This document shows positions 1-64,000 of a DNA stretch of 64,000 bases, one piece after another. Each line of letters opens with the position of its first letter. The stretch's first letter is position 1. This stretch comes from Candidatus Limnocylindrales bacterium (GTDB lineage Bacteria; Chloroflexota; Limnocylindria; Limnocylindrales; CSP1-4). The notes under the pieces were generated by a model. The model searched no databases. It was not told where the DNA came from and saw nothing but the letters and a program-made list of their open reading frames with translations. A program made the position numbers and the translations under genes. The stretch spans positions 8,350-72,349 of the forward strand of contig JBPPMZ010000054.1 in the NCBI GenBank assembly GCA_051306295.1. The letters run 5' to 3'.

Positions 1-1548
1 CTCGAAGCGGACCAGGAGCGGCCCCCAGGAGCCGGCAGTCCCGGCACCACCCGCGTCCGGCGCGACGACGGACTCTGCCGGCCCGCCGCAGTCGGCGCCG
101 ATCGCACCACGGAACAGCTGGTCGCAGAGCAGGACCAGCCCGCGCCACGATCCGGCCGAGCCGTCCGCCGGCACCGCCACGCTCCCCGGCGCCACACCTT
201 TGGGCGTCTCAGCCAGCACGACCTGCCCGGCACGGATCAAGGGATACGCCATGGCCTCGGTCGACTTGAACGGCGGCAGCGAGCGGACCAGGACCACGTC
301 GCTCGACGCGACCCCGGCACCCCGGAGTGCGTCCAGGACGCGAACACCGGCCCGTTCGGCGGCCGGATAGCCACCGTCGACATGGGCGGCCGGCGGCAGA
401 TGCGTCACGTTCCAGCCGATCAGGGCGGACAGGGCGATGGCCGCGACACCCACGGCCACACCGGCCGAGTGCGACCCCTGGACGGCCGCCGCGATCCCCA
501 GACCCACGAGCACGACGACCAGCGGGTCCGCGAACGCGTGGTAGTGGTCGTTGGGCAAACCAGGGATGACGGTCGCGAGGCTCGGGGCGGCCACCGTGAG
601 GAAGGCGATGGACCAGAGCAGCGCCAGCCCGAACCACCTGGCCGTCAGAGCCACGGGCCCCGCCCCGCGTCGCCACAGGGCGGCGATGATCGCGACGATC
701 GCCGCCGTGGCCGCGACCGCTGGCAGGAAGCCTGCCGTGATCAGTCCGACGAGCGGCCACGACACCACCCGCAACCCGGCGATCCCGAATCGGTCCAGGA
801 CACCTGGCGCGTTCGACGCACGATCGCCGCCGAGATACTCGAGAGCGGCCCGCGTCTCGGAGAACCCAGTCGTCAGTTCGTTGATGGCCAACGGCAGATA
901 GGCGACCGCGAAGATCGCCGCGACGCCCCAACCCACATGCCCGAGCCCGCGTCGGCGGGCGTCCAGCACGAACGGCACGCCGACGATCGGGAGGAGCGCG
1001 ACGCCCAGGACATGGCACTGCATCGTCACTGCCGTCCCGAGGGCTGCCATCAGCCACCAGCGCGGCGTCCCGCCCTGCCATGCCCGCCAGGCACCGGCCA
1101 GGGAGACCGCGCTCGAGAGGGCGATGAAGTTCGGGTTCCAGATGAAGGTCGACTCGTCGATGGCGGCTGCCGAGATCGCCAGGACGAGTCCGGCGACCAG
1201 GCCGGCGAGCGGCCCGCCGATCGAGCGCGCCAGCCACCACACGACCCCGACCGCCGCGACGCCCGCGAGCGCGATGACCGCGACGACGGCCAGTGGCGAA
1301 TCGCCGCCGGTCACGGCCGCGACCGGCGTGAGCAGGTAGTAGTACCAGGCTCCGTGATGCACGTCCCCGATCGACGTCGGCGGACCGAGCAGCGGGATCA
1401 CCCCGTCGCGCACGAACGCTCGGAGCACGAGCATGTCGTGGCCCTGGTCGCCGTCCCAGGTCCCGCGCGTGGCGAGATCCGGGAGGCGCAGCGCGGCCGC
1501 CAGGAGCAGCAGAACGGGCAGTGCCCAGCGGTCAAGGCGTGCGATCAC
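1..1548 (-). CDS. GT-C fold membrane glycosyltransferase, PMT_2/ArnT-like (3' end lies beyond window edge)
   Basis: Absent from ORF track because no stop lies in the window. My translation of the minus strand from GTG 1548-1546 gives VIARLDRWALPVLLLLAAALRLPDLATRGTWDGDQGHDMLVLRAFVRDGVIPLLGPPTSIGDVHHGAWYYYLL..., followed by many hydrophobic helices, open to position 1. GTGA start/stop overlap with nfo. Confidence 0.6.
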   Translation of the reverse strand, partial: MIARLDRWALPVLLLLAAALRLPDLATRGTWDGDQGHDMLVLRAFVRDGVIPLLGPPTSIGDVHHGAWYYYLLTPVAAVTGGDSPLAVVAVIALAGVAAVGVVWWLARSIGGPLAGLVAGLVLAISAAAIDESTFIWNPNFIALSSAVSLAGAWRAWQGGTPRWWLMAALGTAVTMQCHVLGVALLPIVGVPFVLDARRRGLGHVGWGVAAIFAVAYLPLAINELTTGFSETRAALEYLGGDRASNAPGVLDRFGIAGLRVVSWPLVGLITAGFLPAVAATAAIVAIIAALWRRGAGPVALTARWFGLALLWSIAFLTVAAPSLATVIPGLPNDHYHAFADPLVVVLVGLGIAAAVQGSHSAGVAVGVAAIALSALIGWNVTHLPPAAHVDGGYPAAERAGVRVLDALRGAGVASSDVVLVRSLPPFKSTEAMAYPLIRAGQVVLAETPKGVAPGSVAVPADGSAGSWRGLVLLCDQLFRGAIGADCGGPAESVVAPDAGGAGTAGSWGPLLVRFE

Positions 1549-2501
1549 GGCGGTGCCGTCCGCGTTCGGGAGCCGCGCAGGTCGAACGCCTCCGGCGGCA
1601 GGTCGCCGATCGTCTGACCGGCTGCCAGCCTCTGGGCACGATCCACATTGACGGCGTCGTAGCCCTCGTCCATGCCCGGTGTCTCGAGGATGTGGAGCGC
1701 TCGGGCGAGACCCGGATGTCGGAGCAAGTGGGTCAGCCCAACGGCGCCGATGCGACCGGCGCCCAGGTGCTCATGACGGTCCAGCCGCGAGCCACGCTCG
1801 GAGCGGGAGTCGTTGAGGTGGACCATGACCAGGCGCGACAGCCCGATGCGCCGGTCGAAGTCGTCGAGGAAGGCATCGATGGCGTCCGGGTCGCCAAGGT
1901 CGATGCCGGCGCCCCACGCGTGGGCCGTGTCGAGGCAGAAGCCGATGCGCGCGGCCGACACGCCGCGCCGGTCGATGGCTTCGGCGATCGACGCCAGCTC
2001 ATCGACGCTCGTGCCGAGGCCCCAGCCGCTGCCGGCCGAGTTCTCCAGGACGAGCATCGCGGCATCGGGTCCGTCATCGACTTCGCCGAGGACGAGGGCG
2101 ACCGCCTCCGCGACCCGCTCGACGCCGGCTGACAGCCCGGCGCCCCGGTGCGAGCCGATATGCACGTTCACGAACCGTGCGCCGAATGCCGGAGCCCCGC
2201 GCAGCTCCTGGGCCAGGATCTCCACGGAACGTGCGAAGAGGGTGGGATCAGGCCCAGCCGGGTTCACGAGATAGGCGGCGTGGATGGCGATCGGCCCGAT
2301 GCCGAGGTCCGCCAGCCGGCTACGAAAGGCGGCGAGTTCGACCGGCGGCTCGGCGCGATGGACCCAGGCTGTCGGGTTGTCGGTGAAGATCTGGAGCGCG
2401 TCGGCGCCGATCGCGTGGGCGCGTTCGACGGCCTTGACCATGCCGCCGGCGAGGGGCAGGTGCGCTCCGAGTCGTCGGCCGTCGGGAAGCATCCGCGGCA
2501 T
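1545..2501 (-). CDS. nfo: deoxyribonuclease IV (endonuclease IV)
   Basis: ORF 1545..2627. From internal Met (MPRMLPDGRRLGAHLPLAGGMVKAVERAHAIGADALQIFTDNPTAW... HIGSH... LENSAG... CLDTAHAW... HLNDS) it matches the Nfo/AP-endonuclease 2 TIM-barrel metal-ligand pattern. The N-terminal 42 aa of the long ORF look non-native. Confidence 0.85.
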   Translation of the reverse strand: MPRMLPDGRRLGAHLPLAGGMVKAVERAHAIGADALQIFTDNPTAWVHRAEPPVELAAFRSRLADLGIGPIAIHAAYLVNPAGPDPTLFARSVEILAQELRGAPAFGARFVNVHIGSHRGAGLSAGVERVAEAVALVLGEVDDGPDAAMLVLENSAGSGWGLGTSVDELASIAEAIDRRGVSAARIGFCLDTAHAWGAGIDLGDPDAIDAFLDDFDRRIGLSRLVMVHLNDSRSERGSRLDRHEHLGAGRIGAVGLTHLLRHPGLARALHILETPGMDEGYDAVNVDRAQRLAAGQTIGDLPPEAFDLRGSRTRTAPP

Positions 2502-2517
2502 CGTACGATGCGCGCCG

Positions 2518-2973
2518 ATGGACGAGGATCGATCCGCCGCCGAGGAACCATCACCGGCCACCGAGGACCCGGTGTTCGTTGCCAGTGTCGTGCGGGCGTT
2601 CATCCGTGACGGCCGCCTGACATCCATCCCGGCCCGCCAACGCCGACGCCTGATGATCTACCGCTATCTGCGCGATGCGGTGTTCACCGAAGATCGCCCG
2701 TATCCCGAGAAGGAGGTGAACATGCGCCTCGCGCTGTTCCATCCGGACGTGGCGACCATCCGGCGCGGGATGGTGGACGCGGGCCTCGTGACGCGAGCGG
2801 GTGGGCGACTACCGGCGCGGCCAGGATTGATCCGGGCCGAAGCCGTCAGCGGTCCCGGCCGTCGCGCTTCGAGCGACCCTTCGTGTAGTCGCCGCCGAGC
2901 GATGGCTCGATCAGGCCGAAGTCGCCGTCATCGCGGACGTACAGGATGGCGATCCGCTCTGTCTCGGCGTTGA
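2518..2973 (+). CDS. DUF2087 domain-containing protein (C-terminus probably frameshifted, see findings)
   Basis: Internal Met of ORF 2284..2973. FIRDGRLTSIPARQRRRLMIYRYLRDAVFTEDRPYPEKEVNMRLALFHPDVATIRRGMVDAGLVTRAGG resembles the DUF2087 core. The tail after AGG is antisense to hpf and looks non-native. Confidence 0.5.
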   Translation: MDEDRSAAEEPSPATEDPVFVASVVRAFIRDGRLTSIPARQRRRLMIYRYLRDAVFTEDRPYPEKEVNMRLALFHPDVATIRRGMVDAGLVTRAGGRLPARPGLIRAEAVSGPGRRASSDPSCSRRRAMARSGRSRRHRGRTGWRSALSRR

Positions 2974-3442
2974 CGAACACGTAGAACTGGTGTCCGAGCT
3001 CGGCCATCGCCGCGATCGCATCCTCCTCGAACATCGGCTCGATGGCGAAGCGCTTGGTCTTGACCACGCGACGTTCGCGGCCGGCGTCCGCCGTGCCGTC
3101 GGCGAGCTTGCGCAGGAGGGACTTCTCCTCCTCCGGGCGGGAGCGGACGCGCGGCTTCGATTTGTGCTCGACCGCCAGGCGCTCGACCTTGTCGATCACG
3201 ACGTCCAGGGCGGCCTGGTAACTGACGCCGACGGCGTGGCTGCGCAGGACCTGCCCGTCGATGACCAGCGTCACCTCCGCGATGTGGGCATCGGACGCGC
3301 TGCGGTGCATCTCGTTCGAGAACTCGACGATGGCATCCGACCGATCATCGAGGATGCGCTCGAGGCGGCCGAGTTTGCGCTCCGCGTAGTCGCGGACCCG
3401 GTCCGGGATCTCGATGTTCTTGCCCTTGACGATGGTCCGCAT
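2846..3442 (-). CDS. hpf: ribosome hibernation promoting factor, long form
   Basis: MRTIVKGKNIEIPDRVRDYAERKLGRLERILD... N-terminal S30AE/YfiA domain plus C-terminal dimerisation domain (FYVFVNAETERIAILYVRDDGDFGLIEP). Confidence 0.9.
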   Translation of the reverse strand: MRTIVKGKNIEIPDRVRDYAERKLGRLERILDDRSDAIVEFSNEMHRSASDAHIAEVTLVIDGQVLRSHAVGVSYQAALDVVIDKVERLAVEHKSKPRVRSRPEEEKSLLRKLADGTADAGRERRVVKTKRFAIEPMFEEDAIAAMAELGHQFYVFVNAETERIAILYVRDDGDFGLIEPSLGGDYTKGRSKRDGRDR

Positions 3443-3499
3443 GACAAACCTCCAGGGACCTTGGGCGCGTGACTTCGAGTATAGGCCGACCCGCTCGGA

Positions 3500-4177
3500 T
3501 CAACGTTCGCGGGCGACCGTGACGGCGGAGACGGCCGCCGCACCAGCCAGCTCCAGGGCCGTCGCGCAGGCCGCGAGCGTGGCGCCCGTGGTCAGGACGT
3601 CGTCGATCAGGAGGACCCAGCGGCCTCGGACCGCCGCCGTGTGCTCGGGACGGACGGCGAACGCGCCTGCCACGTTGGTCGCTCGGTGCCGGCGGTCCAG
3701 GTCGAACTGGGCGGTCGTGGCCCGCTGGCGGTACAGGGCCGGTCGGTGATGCAGGCCGAGTCGCCTGGCGGCCACGTCGGCGATGAGCTGGGCCTGATCG
3801 TAGCCACGGACCCGGCGACGGTCGTCGTGCACGGGGACGTGGACGACGAGGTCCGCGCCGACGCCGACCGCTGCCCAACGCCGGGCCACGGCGGCGCCCA
3901 GCGGATGGGCGAGCCGTTGCTCCGCCCCGTACTTGATGGCGTGCAGGGCATCGCGGACCGTGCCGCGGAACGGGGCGCACCAGTCGATCTGCAGGAGGGG
4001 CGCCGGGATGTCCGCCGGGAGGCCGATCGGCGTGCCCGCTGGCTCGGCGAGCCGGGCATCGAGGGCCGGCTCGCAAACCGGACAGAGCGGCGGGCCCTCC
4101 CGACCGCAGCCGACGCACGTCCCGGGCAGTGCCAGGTCCAGCACGCGCGTGGTGGCGGCACGGACCAGGTCGATCAT
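3500..4177 (-). CDS. comF: ComF family protein (phosphoribosyltransferase fold with N-terminal zinc finger)
   Basis: Internal Met 200 of ORF 3500..4774. CVGCG...CPVC zinc finger, then WVLLIDDVLTTGATL PRTase motif. The upstream 199 aa of the ORF are Arg-rich shadow sequence. Confidence 0.85.
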   Translation of the reverse strand: MIDLVRAATTRVLDLALPGTCVGCGREGPPLCPVCEPALDARLAEPAGTPIGLPADIPAPLLQIDWCAPFRGTVRDALHAIKYGAEQRLAHPLGAAVARRWAAVGVGADLVVHVPVHDDRRRVRGYDQAQLIADVAARRLGLHHRPALYRQRATTAQFDLDRRHRATNVAGAFAVRPEHTAAVRGRWVLLIDDVLTTGATLAACATALELAGAAAVSAVTVARER

Positions 4178-4974
4178 GCGGCTGGGGTGTCGGCCCGGCC
4201 GGTGCTCGCGGCGGTCGTCGGACGCCGGACGCGCGAAACGGCTCGCAGGTTCGTGCCGACGGCCGCCGCCGCGATGAACCAGATGCCGCCGAACGACGCT
4301 CGGGCCGCGGCCGACGGGCGCGCGTCGACGGGTTCCTGTCCGGGTCGTCGCGGTCGCTGCACCCAGCGGCGCACGTCGGAGGTCCGCGCGGGCCAGATCG
4401 AGTCGAACGTGGCCGCATGGTCGCGGACGAGTGCCCGGTTCAGCCGCGTATCTGCCAGGACCAACACGCGACCGATGGTCATGGCGTCCCATCCTTCGTC
4501 GCGGGCAAGGACCTGCGGCAGGATGCGGACCTTCTTTGAGAACGTTGACGTCGCTTCCTGGGTGTCGTCGATGCGCGTCTTGACCTCGATGATGAGGAGG
4601 GCCCGCTCGGCAGGGTGCCAGGCAACCAGATCGGCCGAGCCGCGCTCGCCGAACTCGTTGAACGTGACTTCGACCCGCACGGTCCAACCTTCGGCCCGGA
4701 GGGTGCGCGCCACGTGTTCGACCAGTGCCGCGTGCCCCTGATCGAGCAGATGATCGATCCGCCCTGAGCGCCACCAGGTGTCGATGCCGACACGGACATC
4801 CAGCGCGTCCGCGACCTTGCGAAGCGTCCGAAGGCGGACGTGCTCAAGGCGGCCGAGCTCGATCTCCGAGATCGTCCGTTGACTCACACCTGATTCCACT
4901 GACACGTCCGCCTGACGCAGACCGAGGTGGATCCTGATCTCGCGGAACGCCCGACCGACTCGACGATCATCCAT
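4174..4974 (-). CDS. HTH XRE-family regulator fused to a PD-(D/E)XK nuclease-like domain
   Basis: ORF 4174..5082; likely start MDDRRVGRAFREIR at 4974. N-terminal LGLRQADVSVESGVSQRTISEIELGR is an XRE HTH. The central GERGSADLVAW...RALLIIEVKT fits a D...(D/E)xK nuclease core. The stop overlaps the comF start (ATGA). Confidence 0.6.
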   Translation of the reverse strand: MDDRRVGRAFREIRIHLGLRQADVSVESGVSQRTISEIELGRLEHVRLRTLRKVADALDVRVGIDTWWRSGRIDHLLDQGHAALVEHVARTLRAEGWTVRVEVTFNEFGERGSADLVAWHPAERALLIIEVKTRIDDTQEATSTFSKKVRILPQVLARDEGWDAMTIGRVLVLADTRLNRALVRDHAATFDSIWPARTSDVRRWVQRPRRPGQEPVDARPSAAARASFGGIWFIAAAAVGTNLRAVSRVRRPTTAASTGRADTPAA

Positions 4975-5074
4975 GCGCCGATGATGATCGGGTTGGCTTG
5001 TCTGGCCCGTATCCGCCGGTTTGCTGGCGCTTATCTGCGATCGGCGTCGGGGCCCGGCCCGATCCAGCGCCGGG

Positions 5075-5757
5075 ATCGGCATACAGCGGTCCTACTTCTG
5101 GTATGAGGAGGTTCACGGCCTCGTCTTGAGCCTACACCGCGTTAGCAGCGATGGGCGCTCTGTTTGACGAGGATGCGCCAGTCCGAGACGCCCGCGGCCA
5201 GGCTAGTAGCAGGCACAGCTCTAGGTGCCGATTCCGGGGCGGCGATGGGATGCTCGGCCTCGCCCGGCGCTCGTGCCGGCGGTCGGAATCGGCATACAGC
5301 GGTCCGGCTGCTGCTACGCGCTGCGTCCCAGGCCAGTCGCCCGTCGTCACCTCCTTAGCAGCGACCGGGGCTCTGTATGCCGAGCATTCGCCCCCGCGGG
5401 CCGCTCGCGGCCGAGCCAGCAGAAGTCACGGCTCTGTATACCGAGAATAGGGCTGTGCGGTGCCACCTCGGGCAGGGCCTCGGTCTCGGCCGACGATCCT
5501 GGTCGCGGCCTGGCCTCGGGCCTCGGCCTCGGCGCTCGTGCCGGCCGTCGGAATCGGCAAACAGCAGTCCGGCCTCTGCTACGAGCAGCGTCCCAAGCCT
5601 GTCGCGCGTCTCCACCGCGTTAGCAGCGACCAGGGCTCTGTATGCCGAGGATTCGCCAGCGAGGGCCGCTCGCCGCCGAGCTTGCAGCGGCCACAGCTCT
5701 GGATGCCGATTCGAGGCGCCGGTGATGGGCCCGCCGGGCCCGCCGCCGGGCCCGGCT
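5075..5757. repeat. three tandem ~210-265 bp structured repeat units (non-coding)
   Basis: Shared blocks ATCGGCA(T/A)ACAGC(G/A)GTCC at 5075, 5288, 5553. CGCGTTAGCAGCGA-type blocks at 5138, 5353, 5617. GGCTCTGTATGCCGAG-type half-sites at 5156, 5217, 5369, 5430, 5634, 5695, paired at 61 bp. The first block is the approximate reverse complement of the half-sites. Confidence 0.75.
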
Positions 5758-5759
5758 CC

Positions 5760-6149
5760 TCAGTCGAGGCGGACCAGATCGCCGACCTGCGTCTCGGATG
5801 CGTCCACGACCCCGACCGGGAGTTCCAGTACCCCGTGCGCTCCGCGGACCAGCGGCACGAGCCCCGTCCACGCACGCAAGTCGCGATGCACGGAGACGAC
5901 GGGGCGCAGCCCAGACGGATCGACTCGGCCCAGGAAGATGGCATCGATCGGGAAGCGCATGAACATCATGTGGATCCCGTTCGAATCAGGAAGCCACAGC
6001 CCGCAGTCCGTCGCGAGATCGGGCCGGCCCATCAACCCCTTGAACTTGGCCCACAGCGATCCGGCGACCTCCAGGGACGTCGCAAGGCTCGTGTGGCGTG
6101 TGATGTTCTGGGCGCCCACCGGCTTCCGCGCCCCCGCCACGGCACTCAT
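5760..6149 (-). CDS. DUF192 (COG1430) domain protein
   Basis: ORF 5760..6260, likely start MSAVAGARKP at 6149. WAKFKGLMGR...GLWLPDSNGIHMMFMRFPIDAIFL...VLELPVG matches the DUF192 pattern. Last gene of the tad operon. Confidence 0.7.
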   Translation of the reverse strand: MSAVAGARKPVGAQNITRHTSLATSLEVAGSLWAKFKGLMGRPDLATDCGLWLPDSNGIHMMFMRFPIDAIFLGRVDPSGLRPVVSVHRDLRAWTGLVPLVRGAHGVLELPVGVVDASETQVGDLVRLD

Positions 6150-6184
6150 CTCGCCCCACTCCCCCCGGCTCGACTGGTCGTCGA

Positions 6185-7117
6185 TCAGACAGCCAGGTTC
6201 TGGACGATCAGGATGATGGCTGGGCCAAGGATGACGATGAACAGCGAGGGAAAGATGCACCCCACGAGCGGGAACAGCATCTTGATCGGGGCCTTGGCGG
6301 CCTGCTCCTCCGCCCGCTGGCGCCGCTCGATGCGGAGCTGCTCGGACTGGACCTGGAGCACCTTGCTGATCGAGACACCGAGCTGCTCGGCCTGGATGAT
6401 CGCGCCGATGAAGTTGGTCAGCGGGCCGACCTCCGTGCGCGGCACGATGTCGCGCAACGCGTCTCGGCGAGCCTTGCCGACGCGGATTTCCGCCATCGCG
6501 CGGCGGAACTCCTCGGACAGCGGGCCCTTGAGCTTCTCCACGACCTTGCCGAGTGCGGCATCGAAGCCGAGACCGGCGCGGACCGAGATGGTCAGCAGGT
6601 CCAGGGTGTCCGGGATCATCAGCAGGATGGCCTTCTGGCGCTTCTTGACGCGTCCACCCAGCCAGAACTCCGGCGCGGTGTAGCCGAACAGCAGGCCGAT
6701 GATCGCGAACATATAGTTGATCGGGAACGGGAAGCCCAGCAACCCGACGACCCCGAACAGGAAGAAGAACAACAGTCCGCCGACCACCGCAGCGATGGCC
6801 TTGATGCCCAGCCAGTCCGCAACGCGCAGGTCGCCGGGATTGCCGGCGAGCGCCAGGCGCTTCTCCGTGCGGTCGCTGAAACTGCTCGACGCCATGCGGG
6901 ACATGCGACCGGACAGGCTGGCTGCCAACGGTCGCAGCGTCCGCTCGATGAACGGTGCCTGCAGCTCGAGTTCCTCGAGGTTCTTGGCCTGCATCGTGCC
7001 GAGCTGGGTCAGGCGCGCCTGGACCGGATCGACCGGCGAACTGCCCGCCAATCCAAAAACGATGAGGAGGATCGCGCCCGCCGCCAGAGCGGCGACGCCG
7101 ATCGCCAGGGGATCCAT
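6185..7117 (-). CDS. tadC: Tad pilus inner-membrane platform protein TadC (T2SS F family)
   Basis: N-terminal TM, central cytoplasmic T2SSF domain (LPDTLDLLTISVRAGLGFDAALGKV), C-terminal TM pair. Adjacent to tadB/cpaF. Confidence 0.85.
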   Translation of the reverse strand: MDPLAIGVAALAAGAILLIVFGLAGSSPVDPVQARLTQLGTMQAKNLEELELQAPFIERTLRPLAASLSGRMSRMASSSFSDRTEKRLALAGNPGDLRVADWLGIKAIAAVVGGLLFFFLFGVVGLLGFPFPINYMFAIIGLLFGYTAPEFWLGGRVKKRQKAILLMIPDTLDLLTISVRAGLGFDAALGKVVEKLKGPLSEEFRRAMAEIRVGKARRDALRDIVPRTEVGPLTNFIGAIIQAEQLGVSISKVLQVQSEQLRIERRQRAEEQAAKAPIKMLFPLVGCIFPSLFIVILGPAIILIVQNLAV

Positions 7118-7120
7118 CGG

Positions 7121-8131
7121 CTAGACCTCGATATCCACGATCTTACGGATGAACATGAACCCGATGAACATCATGATCCCGCCAAAGATCAGGATGACCA
7201 CGCCGGCCGGCAGGCCGAGGATGGCGGGCGGGTTAGAAAACATCGGCTCCATGAAGCCAGGGGCCGCCACGAACAGGAAGCCGGCCAGGGCGATCGGCAG
7301 GAAGCCGACGACATAGCCCGACAGGCGCTGTTGCGCGGTGAGGGTCTGGATCTCGCCCTTGATGCGGACTCGCTCGCGGATCGTGTAAGCGATGGAGTCC
7401 AGGATCTCGGCGAGATTGCCGCCGACCTGGTGCTGGACGGAGATGGCGGTCGCCATCAGCTCGAGGTCATCCGATCGGACGCGGCGGACCATGTTCTCCA
7501 GCGCCTGCTCGAATGGCAGACCCAGGTTGACCTCGCGGATGACCCGGCCGAACTCCGTGGAGATCGGCGGGCGCGATTCACGGACGACCAGTTCGATCGC
7601 CTGCAGGAACGAGGACCCGGCCCGCAGCGCGTTGGCGATGAGGGTGATCGTGTCGGGCAGCTGCTTGTTGAAGGCCTTGAGGCGGCCACCCTTGCGCCGA
7701 TTGAGCCAGAAGCGTGGCAGGTAGAACCCGATGAGCCCGCCGACGAGCCACGTGATGGGGCTGCCGAAGGCCGGGATGAACGGCGAGAGGATGATCATCG
7801 CCAGGGGGATGCCGATCGTCGCGCCGACCCAGATGAACAGGAACTCTGAGGGCTTGAGCTTGAGGTCCGCGCGGGCGATGTCGCGGGCGAGGTTCGCCCC
7901 GAAGTCGCGTCCCTCGACGACCTTGTTGAGGTTGGCCAAAGCCGCGCTCTGGGCGATGAGGTCGCTGATCGGCCCCTGCCCACTGGCACTGGCCTTGGCA
8001 TCCGGCTTGCCGGATGCGTAGCGTTCCAGACGATCGGAGATCCCCGAGCTCCCAGAGCTCGCGACACCGACCGCGATGAGCAGGATGGCCAGCGCGGCGA
8101 CACCCGCCACCGCGAGGGTCATGACGTCCAC
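7121..8131 (-). CDS. tadB: Tad pilus inner-membrane platform protein TadB (T2SS F family)
   Basis: QLPDTITLIANALRAGSSFLQAIELVVRE... T2SSF domain with flanking TM helices. Lies 3 bp after the tadC start. Confidence 0.85.
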   Translation of the reverse strand: MDVMTLAVAGVAALAILLIAVGVASSGSSGISDRLERYASGKPDAKASASGQGPISDLIAQSAALANLNKVVEGRDFGANLARDIARADLKLKPSEFLFIWVGATIGIPLAMIILSPFIPAFGSPITWLVGGLIGFYLPRFWLNRRKGGRLKAFNKQLPDTITLIANALRAGSSFLQAIELVVRESRPPISTEFGRVIREVNLGLPFEQALENMVRRVRSDDLELMATAISVQHQVGGNLAEILDSIAYTIRERVRIKGEIQTLTAQQRLSGYVVGFLPIALAGFLFVAAPGFMEPMFSNPPAILGLPAGVVILIFGGIMMFIGFMFIRKIVDIEV

Positions 8132-8152
8132 GGTCGGTAGTCCTCCCGTTCC

Positions 8153-9565
8153 TTAGTAGCTGAAGCCAAAGAGGCCGGGCGGCAGGTTGATCCCCATCAC
8201 CTCGAACTTCTCGACGAACTTGGGCCGGATCCCGGTCGCCTTGAGGCGACCCTGGATCTTGCCTTCGATGATTCCCGTCTGCTCGAAGACGAAGACGTCC
8301 TGCATGACGATGACATCACCCTCCATGCCCTGGACCTCGGTGATGTTCACGATCCGCCGGGTGCCGTCCTTGAGGCGGCTCTGCTGGACGATGAGATCCA
8401 CCGCGGACGCGACCTGCTCGCGGATGGCCCGCAGCGGCAGGTCCACGCCGGCCATGAGGACCATCGTCTCCAGGCGCGACAGCATGTCGCGCGGGGAGTT
8501 GGCGTGGCCGGTCGACATCGAGCCATCGTGGCCCGTGTTCATGGCCTGGAGCATGTCCAGCGCCTCACCGGACCGACACTCGCCGACGATGATGCGATCA
8601 GGCCGCATCCGCAGGGCGTTGCGCACGAGTTCGCGGATCGGGATGGCGCCCTTGCCCTCGATGTTCGGCGGGCGCGACTCCAGGGTCACGACGTGCTCCT
8701 GGCGGAGCTGCAGCTCGGCAGCGTCCTCGATGGTCACGATCCGCTCGTCGTTCGGGATGAAGGACGAGAGGACGTTCAGGGTGGTGGTCTTGCCCGAGCC
8801 CGTGCCGCCCGACACGAAGATGTTGAGGCGGGCCTCCACGCAGGCCTTCAGGAAGTCGAACATGTCCGGGGTGGCCGTGCCGAACCGGACCAGGTCGTCC
8901 GTCGTGAACGGCGAGGCGGAGAACTTCCGGATGGTGATGACCGGGCCCACCAGCGACAGCGGCGGGATGATCGCGTTGACGCGGGAGCCGTCGGTCAGTC
9001 GGGCGTCGACCATCGGCGACGACTCGTCCACGCGTCGGCCGATCGGGGCGATGATCCGATCGATGATGCGCATGACGTGGTCATCGTTCTGGAAGACGAC
9101 GTTCGTGAGCTCGAGCTTGCCGGATCGCTCGATGTAGACCTGGCGCGGGCCGTTGACCATCACCTCGGTGATGGACTCGTCGCGCAGGAGCGGCTCGAGC
9201 GGACCCAGGCCGATGATCTCATCGGTGATCTGCTCCAGCATCCGGACACGCTCGGCGCGGGTCAGGGCGAGGCCTTCCTCGTCGATGACCTTGCCGAAGA
9301 TCTCCTCGATCTGGCGTCGTACCTCGACCTGGTTTGACAGGTCGAGCTTTGGATCCAGGTCCTGGATGACCCGGCTCTGGATCCGGAACTTGACGTCTCG
9401 GAACGACTCGCGGACGGGCGCCTGCGTCGCGAGACGCGGCGTCGTCGGCATGGACGGCGGACCGCCAGCCGGTGCCGGGAGGTTGGGATTGTTGGGCGCT
9501 CCGCCGGCCGGCCCCTCAGGGGCACCACCAGGTCGAGCACTCTCGATCCGCTTCAACAGGGACAT
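8153..9565 (-). CDS. cpaF: Tad pilus secretion ATPase CpaF/TadA
   Basis: Walker A VSGGTGSGKTTTLN, Asp box, Walker B RIIVGECRSGEALDMLQAMNTGHDGSMSTGHANS. Typical CpaF family. Confidence 0.95.
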   Translation of the reverse strand: MSLLKRIESARPGGAPEGPAGGAPNNPNLPAPAGGPPSMPTTPRLATQAPVRESFRDVKFRIQSRVIQDLDPKLDLSNQVEVRRQIEEIFGKVIDEEGLALTRAERVRMLEQITDEIIGLGPLEPLLRDESITEVMVNGPRQVYIERSGKLELTNVVFQNDDHVMRIIDRIIAPIGRRVDESSPMVDARLTDGSRVNAIIPPLSLVGPVITIRKFSASPFTTDDLVRFGTATPDMFDFLKACVEARLNIFVSGGTGSGKTTTLNVLSSFIPNDERIVTIEDAAELQLRQEHVVTLESRPPNIEGKGAIPIRELVRNALRMRPDRIIVGECRSGEALDMLQAMNTGHDGSMSTGHANSPRDMLSRLETMVLMAGVDLPLRAIREQVASAVDLIVQQSRLKDGTRRIVNITEVQGMEGDVIVMQDVFVFEQTGIIEGKIQGRLKATGIRPKFVEKFEVMGINLPPGLFGFSY

Positions 9566-9621
9566 CGCCTACACCCCTTTTCGCCCCGAGGGGCCGACTT
9601 CAAACGCGTGGATCAGCGTGA

Positions 9622-10902
9622 TCAGCGCCATGCGAACAACGATTTCTTCTGCGGGGCTTTGCGCGTATCGGCGCCGGACGCGACGTGCGCCCGCTCGCCG
9701 GTGACCGCCTTGGCCAACCGCAGGATGTCCTGGGAGACCTGGGCCTCCCGATTGCTGAGGAAGAACGGGACGCCCCGATTGAGCGCGTATACGACGCTCC
9801 GCCCGTCGCTGACGATGGTGTCGTCCACTTTCCGACCGATCGAGTGCTCGACGTCCGCGACGCGGATGCCCAGCGCCGAGTCGGCGCGATTGAGGACGAG
9901 CCGGATCTTGCCGCCTTCATAGCCGAGCTGGTCCGCGACCTCCAGGAAGAGGCGAATGTTCTTGATGCTCGTGATCTCCAGGCTGAGCATGGTCAGGATC
10001 GTGTCGGCGCTGTCCAGGATGGCCAGCGTGGTGTCGTTGAAGAATGCGGTGCAGTCCACGACCACGAGATCGTGGGTCCGTCGGAGCGTGTCGATGATCC
10101 GTCGGATGCCCGACGGCGTGATGAGTTCGGCCATCTCCGGCGACGGCGGTGCAAGCAGCACCCGGATCCCCGCGGAGTGGTTGATGACGAAGGTATCGAT
10201 CGATTCGACGTCGTTGCCGGCCTGCTCGAGCTCCGGGACGAGATCGGCGATGGACTTGTTCTTCGGGTTGAGGTTGAGCAGGACGCCCACGTCGCCGAAC
10301 TGGAAGGACCCGTCCACCAGGACGACCTTCTTGCCCAGTTCCGTCGCGGCCGCGACGGCCAGGTTGACCGCGACGGTCGTCCGACCGACACCGCCCTTGG
10401 GTGAGAAGACCGCGACCACGATACCGGGCTCGCCCCCGTCGGTCCGGGCCGTCGACGCGGCGGCGCTGGCGGCCGCACTGGTGGCCGCCGATGTGGGCGC
10501 ACCGGCGATGAGCCCCTGCTTCTCCTTCTCCCGGCTGTAGACCTGGCGGATGGAGGCGGTCAGTTCGTCGCTGCTGAACGGCTTGACGAGGAACTCTCGG
10601 GCCCCGGCGAGCATGGAGCGGCGGAGGTAGTCCGCCTCACCCTGGACGGACATCATCACGACCGAGGCCGTGGGGACCGCGCGGGCGAGCTGTTCTGTCG
10701 CGGCGATCCCGTCCATGTCCGGCATGTTGATGTCCATCAGGACGACATCCGGGGTGAGCGAGGTCGCCAGCGAGATCGCCTCAGCGCCGGACGCCGCGGA
10801 ACCGACCACGTCGATATCGCCCTCGAAGCCGAGCAGCTTCGTGAGGTGATCGCGGGTCTCCGGGATGTCATCGACGATGAGGACGCGGATCGTGTCGGCC
10901 AT
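9622..10902 (-). CDS. cpaE: response-regulator receiver domain fused to CpaE/TadZ-like ParA/MinD ATPase
   Basis: N-terminus RVLIVDDIPE...VVLMDINMPDMDG...MMSVQ...LVKPF is a complete REC signature. Ala/Ser linker, then deviant Walker A FSPKGGVGRTTVAVNLA. Confidence 0.85.
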   Translation of the reverse strand: MADTIRVLIVDDIPETRDHLTKLLGFEGDIDVVGSAASGAEAISLATSLTPDVVLMDINMPDMDGIAATEQLARAVPTASVVMMSVQGEADYLRRSMLAGAREFLVKPFSSDELTASIRQVYSREKEKQGLIAGAPTSAATSAAASAAASTARTDGGEPGIVVAVFSPKGGVGRTTVAVNLAVAAATELGKKVVLVDGSFQFGDVGVLLNLNPKNKSIADLVPELEQAGNDVESIDTFVINHSAGIRVLLAPPSPEMAELITPSGIRRIIDTLRRTHDLVVVDCTAFFNDTTLAILDSADTILTMLSLEITSIKNIRLFLEVADQLGYEGGKIRLVLNRADSALGIRVADVEHSIGRKVDDTIVSDGRSVVYALNRGVPFFLSNREAQVSQDILRLAKAVTGERAHVASGADTRKAPQKKSLFAWR

Positions 10903-11054
10903 CAGTGGTTCGGGCTCTCGTTACTCAGTGGTTGGTGATGCGAGGTCGGTGCAAAAGGATCCGGTGATGCCGACGGGCGCGGGACCCGGAGGTCCGTCGC
11001 GCCCGTCGCACCGCTGGTCACGGTCGCCGGCGGGGAGTGCCGGTCGTCAGTGGG

Positions 11055-12017
11055 TTACGGGGTGGGCTGGGCCGGCAGGACGGTCTCGACGAGTTCCGGC
11101 GGCAGCACGCCGTAGGTGTCGACGAGGGTCTTGAGGATCAGGCCGGTGGTCACGTCCGGGACGGGGACGATGGGCTCGCCCGTGACCTCGTCCAGGAAGT
11201 CGTCCGGCGAGCGCAGGACGAGAGAGATGTTGCCGTCCAGCTGGGCGAACTTGATGATCTCCGCCTGCTGGGCGGTGACCGCCAGGGCGACGATCTGCTG
11301 CTGGCCATTGAGGGCCGTGCCGCTCTCGCCAGCTGGCGGCGCGTTGGGATCCTCGGCCGTGGTATTGCTCGCGGGCGGGGGCGGCAGCAGCGTGCCCAGG
11401 ACCTGCATGCCCTGGAGGAGCGCCTTGACGCTCGTGCTGTTGAGGCCGCTCACGACCGTGAACGTGTCGTCCTGGGCGTTAAGGGTGATGACCGGGAACT
11501 TGTCGCCGGTGAAGCCCACGACCATGTCCACGAAGTCGCCGGTCTTGATGACCGTGCCCACGCCCGTGACCTGGTCCACCTGGACCGTGATCGCGCGCAG
11601 GGTCGGCGGGACGTCGATGTCCAGGATCTGGCCAGGGGCAGCGCCGGTCAGGGTGGCGGCCGTGATGGCGGCACCGGTCGCGACGTTCTCGCGAACGATC
11701 TTGCCGATCACCTGCGAGCTGTCGCCGAAGGCGTCCGCGTCCCGGCCACTGATCGGCTTGACGACGACTTCGACCTGGTCGGCCTTGATCCGGCTCCCGA
11801 GCGGGATATCGGCCTTGGCGATGACGGTCGGCAGTTCGGTGATGACCTCCGGTTCGCCGGAGTTGCCGCCAGACCCTTGCGAGATCAACAGGATCCCGAT
11901 GAAGGCCACGATGGCGAGGAAGACCCCGACGAGCAGGACCAGCCGATTAGAGCGCTTCAAGATGTATCTCCCCGAAGGCGATGGTGTGACAGGTGGCACC
12001 ACTGTAGCACCGGCCAA
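11055..12017 (-). CDS. cpaB: Flp pilus assembly protein CpaB/RcpC (TM + SAF domain)
   Basis: N-terminal TM LVLLVGVFLAIVAFIGILLI, SAF-like VIAKADIPLGSRIKADQVEVV...ENVATGAAITAATL. Positioned between the flp genes and cpaE. Confidence 0.8.
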   Translation of the reverse strand: MAGATVVPPVTPSPSGRYILKRSNRLVLLVGVFLAIVAFIGILLISQGSGGNSGEPEVITELPTVIAKADIPLGSRIKADQVEVVVKPISGRDADAFGDSSQVIGKIVRENVATGAAITAATLTGAAPGQILDIDVPPTLRAITVQVDQVTGVGTVIKTGDFVDMVVGFTGDKFPVITLNAQDDTFTVVSGLNSTSVKALLQGMQVLGTLLPPPPASNTTAEDPNAPPAGESGTALNGQQQIVALAVTAQQAEIIKFAQLDGNISLVLRSPDDFLDEVTGEPIVPVPDVTTGLILKTLVDTYGVLPPELVETVLPAQPTP

Positions 12018-12106
12018 AAGCCGCGCGACTATACCAAAGGCCTAGGACCCTCTAGTAGGAAACGGCAGGAATCCGTGCGTGACGCAAGGTTGCATGCAAG
12101 GTTGGT

Positions 12107-12163
12107 GACCGGCTGTCGCGTAGCGGACAGCCCGGTCCTGTGGCGGGTACGCAACGACCCGCC
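12107..12163 (-). terminator. two GC-rich hairpins between flp1 and cpaB (possible attenuator)
   Basis: GACCGGCTGTC-N8-GACAGCCCGGTC (12107-12137) and GGCGGGT-N8-ACCCGCC (12142-12163). No clear U-tract. Confidence 0.35.
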
Positions 12164-12224
12164 GGACGGATGTCCGACGGGTCGGTGATGAGTGCGAAGG
12201 ATGTCGATTGCGTCGACTATCGCG

Positions 12225-12398
12225 TTAGATCGCGTTTCCGACGACGCTGAGCTTGTCGCTGATCTGTGAGCCAAGGAAGATCAGGGCGACGATGGCGACG
12301 ATAGCGATGAGTGCCAGGATGAGTGCATATTCGGCGAGACCCTGCCCGTCGTCGTGGTGACGAACGATGCGCAAGAGGGCCTCGAGTCGGCTGGACAT
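12225..12398 (-). CDS. flp: Flp family type IVb pilin (57 aa)
   Basis: Too short for the ORF track; own translation: MSSRLEALLRIVRHHDDGQGLAEYALILALIAIVAIVALIFLGSQISDKLSVVGNAI. G/LAEY Flp motif and AAGGAGG RBS 7 nt upstream. Confidence 0.85.
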   Translation of the reverse strand: MSSRLEALLRIVRHHDDGQGLAEYALILALIAIVAIVALIFLGSQISDKLSVVGNAI

Positions 12399-12431
12399 GG
12401 TCGATACCTCCTTTCTTTCAGGATCGCGTTC

Positions 12432-12459
12432 ACGGTACGAGGTATGCCGGCTCCGTCAA
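12432..12459 (-). promoter_or_regulatory. putative sigma70-type promoter of flp1
   Basis: Minus strand TTGACG-N16-TACCGT. The same TACCGT -10 recurs upstream of flp2. Confidence 0.4.
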
Positions 12460-12497
12460 TAGGAAGGTCAGCGGGCCGACATGCGCCAGAGATACGG

Positions 12498-12532
12498 CAG
12501 GACCGTCGTGCCTTGCGGCCACGACGGTCCTG
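12498..12532 (-). terminator. 13-bp-stem hairpin downstream of flp2
   Basis: CAGGACCGTCGTG-N9-CACGACGGTCCTG, a perfect stem. No U-tract (I-shaped). Confidence 0.5.
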
Positions 12533-12554
12533 GACCAGTTCGTTGGAAGCTCGG

Positions 12555-12728
12555 TTAGATCGAGCTGCCGACCGTGCTGAGGATCTTGCTGACCTGGCCG
12601 CCCAGGAAGATGAGAGCGACGATCGCGATGATGGCGATGAGCGCGAGGATCAGCGCGTACTCCGCGAGACCCTGGCCTTCCTCGTCGCGATTGATGAGTT
12701 CCATGACCCGAAGATAGATGGACGTCAT
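12555..12728 (-). CDS. flp: Flp family type IVb pilin (57 aa)
   Basis: Own translation: MTSIYLRVMELINRDEEGQGLAEYALILALIAIIAIVALIFLGGQVSKILSTVGSSI. AAGGAGG RBS. Confidence 0.85.
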   Translation of the reverse strand: MTSIYLRVMELINRDEEGQGLAEYALILALIAIIAIVALIFLGGQVSKILSTVGSSI

Positions 12729-12782
12729 TGTGATGGGGTTCCTCCTTTCTCAGAATCTCCCCGCACTGGCGGAGGCCGCGTC

Positions 12783-12811
12783 ACGGTACGTACCAGCCCC
12801 GTGCCTGTCAA
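12783..12811 (-). promoter_or_regulatory. putative sigma70-type promoter of flp2
   Basis: Minus strand TTGACA-N17-TACCGT. Confidence 0.4.
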
Positions 12812-12954
12812 GCAGGTCGGATGACCTATCGCGTGCATCCGACTGATGTTTCGGTGCGTCCGCAAGACGACGACCGGCGGTCCGGAGCACAGCAGTCCGG
12901 TCGCCGACAGACTTGTGTAGTCGGGAGAGAGTTGGCTGTTTCGCAGGAATCCAA

Positions 12955-12982
12955 GACCGCCGGCCCAGATGGACCGGCGGTC
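12955..12982 (-). terminator. 9-bp-stem hairpin downstream of flp3
   Basis: GACCGCCGG-N10-CCGGCGGTC. Confidence 0.45.
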
Positions 12983-13005
12983 TATCGATGTCGGTGCGAC
13001 GGTGA

Positions 13006-13188
13006 CTAGATCGAGCTGCCGACCGTGCTGAGGATCTTGCTGACCTGGCCGCCCAGGAAGATGAGGGCGACGATCGCGATGATGGCGATGAGCGCGAGGA
13101 TCAGCGCGTACTCCGCGAGACCCTGGCCTTCCTCGTCGCGATTGAACTTCTCGACGACGCGGAGATAGAGATCGGTGAACAGCGCCAT
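13006..13188 (-). CDS. flp: Flp family type IVb pilin
   Basis: ORF 13006..13215; likely start MALFTDLYLRVVEKFNRDEEGQGLAEYALILAL... The mature part is identical to flp2. Confidence 0.85.
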   Translation of the reverse strand: MALFTDLYLRVVEKFNRDEEGQGLAEYALILALIAIIAIVALIFLGGQVSKILSTVGSSI

Positions 13189-13296
13189 GTGGCGGCCTCC
13201 TGGATGAGTACTCACCCTCAGATGAGGGCCGCCTCAATATAGGCGCGAGTCGCGGAGATGGAACTGAGACGATGGTACTGGGTTCGGGTCCGGCGG

Positions 13297-13443
13297 TCAG
13301 CCGCCGGTGGCCTGGTCGATGGCCTGGGCGATGGCCGCCAGCGCGTCCGAGACGGCGCCGCCGAAGACGACCAACCAGACGACCGTGAGCAGGCTTGTGA
13401 GGGCCAAGATCAGGCCGTACTCGACGAGCCCTTGTCCGCGCAT
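13297..13443 (-). CDS. divergent Flp-like pilin with very short leader
   Basis: Internal Met 45 of ORF 13297..13575: MRGQGLVEYGLILALTSLLTVVWLVVFGGAVSDALAAIAQAIDQATGG. GAAGGGG RBS. Starts 11 nt after the HK stop. Confidence 0.6.
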   Translation of the reverse strand: MRGQGLVEYGLILALTSLLTVVWLVVFGGAVSDALAAIAQAIDQATGG

Positions 13444-13454
13444 GGCCGACCCCT

Positions 13455-14657
13455 TCAGCCGGTGACGGGTCCAGGGATGACCGGGATGTCCGCCAACAGG
13501 CGTAGTTCGCCGCCGTCGGCCAAGAGTTCGGCGACGACCCCGATCGATGCCGCCCGGCCCTGGATCTCGCGCCAAGACGTGGGCGGCAGCACGACGATCG
13601 AGTCGCGCAGGGCGGCCTCGACCGCGTCTCGCTCGTCGGAGCGGCGGTCCTCCATCATCGCGGCCAGGGCAGGAGGCAGATCTTTGCCGTCGTGGGCGGC
13701 CGGTGCCAGGGTCGTATCCGCGGCGGGTGGCCGCTCGACGACCGCACGCGTCGCCGTGATCCGGGCCTCGAGTTGCTCCGCCCAGTCAAGGCGCAGGGTG
13801 ATCCGATCCGGGTTGGTCGTCAGGTACGCTGCCAGGGCTTCGTCGAGCATCCGGAACAGGCCGCTCTCCAGGTCCATCGACAAGCGCCGATCCTGACCAA
13901 GGGAGTCGAATTCGACCGGGATGCCCGCACGCCGCCCGCGCTCGCGGGTGGCTCGGCGCAGCGTCGGCACCAATCCCAGATCGTCAAGGACCATCGGACG
14001 GACATCGAAGATGAACGACTTCGTGGCATCCAGGGTCTGCTGGACCATCGCCGTCAGTTGGCGCACCTCACCGGCGGCCGCCGACGGATCGCGCTCGACC
14101 AAGCGCTCCAGGATCTGGGCCTGGAGCACGATGTTGGTCAGACTCTGCGCCGGGCCGTCATGCATCGCCCGGGCGATCTCGCGGCGGAGGTCCTCCTGGG
14201 CACCCAGCACCAGCCGGGAGACGGCGGGTGGCATCGGGGCGTCACCGGCGCCCAGGGACGGCACGATCACCAGCGGGATCGCCGCGATGGCGTTCGGGTC
14301 CAGGGCATTGGCCGCCTCCAGGTAGGAGACGATCGCGTCCCGGTAGCGGCCCAGGGCCCGTCGCTTGCCCTCCAGCACGTCGACCTGCGAATCCATCAGG
14401 GCGGCGCGTTTGGTCAGCATGATCAGGCTGGTGGCCAGTTCAAGGCGGTCCTTGGGGTCGCCGTCGGTCGGGAGCGCGGCGAGCTTGTCGGACGCCGAGG
14501 TGCGGCGTGTGGCGTGCCGCGTGGCCTCGGCCCGTGCCTGGGTGATGAGCAGGTCCACCTCGGCAAGCTCTGCGTCGAGCGCGACGAGGTCATTCCCCAG
14601 CCGGGTGGTGAACCCGGCGAGGTCGGCGGCCGGTGTGGCGGCCCCGTCCGACATCAA
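13455..14657 (-). CDS. cytoplasmic DegS-like histidine kinase (HisKA_3) with apparently degenerate ATPase domain
   Basis: Coiled-coil N-terminus and H-box EIARAMHDGPAQSL. The C-terminal region lacks a clear N-box Asn (DEALAAYL) and a DxGxG box. Confidence 0.75.
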   Translation of the reverse strand: MMSDGAATPAADLAGFTTRLGNDLVALDAELAEVDLLITQARAEATRHATRRTSASDKLAALPTDGDPKDRLELATSLIMLTKRAALMDSQVDVLEGKRRALGRYRDAIVSYLEAANALDPNAIAAIPLVIVPSLGAGDAPMPPAVSRLVLGAQEDLRREIARAMHDGPAQSLTNIVLQAQILERLVERDPSAAAGEVRQLTAMVQQTLDATKSFIFDVRPMVLDDLGLVPTLRRATRERGRRAGIPVEFDSLGQDRRLSMDLESGLFRMLDEALAAYLTTNPDRITLRLDWAEQLEARITATRAVVERPPAADTTLAPAAHDGKDLPPALAAMMEDRRSDERDAVEAALRDSIVVLPPTSWREIQGRAASIGVVAELLADGGELRLLADIPVIPGPVTG

Positions 14658-15400
14658 TCCTCGGGCATCCGGATCCAGCCCTGGCGCATCGCGTACACCA
14701 CGGCCTGGGTCCGGTCGTTGACCGACAGCTTGCGCAGGATGGAGCTCATGTGGTTCTTGACGGTCTGCTCGCTGATCGACAGCGCGTAGGCGACCTGCTT
14801 GTTGGTCATGCCCTGGGCGATGTTGTCCAGGATCTCGACCTCGCGCGGCGACAGCGGGGCGAAGATCGGGGCGGCCTCCTGGCCGTAGACGGCCAGCTCA
14901 CGGAACTCCTTGAGGACGCGCGATGCGACCGCGGGCTTGGCGAAGACCTTGTCGTTGATGAGGAACTCGCCGACGGCGACGCGCCGGATGATGGTCACCA
15001 GGTCGTCCGGGCCGACATCCTTGAGGATGAAGGCGGCCGCACCGGCCTTGATGGCGTCGAACAGCGCGTCTTCGTCCTCGCTCTGGGCGAGCACGATGAT
15101 CCCGGTCGAGGGCAGCTCGCGCTTGATCCGCTGGGTCGTCTCGATGCCGCCCGGCGCGGGCAGGGAGAGATCCATGAGGACGATGTCCGGCGAGGTATCA
15201 ATGGCTCGCTCCAGCGCGCTCCGAGAATCATCGGCCTCGCCGACGACCTCGAAGTCCGGTTCGCGGACCAGGATCCCAGCGACACCCGCCCGAAAGAGGG
15301 CGTGATCGTCAACGATCAGGATGCGGGTGCTGTCCCCGGGACTCCGTCGATCGGGACCGCCCCGTCGACGATCGGATCCGCCGTACTCCATCGCGCTCAT
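14654..15400 (-). CDS. LuxR/NarL-family response regulator
   Basis: RILIVDDHALFRAG... REC domain plus C-terminal LSPREVEILDNIAQGMTNKQVAYALSISEQTVKNHMSSILRKL HTH. ATGA-type overlaps on both sides. Confidence 0.9.
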   Translation of the reverse strand: MSAMEYGGSDRRRGGPDRRSPGDSTRILIVDDHALFRAGVAGILVREPDFEVVGEADDSRSALERAIDTSPDIVLMDLSLPAPGGIETTQRIKRELPSTGIIVLAQSEDEDALFDAIKAGAAAFILKDVGPDDLVTIIRRVAVGEFLINDKVFAKPAVASRVLKEFRELAVYGQEAAPIFAPLSPREVEILDNIAQGMTNKQVAYALSISEQTVKNHMSSILRKLSVNDRTQAVVYAMRQGWIRMPED

Positions 15401-16521
15401 GTGCTCTCCTTTGTTCCCGTCCGGACCCCCGTCGGGATCGCGAGCCGAACGACGGTCCCGCCGTCCGGCCGTGATCGTACGTCGAATCGTCCCCCGATCA
15501 GCTCGGATCGCTCGCGCATGAACTGCAATCCGAAGTTGCGACGGCCACGCGCGGCCACCGCCCCGACATCGAAGCCGCGACCGTCGTCGCGGATCTCCAG
15601 GATGAAGGACCGATCATCGTCCGCCAGCTCGGTGCGCACCACCACGTTGGAGGCGGCAGCGTGCTTGCGGACATTCTGCAGGGCTTCCTGCGCCACGCGC
15701 AGCGCCACCGTGCGTGCCGGGACGTCCAGGACGCCGACCGGCGCTCCGAGGTCCACGGTCGCGGCCACCCCGGCCAGGGATCGGAGGCGCTCGACCGCAT
15801 CCTCGATGGCCCCTTCGAGGCCGAGCTCATCGAGCAGCGGCGGGCGGAGCTGGTTGATCGAGTCGCGGACGTTCGCCAGTTCGCGACGGAGCATCTCGCG
15901 CAACGTGCGGACCTCGTCCGCCCCGGCCACCGGATCGCTCGCGCCGATGCGCTCGATGAAGTCGGCCTGGAAGATCGCATTGGCCAATGCCTGGGCAGGG
16001 CCGTCGTGGATGTCCTGGGCGATCCGGGCGCGCTCCTTTTCCTGGGCCTCGATGATCCGCATCGCGGTGTCGTCGTCCTCGGCCGGGTGATCGCTTTCGA
16101 CCAGGCTGCCATCTCCCTGGCCCAGGAAGAGCCATGTCCGCTCGAGCGCCTGCTGCGCGAACTCGAGCTTGGCCAACGTCGACTGATGGGCACCCAGCTC
16201 GCTGCCCAGGGCCGCGACCTCGCTACGCAGAGCCCGCAACCGGGCATCGGCGGCACCGGCCTCCGCCGCGCCGGCCGCCGCTTCGTCGTCGGACGTGGCA
16301 TCGATGACCCGTGGTCGGGCGTCGCGTGGAGCGCGGTCGGCGGCCTCCAGTTCGTCGCGGAGGGACTGCCAGTGGCCCAGCGCCTCGGCGTAGGCCGCCC
16401 GGTAGCGCTCGCGCACGGTGCTCATCGTGTTCGCGCTGTACCCGACCGCCGCCGTGGCCTCCGCGTGGAGACCCTCGAAACGGCTGCCGAGGGCGTCCGA
16501 ACCGGCGCGTGCAGCTTCCAT
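15397..16521 (-). CDS. cytoplasmic DegS-like histidine kinase (HisKA_3 + HATPase_c)
   Basis: ORF 15397..16647, probable start MEAARAGSD at 16521. H-box IAQDIHDGPAQAL, N-box QEALQNVRKHA, IRDDGRGFD, GLQFMRERSELIGGRF. No TM segment. Confidence 0.85.
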   Translation of the reverse strand: MEAARAGSDALGSRFEGLHAEATAAVGYSANTMSTVRERYRAAYAEALGHWQSLRDELEAADRAPRDARPRVIDATSDDEAAAGAAEAGAADARLRALRSEVAALGSELGAHQSTLAKLEFAQQALERTWLFLGQGDGSLVESDHPAEDDDTAMRIIEAQEKERARIAQDIHDGPAQALANAIFQADFIERIGASDPVAGADEVRTLREMLRRELANVRDSINQLRPPLLDELGLEGAIEDAVERLRSLAGVAATVDLGAPVGVLDVPARTVALRVAQEALQNVRKHAAASNVVVRTELADDDRSFILEIRDDGRGFDVGAVAARGRRNFGLQFMRERSELIGGRFDVRSRPDGGTVVRLAIPTGVRTGTKEST

Positions 16522-16544
16522 CGACTTCGGAGTATACGGGCCGG

Positions 16545-18185
16545 TCACTGGGCGTCGGCCGGGCAGGCGATGTCGTACACGGTCGTGTCGGCCAGCGGGT
16601 CGTCGCCCGCGCCGGCGTAGGGCCCGAGATCGAGGGGCGTGAAGCACTCGCTGCCGGGCAGACCGGCATCCAGGTCCTGCGGCCAGTGCTCACTGTCCGC
16701 ATCCATCAAGACGAGATACCGCGTGCCCGGGAATGCGGCGGCGAGATCGAGGACGTCCGTCGGCGGCTCGTTCGGAAGCGCCAGGGCGGAGATCCGTTGC
16801 GACTCGGCGATCCAGATCGGGAAGTTGCTGATCACGGGACCGGCGCCGCGGTCGAGCGGTCGGCCGGTCGCCGCCAGCCGGGCCGCGAGCTCGTGGTACT
16901 GCCGCTCTGTATCTCGCGACCCGGTCCCGAACCCTGGCATCAACGCCGCCGAGAAGAGGACGCTTGCTGAGATCCCGAGCAAGGCTCCCAGCCAGGCCAC
17001 GGGCCGCGCCCAGCCACGACGCCGGCTTAGCCCGGCGAACACAGCGTCGAGGGCCACGAGGGCAGAGAGCACGAGCAGGACCTGGACGGGGCCAGCAGCA
17101 TGCAGGAACGTCCCCCACGTCGTCGCGACGGGGAAGACAAGGCTGGTGACCAGGAAGGTCATCGCGCCAACCAGCGCGACGGGCCGGATCGTCCGTCCGC
17201 GCACGGCCCACGGCAGGCCGACCAGACCGATCAGCGAAACGGGGAAGCCCGGCAGCACCAGGACCGAGAAGAGGTTGTGGCCGATCCCTTCGGCTCGCAT
17301 CTCCAGCAGCCGGGCGGGTCCGACCGCGAGATAGCGCGCCAACGTCGGCTTGTCGTTCCAGGCGAAGATGTCGAAACCGGTCACGGAGAACGCGTTGGTG
17401 ATGGCTTGGCCCGGCAGGGGGCTACCGAACGTCTCGAGATTCCTGGCCATCCATGGGGCGAACACGACGAGCGCCACGAAGCCAGCGATGCCGATCAGTC
17501 GCACGCGATCCGTGCGAGATCTCACGTTTGCCTGCCACGAGACGATCACCCAGGTCAGCGCCAACCAGACGGCTTCATTGCGGGTCAGGGCCGTGACCCC
17601 CAAGACGACCCCAAGCCCCAGGAGCCGTGGATCCGTCACGCGTGCTCCCCGGGGATCGCGAGCGATGCGGGTCATGAGCAAGCAACCGGCCAGTGCCAGG
17701 GCCGCGAAGGGCATCGTCGAATCGGGTAAGGCCGAGTGCAGGAGCAGGGGCAGGTACACGGCGGTCGTGAGGCCCGTTCCCAGCGCGAGCGTCCGAGCCC
17801 GCCCGGTCGGCAGGTGCCGCTCACTGGCGACGTCCGCCGCCAGGCGCCACGCCAGGACCGGTACGAGGGCTCCGACCAGGACGACGGGGATCTGGGCCGC
17901 GGCGAAGCTGACCCCGAACACCGCCATGGATCCGGCGATGAGCCAGGTCGGCAGGGGCAGCCACACCTCGAAGGCCGCTTTCGGGAAGGTCAGCGGCCCG
18001 GTCTGGTAGCTCCAGATCGCGTCAGAGACGAGGCCGCGGCCCTCGATCAGATTTCGGGCGACGCCGACGTAGTACGCCGTATCTTCCGGTTTGGGAAAGA
18101 CGATCAGGCTGGCGCTGACCACGCGAACGATCAGCGCCACGATGAACACCAACGCGGCGGATATGACCGCCTCGCGACGAGTCAA
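16545..18185 (-). CDS. GT-C fold membrane glycosyltransferase, PMT_2/ArnT-like
   Basis: ORF 16545..18290. A TTG at 18185 gives a TTGA overlap with the upstream stop. FPKPEDTAYYVGVARNLIEGRGL first-loop motif, more than 10 TM helices, C-terminal soluble domain. Confidence 0.7.
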   Translation of the reverse strand: MTRREAVISAALVFIVALIVRVVSASLIVFPKPEDTAYYVGVARNLIEGRGLVSDAIWSYQTGPLTFPKAAFEVWLPLPTWLIAGSMAVFGVSFAAAQIPVVLVGALVPVLAWRLAADVASERHLPTGRARTLALGTGLTTAVYLPLLLHSALPDSTMPFAALALAGCLLMTRIARDPRGARVTDPRLLGLGVVLGVTALTRNEAVWLALTWVIVSWQANVRSRTDRVRLIGIAGFVALVVFAPWMARNLETFGSPLPGQAITNAFSVTGFDIFAWNDKPTLARYLAVGPARLLEMRAEGIGHNLFSVLVLPGFPVSLIGLVGLPWAVRGRTIRPVALVGAMTFLVTSLVFPVATTWGTFLHAAGPVQVLLVLSALVALDAVFAGLSRRRGWARPVAWLGALLGISASVLFSAALMPGFGTGSRDTERQYHELAARLAATGRPLDRGAGPVISNFPIWIAESQRISALALPNEPPTDVLDLAAAFPGTRYLVLMDADSEHWPQDLDAGLPGSECFTPLDLGPYAGAGDDPLADTTVYDIACPADAQ

Positions 18186-19822
18186 TCCCCGATCCCCGCC
18201 AGGGCGCAGCGCTGGTCGGCTGGAGTCGTGCACACGGGGTACAGGGCGAGGGTTGGGACGCCGTCTTCGGCGTCGGAAGGAAGGGTCCACGCCGGAGCGC
18301 CGATCCAGCGAGGCCGCTCGGCGTCACGGAGCACTGGCCGGAGCGCGTCGACGATCGCGCGGCGCTCCAGCACCAGCCAGCGGATGTCGTATCCGCGTGC
18401 GACCGCCTCGATCCGCTCGATCGGGTCGTCTGGCGAAACGACGCCACCACGGCCGGTCCAGTACTTGAAACCGCCGGCGTCGATGGTCATCAGCCGATCG
18501 GTCGCTGGCACGTCGAGTCGGTCGAGCTCCGCGGCGAGGGCCTGCCGCGGTGCCCGCGTCTCATCCCAACTGCCCCACACGACGGGTGCATACAGGAATG
18601 CACTTCCGGCCACAAAGACGACGACCGCCCACGTGAACAACGGGGTGGCGACCCTGGGATCCCAGGATGGCCGGCGCGCAACGACCCAGCCCACGACGAC
18701 AGCCACGGCCTCTAGCCCAAGGATGTACGAATGCGGGCCGAGGCCCACAGCCGTGTGGATGAAGGCGCCGCCAGGGACATGCAGCGGGAAGATGATCGTC
18801 GCGCCCGCGAGCAGGATGGCGAAGAACAGGAAGAAGGGCAGGAAGTCGTCGGACCGACGGCGCGCCCAGGCGCCGATCGGGATCAGAGGCAGCAGGACGA
18901 TCGACGAGATCAGGACCGCATAGTTCGCCAGTGAGCCGACGAGGCCGATGAGGCGCGTGTTCAGGATGGTCGCCCAGCCTTGGGCCATGAACTCGGCGAA
19001 GGTGGTCGTCGCCGTGGTGCTGTTCCACTGCCGGTACTCGGTGAGCCACAGGGCCTGGCCGTTGGAGGCCGTCGGGGAGATGGAGCCGAACTCGGCCAGC
19101 TGGCGGGCCCACCACGGACCCAGGACAACAAGGAACAGCCCGAAACAGGCGACGGCGGCCATCGCGGGCAACGCGGGCGCCCGACCGGACCGCAAGGCGC
19201 GCAAGCGGTCGATCACGAACACGAGGCCGACGGCGCCGCCCAGGAGGAAGGCATCGTTGCGGGCCAACGATGCGACGCCGACGAGGAGTCCGGCCAAGGC
19301 ATAGGCGCGGACGTCTCCGCGTAGCCCTCGCGCGGCAAGCCACAACGTCGCCGCCACGAGCGGCTGGAAGATCGCGAAGTTTTCGGGTTGGGCCATGAAC
19401 ACGGTCCCCGCCGCCGGGATCGCGGCCATGACGGCGGCGCCCATCTGGACGTGTCGGGATGCCCCCACGTCCCTTGCGATGGCTAGGGTGAGCGGTGCAG
19501 CAAGCGAGCCGATAAGGACCATGGGCAGGGCGGAGGCGATCGCCGTCGCGCCCATGATGGCCACGAAGGGCGCCTGGATGAACGAGGCCAGGGGAAGCCA
19601 GTGGGCGTTGGACGCGACGGGAAGGACGGGGTTTGCCGGGAGCGTGCCGCCGACCTCTGCGAAGATCCAGACGAAGTCGACCGAGAGTCCGTGCCCGCTC
19701 GCAAGGGAGCGCGCGACCTCGACGTAGTACGACGAATCAGCGTAGGCCGGATCCGGGAAGACGATCATGCACGCCGTCCGGACGACCACGGCCAGGACAT
19801 AGAGCAGCAGGGCGGTTCGCAT
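18182..19822 (-). CDS. GT-C fold membrane glycosyltransferase, PMT_2/ArnT-like
   Basis: ORF 18182..19894, likely start MRTALLLYVLAVVV at 19822. FPDPAYADSSYYVEVARSLASGHGL motif; polytopic. Confidence 0.7.
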   Translation of the reverse strand: MRTALLLYVLAVVVRTACMIVFPDPAYADSSYYVEVARSLASGHGLSVDFVWIFAEVGGTLPANPVLPVASNAHWLPLASFIQAPFVAIMGATAIASALPMVLIGSLAAPLTLAIARDVGASRHVQMGAAVMAAIPAAGTVFMAQPENFAIFQPLVAATLWLAARGLRGDVRAYALAGLLVGVASLARNDAFLLGGAVGLVFVIDRLRALRSGRAPALPAMAAVACFGLFLVVLGPWWARQLAEFGSISPTASNGQALWLTEYRQWNSTTATTTFAEFMAQGWATILNTRLIGLVGSLANYAVLISSIVLLPLIPIGAWARRRSDDFLPFFLFFAILLAGATIIFPLHVPGGAFIHTAVGLGPHSYILGLEAVAVVVGWVVARRPSWDPRVATPLFTWAVVVFVAGSAFLYAPVVWGSWDETRAPRQALAAELDRLDVPATDRLMTIDAGGFKYWTGRGGVVSPDDPIERIEAVARGYDIRWLVLERRAIVDALRPVLRDAERPRWIGAPAWTLPSDAEDGVPTLALYPVCTTPADQRCALAGIGD

Positions 19823-19956
19823 GGGTCGGTGCAGCGTAGCACCGGGTCCCGCCCCCTCCGACCGGTACGATTGGGCTATTGGGTCGCCACGCACGCCGCA
19901 TCCGCGACCTGGCGCGGGTCGGTCCGCGGCGGGTGACGGCCGCTAGACTGCCCGGG

Positions 19957-21114
19957 ATGTCCAGTCCGACACCGATCGTGTCCATCGCCGCGGGTGCGGG
20001 CTACGGGGAGCGTCTGCGCGCCCTGGCCCTGGATCTGCGACTCGACGGCGGGCTCGTCGCGCTCTTCGTAGCGTCGCGATTCCTGATCGCCGTGGCCGCG
20101 GTCGTGGCCGAGACCCTGCTCCCACTCGAGACCGTCGGCCGACCTGGGGCCGAGGGACCGATCCTGCGGTCACTCACGGCGTGGGACGGGACGTATTACC
20201 TGGGCATCGCGAGCGCTGGCTATCAGGCCGAGCCGGTCGCTGGCGCGTACTCCAACGTTGCCTTCCCGCCTCTCTACCCACTGATCATCCGGGTGTTGTC
20301 GATGCCCTTTCCGGGAGCCGCCGGCATCGTTGCGGTGGTGGTCTCCAACGTCGCTTTCCTGGGCGCCCTCGCTTTGCTGGTCCGCCTCGGGACGCCGTTC
20401 GCTGGGCGCCGGGGCGCGTCGGTAGCCGCGGGCCTCCTCGTCATCTATCCGTTCGCATCCGTCTTTGCGATGGCGTACACCGAGAGCTTGTTCCTGTTGC
20501 TGATGCTGGCCGCATTCCTGGCCGCAGAGCGGCGTAACCGGGCCTGGGCCGGGATCTTCCTGGCCTTGACAGTTCTTTGCCGTTTGCAGGGAGCCGTGCT
20601 GGTCCTGCCACTACTGCTGATCATGCTCCGCCAGGATGGCTGGCGGCCGCGACTCTCCCAGATGTGGGTCGCGCTCGGCCCACTGGCAGCCATCGGCTTC
20701 CTCCTGTACGTGGCGTCGGTCACCGGCAGCCTCACGGCCTTTCTGGACGCCCAGCAGGCATGGGGGCGGGCAGGGGTCGGCGGGTCCGCGCCCGAGGCGA
20801 CGATCGGGGCGCAGTTCTCTCCATACCAGGCGGCGTTGGTCCTCACACTGCTGTGGTCCGTGTTTCTACTGGTGTTCGTCCGGGTCGACCGCATTCGGAT
20901 CGAATACGCCTTGGTACCAGTCCTGTTCATAGCGGCGGAGATGTCGTCGGGGTCCCTCGAGGCCGTCGGCAGGATCACGATGGCTGCCTTCCCCCTCGTG
21001 TGGATCCTGGCCGGGCGGCGCTCACTGTTCGCGCGTCGCGCGTGGCCCGTCATCTCTGTCGGGTTGTTTACCGTTGTGGCGATTCTGTCGTTCGCGTGGG
21101 TCTGGGTGCCATGA
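19957..21114 (+). CDS. PIG-V/GT76-like mannosyltransferase family membrane protein
   Basis: Internal Met 27 of ORF 19879..21114. LTAWDGTYYLGIASAGYQ...NVAFPPLYPLIIR is typical of bacterial PIG-V-like proteins; polytopic. Confidence 0.65.
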   Translation: MSSPTPIVSIAAGAGYGERLRALALDLRLDGGLVALFVASRFLIAVAAVVAETLLPLETVGRPGAEGPILRSLTAWDGTYYLGIASAGYQAEPVAGAYSNVAFPPLYPLIIRVLSMPFPGAAGIVAVVVSNVAFLGALALLVRLGTPFAGRRGASVAAGLLVIYPFASVFAMAYTESLFLLLMLAAFLAAERRNRAWAGIFLALTVLCRLQGAVLVLPLLLIMLRQDGWRPRLSQMWVALGPLAAIGFLLYVASVTGSLTAFLDAQQAWGRAGVGGSAPEATIGAQFSPYQAALVLTLLWSVFLLVFVRVDRIRIEYALVPVLFIAAEMSSGSLEAVGRITMAAFPLVWILAGRRSLFARRAWPVISVGLFTVVAILSFAWVWVP

Positions 21115-21878
21115 CCGACCTGTCCCTCGTCCTGCCCGCCTTCAACGAGGCGGAGCGCATCGGTTCGGCCCTCGATGAGCTCTTTGGCTACTTGACCTCG
21201 GCGCCAGCCCGATCCCTCGGCTCGGTCGAGGTCCTCGTCGTGGACGACGGTTCGACCGACGACACGATGGCCCTCGTCGAGGCGCGTCCCGAGGGATCGG
21301 GTGCACTGCCGGGGGTCGCGCTTCGGGCTATGCACGTCCCCCACGCGGGCAAGGGCGCCGCGGTTCGCGCGGGCATGCTGGCGGCGCGCGGGAACCTGCT
21401 CATCTTTGCCGATGCCGACATGGCGACACCGCCGGCTGAGATCCCATCGCTCGTCAGCGCCCTTGCGGACCATGACGTTGCCCTAGGATCGCGAATCCAG
21501 CCCGACGGCTCGGACATGCGGGTCAGTCAGCCGATTGCCCGACGGCTGCTTGGCAAGGTCTTTCACGTCCTGGCGGCCGTCTGGGTGACCGGGCCGGTCA
21601 AGGACACGCAGTGTGGTTTCAAGGGCTTCACTCGCCAGGCAGCGCAGGACCTCTTCGCCCGCCAGCTGATTACCAGCATCGTCTTCGATGTGGAGCTTGT
21701 CTACCTTGCTCGCCGGCGCGGCTATCGGGTCGCGATCGTGCCCGTCCGCTGGCTTGATCGGCGCGGGTCGCGGATGCGCGCGGGACCGGGCCTTGCGTTC
21801 AGAGTCAGCTGGGATCTGTTGCGGATCCCGCTGCTTCATCGCGGCAGCGATCGCGCCGATCGTGCGCCTCGCGGGTGA
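21111..21878 (+). CDS. GT2 polyprenol-phosphate glycosyltransferase (Dpm1/Ppm1-like)
   Basis: MTDLSLVLPAFNEAERI...VLVVDDGSTDDT...IFADADMATP...DTQCGFKGF. ATGA overlap with the upstream gene. Confidence 0.85.
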   Translation: MTDLSLVLPAFNEAERIGSALDELFGYLTSAPARSLGSVEVLVVDDGSTDDTMALVEARPEGSGALPGVALRAMHVPHAGKGAAVRAGMLAARGNLLIFADADMATPPAEIPSLVSALADHDVALGSRIQPDGSDMRVSQPIARRLLGKVFHVLAAVWVTGPVKDTQCGFKGFTRQAAQDLFARQLITSIVFDVELVYLARRRGYRVAIVPVRWLDRRGSRMRAGPGLAFRVSWDLLRIPLLHRGSDRADRAPRG

Positions 21879-22978
21879 TCGATACCGTGCGCCTCGCGCT
21901 CCTGGGCAGGACCGCGCTGCCGATGGTCGCCGCGCTCTCGCTGCTGCTGGGTATCGCCCTCACGCTCGCCGCCGCTGGCGACACCCTGGGTTTCGACTTC
22001 CTCGCCTACCACCAGGCTGCGGTTCGCGTCCTAGCCGGCCAGCCGCTGTACGACATGTCATTCACGGAGACCGGCGGCTTCGGGCTGTTCTACTACCCGC
22101 CCACCTTCGCGCCCCTCATCCTCCCGCTCGGACTCCTCAGCGCGACGGCGGCGACCTGGACCTGGATCGGCCTGTCCATCGCCTTCTTCCTTGCGGGAGT
22201 CGCGATGCTTCCGGTCTCTCGATCGGTGCGCTGGTGGCTCATCCTGCTTGCGGGTTGGTCCTTCCCGTTCGTCTATGCCGTGAAGCTCGGGCAGGTCGGG
22301 CCCATCCTATTCGGGCTGTTCGCGCTCGGCTGGCGCTTCATCGATGAGCCGTCCCGACTCGGTGTGAGCGGGGCCGTCGGAGCCGCCATCAAGCTCCAAC
22401 CTGGGCTGATCCTGGTCTGGGCGCTCCTGACTCGTCGCGTAAAGGCTGTCTGGGTGGGCGGCCTTGTCCTTGGAGTCCTGGCCGTCCTGGCAGTGGGGCT
22501 CACCGGCATCGCAGTCTGGCCTGACTTCCTGACGCTGTTGCGGACGGTCACTGACCCGATCACCACGCCGCACAACTTCACGCCGGGGGCCGTGTCCTTC
22601 CAACTCGGCGTACCCGAGACCGTCGCCGGCGGGATCCAAGCGGCGAGTACGGCGGCACTGGTCGTCGTCTTCCTGGTGGCGATCCGTGCCTGCTCGGCGG
22701 AGGCGTCGTACCTCGTGGCGGTGATCGCCAGCCAGCTGGTCTCCCCGATCGTCTGGGACCACTACGCGATGCTGTTGCTGCTACCGGTCGCCTATCTCCT
22801 GGCCGCGGGTCGTTGGTGGGCGCTCGCGATCCCGGTCGCCACCGCGTGGCCACTGGTTGCACTCACGCCACCGGTCACCTACCCGGTCGTCTTCTGGCTC
22901 ACCCTCCTATCCACGCTCGTCGTCGGCCGCACGGAGCGGCGTGGCAGTCCGCTCGCAGCGGCGTCGCTCGCTCGATGA
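21875..22978 (+). CDS. GT87 (DUF2029) family polyprenol-P-sugar-dependent glycosyltransferase
   Basis: FDFLAYHQAAVRVLAGQPLYD...FYYPPTFAPLILPL...KLGQVGPILF...AAIKLQPGL pattern as in the PimE family; polytopic. Confidence 0.7.
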   Translation: MIDTVRLALLGRTALPMVAALSLLLGIALTLAAAGDTLGFDFLAYHQAAVRVLAGQPLYDMSFTETGGFGLFYYPPTFAPLILPLGLLSATAATWTWIGLSIAFFLAGVAMLPVSRSVRWWLILLAGWSFPFVYAVKLGQVGPILFGLFALGWRFIDEPSRLGVSGAVGAAIKLQPGLILVWALLTRRVKAVWVGGLVLGVLAVLAVGLTGIAVWPDFLTLLRTVTDPITTPHNFTPGAVSFQLGVPETVAGGIQAASTAALVVVFLVAIRACSAEASYLVAVIASQLVSPIVWDHYAMLLLLPVAYLLAAGRWWALAIPVATAWPLVALTPPVTYPVVFWLTLLSTLVVGRTERRGSPLAAASLAR

Positions 22979-24204
22979 GGCGCCGGCCGGATCGCGCGAC
23001 GTCCCTCGGCCTTGGGATCGCGCTCTGCTCGGCTGTCGTGTACTGGCTCGCCAACCGCGGCTTCGATGCCGGTCGGGGTGACTTCTTCTACCTCGCCGAT
23101 GCGTTCCTGCACGGGCGCACCTGGTTGGACTTCCGTCCCGGCTCCGCCGGCTCCAACGATGTCATCGTCGCCGGGAGTCGCTTCTACGTCCCGTTCGCGC
23201 CCTTTCCCGCCGTGGGCCTGATGCCGCTGGTGGCGATCATGGGCGCCGTCCCAGCCGACCAGGCCGAGTCTGCGATCAACGCCGTCCTGGCCGGGTCAAG
23301 CATCGGGTTGTGCTGGTGGCTCCTGGGCCGGGTTGGCGTCCACCCACTTCTCGACCGATCCTGGCTCACCATCCTGTTCGGATTCTCGACGCAGATCCTG
23401 TGGGTCACGACGCGGGGTGGCGTGTGGCACACCGGACACCTCGTCGCGACCATCCTGACCTTCGCCTGCCTGCTGGAGCTCTGGGGGTCGCGACGGGCGT
23501 GGCTCATCGGCCTGCTCGCAGGCGCCGCATTCATGACCCGGGCGCCACTGGCCTTCGCGATCGCGGGCTACGCGCTGCTGCTCGCGCCTGAGGGCACGCT
23601 CGCGGTGCGACGCACGGCCGCCGATGCGCTGGGCAGCCTGCGAATGTTGCCATGGTGGACATGGATCACCCTCGGTCTCGGCGTCCTGCCAGCTTTCATC
23701 TCGTTCTTCGCCTACAACCAGGTCCGCTTCGGAACGCCGTTCGAGTCTGGGTATGCGTTGGCCACGCTGCCCCTCTGGCTGGAGGCGCAACGTGAGCGCG
23801 GCATGTTTTCCGTCGCGCACCTCCCGATGAACCTCGACTACTTCCTGGTGCACCTGCCATCCGTCATTGCTGAACCGCCCTTCCTCAAACCGGACGGACT
23901 GGGGATGTCCGTCCTCCTCACGAGCCCCGGCCTCCTCTTTGCGATCCGCGCGGACTGGCGCCGCCGCGATGTCCAACTGCTTGGTTTGACGGCCGTCCTG
24001 GTTCTCATCCCGACATTGCTCTACTACGGCGGCGGGTGGCTCCAGTACGGGTACCGCTACTTTCTGGACTCGGTGCCATTCGTCCTCACCCTGTGCGGAC
24101 TCGCCGCTAGCCACCGGGGCCGCGTTGGTCTCGGTTGGCGCGCCATGATCGCGTTCGGGACAGGGATCATGGCGCTCGGCGTGTACTGGGCGTACAACCT
24201 GTGA
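22975..24204 (+). CDS. polytopic membrane protein, GT-C-like glycosyltransferase
   Basis: Internal Met 55 of ORF 22813..24204 (ATGA overlap). GDFFYLADAFLHGRTWLD first loop, about 11 TM helices. Confidence 0.55.
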   Translation: MRRRPDRATSLGLGIALCSAVVYWLANRGFDAGRGDFFYLADAFLHGRTWLDFRPGSAGSNDVIVAGSRFYVPFAPFPAVGLMPLVAIMGAVPADQAESAINAVLAGSSIGLCWWLLGRVGVHPLLDRSWLTILFGFSTQILWVTTRGGVWHTGHLVATILTFACLLELWGSRRAWLIGLLAGAAFMTRAPLAFAIAGYALLLAPEGTLAVRRTAADALGSLRMLPWWTWITLGLGVLPAFISFFAYNQVRFGTPFESGYALATLPLWLEAQRERGMFSVAHLPMNLDYFLVHLPSVIAEPPFLKPDGLGMSVLLTSPGLLFAIRADWRRRDVQLLGLTAVLVLIPTLLYYGGGWLQYGYRYFLDSVPFVLTLCGLAASHRGRVGLGWRAMIAFGTGIMALGVYWAYNL

Positions 24205-24968
24205 CCCCGACCGTCGCGCGACTGCGGCCGGTTTGGGTGGGCCTCGCTATCGTGTCTTTAGCCCTTGCCGCGGTGGAGTTCGTCGCGCTGTTCTGGATCA
24301 TCGATAGCCAGCAGTCGGTCGGCGTGGACCTCGAGTACTACCGATTCGTCGGGCAGCGCTGGCTGGACACCGGGGTGTTCTACACGGATCGCCAGTTGGC
24401 TGGTCCATACCAGGTCCAGACCCTCGTGGACAATCTCTACCCGCCACACACGCTGTACCTGTTCCTTCCGTTCCTGGTGCTGCCCAGCGTCCTGTGGTGG
24501 GCGATTCCGCTCGCGTTCATCAGTGCGGTGGTGTGGTGGTGCCGGCCAGCTGCCTGGGCGTGGCCGATCCTCGCCGCGATCGTGCTGTTCCCCAAGACAC
24601 CGAACCAGATCATCTACGGCAACACGGACATGTGGATCACCGCCTGGATCGCAGCCGGCGTGCGGTGGGGCTGGCCCGCGGTCCTGGTGACGATGAAACC
24701 GTCGCTCATCCCCTTCGCGGCGCTGGGCGTGCGATCGCGGTCATGGTGGATCGCGGCGATCATCCTGGGCATCGTGAGTCTGCCGTGGCTACCGCTCTGG
24801 TTGGACTACCCGATGGCGACGCTCAACTCGAGCGCCAACGCTGGCTATTCGTTCAGCAACTTGCCGTTCTTCGTCCTGCCCATCGTGGCTTGGGTCGGGT
24901 CGGCACGTCGGGCTGGTATGGGGTTCGGCCCGTGGTTCCTGCGGCTCGCCAGATCCCGCCGTGACTGA
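24201..24968 (+). CDS. miniature GT87/DUF2029-like polytopic membrane protein (paralog family member)
   Basis: GTG at 24201 (GTGA overlap) within ORF 24135..24968. VDLEYYRFVGQRWLDTG...GNTDMW...KPSLIPFA...WLD motifs are shared with the 24970..25722 gene. Confidence 0.5.
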   Translation: MTPTVARLRPVWVGLAIVSLALAAVEFVALFWIIDSQQSVGVDLEYYRFVGQRWLDTGVFYTDRQLAGPYQVQTLVDNLYPPHTLYLFLPFLVLPSVLWWAIPLAFISAVVWWCRPAAWAWPILAAIVLFPKTPNQIIYGNTDMWITAWIAAGVRWGWPAVLVTMKPSLIPFAALGVRSRSWWIAAIILGIVSLPWLPLWLDYPMATLNSSANAGYSFSNLPFFVLPIVAWVGSARRAGMGFGPWFLRLARSRRD

Positions 24969-24969
24969 C

Positions 24970-25722
24970 TCAGGTCTCTCGTCGACGGCCGTACCAGGCC
25001 GCGACCGGCATCGCCACTCCGGGCAGGGCCAGCGCGGAATACAGCAGACCACCTGGGGCGTGCATGACAACCTTGATCCAGTCCAACCACAGCAGGCCGA
25101 ATGGTGCGGACAGCCCGAGCACGATGACCCAGCCGAGCCACCACGCGCGTCGATGGATGCCGGCCAGCGCGAGTGGGGCGAGTGATGGCTTGATGAGCAC
25201 CAGCGGACCTGGCCACCCGAAACGAAGGCCAAGAGCCACCATGGCCGCGGCCCACATGTCCGTGTTGCCCGTCACGATCATGGCTGGTCCCCGCGGCCAG
25301 AGCACGCACAGCGAGAGCACGGCCCAAGCCATCGGCGATGGTCGCCAGGCCAGCACGCACCAGATGACGATCGCGATCGGCACCGCGTACCAGGCGATGG
25401 GCGGCAGGAAGGCGAAGGGCGTCATCAGCCACAGGGCGAGGGGCGGATGCAGGAAGGTCAGTGGAGCGTAGTCGAAGGGCGCGGCCACCTCGGACGCGAG
25501 GTACGGCGTCCCCGTGTCGAGGAAGCGACGAGCGGCGTCGACGTAGTGCCCGCGATCCCAATCGACCATGATGATCGGGACCGCTCCGGATGCATACCAT
25601 GCCAGCTGGACCACGAACAGGGTCAGGGACACGCCCACGATCAGGCGCGTCGCGAGGTTCCAGTCCCTGGGGCGGACCGCGCTCACCATGTGGTGGGGAT
25701 GCACTGCGGGGTTGACGGCCAT
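24970..25722 (-). CDS. miniature GT87/DUF2029-like polytopic membrane protein (paralog of 24201..24968)
   Basis: ORF 24970..25809; start uncertain (Met at 25809, 25722 or 25689). VDWDRGHYVDAARRFLDTG...GNTDMW...KPSLAPLA...WLDW. Confidence 0.5.
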   Translation of the reverse strand: MAVNPAVHPHHMVSAVRPRDWNLATRLIVGVSLTLFVVQLAWYASGAVPIIMVDWDRGHYVDAARRFLDTGTPYLASEVAAPFDYAPLTFLHPPLALWLMTPFAFLPPIAWYAVPIAIVIWCVLAWRPSPMAWAVLSLCVLWPRGPAMIVTGNTDMWAAAMVALGLRFGWPGPLVLIKPSLAPLALAGIHRRAWWLGWVIVLGLSAPFGLLWLDWIKVVMHAPGGLLYSALALPGVAMPVAAWYGRRRET

Positions 25723-25827
25723 AGGCTGACTGTAGCGCGTGGGCGGCATCTGGCCGCATGGGCTGTTCTTCTCACTTGACCCCACCCAGATAGGCACCGG
25801 TGACAGCAAGCCTCATATGGAGCCTTC

Positions 25828-28110
25828 ATGACCTCTCGCCGCATCGATATGCCTGACCCGCTGACTGACGTCAGGGCCAGACATCGAGTCTTGGTGCTCC
25901 TCATCTTCATGCTCTCGGGCGCAGCCGGTTTGATCTACGAGATCGTGTGGTCGCGGCAGCTCGTTCTGGTCTTCGGGAACACGACACAGGCGGTGTCGGC
26001 CATCTTGACCGGATTCTTTGGAGGCATGGCTATCGGCGCGGCCATCGGCGGTCGGATCGCGGATCGCGTCCGCTCCCCGCTGCGCCTGTATGGCGTCCTG
26101 GAGATCGCCCTCGTCGTCGTCGTCCTCGTGACGCCGCTGACGTTCGGGCTGATCAATGGCGTATACCGTGGGATCTACCCGCTGCTGGAGGGCACCCCGC
26201 TGTTGGCCCTTGTCCGGTTGGGGCTCGCGGTCGTCGCATTGGCGCCCGCCACGGTCATGATGGGCGCCACGTTCCCGGCGCTCGTCCGGCACTTCACGCG
26301 GTCGGATGACCTCGGTCAGGCCTTCGGCCGTCTGTACTCGGCCAACACGCTGGGGGCCATCGTCGGTACGCTCGTCGCCGGGCTCGTGCTCATCGAGGTC
26401 TTCGGACTGTCGGGCGCACTTCGAGTCGGTGCCGCCTGTTCGGCGATCGCGGGCGTCGTGGCCCTTGTCCTCGCCCGGTCGGATGGTGGGGCCACGGCCC
26501 GCGGCTCCGTTGCGCCGACCCTGCTCGTCCGCGAGGCCATCCACTGGCTGCCCCTCGTCGTCGCGTTCGTTTCGGGACTCACGTCGCTGGGCTACCAGGT
26601 GACCTGGACCCGACTCCTCGCATCGGGTACCGGTGGGCTCACCTACGTCTTCACGATCATCCTCGCGTTGTTCCTCGTCGGGATCGCGCTGGGCGCGGCG
26701 ACCTTCAACGTCCTGCGTCCCAGGATCAAGGATCCCGTCCGGCTCCTGGCGTGGTCGCAGATCGCCGTCGCCGCCCTGAGCGTCGCCGGCTTGATCCTGG
26801 TCATATCGCAGCCTCGAGCGGCCGACCCGAACCAGCTCTTGTTCTCCGTGCAGATCCTCTTCGGCTCGGCCGTCCTGACGGTGCTCCCGGTGACCTTCGT
26901 GATGGGGCTGGCCTTTCCGCTGGCGTCCGAGCTCCTGCGCGCCGACCAGGGCCATGCCGGCTCGGAGTCCGGCCTGCTCATCGCGGTGAACACGAGCGGG
27001 GCGATCCTGGGCAGCCTGGCGATCCCGTTCGTACTCATGCCCACGATCGGCTCACCCGCGATCATCGTCGTCCTGGCGATGACCAACGTCGCCCTTGGGG
27101 TGGGGCTCGCAGTCTGGCGCCGACCGGTGCAGATCCTGGTCGCCGCAACCGCCGTGAACGTCGGCGTGCTGATCGTCGTGCTCGCGCTCCAACCCGGCTT
27201 GATCCGCCAGCCGAACGAGGCGCGGATCGCCGAGCGGGGCTGGACACTCCTCGAGTCCACGGAGGACGAGATCGCCTCGGTGCAGGCCGGCCAGGGCCAG
27301 TTCACCCGCGAACTGTGGGTGGGCGGCACCTCGATGACCTTGCTGACGGTGGATGCCAAGCTCATGCCGATCCTGCCCCTCATCGCCCGACCTGAGGCGA
27401 CCCGCGCCCTCGTCGTCGCCTTCGGGATGGGGACGGCCTTTCGGTCGGCCCTCATCGCCGGCCTGCGCACGGACACGGTGGAGCTCGTCCCCAGCGTCCC
27501 CCGGATGTTCGGCTACTACTACGACGATGCAGCGGCCGTTCTGGCGGATCCGAACGGGAAGGTCTATGTCGCCGATGGCCGCAACCACCTCGAGCTGTCC
27601 GCGGACCGTTACGACATCATCGTGACGGACCCGCCGCCGCCGATCCAGAGCTCCGGCGTGTCGGTCATCTCGTCGCTCGAGTACTACGAGGCGGGCCGCG
27701 ACCACCTGACCGACGGCGGCGTGATGATGCAGTGGACCCCGTACGGGACGGCCGAGTCAGAGCTCAAGGAGCACATCCGCACGTTCGCGACGGTCTTCCC
27801 GCACGTGCTGGCCGTGCGCGGGTCCGGGGGGTACGGGTTCTACATGTTGGGGGCCATGGACGCGTTGACGTTGGAGCCGGCCGTGGCGCGCCAGATCCTC
27901 GCGCGCCCCGGCGTCCTGGAGGACATCTCCGGGGCGTATGACTCGCCCGAGACGACGATCGATGGCTGGATCGCGGAGATCGAGCGTCAGACGTGGCTTA
28001 TGGATGACCAGCTCCGGGCGTATATGGGCGACGGCCCGCTCATCACCGACGATCAGCCGCGGCCCGAGTACTTCCTCCTCCGCCTGCTCGCGGCGGATCG
28101 CGACCGGTGA
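25828..28110 (+). CDS. fused polytopic (MFS-like) membrane domain / spermidine-synthase-fold protein 1
   Basis: N-terminus LIFMLSGAAGLIYEIVWSRQLVLVFGNTTQAVSAIL plus about 12 TM helices. C-terminus VELVPSV...ADGRNHL...YDIIVTDPPPP has a SpeE-like Rossmann fold. Confidence 0.75.
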   Translation: MTSRRIDMPDPLTDVRARHRVLVLLIFMLSGAAGLIYEIVWSRQLVLVFGNTTQAVSAILTGFFGGMAIGAAIGGRIADRVRSPLRLYGVLEIALVVVVLVTPLTFGLINGVYRGIYPLLEGTPLLALVRLGLAVVALAPATVMMGATFPALVRHFTRSDDLGQAFGRLYSANTLGAIVGTLVAGLVLIEVFGLSGALRVGAACSAIAGVVALVLARSDGGATARGSVAPTLLVREAIHWLPLVVAFVSGLTSLGYQVTWTRLLASGTGGLTYVFTIILALFLVGIALGAATFNVLRPRIKDPVRLLAWSQIAVAALSVAGLILVISQPRAADPNQLLFSVQILFGSAVLTVLPVTFVMGLAFPLASELLRADQGHAGSESGLLIAVNTSGAILGSLAIPFVLMPTIGSPAIIVVLAMTNVALGVGLAVWRRPVQILVAATAVNVGVLIVVLALQPGLIRQPNEARIAERGWTLLESTEDEIASVQAGQGQFTRELWVGGTSMTLLTVDAKLMPILPLIARPEATRALVVAFGMGTAFRSALIAGLRTDTVELVPSVPRMFGYYYDDAAAVLADPNGKVYVADGRNHLELSADRYDIIVTDPPPPIQSSGVSVISSLEYYEAGRDHLTDGGVMMQWTPYGTAESELKEHIRTFATVFPHVLAVRGSGGYGFYMLGAMDALTLEPAVARQILARPGVLEDISGAYDSPETTIDGWIAEIERQTWLMDDQLRAYMGDGPLITDDQPRPEYFLLRLLAADRDR

Positions 28111-28150
28111 CCCTTTCTTCTCAGTTGACCGGCACGCCACACCCGCGACC

Positions 28151-30457
28151 ATGACCTCCGTCGACCCGCCCGGAGGCCCCATGACCGCCCGTTCCATCCC
28201 GCTTGCCCGTCCGATCATCGGCACAACGTTGCCGTTCGCGCTGCCGATCGGCCTGTCCGCGTTCCTGCTGTTCAGCGTGGAGCCCCTCATCGGCCGGCTG
28301 GTCCTGCCGATCTTCGGGGGGACGCCCGCCGTGTGGGCGACGACGCTCTTCTTCTTCCAGACGATCCTGCTGATCGGCTACCTGTACGGGCATCTCTCGA
28401 TCACGCGCCTGGGCTGGGTCGGCCCGCCGGTCCACCTTGCGGTGGCGGGCCTCGCGCTGGTCGCCCTGCTGATCGCGCCATCCGATATCTCGGGCCTTCG
28501 GGACACGGCGGTCGTCCCTGTGCTCGACCTGGTCCGTATCCTGTTCGTCATCATCGGCCTGCCGGCCATCGTCCTGACGACGACCACGCCGCTGGTCTCG
28601 GGCTGGTTCGAGGTGGCGCGCTCGCAGCGCGCCGGCGGCGACCCGTACTGGCTGTACGCCCTGAGCAACGGCGGCTCGCTCCTTGCCCTCCTCGCCTACC
28701 CGCTGGTCATCGAGCCGCGCCTGGGTCTCGCCGACCAGCGCGGGATCTGGGCCGTCGGCTACGCCCTCCTGGTCGTTCTGCTGGCCGTGGCCGGGATGCG
28801 TGTCGTCAGTCTGTTGCGGGCGCGGAGTGCTGTCGTCGGATCCCTGGCCGCTGGTCCGCTTGGTGCAGCTCCCGCGGCCTCCCGCGCCATCGACTGGCCC
28901 CGCCGCGCGCGCTGGCTGCTCCTGGCCGCCATCCCGTCCGGCCTCCTGTCGGCGGTGACCACCTTCATCGCCACGGACCTCGTCTCGGCACCGCTGCTGT
29001 GGGTCGCTCCACTGGCCATCTACCTGCTGACGTTCGTCATCGCGTTCTCGCCACGGGGCGGGCGGGCGATCCGACTGGCGAGCGTCGCGGCGCCCGCGAT
29101 GATCACCCTGTTGTGGGTCCCGTACGGCTCGGCCGGCGGCTGGCCCGTGCTGGCCGTCCTGGGCATGGAGCTCATCGCCTTCGGCGTGCTGGCAACCGCC
29201 CTTCATGGACGGCTCGCCCAGGATCGCCCGGATCCCGCTCACCTGACGGAGTTCTACCTCACCATATCGATCGGCGGCGCGCTGGCCAGCGCGTTCGTCG
29301 CGCTCGTCGCGCCGAGCATCTTCCCGGGCGTCTGGGAGCTCCCGATCCTGCTGGTCGGCGCGCTCGTCGCGCTGGCGCTGGTCGCGCCCGCGGCGGCGGC
29401 GAAGACACGTATCGCGCGCAGCCGCGGCCTCGACTTCGGGCCGTTCTTCGTCGGGTTCCAGGAACGCATGCTGCCCTACCTCGTCGCAGCCGCGTTGTTG
29501 GCCGCGTCGCTGCTCAGCAGCGGGGCCCTGGCGGCGGAGGCCGGCATCCGCTGGTTGCTCGTCGGCGGGCTCATCCTCCTCGTCGGCGCGCGGCCGTGGT
29601 TCCTGGTCGTGGCGACGACCCTCGTCCTGGCCCTTGCCACCTTCGTCCTCCAGCCACCGGCAGAGTTCCGGGCGCGCAGCTTCTTCGGGGTCACGGAGGT
29701 CCTGACCTCGCCGGAGGGCGACCTCAAGCTGCTCATGAACGGCACCACGGTGCATGGCTCGCAGGCGACCGATCCGGCGTTGCGTCGCCGACCCCAGAGC
29801 TACTACGTCCAGGCGGGGCCGGTCGGCGACCTGTTCGCCAACACCGACCGCCGCACGCGCAACGCGCCGGCCGTGGCCGTCACGGGCTTGGGCGGCGGAG
29901 CCATCGCCGCGTATGCACTGCCCGCGACGACGATGACGTTCTTCGAGATCGACCCGATCGTGATCCAGGTGGCGTCCGACCCCCGCTACTTCACCTACCT
30001 CACCGACGCACCGACCCGCCCGACCATCGTCGAAGGCGATGGTCGCCTGTCGCTCCGGAAGGTGCCGGACGGGCAGTACGACCTCCTGATCATGGATGCC
30101 TTCTCGTCCGATTCGGTCCCAGTCCATCTCCTGACCGCCGAGGCGATCACCGATGAGCTCCGGACGCTGGCGCCTGATGGATCGATCGCGTTCCACATCT
30201 CGAACCGGTATTACGACCTTGCGCCTGCCATCTCCGCGGCCCTCGCCGGGCATGGGATGACCGCCCTCGAGCGACGATATCAGCCTGACTCGACGCAGGA
30301 TCCCGGAGCGTCGCCGTCCCGCTGGCTTGCTGCCTCCAGCGACCCGTCCACCATCGACGCCCTCGGGGCCGCCGGCTGGGAGACTGTGACGCCCGGCGAG
30401 CGCCCGTTCACCGACGACTACGCGGACCTGCTCAGCTACCTGCAACTGGGGTCGTAG
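28151..30457 (+). CDS. fused polytopic membrane domain / spermidine-synthase-fold protein 2
   Basis: Internal Met 72 of ORF 27938..30457. FLLFSVEPLIGRLVLPIFGGTPAVW N-terminus, many TM helices. C-terminus VTGLGGGAIAAY...FFEIDP...EGDGRLSL...YDLLIMDAFSSD. Confidence 0.7.
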   Translation: MTSVDPPGGPMTARSIPLARPIIGTTLPFALPIGLSAFLLFSVEPLIGRLVLPIFGGTPAVWATTLFFFQTILLIGYLYGHLSITRLGWVGPPVHLAVAGLALVALLIAPSDISGLRDTAVVPVLDLVRILFVIIGLPAIVLTTTTPLVSGWFEVARSQRAGGDPYWLYALSNGGSLLALLAYPLVIEPRLGLADQRGIWAVGYALLVVLLAVAGMRVVSLLRARSAVVGSLAAGPLGAAPAASRAIDWPRRARWLLLAAIPSGLLSAVTTFIATDLVSAPLLWVAPLAIYLLTFVIAFSPRGGRAIRLASVAAPAMITLLWVPYGSAGGWPVLAVLGMELIAFGVLATALHGRLAQDRPDPAHLTEFYLTISIGGALASAFVALVAPSIFPGVWELPILLVGALVALALVAPAAAAKTRIARSRGLDFGPFFVGFQERMLPYLVAAALLAASLLSSGALAAEAGIRWLLVGGLILLVGARPWFLVVATTLVLALATFVLQPPAEFRARSFFGVTEVLTSPEGDLKLLMNGTTVHGSQATDPALRRRPQSYYVQAGPVGDLFANTDRRTRNAPAVAVTGLGGGAIAAYALPATTMTFFEIDPIVIQVASDPRYFTYLTDAPTRPTIVEGDGRLSLRKVPDGQYDLLIMDAFSSDSVPVHLLTAEAITDELRTLAPDGSIAFHISNRYYDLAPAISAALAGHGMTALERRYQPDSTQDPGASPSRWLAASSDPSTIDALGAAGWETVTPGERPFTDDYADLLSYLQLGS

Positions 30458-32480
30458 GCGCAGCCAGGTCGACGTCGGCCAAGAAGCGGAAGCGGGTCGC
30501 TAGCAGCCACGCCACCGCATACAGCCCACCGACGACGACCAGCAGGAACCCGTAGCCGCTGATGAGCGCGACGTATTCGACGGCTCCGCCGACGACGGCG
30601 CCGAGCAGATTCGAGGCGAACGCCATGTCCGCTGTCTTCGTATCACGGAACGAGTAGCTGAACACGAGGTTAGCGAAGAACACCGGCGCGAATGCGAGGG
30701 CAGCGGCCAGCGCGTAGCGCAGCCAGACCGGTTCGATGAGCAGGGTCGCCGGCGGCAGGACCAGGGTCAGCACGATCGACCCGAACAGGCCCGCATAGAG
30801 CACCCACGGACTCCGGATCCGCCAGCGCTGGTTGACGAGGATGGCCAGCAGGACGCTGGCCAGGACCGCGAAGAAGACCAGCGAGTTGACCAGCCACGTC
30901 GACCCGAACAGCAAGCTGAAGGTCACGAGGCTGCGGGTCTCAAGGAGCAGGAAGGCCACCCCCAGGATGAAGAAATGCGGGCTGAAGCGTCGCAGGGATG
31001 TCCCGCTGCGAATGGCCGCCCGTGCCACGAACAACACGGCGAACGCGATGATGATGGCGATCGCGCCCAGGTAGTACGGGGCGATGAACGGTTCCCTCAG
31101 ATAGAGGAACGGCCAATCGTCCGTCGCCGCCTGCGGCGGGGCGCCGATGTCGACCGGATCGATCGAATCCCCTGGGGGAGCGGCGCCGTCCAGGGCAGCA
31201 ACGAGTGGGCCGGCCGCCAGCGTCGCGGCCGTTTCCCCGTACGAGCGGACGATCGGCGGGGATCCAAACGCCGAGGCGAGCATCGCCGCCATCTTTTGTG
31301 GAATCCAGTCCTCACGGTAGAAGTTGTACATCACGAAGATGCCGTCATCGGTCAGGTGGTCCCGCGCCTCCCGGAACGCCTCGTCGGTGAAGAGGAACGA
31401 CTCCAGGCGCAGGTTCGCGCTGGTGCTGACGAGGGTGAGCGAGTCGGGCAGGGCCATAACGACTAGGTCGTACTCCGAGGTCGAGCGCCGCAGGAACGCG
31501 CGCCCGTCATCGTTGATGCGAGTGACCCGTGGATCGTCGTAGGGCCGGTTCGGGTGGTCGCGCACGCCGATCGCCTGGATCGCCGGATCGATCTCCACGG
31601 CATCCACGTGCTGCGCCCCACGGTCAAGGGCCACGGCGACGTCGGTGCCCGTACCGGCGCCGATGATCAGGACGTTGTCGTAGGTCTGCTCCGGGAACCA
31701 GCGATAGACCTGCTCGTAGAACGGATCGATCGTCTGGTCGATCGGCCACATCGCCTGGTGCGGGATGCCATTGACGTCGATCACCTTGTTGCCGCCGACC
31801 TCGTACTCATCGATCCGGTAGTACGGCGACCATGATCGCCCTGGCGTCGCTGTGGTGAAGACGACGATGATCACCGCGACGAGGGACGCCGCCGTCACCA
31901 GCGACGCTCGCGACAGGCCGTTGACGAGCCCGAGCGCCGACGCGATCACCCCCAGGACGAGGTACCAGATCAGCGGATCGGTGCCCGCCGCGGACAGGAT
32001 GGTGAACATGGCGATGCCCGTCATCGAGCCCAGGATGTCCACCGAGTACGCCTTGAGCGGCGGCATCGAGGTCAACAGCGGACCCAGCGGTACGGCGAGG
32101 CCGGCCATGATGACGGTCGTCACGATGACGAGCAGGGGCAGGATGAGGAAGTTGACGTCCGCTCCCTGGCTCTCACTGAGGCCGAAGAACACTTCGTCGG
32201 GCGAACCCAGGTGGATCGTGACGTTGACCTGGGTCACGAGCACGACCAGCGCCAGGAGCAGCGGACCAAAGGGCGAGATCGGCACCCGCCGCGGGTCGCG
32301 GCCCCACAGGATCCCGACGCCGATGCCCAGGAAGCTGGCCATCAACAGGAAGTTCCGGAAGAAGCCCACATAGATGACGTTGGCCGGGATCCAGCGGATG
32401 AGCAGCAGCTCGACGAAGAGCAGGCTCGTCGCGGTCAGGAACAGCCGCAGCGCTGGATGCTGGTATGGCGTCGTGGTCAA
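30432..32480 (-). CDS. fused polytopic membrane domain / spermidine-synthase-fold protein 3 (catalytic fold internal)
   Basis: LFVELLLIRWIPANV N-terminus plus 7 TM helices. Central VLIIGAGTGTDVAVAL...AVEIDP...DDGRAFL...YDLVVMALPDS, then about 6 further TM helices. Confidence 0.75.
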   Translation of the reverse strand: MTTTPYQHPALRLFLTATSLLFVELLLIRWIPANVIYVGFFRNFLLMASFLGIGVGILWGRDPRRVPISPFGPLLLALVVLVTQVNVTIHLGSPDEVFFGLSESQGADVNFLILPLLVIVTTVIMAGLAVPLGPLLTSMPPLKAYSVDILGSMTGIAMFTILSAAGTDPLIWYLVLGVIASALGLVNGLSRASLVTAASLVAVIIVVFTTATPGRSWSPYYRIDEYEVGGNKVIDVNGIPHQAMWPIDQTIDPFYEQVYRWFPEQTYDNVLIIGAGTGTDVAVALDRGAQHVDAVEIDPAIQAIGVRDHPNRPYDDPRVTRINDDGRAFLRRSTSEYDLVVMALPDSLTLVSTSANLRLESFLFTDEAFREARDHLTDDGIFVMYNFYREDWIPQKMAAMLASAFGSPPIVRSYGETAATLAAGPLVAALDGAAPPGDSIDPVDIGAPPQAATDDWPFLYLREPFIAPYYLGAIAIIIAFAVLFVARAAIRSGTSLRRFSPHFFILGVAFLLLETRSLVTFSLLFGSTWLVNSLVFFAVLASVLLAILVNQRWRIRSPWVLYAGLFGSIVLTLVLPPATLLIEPVWLRYALAAALAFAPVFFANLVFSYSFRDTKTADMAFASNLLGAVVGGAVEYVALISGYGFLLVVVGGLYAVAWLLATRFRFLADVDLAAPTTPVAGS

Positions 32481-32658
32481 GATCGCAGGCCCCCGCAGTC
32501 CGTCCGGTGCGAACTCGCCCGGAGCCTTCGCAGCATAGAGGCTGGGACCGGACCGCCGCCGCCCCGGCGAAGGTCACGGCGGGCGGGGGCGCCATCGTTC
32601 TGCCGAGCGAGGTTGCCGTCGCAACCAACCGACGGCACCCGATGCTATCCTCGCGAGG

Positions 32659-33846
32659 ATGACCGCTCCCACCCTGCATGCGGAGCCTGCCTGTCCGGCC
32701 GCCGAGGAATCTGACCCGATCGCGAACCCGGCTGACGACACCGCCGCCTCGCTCCACGCTGAGCGCCGACCGTTCGCCGAGATCCCCGCCGCGACCTGGG
32801 ACGCCCTGGCCGCCCAGAGCCCGATGGCTACCCCCTTCTCCGCGTGGGCCTTCCACCGCGCCTGGTGGGACGCGTACGGCGCGAATGCGCACGAGGAGAC
32901 CCTCGTCGTCCTTGACCAGACCGGGGACATCGTCGCGATCGTGCCGCTCATGCATCGCCACGAGGTCGAGCCCTCGGACGTGCTGACGCACACGAAGATG
33001 CGCCACGGCGCGGACATCGAACTGACGGCCGTCCCTCCGTCGGCCAAAGCTGTCTTCTTCGGCGCCTCGTACCACGCCGACTACGCGACGATCCTCGCCG
33101 CTCCATCAACTCTCCCCGCCGTCGCGGAAGCGCTCGCCGTCTACTTCGCCGGGCCGGATGCCGGCCCGTGGGACGCCATCGACCTCCGCCGCCTGCGCTG
33201 CGGCGACCCGGCAGCCGATGCCTTGGCCGCCGCCCTGGGCACCCGCGAGATGAGCGAAGGGTGGACGCTCAACGTCGAACGCGAGGACGTCTGCCCGGTC
33301 GTCACCTTTCCGGACGACGCGGACCTGGACGGCTATCTCGCCACCCTGGGCAAGAAGGAGCGCCACGAGATCCGCCGCAAGGTCCGCCGCGCGGAGGCGG
33401 TCGGCCCCATCGAGCTCATCGACTCCGACGACCCGCTGCTCGACCTGGAGGCGTTCATCGACCTCCACCAGAAGCGCTGGGGCGCGGATGGGCTGTTCCC
33501 GCCGACCCCCGGTGGCGAGCAAAGTCGCGTCCTGTTCCGTCGCCTGTTCGAGCTCTTTGGGGCGGACGGCCCGCTGCGCCTGACCTTCCTGTCGGTCGGC
33601 GGTCGCCGGATCGCTGCCGGCATCCACTTCGAGACCGCGACCGACATCCTGTACTACAACGCCGGCGTCGATCCCGATGCGCGCGACCTGTCGCCGGGCG
33701 TGGTGATGGTCCATGCCTACGTGGTCCGCGCCCTGGCCACGGGCAAGCGCCGGATGGACTTCCTGCGCGGCAACGAGCCCTACAAGTACGAATGGGGCGC
33801 GCTGGACGAACCCATCCAGCGACTGCTGGTCCGACGAAGAGACTGA
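32659..33846 (+). CDS. GNAT-fold acyl/acetyltransferase, CelD/BcsL (FemAB-like) family
   Basis: KKERHEIRRKVRRAE...LHQKRWG...YYNAGVDPDARDLSPG...MDFLRGNEPYKYEWGA is typical of COG5653 proteins. Confidence 0.75.
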   Translation: MTAPTLHAEPACPAAEESDPIANPADDTAASLHAERRPFAEIPAATWDALAAQSPMATPFSAWAFHRAWWDAYGANAHEETLVVLDQTGDIVAIVPLMHRHEVEPSDVLTHTKMRHGADIELTAVPPSAKAVFFGASYHADYATILAAPSTLPAVAEALAVYFAGPDAGPWDAIDLRRLRCGDPAADALAAALGTREMSEGWTLNVEREDVCPVVTFPDDADLDGYLATLGKKERHEIRRKVRRAEAVGPIELIDSDDPLLDLEAFIDLHQKRWGADGLFPPTPGGEQSRVLFRRLFELFGADGPLRLTFLSVGGRRIAAGIHFETATDILYYNAGVDPDARDLSPGVVMVHAYVVRALATGKRRMDFLRGNEPYKYEWGALDEPIQRLLVRRRD

Positions 33847-33847
33847 C

Positions 33848-35053
33848 ATGAGCGCCCCGAGCCCCTTCGACCCGTGCCTGGAGATCGTCCAGCGCCCCAC
33901 CCTGGCCGGCGGCCGGCGGATCCGCGTCGTCCAGGTCCTGGCGACCGGCACCAACGGCGGCGCCCAGGAGCACCTCTACTCGCTGGTCACGCGGATGGAC
34001 CACACGCGCTACGACGTCTCGATCGTGTCGCTGTCGCCCGGCAGCGCCGCGCGCAAGCTCCAGAAGGCCGGCTTCGACGTCCTGGTCATCGATGAGCCCG
34101 ACGACGCCATCGCCGTCGGTGCGCTGGCGGCCCACCTGAGCGAGGTGCGGGCCGACGTCATCCACAACCACATGTTCCGGGCGGAGACGGTCGGCACGCG
34201 CGCGGCGATGGCGTTGGCGGAGATCGGCCATCGGCGACCGTACGTCGTGTCCACCGTCCACTCCAGCCGGATCCGCTCGGAGGAGGATCGCCGCCACCTG
34301 CGCGGCCTGACCCCGCACATGGATCAGCTCATCGCCGTCTCGCGCGCCATCGAACACAAGCTCTGCGACGAGGAGCGCATCCAGACGCCCGTTCGGCTCA
34401 TCTACAACGGCGTGGACCTGTCGCGCTACGACCACCAGGAGGCATGCTGCACGCTGCCCGCCGAGTACGGCATGGAGCCCGGCTCCCAGATCGTCGGCGT
34501 CATCGCGCGCCTGGAGCCCGAGAAGGGGCACCCGACGCTCCTGGAGGCCTGGCCGCAGGTCCTGCGTGCCGTGCCGGACGCCTACCTGCTCATCGTCGGA
34601 GAAGGCTCGCGTCGTGAGGCGCTGGAAGCGCAGGCACGCGACTTGCGCATCGCGCACCGGGTCGTGTTCACCGGGCGCCGCGATGACGTCCCCGCCGTGA
34701 CCGCCGCCCTGGATGTCGCCGTCCTGCCGTCCTATCGCGAGGCGCAGGGCCTGTCGATCCTGGAGGCGATGGCCCTCTCCCGGCCGGTCGTGGCGTCCAA
34801 CGTCGGCGGCATCCCCGAGATGATCGAAGCCGGCGTCACGGGCCTGCTCGTACCGCCGCACGACGCGGGCGCCCTCGCGGATGCGATCACCCGCCTGCTG
34901 CGCGATCACCCCTACGCGGACACGCTGGCGCGCGCCGGCCACGATCTCGTCCACGACCGCTTCTGCATCGAGCTGATGGTCAGCGCGGTCCAGACGATCT
35001 ATGACGAGGGCGCCCGAGCGGTCCGCCCGTCGGAGGTCGCGGCCGCCGTCTAG
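33848..35053 (+). CDS. GT4 (GT-B fold) glycosyltransferase
   Basis: Internal Met 46 of ORF 33713..35053. IRVVQVLATGTNGGAQEH N-terminus, and C-terminal SYREAQGLSILEAMALSRPVVASNVGGIPEMI EX7E motif. Confidence 0.9.
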   Translation: MSAPSPFDPCLEIVQRPTLAGGRRIRVVQVLATGTNGGAQEHLYSLVTRMDHTRYDVSIVSLSPGSAARKLQKAGFDVLVIDEPDDAIAVGALAAHLSEVRADVIHNHMFRAETVGTRAAMALAEIGHRRPYVVSTVHSSRIRSEEDRRHLRGLTPHMDQLIAVSRAIEHKLCDEERIQTPVRLIYNGVDLSRYDHQEACCTLPAEYGMEPGSQIVGVIARLEPEKGHPTLLEAWPQVLRAVPDAYLLIVGEGSRREALEAQARDLRIAHRVVFTGRRDDVPAVTAALDVAVLPSYREAQGLSILEAMALSRPVVASNVGGIPEMIEAGVTGLLVPPHDAGALADAITRLLRDHPYADTLARAGHDLVHDRFCIELMVSAVQTIYDEGARAVRPSEVAAAV

Positions 35054-35094
35054 GACCATCGAGCCGGTGCCGCAGCGCACCGCCGGCCGCTAGC

Positions 35095-36024
35095 ATGCGG
35101 CGCGTGACGATGAGCATCCTCCAGCGGGCGCGGTCGAGCGATCGGCTCGCGCCGTATCTGCGCGCGCTCGAGCGCGTCGGCCTGCCGGCCTGGTTCGTCG
35201 TGATCGACCTCTTGTGGATCCTCAAACCGGTCACTTTCGCCATCGACGCCCGCAACTATCAGAGAGCTGCAGCGGCCTGGTTGTCGGGCGGCGATCCGTG
35301 GCAGACCATCGAGATGGGCGTCCGCTATGGGTCCGGCCCGCACACGTTGCTCTTCTACGCTCCGACCAGCTTCTTCCCCTTCGAGGTTGCGGTGGGTCTC
35401 TGGATGGTCGCCGGCCTTGCGGCGGCCGTGTGGGTGGTGCGCCGCCTGGATCTGCCTATCTGGTGGATCGCCTTTCCACCGCTCTTTCACGCGATCTGGA
35501 ATGGCAATCCGCAGACGGTGATGCTCGCCCTCCTGGTCGTCGGGCATCCCGTCGCGTCGGCGGCCGCTGCCGGCGTGAAGCTGTATGCCTTGGTCCAGCT
35601 GATCTTCCGGCCGCGCCACTTCGCGGTGGCCGTCGTCGTCCTCGCCCTGTCCACGATCATCCTGCCGTGGCAGCTCTACCTGGCCTCGGCAGACAGCGTC
35701 GCTGAGAATATGCTCGGGTCCTGGGATGGGAGCGCCGCGCGGGTGCCGATCCTGCTGATTCCGACAGTCGCTGCCCTGTGGATCCTGCGCCACAAGGACG
35801 GCCAGTGGTGGTCCATCCCGGCCGTCTGGCCGGCAACGCAGTTCTACTACGTGGCGACCGTCCTCCCGGCCGTCAGCACCCGGCCCGTCCTCGCGGCGCT
35901 GACCGCGATCCCGGTGCCGCTGATGGTGCCCGCGATCGTCATCGGCCTGGCCGTGCGGGAGGTCCGTCGCCGGCGACAGTTCGACGAGTCCGCCGCGCCC
36001 AGCGCTGCACCAGCGGCAACCTGA
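35095..36024 (+). CDS. miniature GT87/DUF2029-like polytopic membrane protein
   Basis: AIDARNYQRAAAAWLSGGDPW...PIWWIAFPPLFHAIWNGNPQ...GVKLYAL. Start could be 35095, GTG 35104 or ATG 35110. Confidence 0.5.
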   Translation: MRRVTMSILQRARSSDRLAPYLRALERVGLPAWFVVIDLLWILKPVTFAIDARNYQRAAAAWLSGGDPWQTIEMGVRYGSGPHTLLFYAPTSFFPFEVAVGLWMVAGLAAAVWVVRRLDLPIWWIAFPPLFHAIWNGNPQTVMLALLVVGHPVASAAAAGVKLYALVQLIFRPRHFAVAVVVLALSTIILPWQLYLASADSVAENMLGSWDGSAARVPILLIPTVAALWILRHKDGQWWSIPAVWPATQFYYVATVLPAVSTRPVLAALTAIPVPLMVPAIVIGLAVREVRRRRQFDESAAPSAAPAAT

Positions 36025-37445
36025 TGTCCACGGAGCGCCTCTGGCGATCGCTGGCCGTCTTGTTGCCGGCGCTCGCCGCCATCCTCGCCCCGATGTCCAC
36101 GGTGGACCTCGCGTATCACCTGCGGGCCGGTACCGAGATCCTCGCCACCGCCGCCATCCCGACCACCGACACTTGGACCTTCACGGCCGCCGGCAGCGCC
36201 TGGTTCGATCAGCAGTGGGGCGCCCAGGTCATCTTCCGGCTCGTCGAGCAGATTGGCGGTTGGACGGGCCTCGTCGCGCTGCGTGCCTTAGCGACCGCTG
36301 TGATCTTCGCCTGCCTCGGCGTGATCGCGGCACGACGTGGTCTGGGCGCCAGGGGAGGCACCCTCCTGGTCGTCTTGGCCTTCGTGGTCGCCGCGCCAGC
36401 GATGGCCCTTCGACCACAGCTCTTCGGGATGGTGTGTTTCGCTATCGTCCTGCTGCTGCTCGAGGGCCGCCGATGGCACCCCGGTCGCCTGTGGTTGGTC
36501 CCCATCGTGGTAGCCGTCTGGGCCAACTTGCACGGCTCGTTCTTCCTGGGCCCGCTTGCTCTCGGACTCACGTGGCTCGCCGACGTCCACGACCGAGCGC
36601 CGTCGCCGCGCTCGACCCTGCTCGTGACGATGGCCAGCGTGGCAGGCGCCTGCCTCACGCCGGCTGGGCCGCTGGTGTGGGTATACGCGATCGGTCTGTC
36701 CGCGGACCCGACGGTCACCGCGCGCATCACGGAGTGGCAGCCGACCTCCCTGCGGACGCCAGCGGGCGTCGCCTTCTTCGCGTCCGTCGCCGCCGCCGCG
36801 GCGCTCATCGCTCGCCGCGCGACGACCGTCGACTGGCCGACCCTCGCCTGGCTGGGCGCGTTCGTCGCTATCGGTCTGTATGCGGAGCGTGGGATCGCGT
36901 GGTGGGCGCTGGCCGCCGCGGGGCCGGTCGCGGCGTTGCTCGCGCCGTCGGACGCGCCTAGGACGCGCCCGGGCCTACGTCCGGACCCGCGCGGCATCCG
37001 TCGGGTGAACGCGGTCATCGCTGGTGTGCTCGTGCTCGCCGGCGTCGGCCTGCTCCCATGGTGGCGACCACTGGATCCTGGAACCCAGGCGCCGGTCGCC
37101 GTCCTGACCGACGCGCCATCGGCCATCACCGCGGTCCTGCGCGAGAAGGCCACGGCCGAGGACCGGATCCTCAACCATCAGGCTTGGGGCTCCTGGCTGG
37201 AATACGCCGTGCCCGCGGCGCCCGTGGCGATCGATTCACGCATCGAGCTGTTCACGCCCGAGACGTGGGACCGCTATGAGCAGGTGATGGCCGGGGTCGA
37301 TGGCTGGCAGGCCCAGGTGGAAGCCTGGGGCGTGACGGTGGTCGTGCTCGAGGCGGAGGCGACCGGGGCTCGGGACCGTTTCGTCGCCGACGGCTGGCGC
37401 GTCCTCCATGAGGACGAGGACGGCTCGATCCTCCAGCACCCATGA
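36024..37445 (+). CDS. polytopic membrane protein with C-terminal extracytoplasmic domain (GT-C-like, family uncertain)
   Basis: Internal Met 83 of ORF 35778..37445 (TGATG overlap). VDLAYHLRAGTEIL...FDQQWGAQV...WANLHGSFFLGP, about 11 TM helices, then a ~130 aa soluble tail. Confidence 0.5.
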   Translation: MSTERLWRSLAVLLPALAAILAPMSTVDLAYHLRAGTEILATAAIPTTDTWTFTAAGSAWFDQQWGAQVIFRLVEQIGGWTGLVALRALATAVIFACLGVIAARRGLGARGGTLLVVLAFVVAAPAMALRPQLFGMVCFAIVLLLLEGRRWHPGRLWLVPIVVAVWANLHGSFFLGPLALGLTWLADVHDRAPSPRSTLLVTMASVAGACLTPAGPLVWVYAIGLSADPTVTARITEWQPTSLRTPAGVAFFASVAAAAALIARRATTVDWPTLAWLGAFVAIGLYAERGIAWWALAAAGPVAALLAPSDAPRTRPGLRPDPRGIRRVNAVIAGVLVLAGVGLLPWWRPLDPGTQAPVAVLTDAPSAITAVLREKATAEDRILNHQAWGSWLEYAVPAAPVAIDSRIELFTPETWDRYEQVMAGVDGWQAQVEAWGVTVVVLEAEATGARDRFVADGWRVLHEDEDGSILQHP

Positions 37446-38326
37446 CCGCGCACGGCATCCGCTGGCGGTTCATCGCGACCACCGTCGCGCGGCCGCTGCT
37501 CCCGCTCTGGTTCGCCGGGTACGCGGTGCTGATGCTCTACAACTACGGAACCCACGGCTTCCTGTTCCTCGACATCGCGGTCTATCGCGAGGCTGCACTG
37601 TCCGCGATCGCTGGCGGTGACCCGTGGGCAGCGCAAGTGGGAGGCCTCGCATTCGCCGCCCCACCACCAACACTTCTCCTGTTCCTCCCGGTCACCTTCC
37701 TGCCACTCGAGTTGGCCACACTCGTTGTCACCGTCGCACTTGCCGCCGCAGCCATCTGGTCGATCCGTCGCCTGCGCCTGCCATGGTGGTGGCTCCTGTT
37801 TCCGCCGCTCTTCGAGTGCCTCATCGTCGGTAACCCCGACGTGCTCGTCCTGGCCTTCCTGCTCATGCGCGGCCCGCTGGCCGGCGTCGCCGTAGTGGCC
37901 AAGGTCTATGGGGTCATCCCGCTCATCTACCAGCGTCGCTGGGGAGCGCTCCTGGTCGGTTGCGCACTGTCGGCCCTCACGCTCCCGTTGTGGCCGGCGT
38001 TCTTCGACAGCCTCGCCGATATCAACAGCAGCCTGGACAGCCAGTCCGAGGGTTTCAGCGCGTGGGGCACCTGGTGGTTGGTCCCGACTGCGCTCGCCCT
38101 GTGGGTCTTGCGTCGGAAGGGAGCGGAATGGCTGGTCGTGCCCGGTCTGTGGCCGCACACCCAGATCCACTACGGGGCCATGAGTCTGCCGGTGATGCGC
38201 CGCTACCCGTTGGCTGCGGCGATCATGGGCCTGGGAACGCCGTTGGCGCCGCCGATCGCGATTATCCTCATCGCGCTCCAGGAGCGGCTCGGCCTTGGCC
38301 CTCCGCCTGAGGAGCCACTGCCGTGA
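37442..38326 (+). CDS. miniature GT87/DUF2029-like polytopic membrane protein
   Basis: FLDIAVYREAALSAIAGGDPW...LPWWWLLFPPLFECLIVGNPD...VAKVYGV. ATGA overlap upstream. Confidence 0.5.
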   Translation: MTAHGIRWRFIATTVARPLLPLWFAGYAVLMLYNYGTHGFLFLDIAVYREAALSAIAGGDPWAAQVGGLAFAAPPPTLLLFLPVTFLPLELATLVVTVALAAAAIWSIRRLRLPWWWLLFPPLFECLIVGNPDVLVLAFLLMRGPLAGVAVVAKVYGVIPLIYQRRWGALLVGCALSALTLPLWPAFFDSLADINSSLDSQSEGFSAWGTWWLVPTALALWVLRRKGAEWLVVPGLWPHTQIHYGAMSLPVMRRYPLAAAIMGLGTPLAPPIAIILIALQERLGLGPPPEEPLP

Positions 38327-39306
38327 ACTGGCACGCCGCGCTCGATCGCTATCCAATGAATTCGCCGTGGGTGCGCTCACTGGTCCAGCGCTATGGCCTC
38401 CCGTTGTGGTTCGTGTGCCAGTCGGTTCTCGCCATCGCCCAATCGAGCCGAGACACGAGTCTCTTGTACTTCGACGGGCGACTGTACTTGCTCGCGACCC
38501 AGGCATGGCTCGACGGACGAGATCCGTGGTCGATCCAGCTCGCCGGCAACTACTTCGCGGCTCCACCGCCGTCCATGGTCCCCCTGGTCCCGCTCGCGAT
38601 GCTCCCGATCGATATCGGCGTGGCGATCCTGGCCGGCATGGTCATCGCGTCATCGGTCCTGACCGTGCGGCTGCTGGGTCTGCCGTGGTGGTGGCTGGCG
38701 TTCCCTCCGTTGGTGCAGAGCGCCCTGTCAGCGAACGTCCATTCGCTGCTCATCCCTTTGATCCTGATGCCCCTTGGCGCGATTGCCGGCCTGCTGAAGA
38801 TCTACGGCGTCGTACCCATGGTCATCCTTGGGCGCTGGCGGGCTTTGGCCGGGCTGGCGGTGCTCCTGGGCGTGACTGCGCCCGTCCTTCCTTGGTCGTC
38901 CTACATCGAAGGCTTCGGCTCCATCAATGCGCGGCTGGTCGAGCAGACGACCATCGCCCTACCAACCGTCGTCCTGGTCGCCGCCGCACCGTTTGCGCTC
39001 GTCGCCATGCGGATCGTGGGGCGGGAACGCGCCGCATGGTTGGCCGTGCCCGCGCTGTGGCCCTCCCAGCAGTACTACTACGGCACGCTCGCCATGGGTG
39101 CCAGGAGTGGCCTGGCTGCCGCCATCGTCGCCGTGCCAGTGCCTGGCTCCGGGTTGCTTGCCCTCATCGCGCTGGCGCTCGCGACCTGGCGCGCCAATGG
39201 ACGTGCCAGTGCGTCGCGGCCAGGGTCCGGCGCTTCGCCTAGGACCATCGGCGCGGTGACAGGCGGCACCGGCGGTCTAGACTCGTCCGATGACCAACGC
39301 ACCTGA
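38323..39306 (+). CDS. miniature GT87/DUF2029-like polytopic membrane protein
   Basis: YFDGRLYLLATQAWLDGRDPW...LPWWWLAFPPLVQSALSANV...LLKIYGV. GTGA overlap upstream. Confidence 0.5.
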   Translation: MNWHAALDRYPMNSPWVRSLVQRYGLPLWFVCQSVLAIAQSSRDTSLLYFDGRLYLLATQAWLDGRDPWSIQLAGNYFAAPPPSMVPLVPLAMLPIDIGVAILAGMVIASSVLTVRLLGLPWWWLAFPPLVQSALSANVHSLLIPLILMPLGAIAGLLKIYGVVPMVILGRWRALAGLAVLLGVTAPVLPWSSYIEGFGSINARLVEQTTIALPTVVLVAAAPFALVAMRIVGRERAAWLAVPALWPSQQYYYGTLAMGARSGLAAAIVAVPVPGSGLLALIALALATWRANGRASASRPGSGASPRTIGAVTGGTGGLDSSDDQRT

Positions 39307-40492
39307 CCTCGACGTCGTCGTCCTTGGCGGGGGCGGCCATGTCGGCTTGCCGCTGAGCCTCGTCTTCGCCAAGGCGGGGATGCGTGTCGGCATCTATGAC
39401 ACGAACCAAGCGACGCTGGACCGCATCGCCGCCGGCGATATGCCGTTCCTGGAAAACGGCGCTGACGACCTGCTCCGGGAGGTCCTCGCCACGGGCCGGC
39501 TCGAGTTTGGTGCCGACGGCGCCATCATCAAGCGCGCGAACACGCTGGTCGTCGTCATCGGCACGCCGGTCGACGAGTTCCTGGGGCCGTCGATGACCGT
39601 CTTCGAGAAGGCCGTCAGCCAGATCGCCCCGCACCTCCGTGAGGGCGCCCTGGTCGTGCTGCGCAGCACGGTCTACCCGGGCACGACGGCGTATGTGACC
39701 CAGCACCTCGCGGACGCCGGCTGCGCCGTGGACGTCGCCTTCTGCCCGGAACGGATCGCCGAGGGCCACGCGCTCGAGGAGCTGCACACGCTGCCCCAGA
39801 TCATCGGGGCGGATGACGACCGCGCCGCCGAGCGCGCCACGGCCCTGTTCTCGCGCATCGCCTCGAGCACCATCCGGACGAGCACCAAGGAAGCGGAGCT
39901 CGCCAAGCTCTTCACCAATACGTGGCGCTACATGAAGTTTGCGGTCGCCAACCAGTTCTTCATGATCGCCGACCAGGCAGGCGTGGACTACACGAACGTC
40001 CTGCGCGCGATCCGCGAGGACTACCCCAGGGCCCGGGACCTGCCAGGTCCGGGCTTCGCCGCGGGGCCCTGCCTGTTCAAGGACGCGATGCAGTTGGCCG
40101 CGTTCACGGCCGACCACTTCCCGATGGGCCAGGCGGCGATGCAGGTCAATGAGGGCTTGCCCGCCTACATCGTGTCCGCCTTGGAGCGTCGCTATGGCGG
40201 CCTGCAGGGCAAGACCGTGGGGATCCTGGGGATGGCCTTCAAGGCCGAATCGGACGATACCCGCGCCTCGCTGAGCTACAAGCTGCGAAAGCTCCTGTCG
40301 TGGGCCGGTGCGCGGGTCGTAGCCACGGATCCGTACGTCGTCGATGACCGACTCACGACCCTGGACTGCGTCCTCGAGGAGAGCGACGTCCTGGTTCTGG
40401 GCGCCCCGCACAAGCAGTACAAGCACCTGGAGGTCGGCGGCAAGGACGTCGTCGATGTGTGGGGCGCCATGGGCCAGGGGATCCGACTCTGA
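39290..40492 (+). CDS. nucleotide-sugar dehydrogenase (UDP-glucose/GDP-mannose dehydrogenase family)
   Basis: VVVLGGGGHVGLPLSLVFA Rossmann motif, catalytic GFAAGPCLFKD, C-terminal GMAFKAESDDTRAS. Confidence 0.9.
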   Translation: MTNAPDLDVVVLGGGGHVGLPLSLVFAKAGMRVGIYDTNQATLDRIAAGDMPFLENGADDLLREVLATGRLEFGADGAIIKRANTLVVVIGTPVDEFLGPSMTVFEKAVSQIAPHLREGALVVLRSTVYPGTTAYVTQHLADAGCAVDVAFCPERIAEGHALEELHTLPQIIGADDDRAAERATALFSRIASSTIRTSTKEAELAKLFTNTWRYMKFAVANQFFMIADQAGVDYTNVLRAIREDYPRARDLPGPGFAAGPCLFKDAMQLAAFTADHFPMGQAAMQVNEGLPAYIVSALERRYGGLQGKTVGILGMAFKAESDDTRASLSYKLRKLLSWAGARVVATDPYVVDDRLTTLDCVLEESDVLVLGAPHKQYKHLEVGGKDVVDVWGAMGQGIRL

Positions 40493-41514
40493 TGCGAATC
40501 CTCGTCACCGGCGCTGCCGGGTTCATCAATGGCTATCTCGTCCCGGAATTGCTGGAAGCCGGCCACGAGGTCGTGGGCCTCGACGACTTCAGCAAGTACG
40601 GCCGCCTGACCAAGTCGTACGACGACCACCCCCGCTATCGATTCGTGGAGGGTGATGCCAAGGACACGGCGCTCATGCGCGAGCTGGCGTCGGACGTCGA
40701 CCAGGTCGTCGCGTCGGCCGCGATGATCGGCGGGATCAGCTACTTCCACGAGTTCGCCTACGATCTGCTGGCCGAGAACGAGCGGATCCTGGCCTCGACG
40801 TTCGATGCGGCGATCGCCGCCCATCGCGACGGTCACTTGGCGCGGATCATCGTGGTCAGCTCCTCGATGGTGTACGAGTCGTCGACGGTCTTCCCGACGC
40901 CGGAAGGCGCGCAGCTGACCTCGCCGCCGCCGATCAGCACCTACGGCTTCCAGAAGCTCGCCTCGGAGTACTTCGCCAAGGGTGCCTGGGAGCAGTACCA
41001 GCTGCCGTACACGATCGTGCGGCCGTTCAACTGCGTGGGTATCGGCGAGCGCCGCGCGCTGCGCGATACGGACATCATGTCGGGCAATGTGAAGCTCGCC
41101 CTGAGCCACGTCGTGCCGGACCTCGCACTCAAGGTCATGAAGGGCCAGGACCCGCTGCACATCCTCGGCGACGGCTCGCAGGTCCGCCACTACACGTACG
41201 GCGGCGACCTCGCGCACGGGATCCGCCTGGCGATGGAGTCGGACGCCGCGATCAACAACGACGTGAACCTCTCGACGGCCGCATCCACGACGGTGTTGGA
41301 GCTGGCGCAGGCGATCTGGCACAAGGTCCACGGCCCCGATCGCGAGTTCCGCTACGTCTCGGATCCGCCCTTCGAACACGACGTCCAGTTGCGCGTCCCG
41401 GATGTGCGCAAGGCGCGCGACCTGCTGGGTTTCGAGGCGACCACGTCGCTTTCGGCGATGCTCGACGAGGTCATCCCCTGGATCCGCGACGAGGTCGAGG
41501 CTGGCCGGCTTTGA
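40492..41514 (+). CDS. NAD-dependent nucleotide-sugar epimerase/dehydratase (SDR)
   Basis: MRILVTGAAGFINGYLVPELL, catalytic YGFQKLASE (YxxxK). TGATG overlap upstream. Confidence 0.9.
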   Translation: MRILVTGAAGFINGYLVPELLEAGHEVVGLDDFSKYGRLTKSYDDHPRYRFVEGDAKDTALMRELASDVDQVVASAAMIGGISYFHEFAYDLLAENERILASTFDAAIAAHRDGHLARIIVVSSSMVYESSTVFPTPEGAQLTSPPPISTYGFQKLASEYFAKGAWEQYQLPYTIVRPFNCVGIGERRALRDTDIMSGNVKLALSHVVPDLALKVMKGQDPLHILGDGSQVRHYTYGGDLAHGIRLAMESDAAINNDVNLSTAASTTVLELAQAIWHKVHGPDREFRYVSDPPFEHDVQLRVPDVRKARDLLGFEATTSLSAMLDEVIPWIRDEVEAGRL

Positions 41515-43097
41515 CGCTGGATGTCGAGGCCCTTCCCCAACGAACCCCCACGGCACGGATCGCATCGCTGCTAGCCGATGACCTTGTTTGGGCAATCCCC
41601 CTCGCTCTCGTCGCACGCATTGCGTTCTGGATAGTCACCAGTCGGGTCTGGGAAGACGCCTTGATCACGATCGCCCATGCGCGGAACGCCGTCGAAGGGC
41701 TAGGGCTCACTCACCATCCGGGCGAAGGGGTCATCCATGGCTTCACCTCAGCCATTTCGGTGCTGGTCCCGCTGGTTGGCGAGGCCGTAGATCCGGGGAG
41801 TGGCCTCACAGCCCTCAGGACCGCCACGCTTCTAAGTGTTGTCGTCGCTCTCGCCGCTGCCGAGCGGATCGGGCGCCAACTTGCCATCTCAGTGTGGCCC
41901 CGTCGATTCATCCTAATCTATCTTGCACTCGACCCGCTCCAGGTCTTCTATGGAATGGCAGGGATGGAGACGCAGGTCGCGGTGGCGGTCCTCCTCTTGA
42001 GCCTCATGCTGATGCTCGATCGGCGACCTATTGCATGTGGTGTCACCCTCGGGCTATCAGTCCTTGTGCGCCCTGACTTCGCGATTTGGTCGGCGATAGC
42101 GTTAGCGTTCGTTCTCCTGCGGTCCCGTCAGGACGCAGCGCGCGCCTTCCTCTCCGCTTTCATCACCGTGGCACCTTGGCTCACTTTCGCGACGGCATAC
42201 TACGGGTCGCCTATACCGCAGACACTGATTGCGAAGTCAATCAGCTACACGAACGACATCGGGACTGATCCGGCCCAATGGTTCCTGTCGCAGTTCGCTT
42301 CGCACGTCCCAACGCTTGGGCGCACCTTTGCGCCGTTCCTTGAGAACACTCTCATTCAAAGCGCGCCGATGCCCGTCTGGGTCGCGGCTGCCATCTCGGC
42401 TCTGTGCTGGTCGTTGCTAGTTCTCGGGTCCATAGCGATCGCCCGACGGGTGCCGTTTCTGCCGCTGTTCGTGGCCGTGTACACGGCGTATCGGGTTTTC
42501 GCATTACCGGTCGAATACTTTGACTGGTACGTGCCACCAGTCGCAGCACTCAGCGTCATCGTCATTGCCGCTGGGGTGGATAGAGTTGCGACCGCTGTCG
42601 AGTCTCGTCGCGCATGGGCATTGGCCCTGTCGTTCGCCTTCGCTGTTCCGTTGGTCTCCACCGTCGGCCTAGAAGCCGCTGTCCAACGCGACATCGAGGA
42701 CGCAGTACGGATGCAAGTCGGCGAGTATCTGCGGGATGAGGTCCCAGCGGGAGATCCTGTGGCAATGGAGGCGGCCGGATACTTTGGCTTCTATTCGAGA
42801 GCAATCGTCTACGACTACCCGGGTCTTACGTCGCGAGTTGCGCTAGCCGCCGTCCGCGCGACTCCTTCGGGTCGACGGTCAGCTGCGTCGATGATGGCTC
42901 GACTCGCAGCGCCCTGGATTGTGGTGCGGCCCAGCGAATACGAGCAGCTAGGTGAGGCGGATCCTGCCTTGGCGCGGGAGTACCAATTGTGTCGTTCGTT
43001 TGATGCGGGCACGGGACCCACGATCTCGTGGGGGGGTTTGGTGTTGCGAACCATCGATAGCCGCTTCGAGGTGAGGAGACTCGGCCCGTGCCCATGA
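41511..43097 (+). CDS. large polytopic membrane protein, GT-C-like (family uncertain)
   Basis: TTGA-overlapping start. VWEDALITIAHARNAVEGLGL first loop, about 12 TM helices, ~100 aa C-terminal soluble domain. Visibly lower GC than its neighbours. Confidence 0.5.
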   Translation: MTLDVEALPQRTPTARIASLLADDLVWAIPLALVARIAFWIVTSRVWEDALITIAHARNAVEGLGLTHHPGEGVIHGFTSAISVLVPLVGEAVDPGSGLTALRTATLLSVVVALAAAERIGRQLAISVWPRRFILIYLALDPLQVFYGMAGMETQVAVAVLLLSLMLMLDRRPIACGVTLGLSVLVRPDFAIWSAIALAFVLLRSRQDAARAFLSAFITVAPWLTFATAYYGSPIPQTLIAKSISYTNDIGTDPAQWFLSQFASHVPTLGRTFAPFLENTLIQSAPMPVWVAAAISALCWSLLVLGSIAIARRVPFLPLFVAVYTAYRVFALPVEYFDWYVPPVAALSVIVIAAGVDRVATAVESRRAWALALSFAFAVPLVSTVGLEAAVQRDIEDAVRMQVGEYLRDEVPAGDPVAMEAAGYFGFYSRAIVYDYPGLTSRVALAAVRATPSGRRSAASMMARLAAPWIVVRPSEYEQLGEADPALAREYQLCRSFDAGTGPTISWGGLVLRTIDSRFEVRRLGPCP

Positions 43098-43107
43098 AGT
43101 CTGCCCG

Positions 43108-43863
43108 GTGGTTTGTCAACGCATGAGAGCCGTGGCTCACCCGGAGCTGGCAGTCGTCATGCCGGTATTCAAGGAAGGCGACGCCGTCGAGCCCGTGATC
43201 CGGGCGCTCACCGCGGCGGTCAGCGCAACGTATGAGATCCTCGTCGTCTACGACTTTGACGAGGACCCGACCGTGCCGGTCATCGAGCGGCTGGCCGCCG
43301 AGCTGCCGGCGGTCCGCGGCCTCCGCAACGACCTGGGTCGTGGCGTCCTCAACGCGATGAAGGCCGGCATCGCCGCATCGAGCGGCACCTACGTCCTGAT
43401 CTCCATGTCGGATGGCTCGGATGAGCCGCATGTCGTCGATTCGATGGTGGCGCTCGCGCGCGGCGGCGCCGACGTCGTCGCGGCGTCGCGCTACATGAAG
43501 GGTGGCCACCAGCTGGGTGGCCCGCCGATCAAGCGCCTGATGAGCCGCACGGCGGGCCTCACCCTCCATTGGTTCGCCGGCGTCCCGACCCACGACCCGA
43601 CCAACAACTTCAAGCTCTATTCGCGGCGTTTCCTCGATACCGTGACGATCGAGAGCACAGCCGGCTTCGAGCTCGCCCTGGAGCTCACGGTGAAGGCGTC
43701 ACTGGCCGGCCGGCGCATCGGCGAAGTGCCCACGACCTGGCGCGATAGGACGGCTGGCGAGAGCAACTTCAAGCTGCGCAAGTGGCTCCCGCACTACCTG
43801 CACTGGTATCGACAGGCGTTCGTCGGTCGCTGGCTCCGTCGCCGCGACAAGGCATCTCGATGA
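43108..43863 (+). CDS. GT2 glycosyltransferase (Dpm1-like, soluble)
   Basis: LAVVMPVFKEGD...YEILVVYDFDEDPT...LISMSDGSDEP...DPTNNFKLYSRRF. Confidence 0.8.
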   Translation: MVCQRMRAVAHPELAVVMPVFKEGDAVEPVIRALTAAVSATYEILVVYDFDEDPTVPVIERLAAELPAVRGLRNDLGRGVLNAMKAGIAASSGTYVLISMSDGSDEPHVVDSMVALARGGADVVAASRYMKGGHQLGGPPIKRLMSRTAGLTLHWFAGVPTHDPTNNFKLYSRRFLDTVTIESTAGFELALELTVKASLAGRRIGEVPTTWRDRTAGESNFKLRKWLPHYLHWYRQAFVGRWLRRRDKASR

Positions 43864-44540
43864 GCCCACGCGACGACGCCGGCCACGGACTCCAGCGCAT
43901 CTACGACGCGCGGTTCGATGAGCGCGAGGTCAGCGCCAAGGACGCCGTCTGGCGGGAGATCGTCCGGTTCCTGCAGCGCTACGTCGACCCGGCAGCGCCG
44001 CTGCTGGACATCGCCTGCGATCAGGGCCACTTCGTTCGCCACGTGACAGCGGTCGAGCGGTGGGCGACGGACATCCGAGACGTTTCCACCTCGCTACCGC
44101 CCGATGTCCGATTCATCCAGTCCTCTGGCCTCGAGCTCCTGGACCATTGTCCTGCGGGAGGCTTCGGCACCATCTTCATGAGCAACTATCTCGAGCATCT
44201 CGATTCCGGCGATGCGGTCATCGAGCAGCTCCGGGTCGCGTCCATGCTGCTCCGGCCTCGCGGCCGGATCATCGTGCTCCAGCCGAACATCCGCCTCGTC
44301 GGACCACGCTACTGGGACTTCATCGATCACAAGGTCCCGCTGACGGAGCGCAGCCTCCTCGAGGCGGCCGAGCTCGCTGGCCTGCGAACGGTCGACCTGA
44401 TCACCCGGTTCCTGCCGTACTCGACCAAGGGTCGGCTGCCCAGCCATCCGGCTCTGGTCAGGGCGTACCTGCGTTGCCCGCCAGCGTGGTGGTTCCTCGG
44501 ACGACAGACGCTGTACGTGGGCGAGCGCCCGAGTGGCTAG
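43860..44540 (+). CDS. class I SAM-dependent methyltransferase
   Basis: Internal Met 27 of ORF 43782..44540 (ATGA overlap). LLDIACDQGHF motif I, FGTIFMSNYLEHL, GRIIVLQPN. Confidence 0.75.
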   Translation: MSPRDDAGHGLQRIYDARFDEREVSAKDAVWREIVRFLQRYVDPAAPLLDIACDQGHFVRHVTAVERWATDIRDVSTSLPPDVRFIQSSGLELLDHCPAGGFGTIFMSNYLEHLDSGDAVIEQLRVASMLLRPRGRIIVLQPNIRLVGPRYWDFIDHKVPLTERSLLEAAELAGLRTVDLITRFLPYSTKGRLPSHPALVRAYLRCPPAWWFLGRQTLYVGERPSG

Positions 44541-45639
44541 GGATCGGACCCCGCAGATCGACGCACACGATCCGCTACCCGGCTCCGATGAAGGGCGACG
44601 AACCCGACTCTGGCTGATCGCTCTAGCTGCCCTGGCGACACTGATCATCCTTGTTCTCACGAGCCCCGGGCTGTGGTTCTACTACGACGAGTGGGAGGTG
44701 ATTCGCCACCGGGCGCTCGACGTCCCGAGTCTCCTGCGACCGCACAACGAGCACTTCTCGGCCGTTCTCATCTTCATCCATCGTGGGCTTGTGGAGGCCT
44801 TCGGGATACTCTCGTACACGCCATTCCTGGCCGCTCTGTGGGCGACGCACCTGTTCGCCAGCGCGACCGTGTACAAACTGCTCCGCGAGGACGGGACGGC
44901 GTGGCAGGCGACCGCTGGGACGATCTTGTTCCTGGTGCCGAACTGGGGAGCGCACAACCTCGTGACGGCATTTCAGATCGGGTTCGTCCTGGCGACTGCC
45001 CTCGGCTGCCTCGCCCTTTGGTTGAGCGTGCGTCGCCCAGCCTTGTCCGCCATCCTGCTCACCGTGGCGGTCGCGACGCAGGGCGTTGGGCTCTTCTACC
45101 TGGTCGCGACCGGCGTCCGGTTGTTTGGCCGTCGGGCCCTCCTGTGGCTCGCGCTCCCCGCAGCTGTCTACGCCCTGTGGTTCGTGACCTACGGGCTCGA
45201 CGCGATGGGCCAGCATGGCCCGAGTGCGCCGATGTCGGTGCCGGCCTACGTGCTCTATGGGATCACCGGCGCATTCGGCCAGGGAGGTCCGGTCATCGGC
45301 GCCATCGTGATCACCGTGATCGCCATGGTCATCCGCCGGCGGGCGATGGATCGTTTGGTCATCGCGTCCATCCTGGGCCTGGTCGCCATGTTCGCGGCTA
45401 CAGGTCTGGTACGCGCGCAGCTAGGCCCGGAGCAGGCCCTCGTATCGCGCTACTTCACCGTCGCCCTGCCGTTCGTCCTGGTGATCGCCCTGGCAGCGTG
45501 GCGCTCGGCCTGCGAGCGCTATCCGGTGCGACGCTTCGGCCTCGCACTGGTGGCCATCGCTCTTGTCGTCGGATTGCTGTCGTTCGTGGAGTTCAGAGAT
45601 GGATGGCCGGCGCTACAGGCCGCGGACCCGGCCCTCTGA
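44533..45639 (+). CDS. polytopic membrane protein (possible GT-C-type, unassigned)
   Basis: GTG start overlapping the methyltransferase gene by 8 nt. LWFYYDEWEVIRHRAL first loop, about 9 TM helices. Confidence 0.45.
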   Translation: MARDRTPQIDAHDPLPGSDEGRRTRLWLIALAALATLIILVLTSPGLWFYYDEWEVIRHRALDVPSLLRPHNEHFSAVLIFIHRGLVEAFGILSYTPFLAALWATHLFASATVYKLLREDGTAWQATAGTILFLVPNWGAHNLVTAFQIGFVLATALGCLALWLSVRRPALSAILLTVAVATQGVGLFYLVATGVRLFGRRALLWLALPAAVYALWFVTYGLDAMGQHGPSAPMSVPAYVLYGITGAFGQGGPVIGAIVITVIAMVIRRRAMDRLVIASILGLVAMFAATGLVRAQLGPEQALVSRYFTVALPFVLVIALAAWRSACERYPVRRFGLALVAIALVVGLLSFVEFRDGWPALQAADPAL

Positions 45640-46911
45640 TCGGTCGGAGTCGGCGCGCCTCGCGCCGGGTCCCCCGCGCCAAAGCCCCACGAGGAAGATT
45701 ACGACCAGCGCCGTCATGGCGATCGAGCCCACGACCGTCAGCGTTCCGGTCGGCGGCAGCAGGTCCTGGATCTCCTGGCTTGGCGCGACGGCGGACAGGA
45801 GGTTGATCGTCACGATGACGCTTGCAGCGAGCCACCACCAGCGTACCCGCGCCTCGACCAGAAGCAGGATCGGCAGGATGAGCGCGGCGTACGCGTAGCG
45901 TTCGTGCATCTGGGTCATGGCCATGAAGAACACAAGGACCGACGCGCTGATGCCCAGGATCAGCGTGCGGGGCTTCGGATCGCGGACGATGGCGATCATG
46001 ATCGCCATCGACAGGACCCCGGTGACGGCGTAGCCGATGACCCGGAACGTTACCGGTCCGGCGATACGCACGTCATCGACGACGAACTCGCCGCCGACCG
46101 CCGCCTCCTGGAGCAGCGACCACGGGTTCCACGCGCGAAGCGACAGGGCGTTGAACACTTCGTTCTGGTAATAGGCGAGGTTCTCCACGTAGCGCAGCGG
46201 GCCGCCCGCCGGGATGAACGGCAGCCAGAGGACGACAAGCGCCACCATGCCGACCGCTCCCGTCCTGGCCACTTCAAGGATGCCGCCGCGCAACCCGCCG
46301 GCCGCATACCCGCTCGCCCAGAACCAGGCCGCGAACGGCAGCACGAACGGGATCGCCTGCGGCTTCGTGGACAGCGACACGGCGATGAGCACGGCCGCCA
46401 ACCCGTTCCGTCCCCGGGCCGCGGCGATGGCTGCCCCCAAGCCCGAGAGCACGAAGATCGACTCGTACTGGCCCCACCACGCGCTCACGTACCAGGTCGC
46501 GGGCACGAGCAGGACCGCGGCGGCGGCGGCAACGGCCCACCGCGGCCGATCGCGTAGCGCGAACGCGACGAGCCCGGCCATGCCCAGGTCCGCGAGAGAC
46601 GCGGGGACCTTCATGAGTGCCCGGATCCCTGGGTCCGCCGCGTCCGTGACGGCCGCGAACGCCGGCTGGATGGCCGCCAGGGCGCCCCACACGTAGGCCA
46701 TCACCGGCCCAAAGCTGACCGGCCCAGCATCCGTGCCGTCGTACAGCGTTCCCAGGCTGTTCGTGGCGATGTGGTGCACCCAGCCCACGAACTGGTCGAT
46801 GTCGCCACGCAGCCCCTGGGATGGCAGGAGGGCGACGCGGATGGCGATCCCGGCGGCGAACGCCGCGGCGAGGACCAGCCAGTCGGCACGCCGCCAGCCG
46901 CCCGCCGTCAT
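45613..46911 (-). CDS. GT-C-like polytopic membrane glycosyltransferase
   Basis: LRGDIDQFVGWVHHI first-loop acidic motif, about 11 TM helices. Converges on the 44533 gene with a 27-nt overlap. Confidence 0.55.
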   Translation of the reverse strand: MTAGGWRRADWLVLAAAFAAGIAIRVALLPSQGLRGDIDQFVGWVHHIATNSLGTLYDGTDAGPVSFGPVMAYVWGALAAIQPAFAAVTDAADPGIRALMKVPASLADLGMAGLVAFALRDRPRWAVAAAAAVLLVPATWYVSAWWGQYESIFVLSGLGAAIAAARGRNGLAAVLIAVSLSTKPQAIPFVLPFAAWFWASGYAAGGLRGGILEVARTGAVGMVALVVLWLPFIPAGGPLRYVENLAYYQNEVFNALSLRAWNPWSLLQEAAVGGEFVVDDVRIAGPVTFRVIGYAVTGVLSMAIMIAIVRDPKPRTLILGISASVLVFFMAMTQMHERYAYAALILPILLLVEARVRWWWLAASVIVTINLLSAVAPSQEIQDLLPPTGTLTVVGSIAMTALVVIFLVGLWRGGPGARRADSDRSEGRVRGL

Positions 46912-46915
46912 CGGC

Positions 46916-47989
46916 TCAGACGCGTCCGGTCACCCAGTAGCGCTCGGCGGCGCCATCGACCCCGCCGTATTCGCCCATCGTCTTGCCGTGGGAGCGGACG
47001 GCGTTGGCCATCGCCTTCGTGTCGTCGAACAGGCGCGCCATCTGGCTCTCGTACAGCTGGATGCCGGTGATCTTGCGTTCCATCTGGTCGGAGATGTCGG
47101 CGTAAGTCGGAAGCAGGCTGATGTCCGCCGGCAGGCCCGCGAACACATCCGGCCCCAGGTCGTCGAGGCCATCGAAGGCGTTCCAGTAGGCGTACGGGAA
47201 GTCCTCGTAGAAGACGACCGTGCCGGTGTACTCGGGACCGGGCATGACCCACTTGCGACTCTCCGCAAGGAGCCCGACCCCGACCTGTCGGCAGAGCTGG
47301 TGGTCGACATGGCCACCGACGCCCAGCGGCAGGTAGACCTTCTGCGGCTCCAGGCGAGCGATCTCGTTGCGCAACAGCTGGAACGGGGCCGTGTCGTCGG
47401 CGCGCGGCGCGGACAGGAGCTGGTCGTCGCCCTCGTAGCCGCGGAACACGGCGTCAGGCAGGTCCAGGAACACGATGCTCGCCTCGGCGAAGTAGGCGAA
47501 GCGCTCGTCCTCCATCCGGCGGCGAGCCATCAGGTCGCCCGCGGCAGCCGCGTCCATGATCTCCTCGGTCATCACGGCGCCCTGGGTCGATAGGTCGTCG
47601 ATGACGGGCTGGCCGGCGAGTGACACGTTCCGGATGCTCGCCCGGCGATACCACGAGGAGCGCTGCCAGAAGCGCTTGGCAGCCGCATCGGCATCGGTCT
47701 GGGTCGCGTCCAGGGCGGCGGCGCTGGCGGCCCACGGGTCGGCGGCTGCGGCGGTCGGGTAGTCGGCCAGGATCGACGAGCGGTTGAAGGCCTCCGACGC
47801 TGGCCAGAGGGTCTTGCCACCGAAGCCCAGGGCCTCGCGCTGGTAGGTGGTCAGGTCGTCCGACTCGGTGTTGCCGGAGAAGACGGTCACGATGGCCACG
47901 TTCTGGCCGAGCTCGCGCAGGCTGGCGATCAGGCCCCCGCACGAGAGGGCGACATCGTCCGGATGCGGGGCGACGAAGACGTGGGTCAT
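46916..47989 (-). CDS. PIG-L/LmbE family N-acetylglucosaminyl deacetylase with C-terminal extension
   Basis: MTHVFVAPHPDDVALSCGG...VTVFSG N-terminal signature; later GGHVDHQL metal-ligand motif. Confidence 0.85.
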   Translation of the reverse strand: MTHVFVAPHPDDVALSCGGLIASLRELGQNVAIVTVFSGNTESDDLTTYQREALGFGGKTLWPASEAFNRSSILADYPTAAAADPWAASAAALDATQTDADAAAKRFWQRSSWYRRASIRNVSLAGQPVIDDLSTQGAVMTEEIMDAAAAGDLMARRRMEDERFAYFAEASIVFLDLPDAVFRGYEGDDQLLSAPRADDTAPFQLLRNEIARLEPQKVYLPLGVGGHVDHQLCRQVGVGLLAESRKWVMPGPEYTGTVVFYEDFPYAYWNAFDGLDDLGPDVFAGLPADISLLPTYADISDQMERKITGIQLYESQMARLFDDTKAMANAVRSHGKTMGEYGGVDGAAERYWVTGRV

Positions 47990-48897
47990 GGTCGGGCGAG
48001 TATACCGAGCGCGATGGTCACTCCGATGATCCGCGAGGGAGCTGCCAGCCTCTGGACTCCGCCCACACGGCGATCGGCGCGATGACGACCACGAGTTGGC
48101 CCCAGTACAGGTTCGGACTCGCGATCATCGCGCCCAGGGCGCGGCTCCACGGTCGCTGTAGCACGATGAGCCCCGCGGCGACCGGTAGGCGGACCAGGAA
48201 CGGTATCGGTACGAGCGGGGCGATGGGATCCGCGACGTTGCCGATCAGGGCGGCGATCCAGTCGGGAAACAAGTACGGCCACGGGAGGGCGATCACGGCG
48301 AAGGCGGCGACGGACAAGGCGAAGGGGCGCCATGACCGGGGTGGTAACGCCAGCGCGGGCCAGATCTTGGCCCAGGCCATCACGGCCAGCGGCCACACCC
48401 GTCCGCGCTGAGCCTCGACGATGGCGGCTGCGCACAGGATGTTCAACTGGCCGGCCGCCATCTCGCTGGCGACCAGGGGAAACCACAGGAACCACCCGAC
48501 GCGGACCCAGGATCGTCCGGCGATCAGCCACAGGGCGACCACGTCCAGGACGATGATGGCCAGGTGGAGCGCAGCGGCGGGCAGGAGAGCGAAGAGACCA
48601 AGGATCGGTGCCCATGGCGGACCGTAGAAGAACAGACCGGTGTACGGTCGCTGGTCCCGGAGGAATGCCTCACCGACCGGATGGAAGACGACCGCGATAT
48701 CGATTCCCGGGAACGCTGACCCGTAGATGCCGAACAGGACGATCAGCCATGCAGCAGCGTTGAGGTAGCCACCGACCGCCAGCGGGTAGCGCAAGGGCCG
48801 CAGATCCACCCGGGAAAGGCGATCGCGCAGGGATCCATCGTCCCGCCCGTTTGCGGCGTCGGGTGGCCTCACTGGCCGAGTATATGCACGGCCTTGG

Positions 48898-49557
<660 letters not shown>

Positions 49558-49566
49558 CCGAGCAGC

Positions 49567-50820
49567 CTATCCCTCCGAGAACGCCGGTTCCATCTGTTGC
49601 ACGTCGTATGTCCCCAGGCCGACCGACCGAGCCGCGCCCCGCCACTCAGCCACGGCCCGTCGCACCTCGTTGACCAGGGTGTTCGCGTCGGGCTTCGACA
49701 GTCGGAAGTAGGGCGCGAGCGCGATGACCATGGCGAGATCGGGTGCGTCGCTGTCGCCGTCCAGGGACAGGGCATGCCGATCGCGACCGGGCGTCGGGGT
49801 CAGATCGAACGCCGGCGACAGGCGCCATCCGCCCGCGCCCCACAGGAAGCCGTGGTTGCGCAGGTGATCGTCCCGGACGCCGGCCAGGACGTTGAACACC
49901 AGTCGACGGTAGGTCTGGGCCAGCTCGGCGGGGATCGCCGACGCGTCGGCATGGTCACCGATGGCTTCGGCGACATCGAGGTAGCTCGCCGGCTCTCCAT
50001 CGACATGGCCGGTGAGGGTCATCGCCGAGGCGTAGTGATGGCGCTGGTCCCCCACGCGATCGAAGCGGCGCGCTGCGAACGTCCGGTGGCTTGCCCCCAG
50101 GTCGAGGAGGCGAGCCTCGGGGACCTTGATGCCCGACGTTGCCGCGAGTCCATGCAGCACGTACTCCCATGCCCCGACATCGACGGTGTCGGAGCGCGAG
50201 GGAAACTTGGCGATCCACGGCGCGCCGGACTCGTCGAGGAATGTCGCCTTGGGCCGGGCTCCGCCGAGCGAACTGCCGGGCGCCAACAGGATCTTGAGCC
50301 AGCGCGCCTCCGACACCGGATCCTGGCGCGGTGACTCGAGGGCTCGTGCCGCGGCCTCCAGCTCGCGCAGCCGGGTGAACGGAGGGATCGGCAGCGGTCG
50401 GTCGGCGAGGTAGGCGACCGTTCGAGGGTTTCGAAGGCGCAGTCCGCCCATGCGGACCGGGTCGGCGACACCGAGCAGGAAGTCCCATTCGTCCAGCCGG
50501 CGCACCTTTCGACCCTCGTCCGTCGCCTCGGCGGCTTCTCGCCGCTCCATGAGCGAGCGGCCCCATCGATCAGGTGCGGCATCGGAGAGGATGCCGAACA
50601 GCCCGCCATCCGGCGCGAACTGATCGCCCGGATAGAGCCCGAGTGATGGGTCGATCGCGAAGGACCGGCGGTCGTCGAGCCATGTCTGGTCGAACGCGAA
50701 CGAGATCGCGGTCCGGCTCCCTGCTCCGACCCGCCGCAAGGAGCCCACGATCGATGGATCGGACTCACCGGGTCGTTGGAGCAGGACCTCGACCTCGTCG
50801 GGTGCGGGTCCCGATTTCAC
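49567..50820 (-). CDS. hipA: type II toxin HipA-family serine/threonine kinase
   Basis: Couple_hipA-like N-terminus, LGGARPKATF motif, DDHLRNHGF catalytic loop. GTGA overlap with the upstream HTH gene. Confidence 0.85.
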   Translation of the reverse strand: MKSGPAPDEVEVLLQRPGESDPSIVGSLRRVGAGSRTAISFAFDQTWLDDRRSFAIDPSLGLYPGDQFAPDGGLFGILSDAAPDRWGRSLMERREAAEATDEGRKVRRLDEWDFLLGVADPVRMGGLRLRNPRTVAYLADRPLPIPPFTRLRELEAAARALESPRQDPVSEARWLKILLAPGSSLGGARPKATFLDESGAPWIAKFPSRSDTVDVGAWEYVLHGLAATSGIKVPEARLLDLGASHRTFAARRFDRVGDQRHHYASAMTLTGHVDGEPASYLDVAEAIGDHADASAIPAELAQTYRRLVFNVLAGVRDDHLRNHGFLWGAGGWRLSPAFDLTPTPGRDRHALSLDGDSDAPDLAMVIALAPYFRLSKPDANTLVNEVRRAVAEWRGAARSVGLGTYDVQQMEPAFSEG

Positions 50821-51152
50821 GTCGGAGGCCTCGTGGGCGGTCGTCTTCGCGGCCCCCTCGCGGGCTGAGAGAGGGCGATGTCCTGGAGGCGCCGACCGAG
50901 TTCGTCATCCCGCGCGATCATGTCGAGGTCTCCCTCGAGGCCGAGGACGCCGAGGTACCTGGCCAGCACCGACAAGCCGATCGTCAGGTCGCCCTTCTCC
51001 AGCCGATGCAGCGTGTCACGTGACGCGCCTACCCGGGCGGCCATGTCCGTGGCCGTGATCCCCCGCCGGGAGCGGGCCAGCCGGAGCCGTTCGCCGAGGT
51101 CCTCCGCGCGACGCTGGACCCGCGGAAACGACGCCCGCGTGATCTTGCTCAT
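50817..51152 (-). CDS. hipB: HipB-like XRE-family HTH antitoxin
   Basis: ORF 50817..51206; start at 51152 (MSKITRAS) or 51206. LGERLRLARSRRGITATDMAARVGASRDTLHRLEKG HTH. Confidence 0.7.
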   Translation of the reverse strand: MSKITRASFPRVQRRAEDLGERLRLARSRRGITATDMAARVGASRDTLHRLEKGDLTIGLSVLARYLGVLGLEGDLDMIARDDELGRRLQDIALSQPARGPRRRPPTRPPT

Positions 51153-51239
51153 GTCCGATATCGTGGACGTTACGACTGGAAGTGTCAACGGTATCGGACG
51201 TCCCATGGGCGATACCGCACTCCAGCTGGCCCGCTGAGG

Positions 51240-51381
51240 CCGTGCGTGGGGGTCACGGTTTCGCGGTCAACGGACCAGATCGGGCGTTCCTCGGCGATGG
51301 TCCGTGCGTGGGAATCACGCCTGCCGCTCGAGGAGGCCGGGCCAGGGCCGCCCGGCTCGAAACCGTGCGTGGGAATCAGCT
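51240..51381 (+). repeat. array A: three direct copies of a 19-bp motif CCGTGCGTGGGARTCACGG at 62/61-bp phasing
   Basis: Copies at 51240-51258, 51302-51320, 51363-51381. The intervening 42-43 bp are mutually unrelated. The last copy overlaps the stop codon of the 51380..52093 gene. Confidence 0.8.
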
Positions 51382-52093
51382 ACGGGGCAGGAGACCCGGA
51401 CGGAGCGGCGGATGCGCTCGGGGCCGCGCTTGGGCTCGCGCTGGGTGCCGCCGACGGGCTCGCACCCGCGGAGGCGGAAGCTGAGGCACTCGCAGAGGGC
51501 GAGGTGCTCGTGGACGGTGCCACGCTCGCACTCGCCGAGGGCCGCGGGGTGGGGGTTCCCGTGATGAGGCCGCCCTTGCCGAGCAGGAAGCCGTTCAGCA
51601 GGATCGCCACGAAGACGGCCACCGTCACGATCACGAAGATCTTCGACCACGGCTCGTTGACGTGGACCGCGAGCTCGGATGCGGTCGGGGCGCGGTTGGT
51701 CGGCTTGGTCTCACCGCGGCGTCGAGCGCTCGACGGGGCCGCGCTCGCGGCCGCGGGCTCGGACTCGGCCGGCGCGACAGGGGCGTCCGGCGCGTCGTCG
51801 AGCTCGTCGTCGGGAGCCTCGTCGGTGTTGAGTTCCTGGTCGTCGGCGTCCTCGTCGTCCGCGTCGTCATCGGCGGCCGGCTCGGGCTCGGGCTCCGGCG
51901 CAGTCGCAGGCTCGGGCTCCGGCGCAGTCGCAGGCTCTGGCGCAGACGCAGACGCAGGCTCGGGATCGGGCACCGGCGCGGCGGCGGCCTCCGGCTCGGG
52001 CGCCGCGGGCGCGTCGGGGTCGGTCGTCTCCGGGTCGGGCGTGCCCTCGGGTCGGTCGGTCATCCGCTCGTCATCGCTCCTGGGGTGCGGCAC
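51380..52093 (-). CDS. single-pass membrane protein with acidic Pro/Ala/Glu-rich N-terminus and Ser/Ala/Pro-rich C-terminus
   Basis: Central TM IFVIVTVAVFVAILLNGFLLG with high GC3 in this frame. Tandem PEPATAPE repeats. No family recognised. Confidence 0.55.
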   Translation of the reverse strand: MPHPRSDDERMTDRPEGTPDPETTDPDAPAAPEPEAAAAPVPDPEPASASAPEPATAPEPEPATAPEPEPEPAADDDADDEDADDQELNTDEAPDDELDDAPDAPVAPAESEPAAASAAPSSARRRGETKPTNRAPTASELAVHVNEPWSKIFVIVTVAVFVAILLNGFLLGKGGLITGTPTPRPSASASVAPSTSTSPSASASASASAGASPSAAPSASPSAAPSASAAPSGSPAP

Positions 52094-52166
52094 AGGTCAT
52101 CCGGTCGAACGCCGCCGCGCGGGCGCCAGTGTACCCAAGTCGAACGGCCGGGCCGCGCAATCGCGC

Positions 52167-54341
52167 TCACGTGGCGTCGCGGATGGCGGGCACGAGGAAC
52201 CCGGCGATCCCGGCGCCCATGCTCACCAGCCCGAACAGGGCGATCACGAGCGTGACCGGGATGAACACCGAGAGGATGCCGCCCAGGGCCATCGCCAGTG
52301 CCATCGAGCCGAAGACCAGCGCGAACCGGAACCCGACGACGCGGCCCATCAACGCGCCCGGCGTCCGTTCCTGGAACAGCGCCTGGCTCGGGATGATGAA
52401 GACCATGTTGGCCACCCCGGAGCCGATCGCTAGCCCGATGACGATGCCAAGGTTGCCCGACAGCGCGAGGAAGACCGTGCACAGGCCCCAGACCGCGTAG
52501 CCGGCGCTGATCAGTCGACCCTTGGCCAGGCGGGAGCCGATGAGCCCGATGACGAAGCCGCCGATCAGGTTGCCGACGCCGATCCCGGATTCGATGAAGC
52601 CGTACGCCACGGTCGGCGCGATGCCCTGCGGCTCGAAGACCGCCACGGTGTACGCGACGGTCAGGGCGGTCAGCACGCCGACGTTGAGCTGCGCGACGGC
52701 AGCCTGGATCGTGTTCGCGAAAAGGGTCCGCTCGGAGCGCAGGAATCGATAGCCCGCCTGCATCTCGCCGAAGAAGCCGGTCGGCTGAGAGGCATCGTCG
52801 GCGGTGGCGGCCTGGGCCTCGGCGGTTTCCGCGGCTTCGGTCGCATCGGAGGCGACCGGATCTCGGATGAGCATCGTGCTGATGAGCGCGGCGGAGGCGA
52901 TGTACGTGGCGGCGTCCAGCCAGAACGCGACGGGGAGGGCCAAACCGAGCGCCGTGACGAACAGCGCGGCGAGCGGCAGGCCGACGACGTCCGCGATGGT
53001 CTCGCCGACCCACAGCGCGCTGTTGGCCGTGACGAGTTCGTCCTTGGCCACGATCCGCGGCAGGATCGCGATGCGCGCCGGCCGGAAGAAGATCGAGATC
53101 GTCGTCAGCAGGAAGACCAGCGGGAAGACGAACCAGACGCTCGTCACGATGGCCACCGGGATGATCAGGACCGTCGCGGCGCGGAGGAGGTCGCTGACGA
53201 TCATCACTTCCTTGTGATCCCAGCGATCGACGAAGGTGCCCGCGATCGGACTGAACACCAGGTTCGGGATGAACCCGGCGACGAACACGAAGGCGGTCGC
53301 GAGCGCCGAGCCGGTGGTGATCTGGACCGCGAAGGCCAGCGCGATGAGATGCAGCCGATCACCGAACAGCGAGACGAGCTGGCCTGCCCACAGAGCGGAG
53401 AACGAGCCGTTGAGGGCGAGCCGAACATACGGGTGTCGGCGGACCCGGGCCAGCATCTCCGGGGAGGGACGGGGCAGGGTGATCGTGGGCGCGGAGGACG
53501 TGGCACCCGGGATCGAGACGCCGGAGGCATCGAAGGCGGCGCTCGCGGCCGCATCGTCCAGGTCGTCCGGGTACGGTCCGACGGGTAGCGGCGCCAACGC
53601 CGGGGAGCTGAGTCCCGTGCCGCCCGATTGCGAACCCAGGAAGACCGGTCGGTCCAGGGAGGCCGTGTCCTGGATGGCCGGAGCGAGGCCCGTCTCGGGG
53701 TTGATCGTGGTCCCGTCCCGGCGGGGGAGGCGGGTCGCACCGGCCAGACCGAACAGGCGGCGCCGGATGGCCTCTTCCTCGCTCGCCTCCAGGTGGCTCG
53801 GCACGCGGATGACGCCGGCGAACAGGAAGAAGCCCAGGCCCAGGGTGAGGAACACGTCGCCGAGCGAGGCCACGTTCTGGACGAACGGCAGCGGGATCGG
53901 GATGACGTCGCCCAGGATCAGGCCGCGGAGCAGGAAGTCGGTCGCCGTGCCTGGGACGACGATGTGCAGGGCGGAGGTCACGTCCAGCTGGGTGAGTCCG
54001 GCGGCCGAGAGGGCCGCCTCCCAGATCGGCATGTGGCCGCCGTTGATCGTGATGACGATCGCGTTCAGCAGGATGCCGATGAACGCGAGGCCCAGACCCG
54101 GGTAGCCGCGATTGACATACAGGCCACCGAGGAGGAGGGCAAACCCGCTGGTCAGGAGCGGGACACGCAGGGCGTCGATGATCTCGACGCCCTGGTTGAG
54201 CAGCGCTTCGGTCCCGAACCGGACGATGACCGCCGCGAACAGGATCCAGGTGGCCCGCAACTGGATGCTGCCCAGGTTGCTGAGCCGGCCGCCATTGCGG
54301 AGGCCGAGGAGCAGACCGAGGACGATGCCGCCGATCAGCAT
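52167..54341 (-). CDS. DUF5317-like membrane domain fused to an MFS transporter
   Basis: The N-terminal 180 aa (MLIGGIVLGLLLGLRNGGRLSNLGSIQLRATWILFAAVIV...GDVFLTLGLGFFLF) resemble DUF5317, from memory. Pro-rich linker, then a 12-TM MFS (RLALNGSFSALWAGQLVSLFGDRL). Confidence 0.7.
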   Translation of the reverse strand: MLIGGIVLGLLLGLRNGGRLSNLGSIQLRATWILFAAVIVRFGTEALLNQGVEIIDALRVPLLTSGFALLLGGLYVNRGYPGLGLAFIGILLNAIVITINGGHMPIWEAALSAAGLTQLDVTSALHIVVPGTATDFLLRGLILGDVIPIPLPFVQNVASLGDVFLTLGLGFFLFAGVIRVPSHLEASEEEAIRRRLFGLAGATRLPRRDGTTINPETGLAPAIQDTASLDRPVFLGSQSGGTGLSSPALAPLPVGPYPDDLDDAAASAAFDASGVSIPGATSSAPTITLPRPSPEMLARVRRHPYVRLALNGSFSALWAGQLVSLFGDRLHLIALAFAVQITTGSALATAFVFVAGFIPNLVFSPIAGTFVDRWDHKEVMIVSDLLRAATVLIIPVAIVTSVWFVFPLVFLLTTISIFFRPARIAILPRIVAKDELVTANSALWVGETIADVVGLPLAALFVTALGLALPVAFWLDAATYIASAALISTMLIRDPVASDATEAAETAEAQAATADDASQPTGFFGEMQAGYRFLRSERTLFANTIQAAVAQLNVGVLTALTVAYTVAVFEPQGIAPTVAYGFIESGIGVGNLIGGFVIGLIGSRLAKGRLISAGYAVWGLCTVFLALSGNLGIVIGLAIGSGVANMVFIIPSQALFQERTPGALMGRVVGFRFALVFGSMALAMALGGILSVFIPVTLVIALFGLVSMGAGIAGFLVPAIRDAT

Positions 54342-54437
54342 GTGGGGGTGGGTGTGCGGGCGGTCTCGGCGATCACGGCGTCATGATGGGGTCTCGCGGC
54401 CCCTACCCGCCGGCCTTGCCGGGCCCCGGTGGCCTAC

Positions 54438-54580
54438 CCGTGACTCCCACGCACGGAAATCGGCCCAAGACCCTCGTGGAGGCGATCCTGTTACCGGATC
54501 CGTGACTCCCACGCACGGTTGCCTCGCGATGAGCGTCCTGGACCGGCCCATGGCCTCAAATCCGTGATTCCCACGCACGG
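54438..54580 (-). repeat. array B: three copies of the same 19-bp motif, inverted relative to array A, at 62-bp phasing
   Basis: Plus-strand CCGTGA(C/T)TCCCACGCACGG at 54438-54456, 54500-54518, 54562-54580. The 43-bp spacers are unrelated. Confidence 0.8.
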
Positions 54581-54612
54581 TTGGGGCCGACCGCCGCCCC
54601 GGGGCCGAAGCG

Positions 54613-56016
54613 TCAGGCGCGTTCGGTGGTCGAGGGCGCGGCGATCGGTGCCGGCCGGCCGGCGACCGCCGGGTCGGTCGAGGTCATGCGGCTCGCCACC
54701 TGGCCGATGAGCGGGATCGGTCGGGGCTGGATCGTCCGACCGGGGTCGGCGACGCCTTCGACGTGATGGGTCTTGACGAAAGCGTCGACCACGACCGGGT
54801 CGAACTGGATGCCCGCGAACTTGCGCAGCTCGCCGAGCGCTTGCTCGTGCGTGAGCGGCGTCATGCGGTACGGGCGGGCGGCTGTCATGGCCTCGAACGC
54901 GTCCGCCACGTGGAGGATCCGGGCGAGCTTCGGGATCTCGTCACCGATGAGCCGGTCCGGGTAGCCCGAGCCGTTGTACCACTCGTGGTGGTGCCGGATG
55001 ATCGGCAGCTCCGGGGCAAGTTTGGTGACGGGGGCGATGATCTGCGCGCCCAGGACCGGGTGCGCGTTCATGATCATCCGCTCCTCCCGGTTGAGACGCT
55101 CTTGCTTCAGGAGGACGTTGTCCGGGACACCGATCTTACCGACGTCGTGCAGCAGGCCGCCCCACTCCAGCGCCTCGAGCTCCGCGTCATTGACCCGCAT
55201 CACCCGCCCGATATCGACCGCGATGTTCTTGACTCGCTGGCTGTGCAACGCCGTGAACGGATCCCGCTTGTCCACCGCCTCCGCCAGCGCCCCGATCGTC
55301 TGCGTGAACATATCCCGCATCTCGACGAAGCGGCTCGAAGCCATTCGAGTGGTGTACAACGGGAGAGCGAAGAGCAGAGTGCTCCACCAGGAAACGGAAT
55401 AGATCACTGAGGTAAGCCAACCCAGCGGCGCCAAGGCTAGATTGTTGACGGCTGTGCCACGTAGGTCGCCGAACACGATCGTTCTCAGCGTGTGGCCAGT
55501 CCGCAGGGCAAGTAGAAGAGCAGCCAACCCGATGTTAAGGGCGTAGAACGCGGCGGATGCAACCATTGCTGCGGCAAAGTCGCGTAGACGGTCGTCCGAG
55601 TCGCCTGTCAGGACAACGTGGACAACTCCTGCCGCGACCGCTGGAATCACGAGTGATGCGTGATTTGCCAGCGTGCCGTACCAGGGAATGCGACCCCGCA
55701 GCTCCCGCGATTCGGTTACACCTATGGCGGCGACCCATGCCCCGACGGCCGGCCCCCCGAGAAATGTGGCCGCGAGGATCGGCGCGCTGGCGACCGCCTG
55801 CTGGGAGCCAAGTGGCATTCGGACCGGGAGTGCCGACGCCACCAGGGTCAAGAGAATCCAGAAGCCCACGCCAAACGCGACAGCTAAGTCGCTTGAGAGA
55901 CCTGCCAGCGGGAGGGCAATTTGCCCCGTGGAAGGAAAGAGAAGAGTCGCAGCCACCAGTGCTAATGCACCTGCAGCCACGACTCCAATCACGTAGATCT
56001 TCAGAGCTTTAGGCAT
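54613..56016 (-). CDS. membrane-anchored HD-GYP domain protein (putative c-di-GMP phosphodiesterase)
   Basis: About 7 N-terminal TM helices, then HSQRVKNIA...LHDVGKIGVPD...HHEWYNGSGYPDRL. Confidence 0.85.
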   Translation of the reverse strand: MPKALKIYVIGVVAAGALALVAATLLFPSTGQIALPLAGLSSDLAVAFGVGFWILLTLVASALPVRMPLGSQQAVASAPILAATFLGGPAVGAWVAAIGVTESRELRGRIPWYGTLANHASLVIPAVAAGVVHVVLTGDSDDRLRDFAAAMVASAAFYALNIGLAALLLALRTGHTLRTIVFGDLRGTAVNNLALAPLGWLTSVIYSVSWWSTLLFALPLYTTRMASSRFVEMRDMFTQTIGALAEAVDKRDPFTALHSQRVKNIAVDIGRVMRVNDAELEALEWGGLLHDVGKIGVPDNVLLKQERLNREERMIMNAHPVLGAQIIAPVTKLAPELPIIRHHHEWYNGSGYPDRLIGDEIPKLARILHVADAFEAMTAARPYRMTPLTHEQALGELRKFAGIQFDPVVVDAFVKTHHVEGVADPGRTIQPRPIPLIGQVASRMTSTDPAVAGRPAPIAAPSTTERA

Positions 56017-56260
56017 TGTTGCCCCGTGCGAACCGCCCCATCAGCGTGAATCTAGTTGGAGACTCACTGCATAGTAATGGGCAATCCGTACTAGAAGCCC
56101 CTCAGAGACGCTCCCCCAGCTAGTGCGATCATTGCAACGCTCGACAGCGTCACAATGATTCGCGTGATTCGGGCCTTCATGGTGATCTACCAGCCCTTGA
56201 GAGACGTTTCCGGTGCCACGCTCGTACCTCCTTGCGGCCCTCGCACTCCTGGGGGAGCAC

Positions 56261-56292
56261 GAAAACCGACCTGACTCATGGTCGGTCGGTTG
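56261..56292 (-). terminator. hairpin followed by U-run on the minus strand
   Basis: Minus strand AACCGACC-N-GGTCGGTT then TTTC. Lies about 155 nt downstream of the stop of the 56448..59888 gene. Confidence 0.35.
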
Positions 56293-56447
56293 CACTACTC
56301 GCTCCGCCTCACCCTAAGTGCCCATTTCAGGTGAGACATCGGCGCGTCCGAGCGTCTTGACGTTACTTCCTAGTACTGGGGTACTAGTCAGTGGGGTGAC
56401 TTTAGGGACGCTGGAGTAGCACGGTCAATACGGCACCTTACCTATCC

Positions 56448-59400
56448 CTATATCGCGTCCAAGGGGGGCACCTCGAGTCCAAGGTCGTCCCTCATGGCCG
56501 ACGCGTAGTGCGCGTACTGCTCCGCAGCTGCCGCGTGGGCGCCAGTAGCCTTGTACAACCGAAGTAGCGAAACCTCGATCTGCTCAGCTGTCGGGTCGAC
56601 TTCGAGGGCACGACGCGCGACGCTGATCCCACGGTCGTGGTGTCCTGTTGCAAAGTCGTCAACGACCGCTCGCTCGACGATTTCTAGATACGCCGCGTGG
56701 AGATTGTCGCGATACGAGCCCGCCCACTCTTCATACTCGAAGTCCAAGGCAAACCGTGCCAAGTAGAGTCCGACAAGGCGCTCCACTTCGTCTGGCGACG
56801 GCCGCGCTGGCAACGAGCGAATGAAGTCCTTTGCGGCCCTACTTCTACACGCGATGAGCTCCGGATCGAGCCACACAACATCTGAGTCGTGGTGCACATA
56901 GCCAGGAGACAGGTCCTCCGAGTAGTCGGGTTCAAAGACCCTACGTAGAAAGTAGATCGTCTGATTCAGCGAATTGATGGCCACATCCGGCGCGAGGTCC
57001 GGCCATAACGCCTCGAGCACTTGATCGCGTGTACTCGACATGCCAGGCCGCGTCACTAGGTAGCAAACGAGTGCCAAGACTTTTCGACGGATCTCGCTCC
57101 CGGGCACGACCCGCTGTCCGATCAGGAGGGACACGCGCCCCTGATCTTCGATGACGACGCGGTCGGCGACTCGTCGCGCGAGACTCCTTCCGAGGTGAGC
57201 GAGGTCAGGTCGCCGCTTGGACTGTCTTGCAATCGCGCGAAGTCGGCGAACATCGCTCCGGTCACCCACCTCTTCGAGAAGCTTTGCCGCCTGAAGCTGA
57301 TGACCATTCTGGGATATCTCAACGGCATCGCGGAGCGCCAAGCGCCATCGTGATGGAAATGCGACTGCCGACTGTCGTACGACCTCGAGTGACAATTCGT
57401 CGAGTTCGGCTAGTCGCGTTGCCACCAACTCGGCTACATACGCGAGGCTATGTGGCGCTTCCCGCCCGTTGGCGGAGACTCCGCGACTCCAGGCGTCCGG
57501 AGTTCCCGTCCGCGCAACAAGGAGGGAGGCGACTCGTCGCAAGCGCTGTGCCCCTTGGGACTGACACGCCGCCTCGGCCTCGAGTGCGAGATCGGAGCCC
57601 CCGTCCAGGCCGGCTGCGACTGCAAGATAGGCACGGCAAATCAAGAGTTGGGAACTGAATGCGACTGCGGTTGGACGACCGCTCGGCATCGCCTCTAATG
57701 CAGACCGAGCGTTGCCGAATTCGCGTCGTCGTATGAACCATCTTGCCATGACAAGGCACAGAGATCGACGGTCAGCGACGGAAATTGACTCTCGCTGTCG
57801 CGCCTGAGCGATAAGCGACCACGACCGACTCGGGTCTAGGAAAGTGTCGAAGAGGTCCGCAGACTCAATGCTCGATTCCGTCAGGTCGTGCCCGGCCGTC
57901 TCGTCGAGCAGTCCTTCGACAATGTTCGTCGCGTCGTCCAGCCGGCCCATGGTCGCAAGCACAGAAGCCTTGACCATCCGAGCCGCTCGCAACTCCATGA
58001 CGGCCGAACCGGCCTCCAGCGCATCAATGGCCGCTTGGATATCCACAAGGCTCCTTCCGACCTCGTTCTGAAGGAGTCTCGTGACCGCCAGGTTGTGTTG
58101 GGTAATTGCGAAGAAGTGGGGCCGTGCCGCCCCCTGCGCTTTGGCCATTCCCTGGAGGCGTCGACTTAGCTTATCGAGACTCGCGCCCTCGCCGGTCAGG
58201 ATCATCTCAACTGTGGCATCCGCGATAGACCGCAATCCCGAGTCGCCGGACGATCGAAGTGCTGTCGCGTGTTCGACTGTGGCTTCCCCATTTCCCGAGT
58301 TGTAGTTCAGCGTGATCAGGTTCAGGAGGGCGTAGTCGCGTTCGATGTCGTTCGTGGCCGAGTCGAGGACGGCCTGTGAGGCGGCCATCGCGGCTTCGTA
58401 GTCGCCTTGCTGCATCTCGACGCGTGAGGTGATCAGGCCGAAGCCGGTCGGGCGCTCGTCCGGTGGAACCGGGTCGATGAACGCCTCGGCCAGGGCGTAC
58501 TGCCCGTTACCCATGATCTCGGGGATCGCCCGGCTGACCGCTGCGAGCATCTGTTCGGTGTCGCCGGCCTCGCGGTAGTGGTGGGCCGCGATCCTCCAAT
58601 CCGAGGTCGCGGCGGCTGTGCGTCGATGTAGCGCGTTGACCGCGTCGTCACCGTCCAGCGACCGGAACCGTGCCTCCAGGAACTCGCGCACCAGCGGGTG
58701 GTAGCGCTGATGCGTCCGCGGCGCCCCCGACAGCCGACTCAGCAGGGTCACTCGTTCCGCCGCGACGACGAGCCGCGCCACATCGACGGCATCGTGCCCG
58801 CTCACGACCTCGGCCAGGTCCGGCGTCACGACCTGCAGGATGGACGTGTCCATCAGGAACCGCTGCAGTTCCAGCGACAGCTCGCCGACCACCTCCTCCG
58901 CGAGGTAGTCGTACATCTCCTTGTCGGCCCCGTTCAGCGTCTTGACGAAGCGCCGGATCTCGCCGGGTGAGCGATCCCGCAGCGCCGCCTGGACCAGGTG
59001 CAGGGACGCGATCCAGCCCTCGGTCCGTTCCGCGAGGTCCACCAGCACGTCGGGGTCCAGGTTCCGGCCGTACGTCTCGTTGAACAGCTTCGCGGTCTCG
59101 TCGACATCGAACCGCAGGTCGTCGGTCGTGAGTTCGGCCACCTCGCCGACCGCGCGCAGACGCGACAGGGGGACGGTCGGCGGACGTCGACTGGCGAACA
59201 CGATGCTGAGCCGCTCCGGGGCGCGTGCGATCAGCTCGCGCGCGATGTGCCGGACGTCCGCGGCGTCGTCGACCAGGTGGAAGTCGTCGAGGATCAGGAC
59301 CGCGCCACCGACGGCGATCGATGGCAGCTCGCGAAGGAACGTCTCGAGCACGGACTCCCGGGTCGGCCCACCGACGCCGATCTCCCCGAGGAGTGAGGCC

Positions 59401-59888
59401 GTGGTCGGGGCGAATGTCGGGTCGTGCTCTCGGCCGGCCGCCACGAGGTGCGCGATGAACGACGTCCAGTCGCGATCCGTCTCGTCCAGCCGATACCACA
59501 ACGTCGGGATCCGGCTGCGCCGTGAGAAGTCGGCGAGCAGGGTGGTCTTGCCGTAGCCGGCGTCGGCCAGCAGCAGAACGACGCGGTTGTGCACCTTGAC
59601 GCGCAGCCAGTCGAGCAGGCGCGGGCGCTCCAGCGTCTCGACCCGGAGGGCGGGGCGCTGCACCTTCGCGATGGTGATGGGGTACCCGCTGGACTCGTCG
59701 CGCAGGAGTCCGCTCCTTGGCCCGTTGACGACCGACGGTCGGCCCGGACCGACGGGGATCGGCGTCCGTTCCAGGACGGTGGACCACGACTCGGGCCGGG
59801 CGAATGATGCGGACCGCGAGAACGGGGTGTCAACGACGAGATGTGGGCCGCGCTGCATGGGCATGCGCGCCATGGTGCCGACGGGCAC
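56448..59888 (-). CDS. MalT-like STAND NTPase with TPR-like middle region and C-terminal OmpR-type wHTH + BTAD (SARP) module
   Basis: Walker A LLLADAGYGKTTLLADF, Walker B VLILDDFHLV, MalT-like ERTEGWIASLHL. The C-terminus (RKVLALVCYLVTRPGMSSTRDQVLEALWPD...NQTIYFLRRV, plus a BTAD ending LRLYKATGAHAAAAEQYAHY) is SARP-type. Confidence 0.8.
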   Translation of the reverse strand: MPVGTMARMPMQRGPHLVVDTPFSRSASFARPESWSTVLERTPIPVGPGRPSVVNGPRSGLLRDESSGYPITIAKVQRPALRVETLERPRLLDWLRVKVHNRVVLLLADAGYGKTTLLADFSRRSRIPTLWYRLDETDRDWTSFIAHLVAAGREHDPTFAPTTASLLGEIGVGGPTRESVLETFLRELPSIAVGGAVLILDDFHLVDDAADVRHIARELIARAPERLSIVFASRRPPTVPLSRLRAVGEVAELTTDDLRFDVDETAKLFNETYGRNLDPDVLVDLAERTEGWIASLHLVQAALRDRSPGEIRRFVKTLNGADKEMYDYLAEEVVGELSLELQRFLMDTSILQVVTPDLAEVVSGHDAVDVARLVVAAERVTLLSRLSGAPRTHQRYHPLVREFLEARFRSLDGDDAVNALHRRTAAATSDWRIAAHHYREAGDTEQMLAAVSRAIPEIMGNGQYALAEAFIDPVPPDERPTGFGLITSRVEMQQGDYEAAMAASQAVLDSATNDIERDYALLNLITLNYNSGNGEATVEHATALRSSGDSGLRSIADATVEMILTGEGASLDKLSRRLQGMAKAQGAARPHFFAITQHNLAVTRLLQNEVGRSLVDIQAAIDALEAGSAVMELRAARMVKASVLATMGRLDDATNIVEGLLDETAGHDLTESSIESADLFDTFLDPSRSWSLIAQARQRESISVADRRSLCLVMARWFIRRREFGNARSALEAMPSGRPTAVAFSSQLLICRAYLAVAAGLDGGSDLALEAEAACQSQGAQRLRRVASLLVARTGTPDAWSRGVSANGREAPHSLAYVAELVATRLAELDELSLEVVRQSAVAFPSRWRLALRDAVEISQNGHQLQAAKLLEEVGDRSDVRRLRAIARQSKRRPDLAHLGRSLARRVADRVVIEDQGRVSLLIGQRVVPGSEIRRKVLALVCYLVTRPGMSSTRDQVLEALWPDLAPDVAINSLNQTIYFLRRVFEPDYSEDLSPGYVHHDSDVVWLDPELIACRSRAAKDFIRSLPARPSPDEVERLVGLYLARFALDFEYEEWAGSYRDNLHAAYLEIVERAVVDDFATGHHDRGISVARRALEVDPTAEQIEVSLLRLYKATGAHAAAAEQYAHYASAMRDDLGLEVPPLDAI

Positions 59889-59934
59889 TCATCCCGCGAT
59901 TAGCTGCGACGTCGCCGCCACTTGGGCGGCTCGA

Positions 59935-60138
59935 TCAGCCCTCGTATTCGAAGCCGATCTTGATCTCGACGCGGTACTCGACGATCTCCCCGTCGGTCAC
60001 GACGGCCGTCGACTTCACGACCTCGACCGTCTGGATGTTGCGCACGGTCTTGGACGCGGTCGCGACGGCCTGGCGCGCGGCGTCGCTCCACGAGCGCGGG
60101 CTGGTCCCGACCATCTCGCGGATGATGTAGACGCCCAC
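59935..60138 (-). CDS. dodecin family flavin-binding protein
   Basis: MGVYIIREMVGTSPRSWSDAARQAVATASKTVRNIQTVEVV...EYRVEIKIGFEYEG; 67 aa, typical dodecin length and pattern. Confidence 0.85.
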   Translation of the reverse strand: MGVYIIREMVGTSPRSWSDAARQAVATASKTVRNIQTVEVVKSTAVVTDGEIVEYRVEIKIGFEYEG

Positions 60139-60200
60139 GGTGCACCTCCTGGATCACATCGATGGCTGGGCGGCCATGATGCCACGAGGCGAGACTTGGG

Positions 60201-60527
60201 TCAGGCGTGCGCGGGCTGCGCTCCCAGCGTGCCGGCGCGCACCTTGTCGAAGCACGAACTGCAGTAGACGGGCCGATCGCTGCGCGGAGCGAACGGGACG
60301 ACGGCCTGGCCGCCGCAGGCTCCGCACACCGCGGCGTGGAACTCGCGAGGGCTCTCGCCCGACCGTGCCCGCTTGGCTGCCGCTCGACACCCTGGGCAGC
60401 GCTGCGGATCGTTGGTCAGACTCTTGCTCGAGTAGAAGGCCTGTTCGCCGGCGGAAAAGGTGAACTCCTCCGCGCAATCGCGACAGACCAGCATGCGGTC
60501 CTGGTACACCCTCTCCAGACCCTCCAA
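60201..60527 (-). CDS. zinc-ribbon domain protein (zf-trcl-like, duplicated CxxC pairs)
   Basis: CRDCAEEFTFSAGEQAFYSSKSLTNDPQRCPGCR, then CGACGG...YCSSCF. Confidence 0.7.
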   Translation of the reverse strand: MEGLERVYQDRMLVCRDCAEEFTFSAGEQAFYSSKSLTNDPQRCPGCRAAAKRARSGESPREFHAAVCGACGGQAVVPFAPRSDRPVYCSSCFDKVRAGTLGAQPAHA

Positions 60528-60800
60528 CTTGGCTCGGACGCCGTGACGGGCGAGTCCGGAGAAGGGCAGCGCGAGCCGTAGGGCCGAGCACGCTGGAACA
60601 GGGCGCGCCCGGTGCGGCCCGGGCCTGGCCCGGACTCATAGCGGAGAAGATACGCGTGGCGTCAAGAGGGTTTTCGCACGGTTCCCGCAGCGTGCGGGCC
60701 GTTCGACGTGCGAACCTCGCACCTGCGCGTCGGCTGGTGGGGCGTGCTGCGCCCCCGACCGCCCGCGGAACCGAGACCACGAGGTGTGCGTCCCGGGCCC

Positions 60801-61727
60801 ATGTCATACCCGTTTCGGCGACCCCAGCGGTCCTTGCTCCTGATCCCGGCCATGGCCATCGTCGTGGCCGCGTGTAGCGGCGGGGGCGCTTCCAGTCCCC
60901 CGACCGACGCCCCGGCGTCCGGGCCGAGTTCCGGCCCGAGCGACGTTCCGAGCAGCTCGCCGGTCGGTGACGTAGTCGATCACGCGACCGGCGCGACCGA
61001 CGTGATCCTGCGCTACGACCTGGGCCCAGGCTTCGTCATGGCGGGCTACGCAGCGACCATGGTCCCGCCCTTCACCCTGTACGGCGACGGGACCGTCATC
61101 TACCGGGATCCCGCTCTGGAGATCCCGCCGGCCCAGGGTTCGGTCTTCGTCATGAACCCGATGCGGATCGCGACACTGAGTGACGCGCAGATCCAGGAGC
61201 TCCTCGTCTTTGCGCTCGGCGAGGGAGGCCTCGCGGCCGCTCGACCGGACTATCGCAACGACATGGTCTCGGACGCCGGGACGGCCATCTTCACGATCCG
61301 CGCCGGTGGCATCGAGAAGACCGTCTCCATCTACGCGCTGGGCATCGACACCCAGGGCGGCGTTGACGCGCCGGCCCGCGCAGCATTCCTCAAGCTCGCC
61401 GATCGACTGACCACCCTTGACAAGGGCGGGGCGGTCGCGTCGGAGGTCTACGTGCCGACGACCTATCGGGCCGCGCTGCTCGAGGCGCCGGGCATCGCCG
61501 CCCCGGATATCCGGACGTGGCCATGGGACGACATCAAGATCGCCGACTTCAAGCCGTCGGCCGACCCGAACGGCCTCCAGTTCCCGCACCTCGACATGAC
61601 CGCAGCGCAGCTCGACCTCCTCGATGTCAAGGACTACGAGGGTGGCTACCAGGGCCTGGTCATCACCGGCCCCGACGGCCTGCTGTACACGCTCAACGTG
61701 CGGCCACTGCTCCTCGACGAGAGCTGA
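60801..61727 (+). CDS. hypothetical lipoprotein
   Basis: Internal Met 32 of ORF 60708..61727. Signal peptide with lipobox LLLIPAMAIVVAAC, followed by a Ser/Pro-rich linker. Confidence 0.6.
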   Translation: MSYPFRRPQRSLLLIPAMAIVVAACSGGGASSPPTDAPASGPSSGPSDVPSSSPVGDVVDHATGATDVILRYDLGPGFVMAGYAATMVPPFTLYGDGTVIYRDPALEIPPAQGSVFVMNPMRIATLSDAQIQELLVFALGEGGLAAARPDYRNDMVSDAGTAIFTIRAGGIEKTVSIYALGIDTQGGVDAPARAAFLKLADRLTTLDKGGAVASEVYVPTTYRAALLEAPGIAAPDIRTWPWDDIKIADFKPSADPNGLQFPHLDMTAAQLDLLDVKDYEGGYQGLVITGPDGLLYTLNVRPLLLDES

Positions 61728-61742
61728 TCGCGGAGGTCTCGG

Positions 61743-63164
61743 CTAGCTGCCGGCCTCGGCGAAGCGTTCGCCGGCGTAGCTCACGAACCGGGTCTGCGCC
61801 TTCTTGAACCAGAGCTGGACCTGCCCGGTCGGGCCATTGCGGTGCTTGGCGAGCTTCAGGTTGATGACCTCGCCGGACGTCTCCTGATCGTCCGCGCCGC
61901 GTTCCTGCTCACGCCACAGGAACATGACGAGGTCCGCGTCCTGTTCGATGGCGCCCGACTCGCGCAGGTCGGACAGGCGCGGCTCCTTCTCGTTGCGCAT
62001 CTCGGGCTGGCGTGACAGCTGGGAGAGCGCGATGACCGGGACGCGCAGCTCGCGGGCCAAGGCCTTGAGGCCGCGCGAGATCTCGCTGACCTCCTGGACG
62101 CGGTTGGCGTCGCGGTTCGTGGTCGTCGCCTGCATGAGCTGGAGGTAGTCGACCACGACGAGGTCCAGGCCCGCCTCCGCCTGGAGACGTCGCGCCTTGG
62201 TGCGCAGCTCCATCGCCGAGATGTTCGGTGTGTCGTCGATGAAGACGGGCGCCTCCGACAGCGAGTTCATGGCCGGGGCGATGCGCGCGAAGTCGAGCTC
62301 CTCGAGGAAGCCCGAGCGCAGGCGCTGCGAGTCGATGTTCGCGACGCTGGACAGCAGTCGAAGGACCAGCTGTTCCTTGCTCATCTCCAGGCTGAAGACG
62401 CCGACCGTCTTGCGCTCCTTGACCGCGGCGTGCTCGGCGATGTTGAGCGCGAAGCTCGTCTTGCCGACCGATGGGCGGGCCGCGACGATCACGAGGTCGC
62501 TGGGCTGGAGGCCGGTCGTGAGGGTGTCGAGGTCGGCGAAGCCGGTCCGCACGCCGCTGATCTCGCCGCGATGCGCGTGCAGGTAGTCGAGCCGGTCGTA
62601 GGCGTCGTGGAGGAGCGACTTGAGCGGGCTGAACCCGGCATCGACCCGCTTCTGGCTGACCGCGAACAGCTCCGACTCGGCGCGGTCGATCGCCTCCTGG
62701 ATCTCCGCCGGGTCCTCGTAGCCGATGCCGGCGATCCGCCCGGCGGCACCGATCAGGTTGCGGAGCACGGCCTTGCGCTCGACGATGCGGGCGTACTGGG
62801 CGGCATGGACCGCGGTCGGGGTCTCATTGGACAGGCTGGACAGGTAGGCGCGGCCGCCGATGGCTTCGAGTTCGTCGCGCCGCTCCAGGTTCTCCGCGAC
62901 GGTGACGATATCGATCGGCTCGCGGCGCTCGAACAGGTCGAGCATGGCCGCGTAGATGCGGCCGTTGGCCTGGCGGTAGAAGTCCTCTGGGCGCAGGAAC
63001 TCCGCGACCTCGACCACGGCGTCGCGGTCGATGAGGACGGCACCGAGCACGGACTGCTCGGCTTCAAGGCTCTGGGGCGGTAGTCGATCGATCACGGCGT
63101 GGCAGGACTCCGACGGATGCGTGGGGGCGTCATTGTCCGGTGGCGGTGGGGCCGGCCCGTCCAC
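61743..63164 (-). CDS. dnaB: replicative DNA helicase DnaB
   Basis: PPQSLEAEQSVLGAVLID N-terminus, Walker A VAARPSVGKTSFALNIA, DYLQLM, RELRVPVIALSQLSR. No intein. Confidence 0.95.
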   Translation of the reverse strand: MDGPAPPPPDNDAPTHPSESCHAVIDRLPPQSLEAEQSVLGAVLIDRDAVVEVAEFLRPEDFYRQANGRIYAAMLDLFERREPIDIVTVAENLERRDELEAIGGRAYLSSLSNETPTAVHAAQYARIVERKAVLRNLIGAAGRIAGIGYEDPAEIQEAIDRAESELFAVSQKRVDAGFSPLKSLLHDAYDRLDYLHAHRGEISGVRTGFADLDTLTTGLQPSDLVIVAARPSVGKTSFALNIAEHAAVKERKTVGVFSLEMSKEQLVLRLLSSVANIDSQRLRSGFLEELDFARIAPAMNSLSEAPVFIDDTPNISAMELRTKARRLQAEAGLDLVVVDYLQLMQATTTNRDANRVQEVSEISRGLKALARELRVPVIALSQLSRQPEMRNEKEPRLSDLRESGAIEQDADLVMFLWREQERGADDQETSGEVINLKLAKHRNGPTGQVQLWFKKAQTRFVSYAGERFAEAGS

Positions 63165-63220
63165 GAACTGGCAGGCCCATCAATGGCGCGTCCACCGTTT
63201 GCGTCCCGATGTGGGTCCCG

Positions 63221-63246
63221 TGTGGACAACCCCTGTGGATATCCAC
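63221..63246. promoter_or_regulatory. two adjacent DnaA-box-like 9-mers and a 12-bp palindrome upstream of dnaB
   Basis: TGTGGACAA (63221-63229, complement TTGTCCACA) and TGTGGATAT (63234-63242, complement ATATCCACA). GTGGATATCCAC palindrome at 63235-63246. Confidence 0.35.
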
Positions 63247-63459
63247 CCGGCCCAATTGGTCGGCCAACAAGTGGTTCATGTCGTTGTCTCAAGAATCGGG
63301 CGGCCGGATGGTCCGAGGCCAAGGCGGCCGCCTACGGAGGGTCGGCCGCTCGGATCGTCCAGACGAAGGCGGTCCGCGAGCACGAGAGCGAGCGCACCGA
63401 TGTGCGTGAGCGAACGCGCGGAGCGGACCAACGTACGGCTGGGCGTTCCCAGCGGTCGC

Positions 63460-64000
63460 CTAATCGAGCTTGCGGATGACACCAATGAGCTTCCCCTGGA
63501 TCCGCACGTCGTCATAGAACTGCGCGGGATACGCGGGGTTGGCCGGCTGGAGCCGGATCTTGTCCTTCTCCTTGAAGAAGCGCTTGAGGGTGACCGCGTT
63601 CTCTTCCACCTGGGCGACCACGATGTCGCCGTTGCGGGCCGTGGTCTGCGGGCGGATCAGGACGAAGTCGCCGTCAGCGATGTGGGCCTCGATCATCGAG
63701 TCGCCACGGACCTTGAGGACGTAGGCATCCCCGTCCGGTGCGAGCAGGTCCGGGATGGCCATCGATTCCGACGCGTCCTGGTATGCCTCGATCGGGCCGC
63801 CGGCCGCGATCTCTCCGATGATCGGGACGACGCGCGCGTCTGCCGTCGTGGATTGCGGGACGAGTTCGCTGGATAGCCCGAGTCGGATCGCCGCCGTGGG
63901 CGTCAGACGGATGGCGCGGCTTTGCGCGGCGCCACGCTCCAGGTATCCCTCACGCTCGAGGATCTGCAGGTGGTGATGGACCGCGGATGTGGACGCGAGC
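63460..64000 (-). CDS. lexA: LexA repressor (5' end beyond window edge)
   Basis: The ORF track gives only the C-terminus (VRGDSMIEA...LKRF S24 peptidase Ser/Lys dyad). My translation upstream continues open to 64000: ...AVHHHLQILEREGYLERG...VPIIGEIAAGGPIEA (Ala-Gly cleavage site). Confidence 0.9.
   Translation of the reverse strand, partial: LASTSAVHHHLQILEREGYLERGAAQSRAIRLTPTAAIRLGLSSELVPQSTTADARVVPIIGEIAAGGPIEAYQDASESMAIPDLLAPDGDAYVLKVRGDSMIEAHIADGDFVLIRPQTTARNGDIVVAQVEENAVTLKRFFKEKDKIRLQPANPAYPAQFYDDVRIQGKLIGVIRKLD

Follow-up and report, generated by a model that had tools for sequence, protein, structure and literature searches.

Three divergent membrane-fused SpeE-fold proteins, probably envelope-modifying alkyltransferases, in a glycan-assembly island of Limnocylindrales

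Positions 25,828 to 32,480 of the window, the 64,000-nucleotide stretch of DNA that was analyzed, are filled by three long open reading frames of coding-type composition (GC3 0.88-0.89). They encode three divergent members of one superfamily, here P1, P2, and P3, in which a transporter-like membrane domain is joined to a domain with the spermidine synthase (SpeE) fold. The predicted location of this domain outside the cytoplasm, together with the loss of residues required for making polyamines, suggests that these members of a large, named family are probably envelope-modifying alkyl (methyl) transferases. Our specific reading, in which P1-P3 are outward-facing AdoMet-type alkyltransferases acting on an envelope glycoconjugate while the MFS-like domain supplies the cofactor or holds the lipid-linked substrate, is given a probability of roughly 0.4.

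P1 (25828..28110, plus strand) is 760 aa long when counted from the first ATG and 738 aa in the public gene call (P0001). P2 (28181..30457, plus strand) has a start at 28181 (M/V-T-A-R) that is conserved across orthologues and gives 758 aa, with alternatives at an ATG at 28151 (768 aa) and a longest open reading frame from 27938. P3 (30432..32480, minus strand) has 682 aa and a TTG start. The sizes of 760, about 768, and 682 aa given in a preliminary description therefore hold for P1 and P3, but for P2 only from the ATG at 28151. The same description had placed the three genes in tandem; P1 and P2 are indeed co-directional, but P3 is convergent with P2, their 3' ends overlapping by 26 nt. Pairwise BLASTP identities among the three are 25-32% and cover only parts of the proteins, and each protein belongs to a separate orthologous group with 70-91% identity over many Limnocylindria metagenome proteins (70-91% for P1, 72-88% for P3). 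Since their homology to one another is only remote, they are not the close, recent paralogs they had appeared to be.

P1 (92.9 bits) and P2 (51.3 bits) passed the 40-bit cut-off of the NCBIfam model NF037959, "fused MFS/spermidine synthase," and share its domain order, in which the MFS-like membrane part comes first and the SpeE-like part second, whereas P3, in which the SpeE fold is inserted between membrane halves, scored 22.0 bits. The name of this family carries no attached function, and a literature search on fused MFS/SpeE proteins found neither experiment nor paper. Against Pfam Spermine_synth (cut-off 22.9 bits), P3 scored 33.3 bits and P1 slightly under the cut-off at 21.7 bits. The SpeE-fold domains occupy residues 462-760 of P1 (27211..28107, plus strand) and residues 215-460 of P3 (31101..31838, minus strand); the SpeE-like domain of P2, residues 492-758 (29654..30454, plus strand), was located by partial NCBIfam matches to PRK04457 and NF037959. 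Structure prediction, one of the checks that had been proposed, gave AF2 models of P1 (pLDDT 81.4, pTM 0.77) and P3 (pLDDT 76.7, pTM 0.76) whose top Foldseek matches were all SpeE structures: 1uir, 3anx, and 4yuv for P1 (target-normalized TM-score ~0.6 over ~270-280 columns) and 1uir, 3o4f, and 1jq3 for P3 (~230 columns, rmsd ~3.5-4). Profiles matched 1uir with E-values of 3.9e-30 (P1 family) and 6.3e-14 (P3). These models confirm that P1 and P3 each have the complete SpeE fold of the enzymes from T. thermophilus (1uir), T. maritima (1inl/1jq3), and human (2o06), with its N-terminal beta domain, and the earlier assignment of a SpeE-like domain to all three proteins stands. The P1-family profile also matched SAM-using proteins of the same fold, namely METTL13 (5wcj, E 1.6e-06) and a UPF0020 methyltransferase (8vyd). 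Some NF037959-type relatives carry additional C-terminal TPR repeats.

The membrane domain is built of two 6-helix MFS-type halves. In P1 it spans residues 18-457 (25879..27198, plus strand), with 13 TM helices in the AF2 model, i.e., two 6-TM repeats and a linker helix at 434-457. P2 has ~15 (12 + 3) in residues 17-491 (28229..29653, plus strand) as judged by hydropathy and orthologue alignment, a less certain count because TM14 is only 13 residues long. P3 is a permuted variant, with a 7-TM bundle on either side of the SpeE fold, which bears out, from both the open reading frame and the AF2 model, the earlier view of an internal soluble domain; the 7-12 TM helices proposed for each protein, by contrast, become 13, ~15, and 7 + 7. 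The N-terminal bundle of P3 (residues 9-212; 31845..32456, minus strand) is homologous to TM7-13 of P1 by hhalign and BLASTP, and the C-terminal bundle (residues 467-663; 30492..31082, minus strand) resembles the N-terminal half of P1 by BLASTP and AF2 helices. Residues 14-389 of P3 aligned with residues 247-640 of P1 in hhalign (probability 99.2%, E 8.4e-20), residues 503-645 aligned with residues 27-194 of P1 in BLASTP (E 0.007), and the N-terminal halves of P2 and the P1 family aligned with 96.6% probability (hhalign, E 5.6e-10). Across 71 diverse relatives, E/Q38, W41, R43, G146, P150, Y170, and N173 in the first half and E/Q257, W260, R262, G360, P364, and N388 in the second were invariant or nearly so. 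Residues 25-395 of P1 matched Pfam MFS_1 at 29.2 bits, below the gathering score of 33.4, with relatives reaching 44 bits.

Which side of the membrane the Rossmann domain faces was examined by the positive-inside rule. Mean K+R counts per sequence in the two alternate loop sets were 15.2 vs. 3.15 in the diverse P1 family and 15.15 vs. 0.55 in P3, while for P2 they were 23.0 in predicted inside loops and 4.2 in outside loops; the loop between TM2 and TM3 carries a G-R-x-x-D-R resembling MFS motif A. The number of linker helices between the SpeE-fold domain and the 6-TM halves is always odd, with one in P1 (12 + 1), three in P2 (12 + 3), and one on each side in P3 (6 + 1, domain, 1 + 6), as is required if the domain is to lie on the side opposite the cytoplasmic ends of an MFS half. 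On both grounds the SpeE-fold domain is predicted to lie outside the cytoplasm in all three proteins, which favors the "coupled transport and modification" option among those raised previously.

When aligned by profile to solved SpeE structures, P1-P3 all retain the adenosyl-binding residues, namely those of the glycine loop, the Glu of strand 2, and the Asp of the DG motif, and P1 and P2 also have the first Asp that follows strand 4. The relevant motifs are FGMGT 532-536 (nt 27421-27435), VELV 551-554, DGRN 583-586, DPPPP 601-605 (nt 27628-27642), and TDDQP 740-744 in P1; GLGGGA, FEID, GDGR, MDAFSSD, and FTDDY in P2; and GAGTGTD 274-280, VEID 295-298, DDGR 324-327, ALPDS 343-347, and TDDWP 453-457 in P3. 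The substitutions for the SpeE glycine loop (FGMGT, GLGGGA, GAGTGT) and for D-x-x-D-P (TDPPPP, DAFSSD, ALPDS) are thus present as originally described. Retention of EID and DG was correct for DG (ADGR, GDGR, DDGR) and for the strand-2 Glu in all three, but P1 has VELV in place of EID. The alignment with 1uir extends to the C-terminal T-D-x-x-P motif. In contrast to SpeE, the acid of GGG(D/E)G is replaced by Met (P1), Gly (P2), or Thr (P3), the P1 family has E/D-T-K in place of Y-H-E, and in D-x-x-D-P the second Asp is Pro in P1 and the first is Ala in P3. Among the 71 P1 relatives (28-57% identity to P1), G533, G535, D583, and P605 were invariant, position 552 was always E or D, and G584, R585, D601, and P604 were at least 90% conserved. 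Five P2 orthologues shared invariant G569, G571, G573, E589, D620, R622, D639, D644, T744, D745, and D746, and equivalent cofactor-site positions were preserved among P2 and P3 orthologues. This pattern of conservation suggests that the cofactor site is under selection.

The SpeE fold, the partial matches to SpeE models, the membrane-SpeE model PRK03612 matching P1 over 240-674, and the JGI label "spermidine synthase" on many homologues would fit genuine membrane-bound aminopropyltransferases using dcSAM in the cytoplasm. Judged from the sequences, a role in polyamine synthesis is nevertheless very unlikely, in line with the doubts expressed in the preliminary description: scores against equivalog SpeE models fell far under their cut-offs (e.g., 89.6 vs. 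472 and 36.1 vs. 249.55), the dcSAM-anchoring acid is absent from P1-P3, GxG[DE]G at motif I occurred in 0 of the 479 relatives examined, the putrescine-site residues are altered, and the predicted position of the domain is non-cytoplasmic. Retention of all dcSAM and putrescine ligands, which had been named as grounds for abandoning the non-polyamine view, was not seen, since these ligands are changed on profile alignment.

Pfam and NCBIfam show many GT-C, GT4, and GT2 genes and sugar-nucleotide genes in the neighborhood, consistent with the glycan-assembly island described earlier. The upstream context (16545..25809, mixed strands), defined by Pfam and synteny, includes two PMT_2 GT-C genes (16545-18323 and 18182-19942, both minus), a PIG-V-like gene (19840-21114, plus), a GT87 gene (21758-22978, plus), and three multi-TM genes with no NCBIfam name (22813-24204, plus; 24135-24968, plus; 24970-25809, minus). 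Other Limnocylindria share the synteny of P1 with this GT87 gene and with the gene for the 463-aa TM protein. Downstream (32659..46929, mixed strands; Pfam, NCBIfam, synteny) lie genes for a FemAB-like GNAT (32659-33846), GT4 (33713-35053), GT87 (37412-38326), UDP-glucose dehydrogenase (UGDH; 39281-40492), an epimerase/dehydratase (40348-41514), and a small GT2 resembling polyprenyl-phosphate hexose synthases (43075-43863), all on the plus strand, and an ALG6/8-like GT-C (45613-46929, minus). In all 14 close Limnocylindria loci, P1 orthologues were co-directional in the order GT87, TM gene, P1, GNAT, GT4, UGDH, epimerase, and GT2. The association with glycan genes thus holds for the P1 orthologous group, and it reappears at some loci of distant relatives, where the gene organization differs and the GT-C clusters are unrelated: locus L087 has GT2, the fused gene, PMT_2, and then four GT87, L082 has three YfhO genes and a GT2-methyltransferase nearby, and P0432 has PMT_2 in its vicinity. 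The association is not universal, however: no glycan genes were found beside the fused gene at L083, L084, or P0407, such genes are missing nearby in roughly half of the distant relatives sampled, and at L085 the fused gene adjoins an arginase-family gene, with MFS_1 and amine-oxidase-like genes also adjacent, a setting that hints, for that lineage, at a connection with polyamines or guanidino compounds.

In the proposed mechanism, neighboring GT-C glycosyltransferases would build a glycoconjugate outside the membrane from polyprenyl-phosphate sugars, and the outer SpeE-fold domain, still binding an adenosyl cofactor, would alkylate a nucleophile on it, the transferred group being methyl or, with lower likelihood, 3-amino-3-carboxypropyl. 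Loss of the dcSAM-specific acid points to AdoMet rather than dcSAM as the putative cofactor. In plant putrescine N-methyltransferase, loss of the dcSAM-specific Asp accompanies the switch from dcSAM to SAM; this enzyme and the C-terminal domain of METTL13 are SAM-using offshoots of the SpeE fold that have lost the acid as P1-P3 have, although both are soluble and cytosolic, and act on putrescine or on the N-terminus or a lysine of a protein, whereas the domain of P1-P3 is membrane-tethered. The membrane domain may deliver cofactor from the cytoplasm to the active site outside and may also carry the product back, or it may instead present a lipid-linked acceptor. The same logic operates in the plant Golgi, where polysaccharide methylation depends on MFS-family transporters that supply SAM to the lumen (bioRxiv 10.1101/2021.07.06.451061): methylation of the glycan takes place away from the cytosol, so an MFS protein must carry SAM across the membrane. 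The likeness is one of logic; the transporter GoSAMT and the luminal methyltransferases are separate proteins of unrelated families, whereas P1-P3 would combine both functions in one polypeptide. The design principle also recurs in the bacterial fused acyltransferase-3/SGNH O-acetyltransferases of the OafA/OafB type: there, a cytoplasmic cofactor provides the donor group, which the membrane domain hands on to a fused outer domain that modifies an envelope glycan. Their folds are unrelated to those of P1-P3, as is the chemistry, with acetyl taken from acetyl-CoA rather than, as proposed here, alkyl from an adenosyl donor. We know of no bacterial system in which AdoMet is exported to be used extracellularly. 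Also counting against the proposed reading are the missing catalytic Asp of P3, the glycan-free surroundings of many distant relatives, and the subthreshold MFS_1 score of P1.

A doubtful alternative is that the outer domain catalyzes nothing and serves for binding or as a scaffold, holding lipid-linked or polymeric glycan or organizing the GT-C enzymes, with the membrane domain perhaps being a flippase for the polyprenyl-phosphate sugars made by the small GT2. The island needs such a flippase and none was recognizable by Pfam or NCBIfam, small GT2 and GT-C genes directly flank the fused gene in L087, and a nucleotide cofactor is not expected outside the cell; the loss in P3 of the Asp noted above would also fit. 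Yet the invariant residues are the adenosyl-binding set of class I transferases, unexpected in a sugar or lipid binder, P1 and P2 also keep the Asp after strand 4, and many family members lie away from glycan genes. Those non-glycan contexts, the amine-related neighbors at L085, the conserved adenosyl-binding residues, and the predicted outward domain fused to an MFS-like domain would instead agree with an uptake or sensing device, in which the outer domain captures an external adenosyl compound or polyamine (e.g., methylthioadenosine, SAM, or spermidine) and hands it to the MFS domain for import. We consider this improbable: we know of no MFS transporter that uses a fused binding domain, and the strict operon-like placement of P1 in the Limnocylindria glycan island would be left unexplained. 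Moreover, D601 and the DPPPP loop are conserved at the catalytic position of SpeE, which suggests chemistry rather than capture.

The interval 25828-32480 of the window, which has a G+C content of ~68%, is filled by three long open reading frames with coding-type codon-position GC, each encoding a membrane domain joined to a domain resembling SpeE, the polyamine aminopropyltransferase (spermidine synthase). The preliminary description had presented these as three tandem paralogs; its observation of the sequence was otherwise sound, but strand and paralogy were wrong. P1 (25828-28110, plus strand) is 760 aa when counted from the first ATG, with the public gene call (P0001) being 738 aa. P2 lies in an open reading frame at 27938-30457 (plus strand), and because five orthologues from other loci begin aligning at a conserved M/V-T-A-R located at 28181, we place its start there, which yields 758 aa; the previously proposed ~768 aa does match the length from an ATG at 28151 (768 aa), but not that from the conserved start. 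P3 (30432-32480, 682 aa) is adjacent to P2 but encoded on the minus strand and convergent with it, so that the three genes are not in tandem. At their 3' ends the two convergent genes share 26 nt (30432-30457), which leaves no space for separate terminators.

Similarity among the three proteins as detected by BLASTP is weak and partial, with 25% identity over 326 residues (E 1e-07) for P1 vs. P3, 30% over 142 residues for P2 vs. P3, and 32% over 102 residues for P1 vs. P2. Profile comparison aligned P3 14-389, comprising seven helices and the soluble domain, to P1 247-640 (probability 99.2%, E 8.4e-20), and the N-terminal half of P2 to the N-terminal half of P1 (probability 96.6%), while the C-terminal bundle of P3 (503-645) resembles the N-terminal half of P1 (27-194) by BLASTP. 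Since these segments of P1 and P3 align in swapped order, P3 is a permuted arrangement of the parts of P1, and the comparisons indicate that the homology of the three proteins is real and modular. Each nevertheless represents a separate orthologous group: more than 120 relatives of P1 were found at 70-91% identity and more than 120 of P3 at 72-88%, from Chloroflexota, Candidatus Limnocylindrales or Limnocylindria according to source names and record titles.

AlphaFold2 modeled P1 as 13 transmembrane (TM) helices followed by a C-terminal alpha/beta domain (pLDDT 81.4, pTM 0.77), and P3 as seven helices, an alpha/beta domain at 215-460, and seven further helices (pLDDT 76.7, pTM 0.76). Foldseek searches of the PDB with both models returned exclusively SpeE structures as top matches, over ~230-280 alignment columns with target-normalised TM-scores of 0.5-0.67; these lists were filled by SpeE matches, so the comparison covers the SpeE fold. 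The predicted structures of P1 and P3 thus contain the SpeE fold, an N-terminal beta domain with a Rossmann domain. The low-confidence loops of the models (P1 603-613, P3 345-362) come after strand 4, where SpeE has its flexible gate-keeping loop.

Both P1 (92.9 bits) and P2 (51.3 bits) pass the 40-bit cut-off of the NCBIfam model NF037959, "fused MFS/spermidine synthase," and both have its architecture of a multi-pass MFS-like domain followed by a SpeE-like domain, with 13 TM helices and a SpeE fold in P1 and ~15 TM helices and a SpeE-like domain in P2. They are ordinary members of this named family, the function of which is uncharacterised. P3 scored 22.0 against the same 40-bit cut-off; all the parts are present in it but in permuted order, making it a variant that escapes the family model. 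The cut-offs of SpeE equivalog models were all missed by a wide margin, the best scores being 89.6 vs. 472 (PRK03612), 43.0 vs. 260 (PRK00811), and 36.1 vs. 249.55 (TIGR00417). In Pfam, P3 matched Spermine_synth at 33.3 bits, P1 gave weak matches to Spermine_synth and MFS_1 (29.2 bits for the latter, gathering score 33.4), and P2 had no match; MFS_1 was likewise without a match in P3, and a relative of P1 (P0308) reached 44.4 bits. Conserved motifs (E/Q-x4-R; G..P; Y..NT) recur within the membrane domain, which also has a G-R-x-x-D-R loop. The P1 family is very large, with 25,826 clusters at 50% identity matching P1 at E <= 0.001 (7,118 at E <= 1e-30), many of them full-length relatives at 28-45% identity. 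Literature searches on the family name and on membrane-bound or transmembrane spermidine-synthase-like proteins returned no usable paper, and papers mentioning M. tuberculosis Rv2601 contained nothing on topology.

To compare active sites, we built a profile from 71 diverse relatives of P1 and aligned it to solved SpeE structures, matching those of T. thermophilus, T. maritima, and B. subtilis at E 4e-30 to 5e-29, and the alignments were interpreted by the published roles of SpeE residues. The SpeE glycine loop G-G-G-D/E-G-G, whose acid anchors the aminopropyl amine of the donor dcSAM, corresponds in the P1 family to (C/A/G)-F-G-M-G-T with G533 and G535 invariant, and GxG[DE]G occurred at motif I in none of the 479 relatives examined. 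The preliminary description had conceded that its reading would fall if proper alignment restored all dcSAM and putrescine ligands; alignment does not restore them, the anchoring acid being replaced by Met534 in P1 (hydrophobic or small in most relatives), by Gly in P2 (GLGGGA), and by T277 in P3. Neither were the amine-acceptor features of SpeE (D-x-x-D-P and Y-H/Q-E) found intact. In P1 the first Asp after strand 4 is retained as D601 (69 of 71 relatives), but the S/T-T-D-P that follows in SpeE is P-P-P-P, with P604 (64/71) in place of the second Asp and P605 invariant, and Y-H-E is E/D-T-K (D-A-K in P1 itself; E/D in 50, T in 54, and K/R in 59 of the 71). P2 has D639 and another Asp five residues further, and P3 has an invariant alanine (A343) for the first Asp and D346 for the second.

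The features of class I AdoMet enzymes are, by comparison, present in all three proteins: the motif I glycine loop (G533/G535 in P1, G569/G571/G573 in P2, G274/G276/G278 in P3), the acid at the end of strand 2 (E552, E589, E296), and the Asp after strand 3 (D583, D620, D325). These residues are invariant or nearly so within each of the three families; in P1 the ribose-binding position E552 is E or D in 71/71 relatives, and D583, the Asp of the DG motif, is invariant and followed by G584, R585, and N586. A T-D-D motif near the domain end is common to all three (ITDDQP in P1, FTDDY in P2, ATDDWP in P3) and aligns with STDQNP of the T. thermophilus SpeE structure 1uir. Profile matches included two SAM-using proteins of SpeE fold, METTL13 and a UPF0020 methyltransferase, and amino-methyltransferases carry (D/N)PP(Y/F) at the position of the P1-family DPPPP, a resemblance that we regard as a lead. 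Judged by residue conservation, the putative adenosyl-binding site is strongly selected, and the dcSAM- and putrescine-specific features have been lost. It is thus very probable that P1-P3 are not polyamine synthases, and the residue evidence indicates that the routine public annotation "spermidine synthase" is wrong for the P1, P2, and P3 groups.

The topology of the membrane domains was evaluated by taking helix boundaries from the AlphaFold2 models and counting Lys and Arg per loop. Loops before odd-numbered helices carried on average 15.2 Lys + Arg per sequence vs. 3.15 in the other loops among the 71 diverse P1 relatives, 23.0 vs. 4.2 among five P2 orthologues, and 15.15 vs. 0.55 among 53 P3 orthologues. 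By the positive-inside rule this asymmetry places the N-termini in the cytoplasm, and the SpeE-fold domain of P1, P2, and P3 is consequently predicted, with good probability, to lie across the membrane from the cytoplasm. Between TM2 and TM3 the P1 family has a G-R-x-x-D-R that resembles motif A, a cytoplasmic element of MFS transporters. An independent argument for an outward domain comes from the linker helices. Both ends of a six-helix MFS half are cytoplasmic, so a fused domain can reach the outside only if every junction adds an odd number of helices. We count one such helix following helix 12 in P1, three in P2 (where TM14 is short and the helix count accordingly less sure), and, in P3, a single helix on either side of the inserted domain. 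Conserved polar residues are located near the outer end of the first helix in each P1 repeat (E/Q38, W41, R43; E/Q257, W260, R262), and the E-x4-R is also found in P2 (V-E-P-L-I-G-R) and P3 (V-E-L-L-L-I-R); other conserved P1 residues are G146, P150, Y170, and N173 in helices 4-5 and G360, P364, and N388 in helices 10-11.

Additional domains in some relatives were considered as clues to sidedness. The C-terminal TPR repeats of some P1 relatives were uninformative. One relative (P0380, 1227 aa) has a pyridine-nucleotide-disulphide oxidoreductase segment at residues ~890-1190 that starts at profile position 64/291; it was rejected as a sign of cytoplasmic location, being a single cluster in which the first FAD-binding motif is missing, and the gene call is probably chimeric or truncated.

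The genes surrounding P1-P3 include, upstream, two PMT_2 genes, a PIG-V-like gene, a GT87 gene, and three unassigned multi-TM genes, and downstream, a FemAB-like GNAT, a GT4, a second GT87, a UDP-glucose dehydrogenase, an epimerase/dehydratase, a small GT2 whose best NCBIfam matches (all below cut-off) are polyprenyl- or dolichyl-phosphate hexose synthases, and an ALG6/8-like gene. This gene set would fit the assembly of an extramembrane glycan from lipid-phosphate sugars. Just upstream of P1, two multi-TM proteins of ~278 aa are encoded back to back (24135-24968, plus strand; 24970-25809, minus strand), neither with a Pfam or NCBIfam match. They look like paralogs because either one matches the same ORFs at other loci; such genes recur around the island and may encode small unrecognised GT-C-like enzymes.

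Conservation of this neighbourhood was examined at 81 loci with P1 relatives (79 from GTDB species genomes and two from earlier look-ups), collected with a 12-sequence subset of the diverse alignment and mostly from Chloroflexota. Those with 4 kb or more of sequence on each side were binned by score of the P1 relative, and genes up to 6 kb away were counted. GT-C-type panel genes were present at all 14 loci scoring at least 900 and at 9 of 14 scoring 750-900, GNAT/GT4 at 14/14 and 8/14, respectively, with fewer loci having either at lower scores; the panel consisted of single window proteins and is blind to divergent GT-C genes, so absence near distant relatives is weak evidence. The usual order at close loci is co-directional: GT87, a 463-aa TM gene, P1, GNAT, GT4, and onward. 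Between P1 and GNAT, P2 and P3 are inserted at some loci but not others, and only L001, L043, and L071 have all three. In several long-contig MAGs (L001 at 15637-17823, where only a 400-aa fragment with Spermine_synth was called as a gene; L071; L067; L074) homologues of P3 or P1 are split over several overlapping frames, probably by long-read frameshift errors or as pseudogenes, which lowered scores in the bins.

For distant relatives, eight contexts were sampled with precomputed Pfam annotation. One (L087) has the order GT2, fused gene, PMT_2, and then four GT87 genes with a methyltransferase; another (L082) has three YfhO-type GT-C genes and a GT2-methyltransferase; and a PMT_2 gene lies near P0432. 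At L085 the genes directly upstream encode MFS_1, an arginase-family protein, and a DAO-type oxidase, with an epimerase and a GT2 downstream. No glycan-related genes were seen among the Pfam-annotated neighbours at L083, L084, and the P0407 locus, and the L088 contig is too short for a verdict. The expected link to glycosylation genes in other genomes therefore holds at close loci and at L087, L082, and P0432, but not at L083, L084, or P0407: the association of the fused gene with GT-C clusters is recurrent, not universal.

What makes these proteins interesting is that their cofactor site is predicted to face outward, a prediction open to direct test. An outer adenosyl-cofactor site would need a supply of cofactor from the cytoplasm, and the obligatory fusion to a transporter-like domain would be one possible supply. 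In plant Golgi polysaccharide methylation an MFS protein brings SAM to the non-cytosolic side (bioRxiv 10.1101/2021.07.06.451061), a precedent for such a supply in P1-P3. We therefore rank first, at a probability of roughly 0.4, an exo-facing AdoMet-type alkyltransferase whose own membrane domain would feed it or load its substrate, and which would act on the product of the neighbouring GT-C enzymes. That the cofactor itself passes through the membrane domain seems doubtful. We also consider unlikely the fully self-contained trans-membrane alkylation machine, in which the MFS-like domain would export AdoMet, perhaps in exchange for product, into the fused outer SpeE-fold site; there, an envelope glycan or glycolipid already assembled by GT-C enzymes would be methylated or otherwise alkylated. 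If this AdoMet-export reading were true, it would represent the first bacterial AdoMet-dependent chemistry outside the cytoplasmic membrane, and a family comprising thousands of sequence clusters would gain an assigned function.

Three other explanations rank lower. A non-catalytic scaffold or a polyprenyl-phosphate sugar flippase would draw on the transporter-like domain and the lipid-phosphate-sugar genes nearby, and set beside the near-invariant cofactor residues it seems improbable; an uptake or sensor device, drawing on the same membrane domain, is more improbable again. A true aminopropyltransferase has the SpeE fold in its favour and the missing donor and acceptor features against it, and we give it very little credence. 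The proposal that these proteins serve probably in envelope modification and not in polyamine synthesis is supported as far as computation can go. If the predicted topology is right, an adenosyl-cofactor enzyme would be displayed at a site from which no such cofactor is known, implying hidden cofactor export and post-export glycan decoration in a poorly known class of uncultured bacteria; if it is wrong, the family is still without an assigned function.

Several minor observations concern individual subclades and the edges of the island. At L085 5868-9278 and L086 4821-8231, P0406 (42% identical to P1) is directly preceded by genes for MFS_1, an arginase-family protein, and a DAO-type FAD oxidase; the arginase family includes agmatinase, and this subclade may have a polyamine or guanidino link. 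A DUF4349 gene is located close upstream of the fused gene on two unrelated contigs (L083 6568-7755, with P0409; L088 1735-2685, with P0392), and within that subclade its product may be a conserved partner. Bordering the island on its upstream side, 14654-16689 (minus strand) encodes a LuxR-type response regulator and a HisKA_3 histidine kinase, and a similar pair is present near the fused gene on the P0432 contig. Finally, a cyclic di-GMP-II riboswitch aptamer (RF01786, 66.6 bits vs. a gathering score of 53.5, E 1.1e-12) was identified at 56275-56358 (minus strand), in a stretch of lower GC (0.60 at 56-58 kb) where the codon-position GC filter gave no genes at ~54.4-60.2 kb.

Follow-up and report, generated by a model that had tools for sequence, protein, structure and literature searches.

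Two mirror-image triplets of a short motif, one array on either side of two genes, raise the question of what such a layout is: the ends of a mobile element, a set of protein-binding sites, a decayed repeat-spacer structure or an intergenic repeat. They lie in a 64-kb stretch of DNA (the window) from an uncultured Chloroflexota-like bacterium, for which a preliminary description had reported the six copies and offered the first three of these readings. The motif, CCGTGCGTGGGARTCACGG, is 16-19 bp long and has three copies on the plus strand (array A) and three on the minus strand (array B). Allowing at most three mismatches to CCGTGCGTGGGAATCACGG, a scan of the window returns exactly six matches, with a mean of 0.01 matches expected by shuffling and none of 100 shuffles reaching six. 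The copies are:

51240 to 51258, plus strand: array A, outermost copy, CCGTGCGTGGGGGTCACGG, orthologous to copy d1 of the related contig L058
51302 to 51320, plus strand: array A, middle copy, CCGTGCGTGGGAATCACGC, from reading the sequence and from the alignment with L058
51363 to 51381, plus strand: array A, innermost copy, CCGTGCGTGGGAATCAGCT, overlapping the acidic membrane-protein gene's stop codon by its final 2 nt
54438 to 54456, minus strand: array B, innermost copy, CCGTGCGTGGGAGTCACGG, with the start codon of DUF5317-MFS 97 bp downstream
54500 to 54518, minus strand: array B, middle copy, CCGTGCGTGGGAGTCACGG
54562 to 54580, minus strand: array B, outermost copy, CCGTGCGTGGGAATCACGG, 32 bp past the HD-GYP stop codon

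The arrays are real and non-random. Start-to-start spacings of 62 and 61 bp in array A and of 62 and 62 bp in array B stand as first described, and neither the 19-mer nor its 16-nt core has a further copy elsewhere in the window. The genes around the arrays are all on the minus strand, and the features of the locus are as follows:

49567 to 50820, minus strand: hipA, in the variable slot adjoining array A
50817 to 51152, possibly to 51206, minus strand: hipB, in the same slot
51380 to 52093, minus strand: acidic membrane-protein gene, 237 aa, single-pass, repeat-rich, no Pfam family, between the arrays
52167 to 54341, minus strand: DUF5317-MFS fusion gene, 724 aa, Pfam DUF5317, MFS_1 and MFS_3, between the arrays
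54370 to 54389, minus strand: conserved box CCATCATGACGCCGTGATCG in the interval from array B to the DUF5317-MFS gene, some 30 nt before the gene's start
54613 to 56016, minus strand: HD-GYP c-di-GMP phosphodiesterase gene (MASE9 + HD_5), directly upstream of array B, a mosaic allele
56275 to 56358, minus strand: c-di-GMP-II riboswitch, Rfam RF01786, bit score 66.6 (gathering threshold 53.5)
56448 to 59888, minus strand: STAND-type regulator, 1146 aa, AAA_16/AAA_22, OmpR-type wHTH, BTAD

These coordinates confirm that the arrays enclose the acidic membrane-protein gene and the DUF5317-MFS gene. The latter has more than 2000 homologues of like architecture; the former evolves fast and is syntenic downstream of DUF5317-MFS in the relatives L058, L128 and L129. 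The riboswitch heads the HD-GYP/DUF5317-MFS gene string, and a promoter scan places a sigma-70-like promoter before it at 56428-56399. Array B occupies the interval from the stop of HD-GYP (54613) to the start of DUF5317-MFS (54341), upstream of the MFS gene, which the preliminary description had taken for the promoter region of the MFS operon. Array A, also correctly placed upstream of hipBA, extends from the stop codon of the acidic gene (TAG on the minus strand, 51380-51382), which its innermost copy overlaps, to 52 bp upstream of the hipB -35 box (TTGACA, 51188-51183), which lies between the hipBA module's own TCCGATA/TATCGGA palindromes. On the coding strand, each array is followed after about 45-50 bp by a promoter-like or conserved element, namely the box at 54370-54389 for array B and the hipB -35 box for array A. 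The box is kept in the window, L058, L059, L057, L142, L127 and L128, and is probably the DUF5317-MFS gene's own promoter or 5'-UTR element. In place of hipBA, L058 has a Fic-like remnant and L128 an HTH_17 gene. The orientation of the motif relative to the downstream gene is opposite at the two arrays, which is unusual for a simple activator site.

Comparison of orthologous loci, which had been set as a check, separates the history of the arrays from that of the genes. The order DnaB, zf_Tbcl, STAND regulator, c-di-GMP-II riboswitch, HD-GYP, DUF5317-MFS, acidic membrane protein, PCMT, PIG-L is kept in array-less relatives down to 62 % identity (L128-L131), and L059 and L127-L131 have the two enclosed genes at the same place in the chromosome, with no arrays. 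L059 is very near the window (96 % identical over the C-terminal half of HD-GYP, 94 % over MFS); its HD-GYP gene is followed by DUF5317-MFS across a 150-bp spacer that is free of the repeat, so that array B is absent. The corresponding spacer measures 271 bp in the window, and the surrounding intergenic DNA is rich in indels. L058, whose DUF5317-MFS protein is 88 % identical to that of the window by BLASTP and 89 % in a separate alignment, carries orthologous arrays at both positions. Its downstream array has three copies after the acidic gene at 60/61-bp spacing, the innermost overlapping the acidic-gene stop (TAA) exactly as in the window, and its upstream array B consists of three decayed copies at 61/62 bp that match at 12/19, 16/19 and about 10/19 positions. 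Judged by sequence comparison, then, the arrays are orthologous in two diverged genomes; given the absence of array B from L059 and its decay in L058, they are constrained yet dispensable. At the HD-GYP/DUF5317-MFS junction of L128 there are five copies of a true 61-bp tandem repeat, which contains a different palindrome of 19 bp. L127, L130 and L059 have other short tandem repeats, of unrelated sequence, in these spacers, and the window has another repeat structure at 5050-5710.

The constrained part of the motif is an asymmetric core, CCGTGCGTG-G-GA-R-TCA, at positions 1-16, of which CCGTGCGTG is unchanged in all ten intact copies. Between the window and L058 the 16-nt core is identical at 42 of 48 positions (88 %) and the spacers at 45 of 85 (53 %; Fisher p=5e-5), while the flanking genes are 0.62-0.65 identical (about 0.64) at their four-fold degenerate sites. 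All eight repeat intervals of the two genomes are 60-62 bp. Core and unit length are conserved above the neutral expectation for this one genome pair; as the arrays are seen in two genomes, the argument for selection is that of a single orthologous comparison, and gene conversion among the copies is possible. The 5-bp inverted ends CCGTG...CACGG that had been attributed to the motif are found in four of the six window copies but are not kept in the orthologous copies of L058, and the core itself is asymmetric. Likewise, the spacers are essentially unrelated, as first described, in that no pair of paralogous units exceeds z=3.1, except that the 9-10 nt directly 5' of each copy have a weak GGCCCGAAA-like pattern in common, about 50-60 % conserved. 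Array B RNA forms no stable hairpin and folds no better than shuffles (z=+0.64), which together with the unconserved palindromic ends favours recognition at the DNA level. At 10.5 bp per turn the 61-62 bp period corresponds to 5.8-5.9 turns, so any helical phasing is approximate.

We tentatively favor, at a probability of roughly 40 %, the reading that the two triplets are clade-specific cis-elements, helically phased putative sites for a sequence-specific DNA-binding protein, which would modulate or insulate the DUF5317-MFS/acidic pair within the riboswitch-led HD-GYP operon. Of the alternatives offered in the preliminary description, phased operator arrays gain indirect support from the above-neutral conservation of the core at orthologous positions and from the conserved unit length, near integral helical turns; the looping regulator that went with them is conjecture. 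Each putative site would be the asymmetric core of about 16 bp, repeated three times per array at about six helical turns, a spacing that would put bound proteins roughly on one face of the DNA and make cooperation possible. The arrays face each other across 3.2 kb and could be bridged into a loop or act as paired boundaries. They sit at both junctions of the DUF5317-MFS/acidic pair, within the ancestral string of riboswitch, HD-GYP, DUF5317-MFS and acidic protein, a location from which expression of the pair might be tuned or uncoupled relative to HD-GYP upstream and hipBA downstream. The probable origin of the arrays is that an intergenic unit of about 61 bp was duplicated in tandem, after which only core and spacing would have been retained; the young 61-bp tandem array at the same spot in L128 may serve as a model for such an origin. 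We infer protein binding, cooperativity or looping, a regulatory effect and the identity of the binder, for which the STAND/wHTH/BTAD regulator of 1146 aa, with orthologues in L128, L129 and L131, would be the only local candidate. A resembling motif of any known regulator was not found.

Examples of phased multi-site arrays with looping are the MalT boxes, Lrp at pap/ilvIH and the three-operator loops of DeoR. The present arrays are like these in having several copies of a short site near integral turns, sites upstream of promoters, two clusters kilobases apart that could be bridged and an adjoining gene for a STAND-type regulator. They differ in that the clusters are convergent, bracket two genes rather than a promoter and are dispensable in close relatives; operators are also usually 2-3 turns apart, and 62 bp is longer. 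Clusters of sites also flank an operon in parC1/parC2 of pB171 and in the P1/F iterons around rep. The likeness to iteron and centromere arrays lies in two clusters of short sites on either side of a small operon, whereas here the genes encode a transporter and a membrane protein instead of Par/Rep, the locus is chromosomal and the period is 62 bp as against 11-22 bp. If the arrays are phased binding sites, they would offer a compact handle, defined by sequence, for studying gene control in Limnocylindrales-like Chloroflexota, a lineage that is abundant in soil and has no genetics, and the locus would illustrate how intergenic tandem duplications turn into cis-regulatory architecture.

Less likely is the explanation that a small unit of the STAR, MIRU or BIME kind was amplified and persists in intercistronic DNA with no dedicated local regulatory role, which would make this an ordinary finding. 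Like such elements, the motif is short, GC-rich, separated by spacers of about 40 bp and placed at intercistronic junctions, and the innermost copy overlaps a stop codon as in MIRUs, in which one end of the unit overlaps the stop codon of the neighboring gene (PMC3184786). The plain 61-bp tandem repeat at the same junction in L128, the unrelated tandem repeats in the spacers of L127, L130 and L059, the second repeat structure in the window and the dispensability and partial decay of the arrays in relatives all point the same way. On the other hand, these elements are dispersed, and here one orthologous locus is found: there is no copy beyond it in 155 kb of lineage DNA (the 64-kb window and 91 kb of relatives), no array among 185,579 species genomes (GTDB), which hold only chance-level singletons, and no array in the JGI metagenomes. 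In these data the motif is not the abundant genome-wide REP-like element that the preliminary description had named as its own refutation. Neither the palindrome of REP nor the whole-unit conservation of MIRU/VNTR repeats is seen, as the ends are variable, no stem-loop is formed (z=+0.64) and the spacers are unrelated. Paired convergent arrays also set the locus apart, and a conserved core and unit length among unrelated spacers are not predicted by uniform neutral decay of a tandem repeat.

A stronger version of the binding-site reading is unlikely: that the convergent triplets anchor a protein-mediated loop or boundary that isolates the two genes within the c-di-GMP-riboswitch operon. This would be a small selectable 'insulated domain' in a bacterial chromosome, whose repeat-spacer-like architecture would derive neither from CRISPR nor from transposition.

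We see little chance that the copies are sites for a trans-encoded site-specific recombinase, by which the 3.3-kb segment would invert as in a shufflon or inverton and cut the two genes off from their upstream promoter. Asymmetric sites with one conserved part, inverted on either side of a gene segment, resemble the sfx sites of R64, and the L058 contig stops about 20 bp outside array B, as assemblies may do at a variable junction. However, no recombinase is found among the scanned ORFs of the window (GC3-supported ORFs and long ORFs in the gaps, covering 51 kb on one side and 9.4 kb beyond array B), the segment is oriented alike in the window, in L058 and in every other relative, and inversion does not require three phased copies per side.

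Pairing at the RNA level is very unlikely too. In this scenario the copies of array B (5') and array A (3') on one transcript would form three duplexes of 16-18 bp, circularizing the DUF5317-MFS/acidic mRNA or marking it for RNase III-type processing in the manner of rRNA processing stems. All genes are on one strand behind one promoter and riboswitch, the spacing is equal in both arrays, and the outer, middle and inner copies pair at 17/19, 18/19 and 16/19 positions with G-U counted. But the upstream copies of L058 have decayed without compensating changes downstream, leaving the middle pair at 14/19; there is no structure signal in the fold of array B (z=+0.64); and pairing gives no reason for unrelated 42-nt loops or a fixed spacing.

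That the two genes form a mobile cassette is rejected by their conserved neighborhood without arrays, by the lack of a transposase or integrase among the scanned ORFs of the window and by the lack of a target-site duplication: the arrays are not mobile. For the same reasons the proposal of multi-site transposon ends on a non-autonomous element is not supported, and we give hardly any credence to a transposon relic of the Tn7, Tn5053 or Mu kind, whose subterminal binding-site arrays would persist in a non-autonomous element or as solo ends. The geometry alone would pass, since Tn7-like ends are called computationally from intergenic repeats of about 20 bp, inverted between ends and at most 75 bp apart (PMC8649781), and the copies are direct within each array, inverted between arrays and spaced within that limit. 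Yet the supposed cargo is ancestral, syntenic chromosome, resident without arrays in L059 and L127-L131. Pfam detects no DDE, rve, integrase or resolvase domain in the scanned ORFs, and tnsB-like or other transposases are absent over the same 51 kb and 9.4 kb. The flanks GCTGAGG/CCGTG and CACGG/TTGGGGC reveal no target-site duplication (TGAGG vs TTGGG), and the termini begin with CCG, lacking a terminal TGT or TG...CA. Three equally spaced copies at each end make a symmetric 3+3, in contrast to the asymmetric 3/4 of Tn7, and plasmid, phage and viral collections do not contain the motif; neither presence/absence polymorphism of the segment as a whole nor other cargo between the same ends was found. 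As paired inverted arrays of this kind serve to call Tn7-like ends, a locus that fits the geometry and is not mobile is a warning that synteny checks are needed before a segment is named 'cargo'.

A decayed repeat-spacer structure, the last of the earlier proposals, fares equally badly, and fossil or ectopic ("neo-") CRISPR mini-arrays are highly improbable. The period of 61-62 bp is that of a repeat plus its spacer in type I-E, the spacers are unique and unrelated, the inner copy of array A is degenerate and the weak extra conservation on the 5' side gives a unit of about 28 nt. However, good conservation extends over only 16-19 nt, where a CRISPR array would have near-identical repeats of at least about 23 nt; it shows a sharp, uneven core with 9 nt at about 50-60 % on the 5' side, which is not uniform decay. 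There is no hairpin and no C-run/G-run stem typical of I-E repeats, the scanned ORFs of the window contain no cas domain, and the spacers have no meaningful match in the phage, plasmid and viral collections. Copy number and spacers are orthologous and static although four-fold sites differ by about 36 %. The core CCGTGCGTGGG does recur in genuine I-E-like and I-C repeats from metagenomes, a likeness that is due in part to the construction of the search pattern.

All six copies of the 19-bp motif CCGTGCGTGGGARTCACGG reported in a preliminary description of this stretch were recovered by reading the sequence and by a search allowing up to three mismatches (≤3), compared with a mean of 0.01 matches in shuffled sequence. 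Their spacings of 62, 61, 62 and 62 bp stand as described, and the 64 kb contain no further 19-mer, nor even its 16-nt core (positions 1-16). The gene map confirms that the two triplets, array A and array B, bracket exactly two genes, encoding a DUF5317-MFS protein and an acidic membrane protein, in a region whose genes all lie on the reverse strand:

56448-59888, reverse strand, STAND-type regulator of 1146 aa (AAA, OmpR-type wHTH, BTAD)
56428-56399, reverse strand, sigma-70-like promoter (promoter scan)
56275-56358, reverse strand, c-di-GMP-II riboswitch (RF01786, 66.6 bits)
54613-56016, reverse strand, HD-GYP gene
54438, 54500 and 54562, reverse strand, motif copies of array B
52167-54341, reverse strand, DUF5317-MFS gene, between array B and the acidic gene
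51380-52093, reverse strand, acidic single-pass membrane-protein gene, between the DUF5317-MFS gene and array A
51240, 51302 and 51363, forward strand, motif copies of array A
49567-51152, reverse strand, hipB and hipA, next after array A
48898-49557, reverse strand, PCMT
46916-47989, reverse strand, PIG-L

The stop codon of the acidic gene lies partly within the innermost array A copy. Array A does lie upstream of hipBA, ending 52 bp upstream of the hipB -35 box, and array B ends 45 bp upstream of a conserved box at 54370-54389. The Rfam search placed the arrays in no RNA family, its sole match in the window being the riboswitch, and a promoter and terminator scan gave no signal at the arrays.

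The arrays form a genuine cis-element, non-random and under evolutionary constraint, whose paired, convergent and phased layout is unusual. The selection argument is drawn from one orthologous comparison, that of the window with contig L058, whose DUF5317-MFS protein is 88% identical by BLASTP (89% in our own alignment; four-fold degenerate sites 0.64). L058 carries the motif in the same arrangement, with three copies 3' of the acidic gene (3084, 3144 and 3205; oriented as array A; spacing 60 and 61 bp), the innermost again overlapping the stop codon, and three upstream of DUF5317-MFS (23, 84 and 146; spacing 61 and 62 bp) that have decayed to 12/19, 16/19 and about 10/19. Across the array A region, 42 of the 48 core positions are identical between window and L058 (88%) versus 45 of 85 spacer positions (53%; Fisher p=5e-5), and the four-fold sites of the flanking genes, at 0.62-0.65, also fall below the core. 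All eight intervals in the two sequences measure 60-62 bp, within intergenic DNA that is indel-rich. Even wear is expected of a decaying neutral tandem repeat or a dead CRISPR array, whereas the conservation observed is uneven; a protein complex at the DNA level would impose just this combination of a kept core and a kept unit length.

In a stack of the ten intact copies CCGTGCGTG is invariant, G11, A12, T14, C15 and A16 are nearly so, and the last three positions vary freely. The 5-bp inverted ends (CCGTG...CACGG) described for the motif thus hold only in part: the CACGG arm is not conserved, which makes the motif asymmetric, with no need of a hairpin. The RNA of array B folds no better than its shuffles (z=+0.64). 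The spacers are indeed unrelated, as had been described, with no paralogous pair above z=3.1; a weak GGCCCGAAA-like pattern is kept immediately 5' of the motif in the window arrays.

Our tentative reading, to which we give a probability of roughly 0.4, is that the arrays are phased sites for a putative binding protein that would modulate or insulate the DUF5317-MFS/acidic pair. Junction position, phasing and convergent triplets suggest it. The sites would mark both junctions of a pair that lies inside a single-strand gene string behind the c-di-GMP-II riboswitch (so in all relatives); three sites about six helical turns apart would set bound proteins on roughly one DNA face, and the two triplets, facing each other, could be bridged. 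The STAND/wHTH/BTAD regulator would be the only local candidate binder. Counting against binding sites, the arrays are dispensable and array B has decayed in L058. HipB was rejected as the binder, hipBA having its own palindromic operators and L058 possessing the arrays without hipBA. By eye, neither promoters (ECF -35/-10 of the SigH/SigR type, sigma-54) nor DnaA boxes, CRP, IHF, parS or matS sites fit consistently across the copies.

A STAR/MIRU/BIME-like repeat with no specific role would account for the intercistronic location, for spacers prone to repeats and for the stop-codon overlap of the innermost array A copy, a feature of MIRU-type repeats (PMC3184786). We nevertheless consider it unlikely, as conservation is uneven and no dispersed copy was found in the window, the relatives, the species genomes or the JGI metagenomes. 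By exact matching, which would miss diverged copies (none of those in L058 matches the 19-mer pattern used), CCGTGCGTGGGNNTCACGG occurs in 185,579 species genomes as 56 singletons from unrelated phyla, none with a second copy within 8 kb, which is chance level. A two-copy pattern scan of the JGI metagenomes, likewise exact and blind to diverged copies, found no relative of the window arrays; it returned genuine CRISPR arrays, I-C (GTCGCCCACCGTGCGTGGGCGTGGGTTGAAAC) and I-E-like (GTGTTTCCCCCGTGCGTGGGGATAGTCGG), and unrelated tandem repeats sharing merely CCGTGCGTGGG. Motif and spacer matches in viral contigs, plasmids and phages were not above chance, homologue searches with the HD-GYP and acidic proteins gave no further close relatives with arrays, and a literature search on DUF5317 gave no results. 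The source organisms named for the homologues suggest, as a lead, Candidatus Limnocylindrales (Chloroflexota). An unrelated metagenome contig, L061, has plain tandem repeats of 66-68 bp (8337-9062 and 10232-10675) with a hairpin, AATCCCACGCAC-GGCA-GTGCGTGGGATT, that is a palindromic doubling of sequence near the motif core; since the search pattern favoured such sequences, the likeness may be due to chance.

Two further explanations appear improbable, to a similar degree. Asymmetric, inverted sites are what shufflon-like inversion would use, but the window is without a recombinase and the orientation is identical in every genome compared. Pairing of the 5' array with the 3' array as RNA could engage 16-18 of 19 positions between window copies, but L058 shows no compensation.

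Contigs of relatives, reached via homologues of the DUF5317-MFS protein, speak to mobility. L128, L129, L130 and L131 (67%, 68%, 62% and 62% identity; the L131 contig is 3.1 Mb) share the window's order of DnaB, zf_Tbcl, Dodecin, large AAA/MalT-type regulator, small ORF, HD-GYP, DUF5317-MFS, acidic protein, PCMT, PIG-L and Alg6/8; all four are without the motif, and no inverted repeat links their two intergenic regions. In L059, a contig very close to the window (MFS 94%, HD-GYP C-terminal half 96% identical), a 150-bp repeat-free spacer separates HD-GYP from DUF5317-MFS. Since gene order is kept in array-free relatives, the two genes are long-standing residents, and the arrays were added later and are specific to the clade. 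In the window, Pfam scans of GC3-supported ORFs and long gap ORFs detected no domain of a transposase, integrase, resolvase or Cas protein, and the array ends lack both a target-site duplication and a TGT/TG terminus.

Thus the bracketed segment is not mobile, and the arrays are neither transposon nor CRISPR. The synteny without arrays, the lack of a transposase in the window and the lack of a target-site duplication speak against the multi-site transposon ends offered in the preliminary description. Relic Tn7-like ends are very improbable: the array geometry satisfies the published geometric criteria (PMC8649781), but all other defining features fail. The decayed repeat-spacer structure also proposed, as a CRISPR relic or ectopic CRISPR, fares no better, for despite a suggestive 61-bp period the repeat is too short and its conservation uneven, the arrays are static, the window has no cas genes and the spacers are without match in phage, plasmid and viral collections. 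In one sublineage, contigs L057 (7459-9630) and L142 (10001-12172) carry a lone DUF5317-MFS gene, 91-92% identical, in an unrelated neighbourhood without repeats, flanked by a 249-aa protein on one side and a 203-aa protein on the other; outside the gene, homology to the window extends for only about 60 bp on the upstream side and about 20 bp on the downstream side. The lone gene is a translocated copy or else a second one, and the arrays are not the vehicle even where the gene has moved.

Among the four close relatives, the window and L058 form the most distant pair, and L059 and L057 are nearest to each other; on the simplest history, the common ancestor already had the arrays and they were lost once, in the L059/L057 branch. 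At the same HD-GYP/DUF5317-MFS junction in L128, a 61-bp true tandem repeat is present five times (9639-9901), its copies 81-95% identical with spacers included and centred on a different 19-bp perfect palindrome, TCGCCCACCGGGTGGGCGA; it has no partner array downstream. Short tandem duplications of other periods are found in these spacers in L059, L127 and L130. From the L128 repeat, these other duplications and the residual 5' pattern, we infer that the arrays originated by tandem duplication of a unit of about 61 bp, of which core and spacing alone were afterwards retained. The L128 HD-GYP gene upstream of the repeat looks broken: gene calling leaves a 2-kb gap there, followed by a C-terminal ORF of just 80 aa.

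A feedback loop is plausible here: the riboswitch, behind the sigma-70-like promoter, heads a gene string whose first gene encodes the HD-GYP c-di-GMP phosphodiesterase. In the place of the riboswitch, relatives carry a small ORF of 29 aa. The HD-GYP gene is mosaic, with a junction near 55390: residues 210-467 are 96% identical to L059, and residues 1-207 only 66% identical to the homologue P0127, which in turn shares 98% identity with L059. Where the gene diverges, GC falls from about 0.70 to 0.57-0.64 (55000-58400), a dip that also takes in the riboswitch and a portion of the 1146-aa regulator; this coincidence suggests replacement through recombination with a distant allele.

A second repeat structure, at 5050-5710, comprises three copies of a unit of about 213-265 bp with inverted partners GGAATCGGCATACAG / CTGTATGCCGAG(G/C)ATTC and the motif GCTCTGTATGCCGAG in pairs at a distance of 61 bp (5369/5430 and 5635/5696). 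Rfam gave no match for this structure; a hairpin in L128, GAAATCGGCATACGTCGG...CCGACGTATGGC (13450-13590), is loosely similar.

The box GCATCATGACGCG(A/G)TGA(C/T)C (54370-54389, reverse strand), which precedes the DUF5317-MFS start by about 30 nt, is conserved in L057-L059, L127, L128 and L142, in relatives down to 67% identity and also in the translocated copies; L129-L131 do not have it. It probably serves the gene as a promoter or leader element of its own. The slot between the acidic gene (with array A) and PCMT varies in content, holding hipBA in the window (49567-51206), an apparent frameshifted C-terminal remnant of a Fic-family gene, identified by eye, in L058 (3224-3657) and an 80-aa HTH_17 gene in L128 (13156-13398), and resembles a small hotspot where genes of the toxin-antitoxin type are exchanged.
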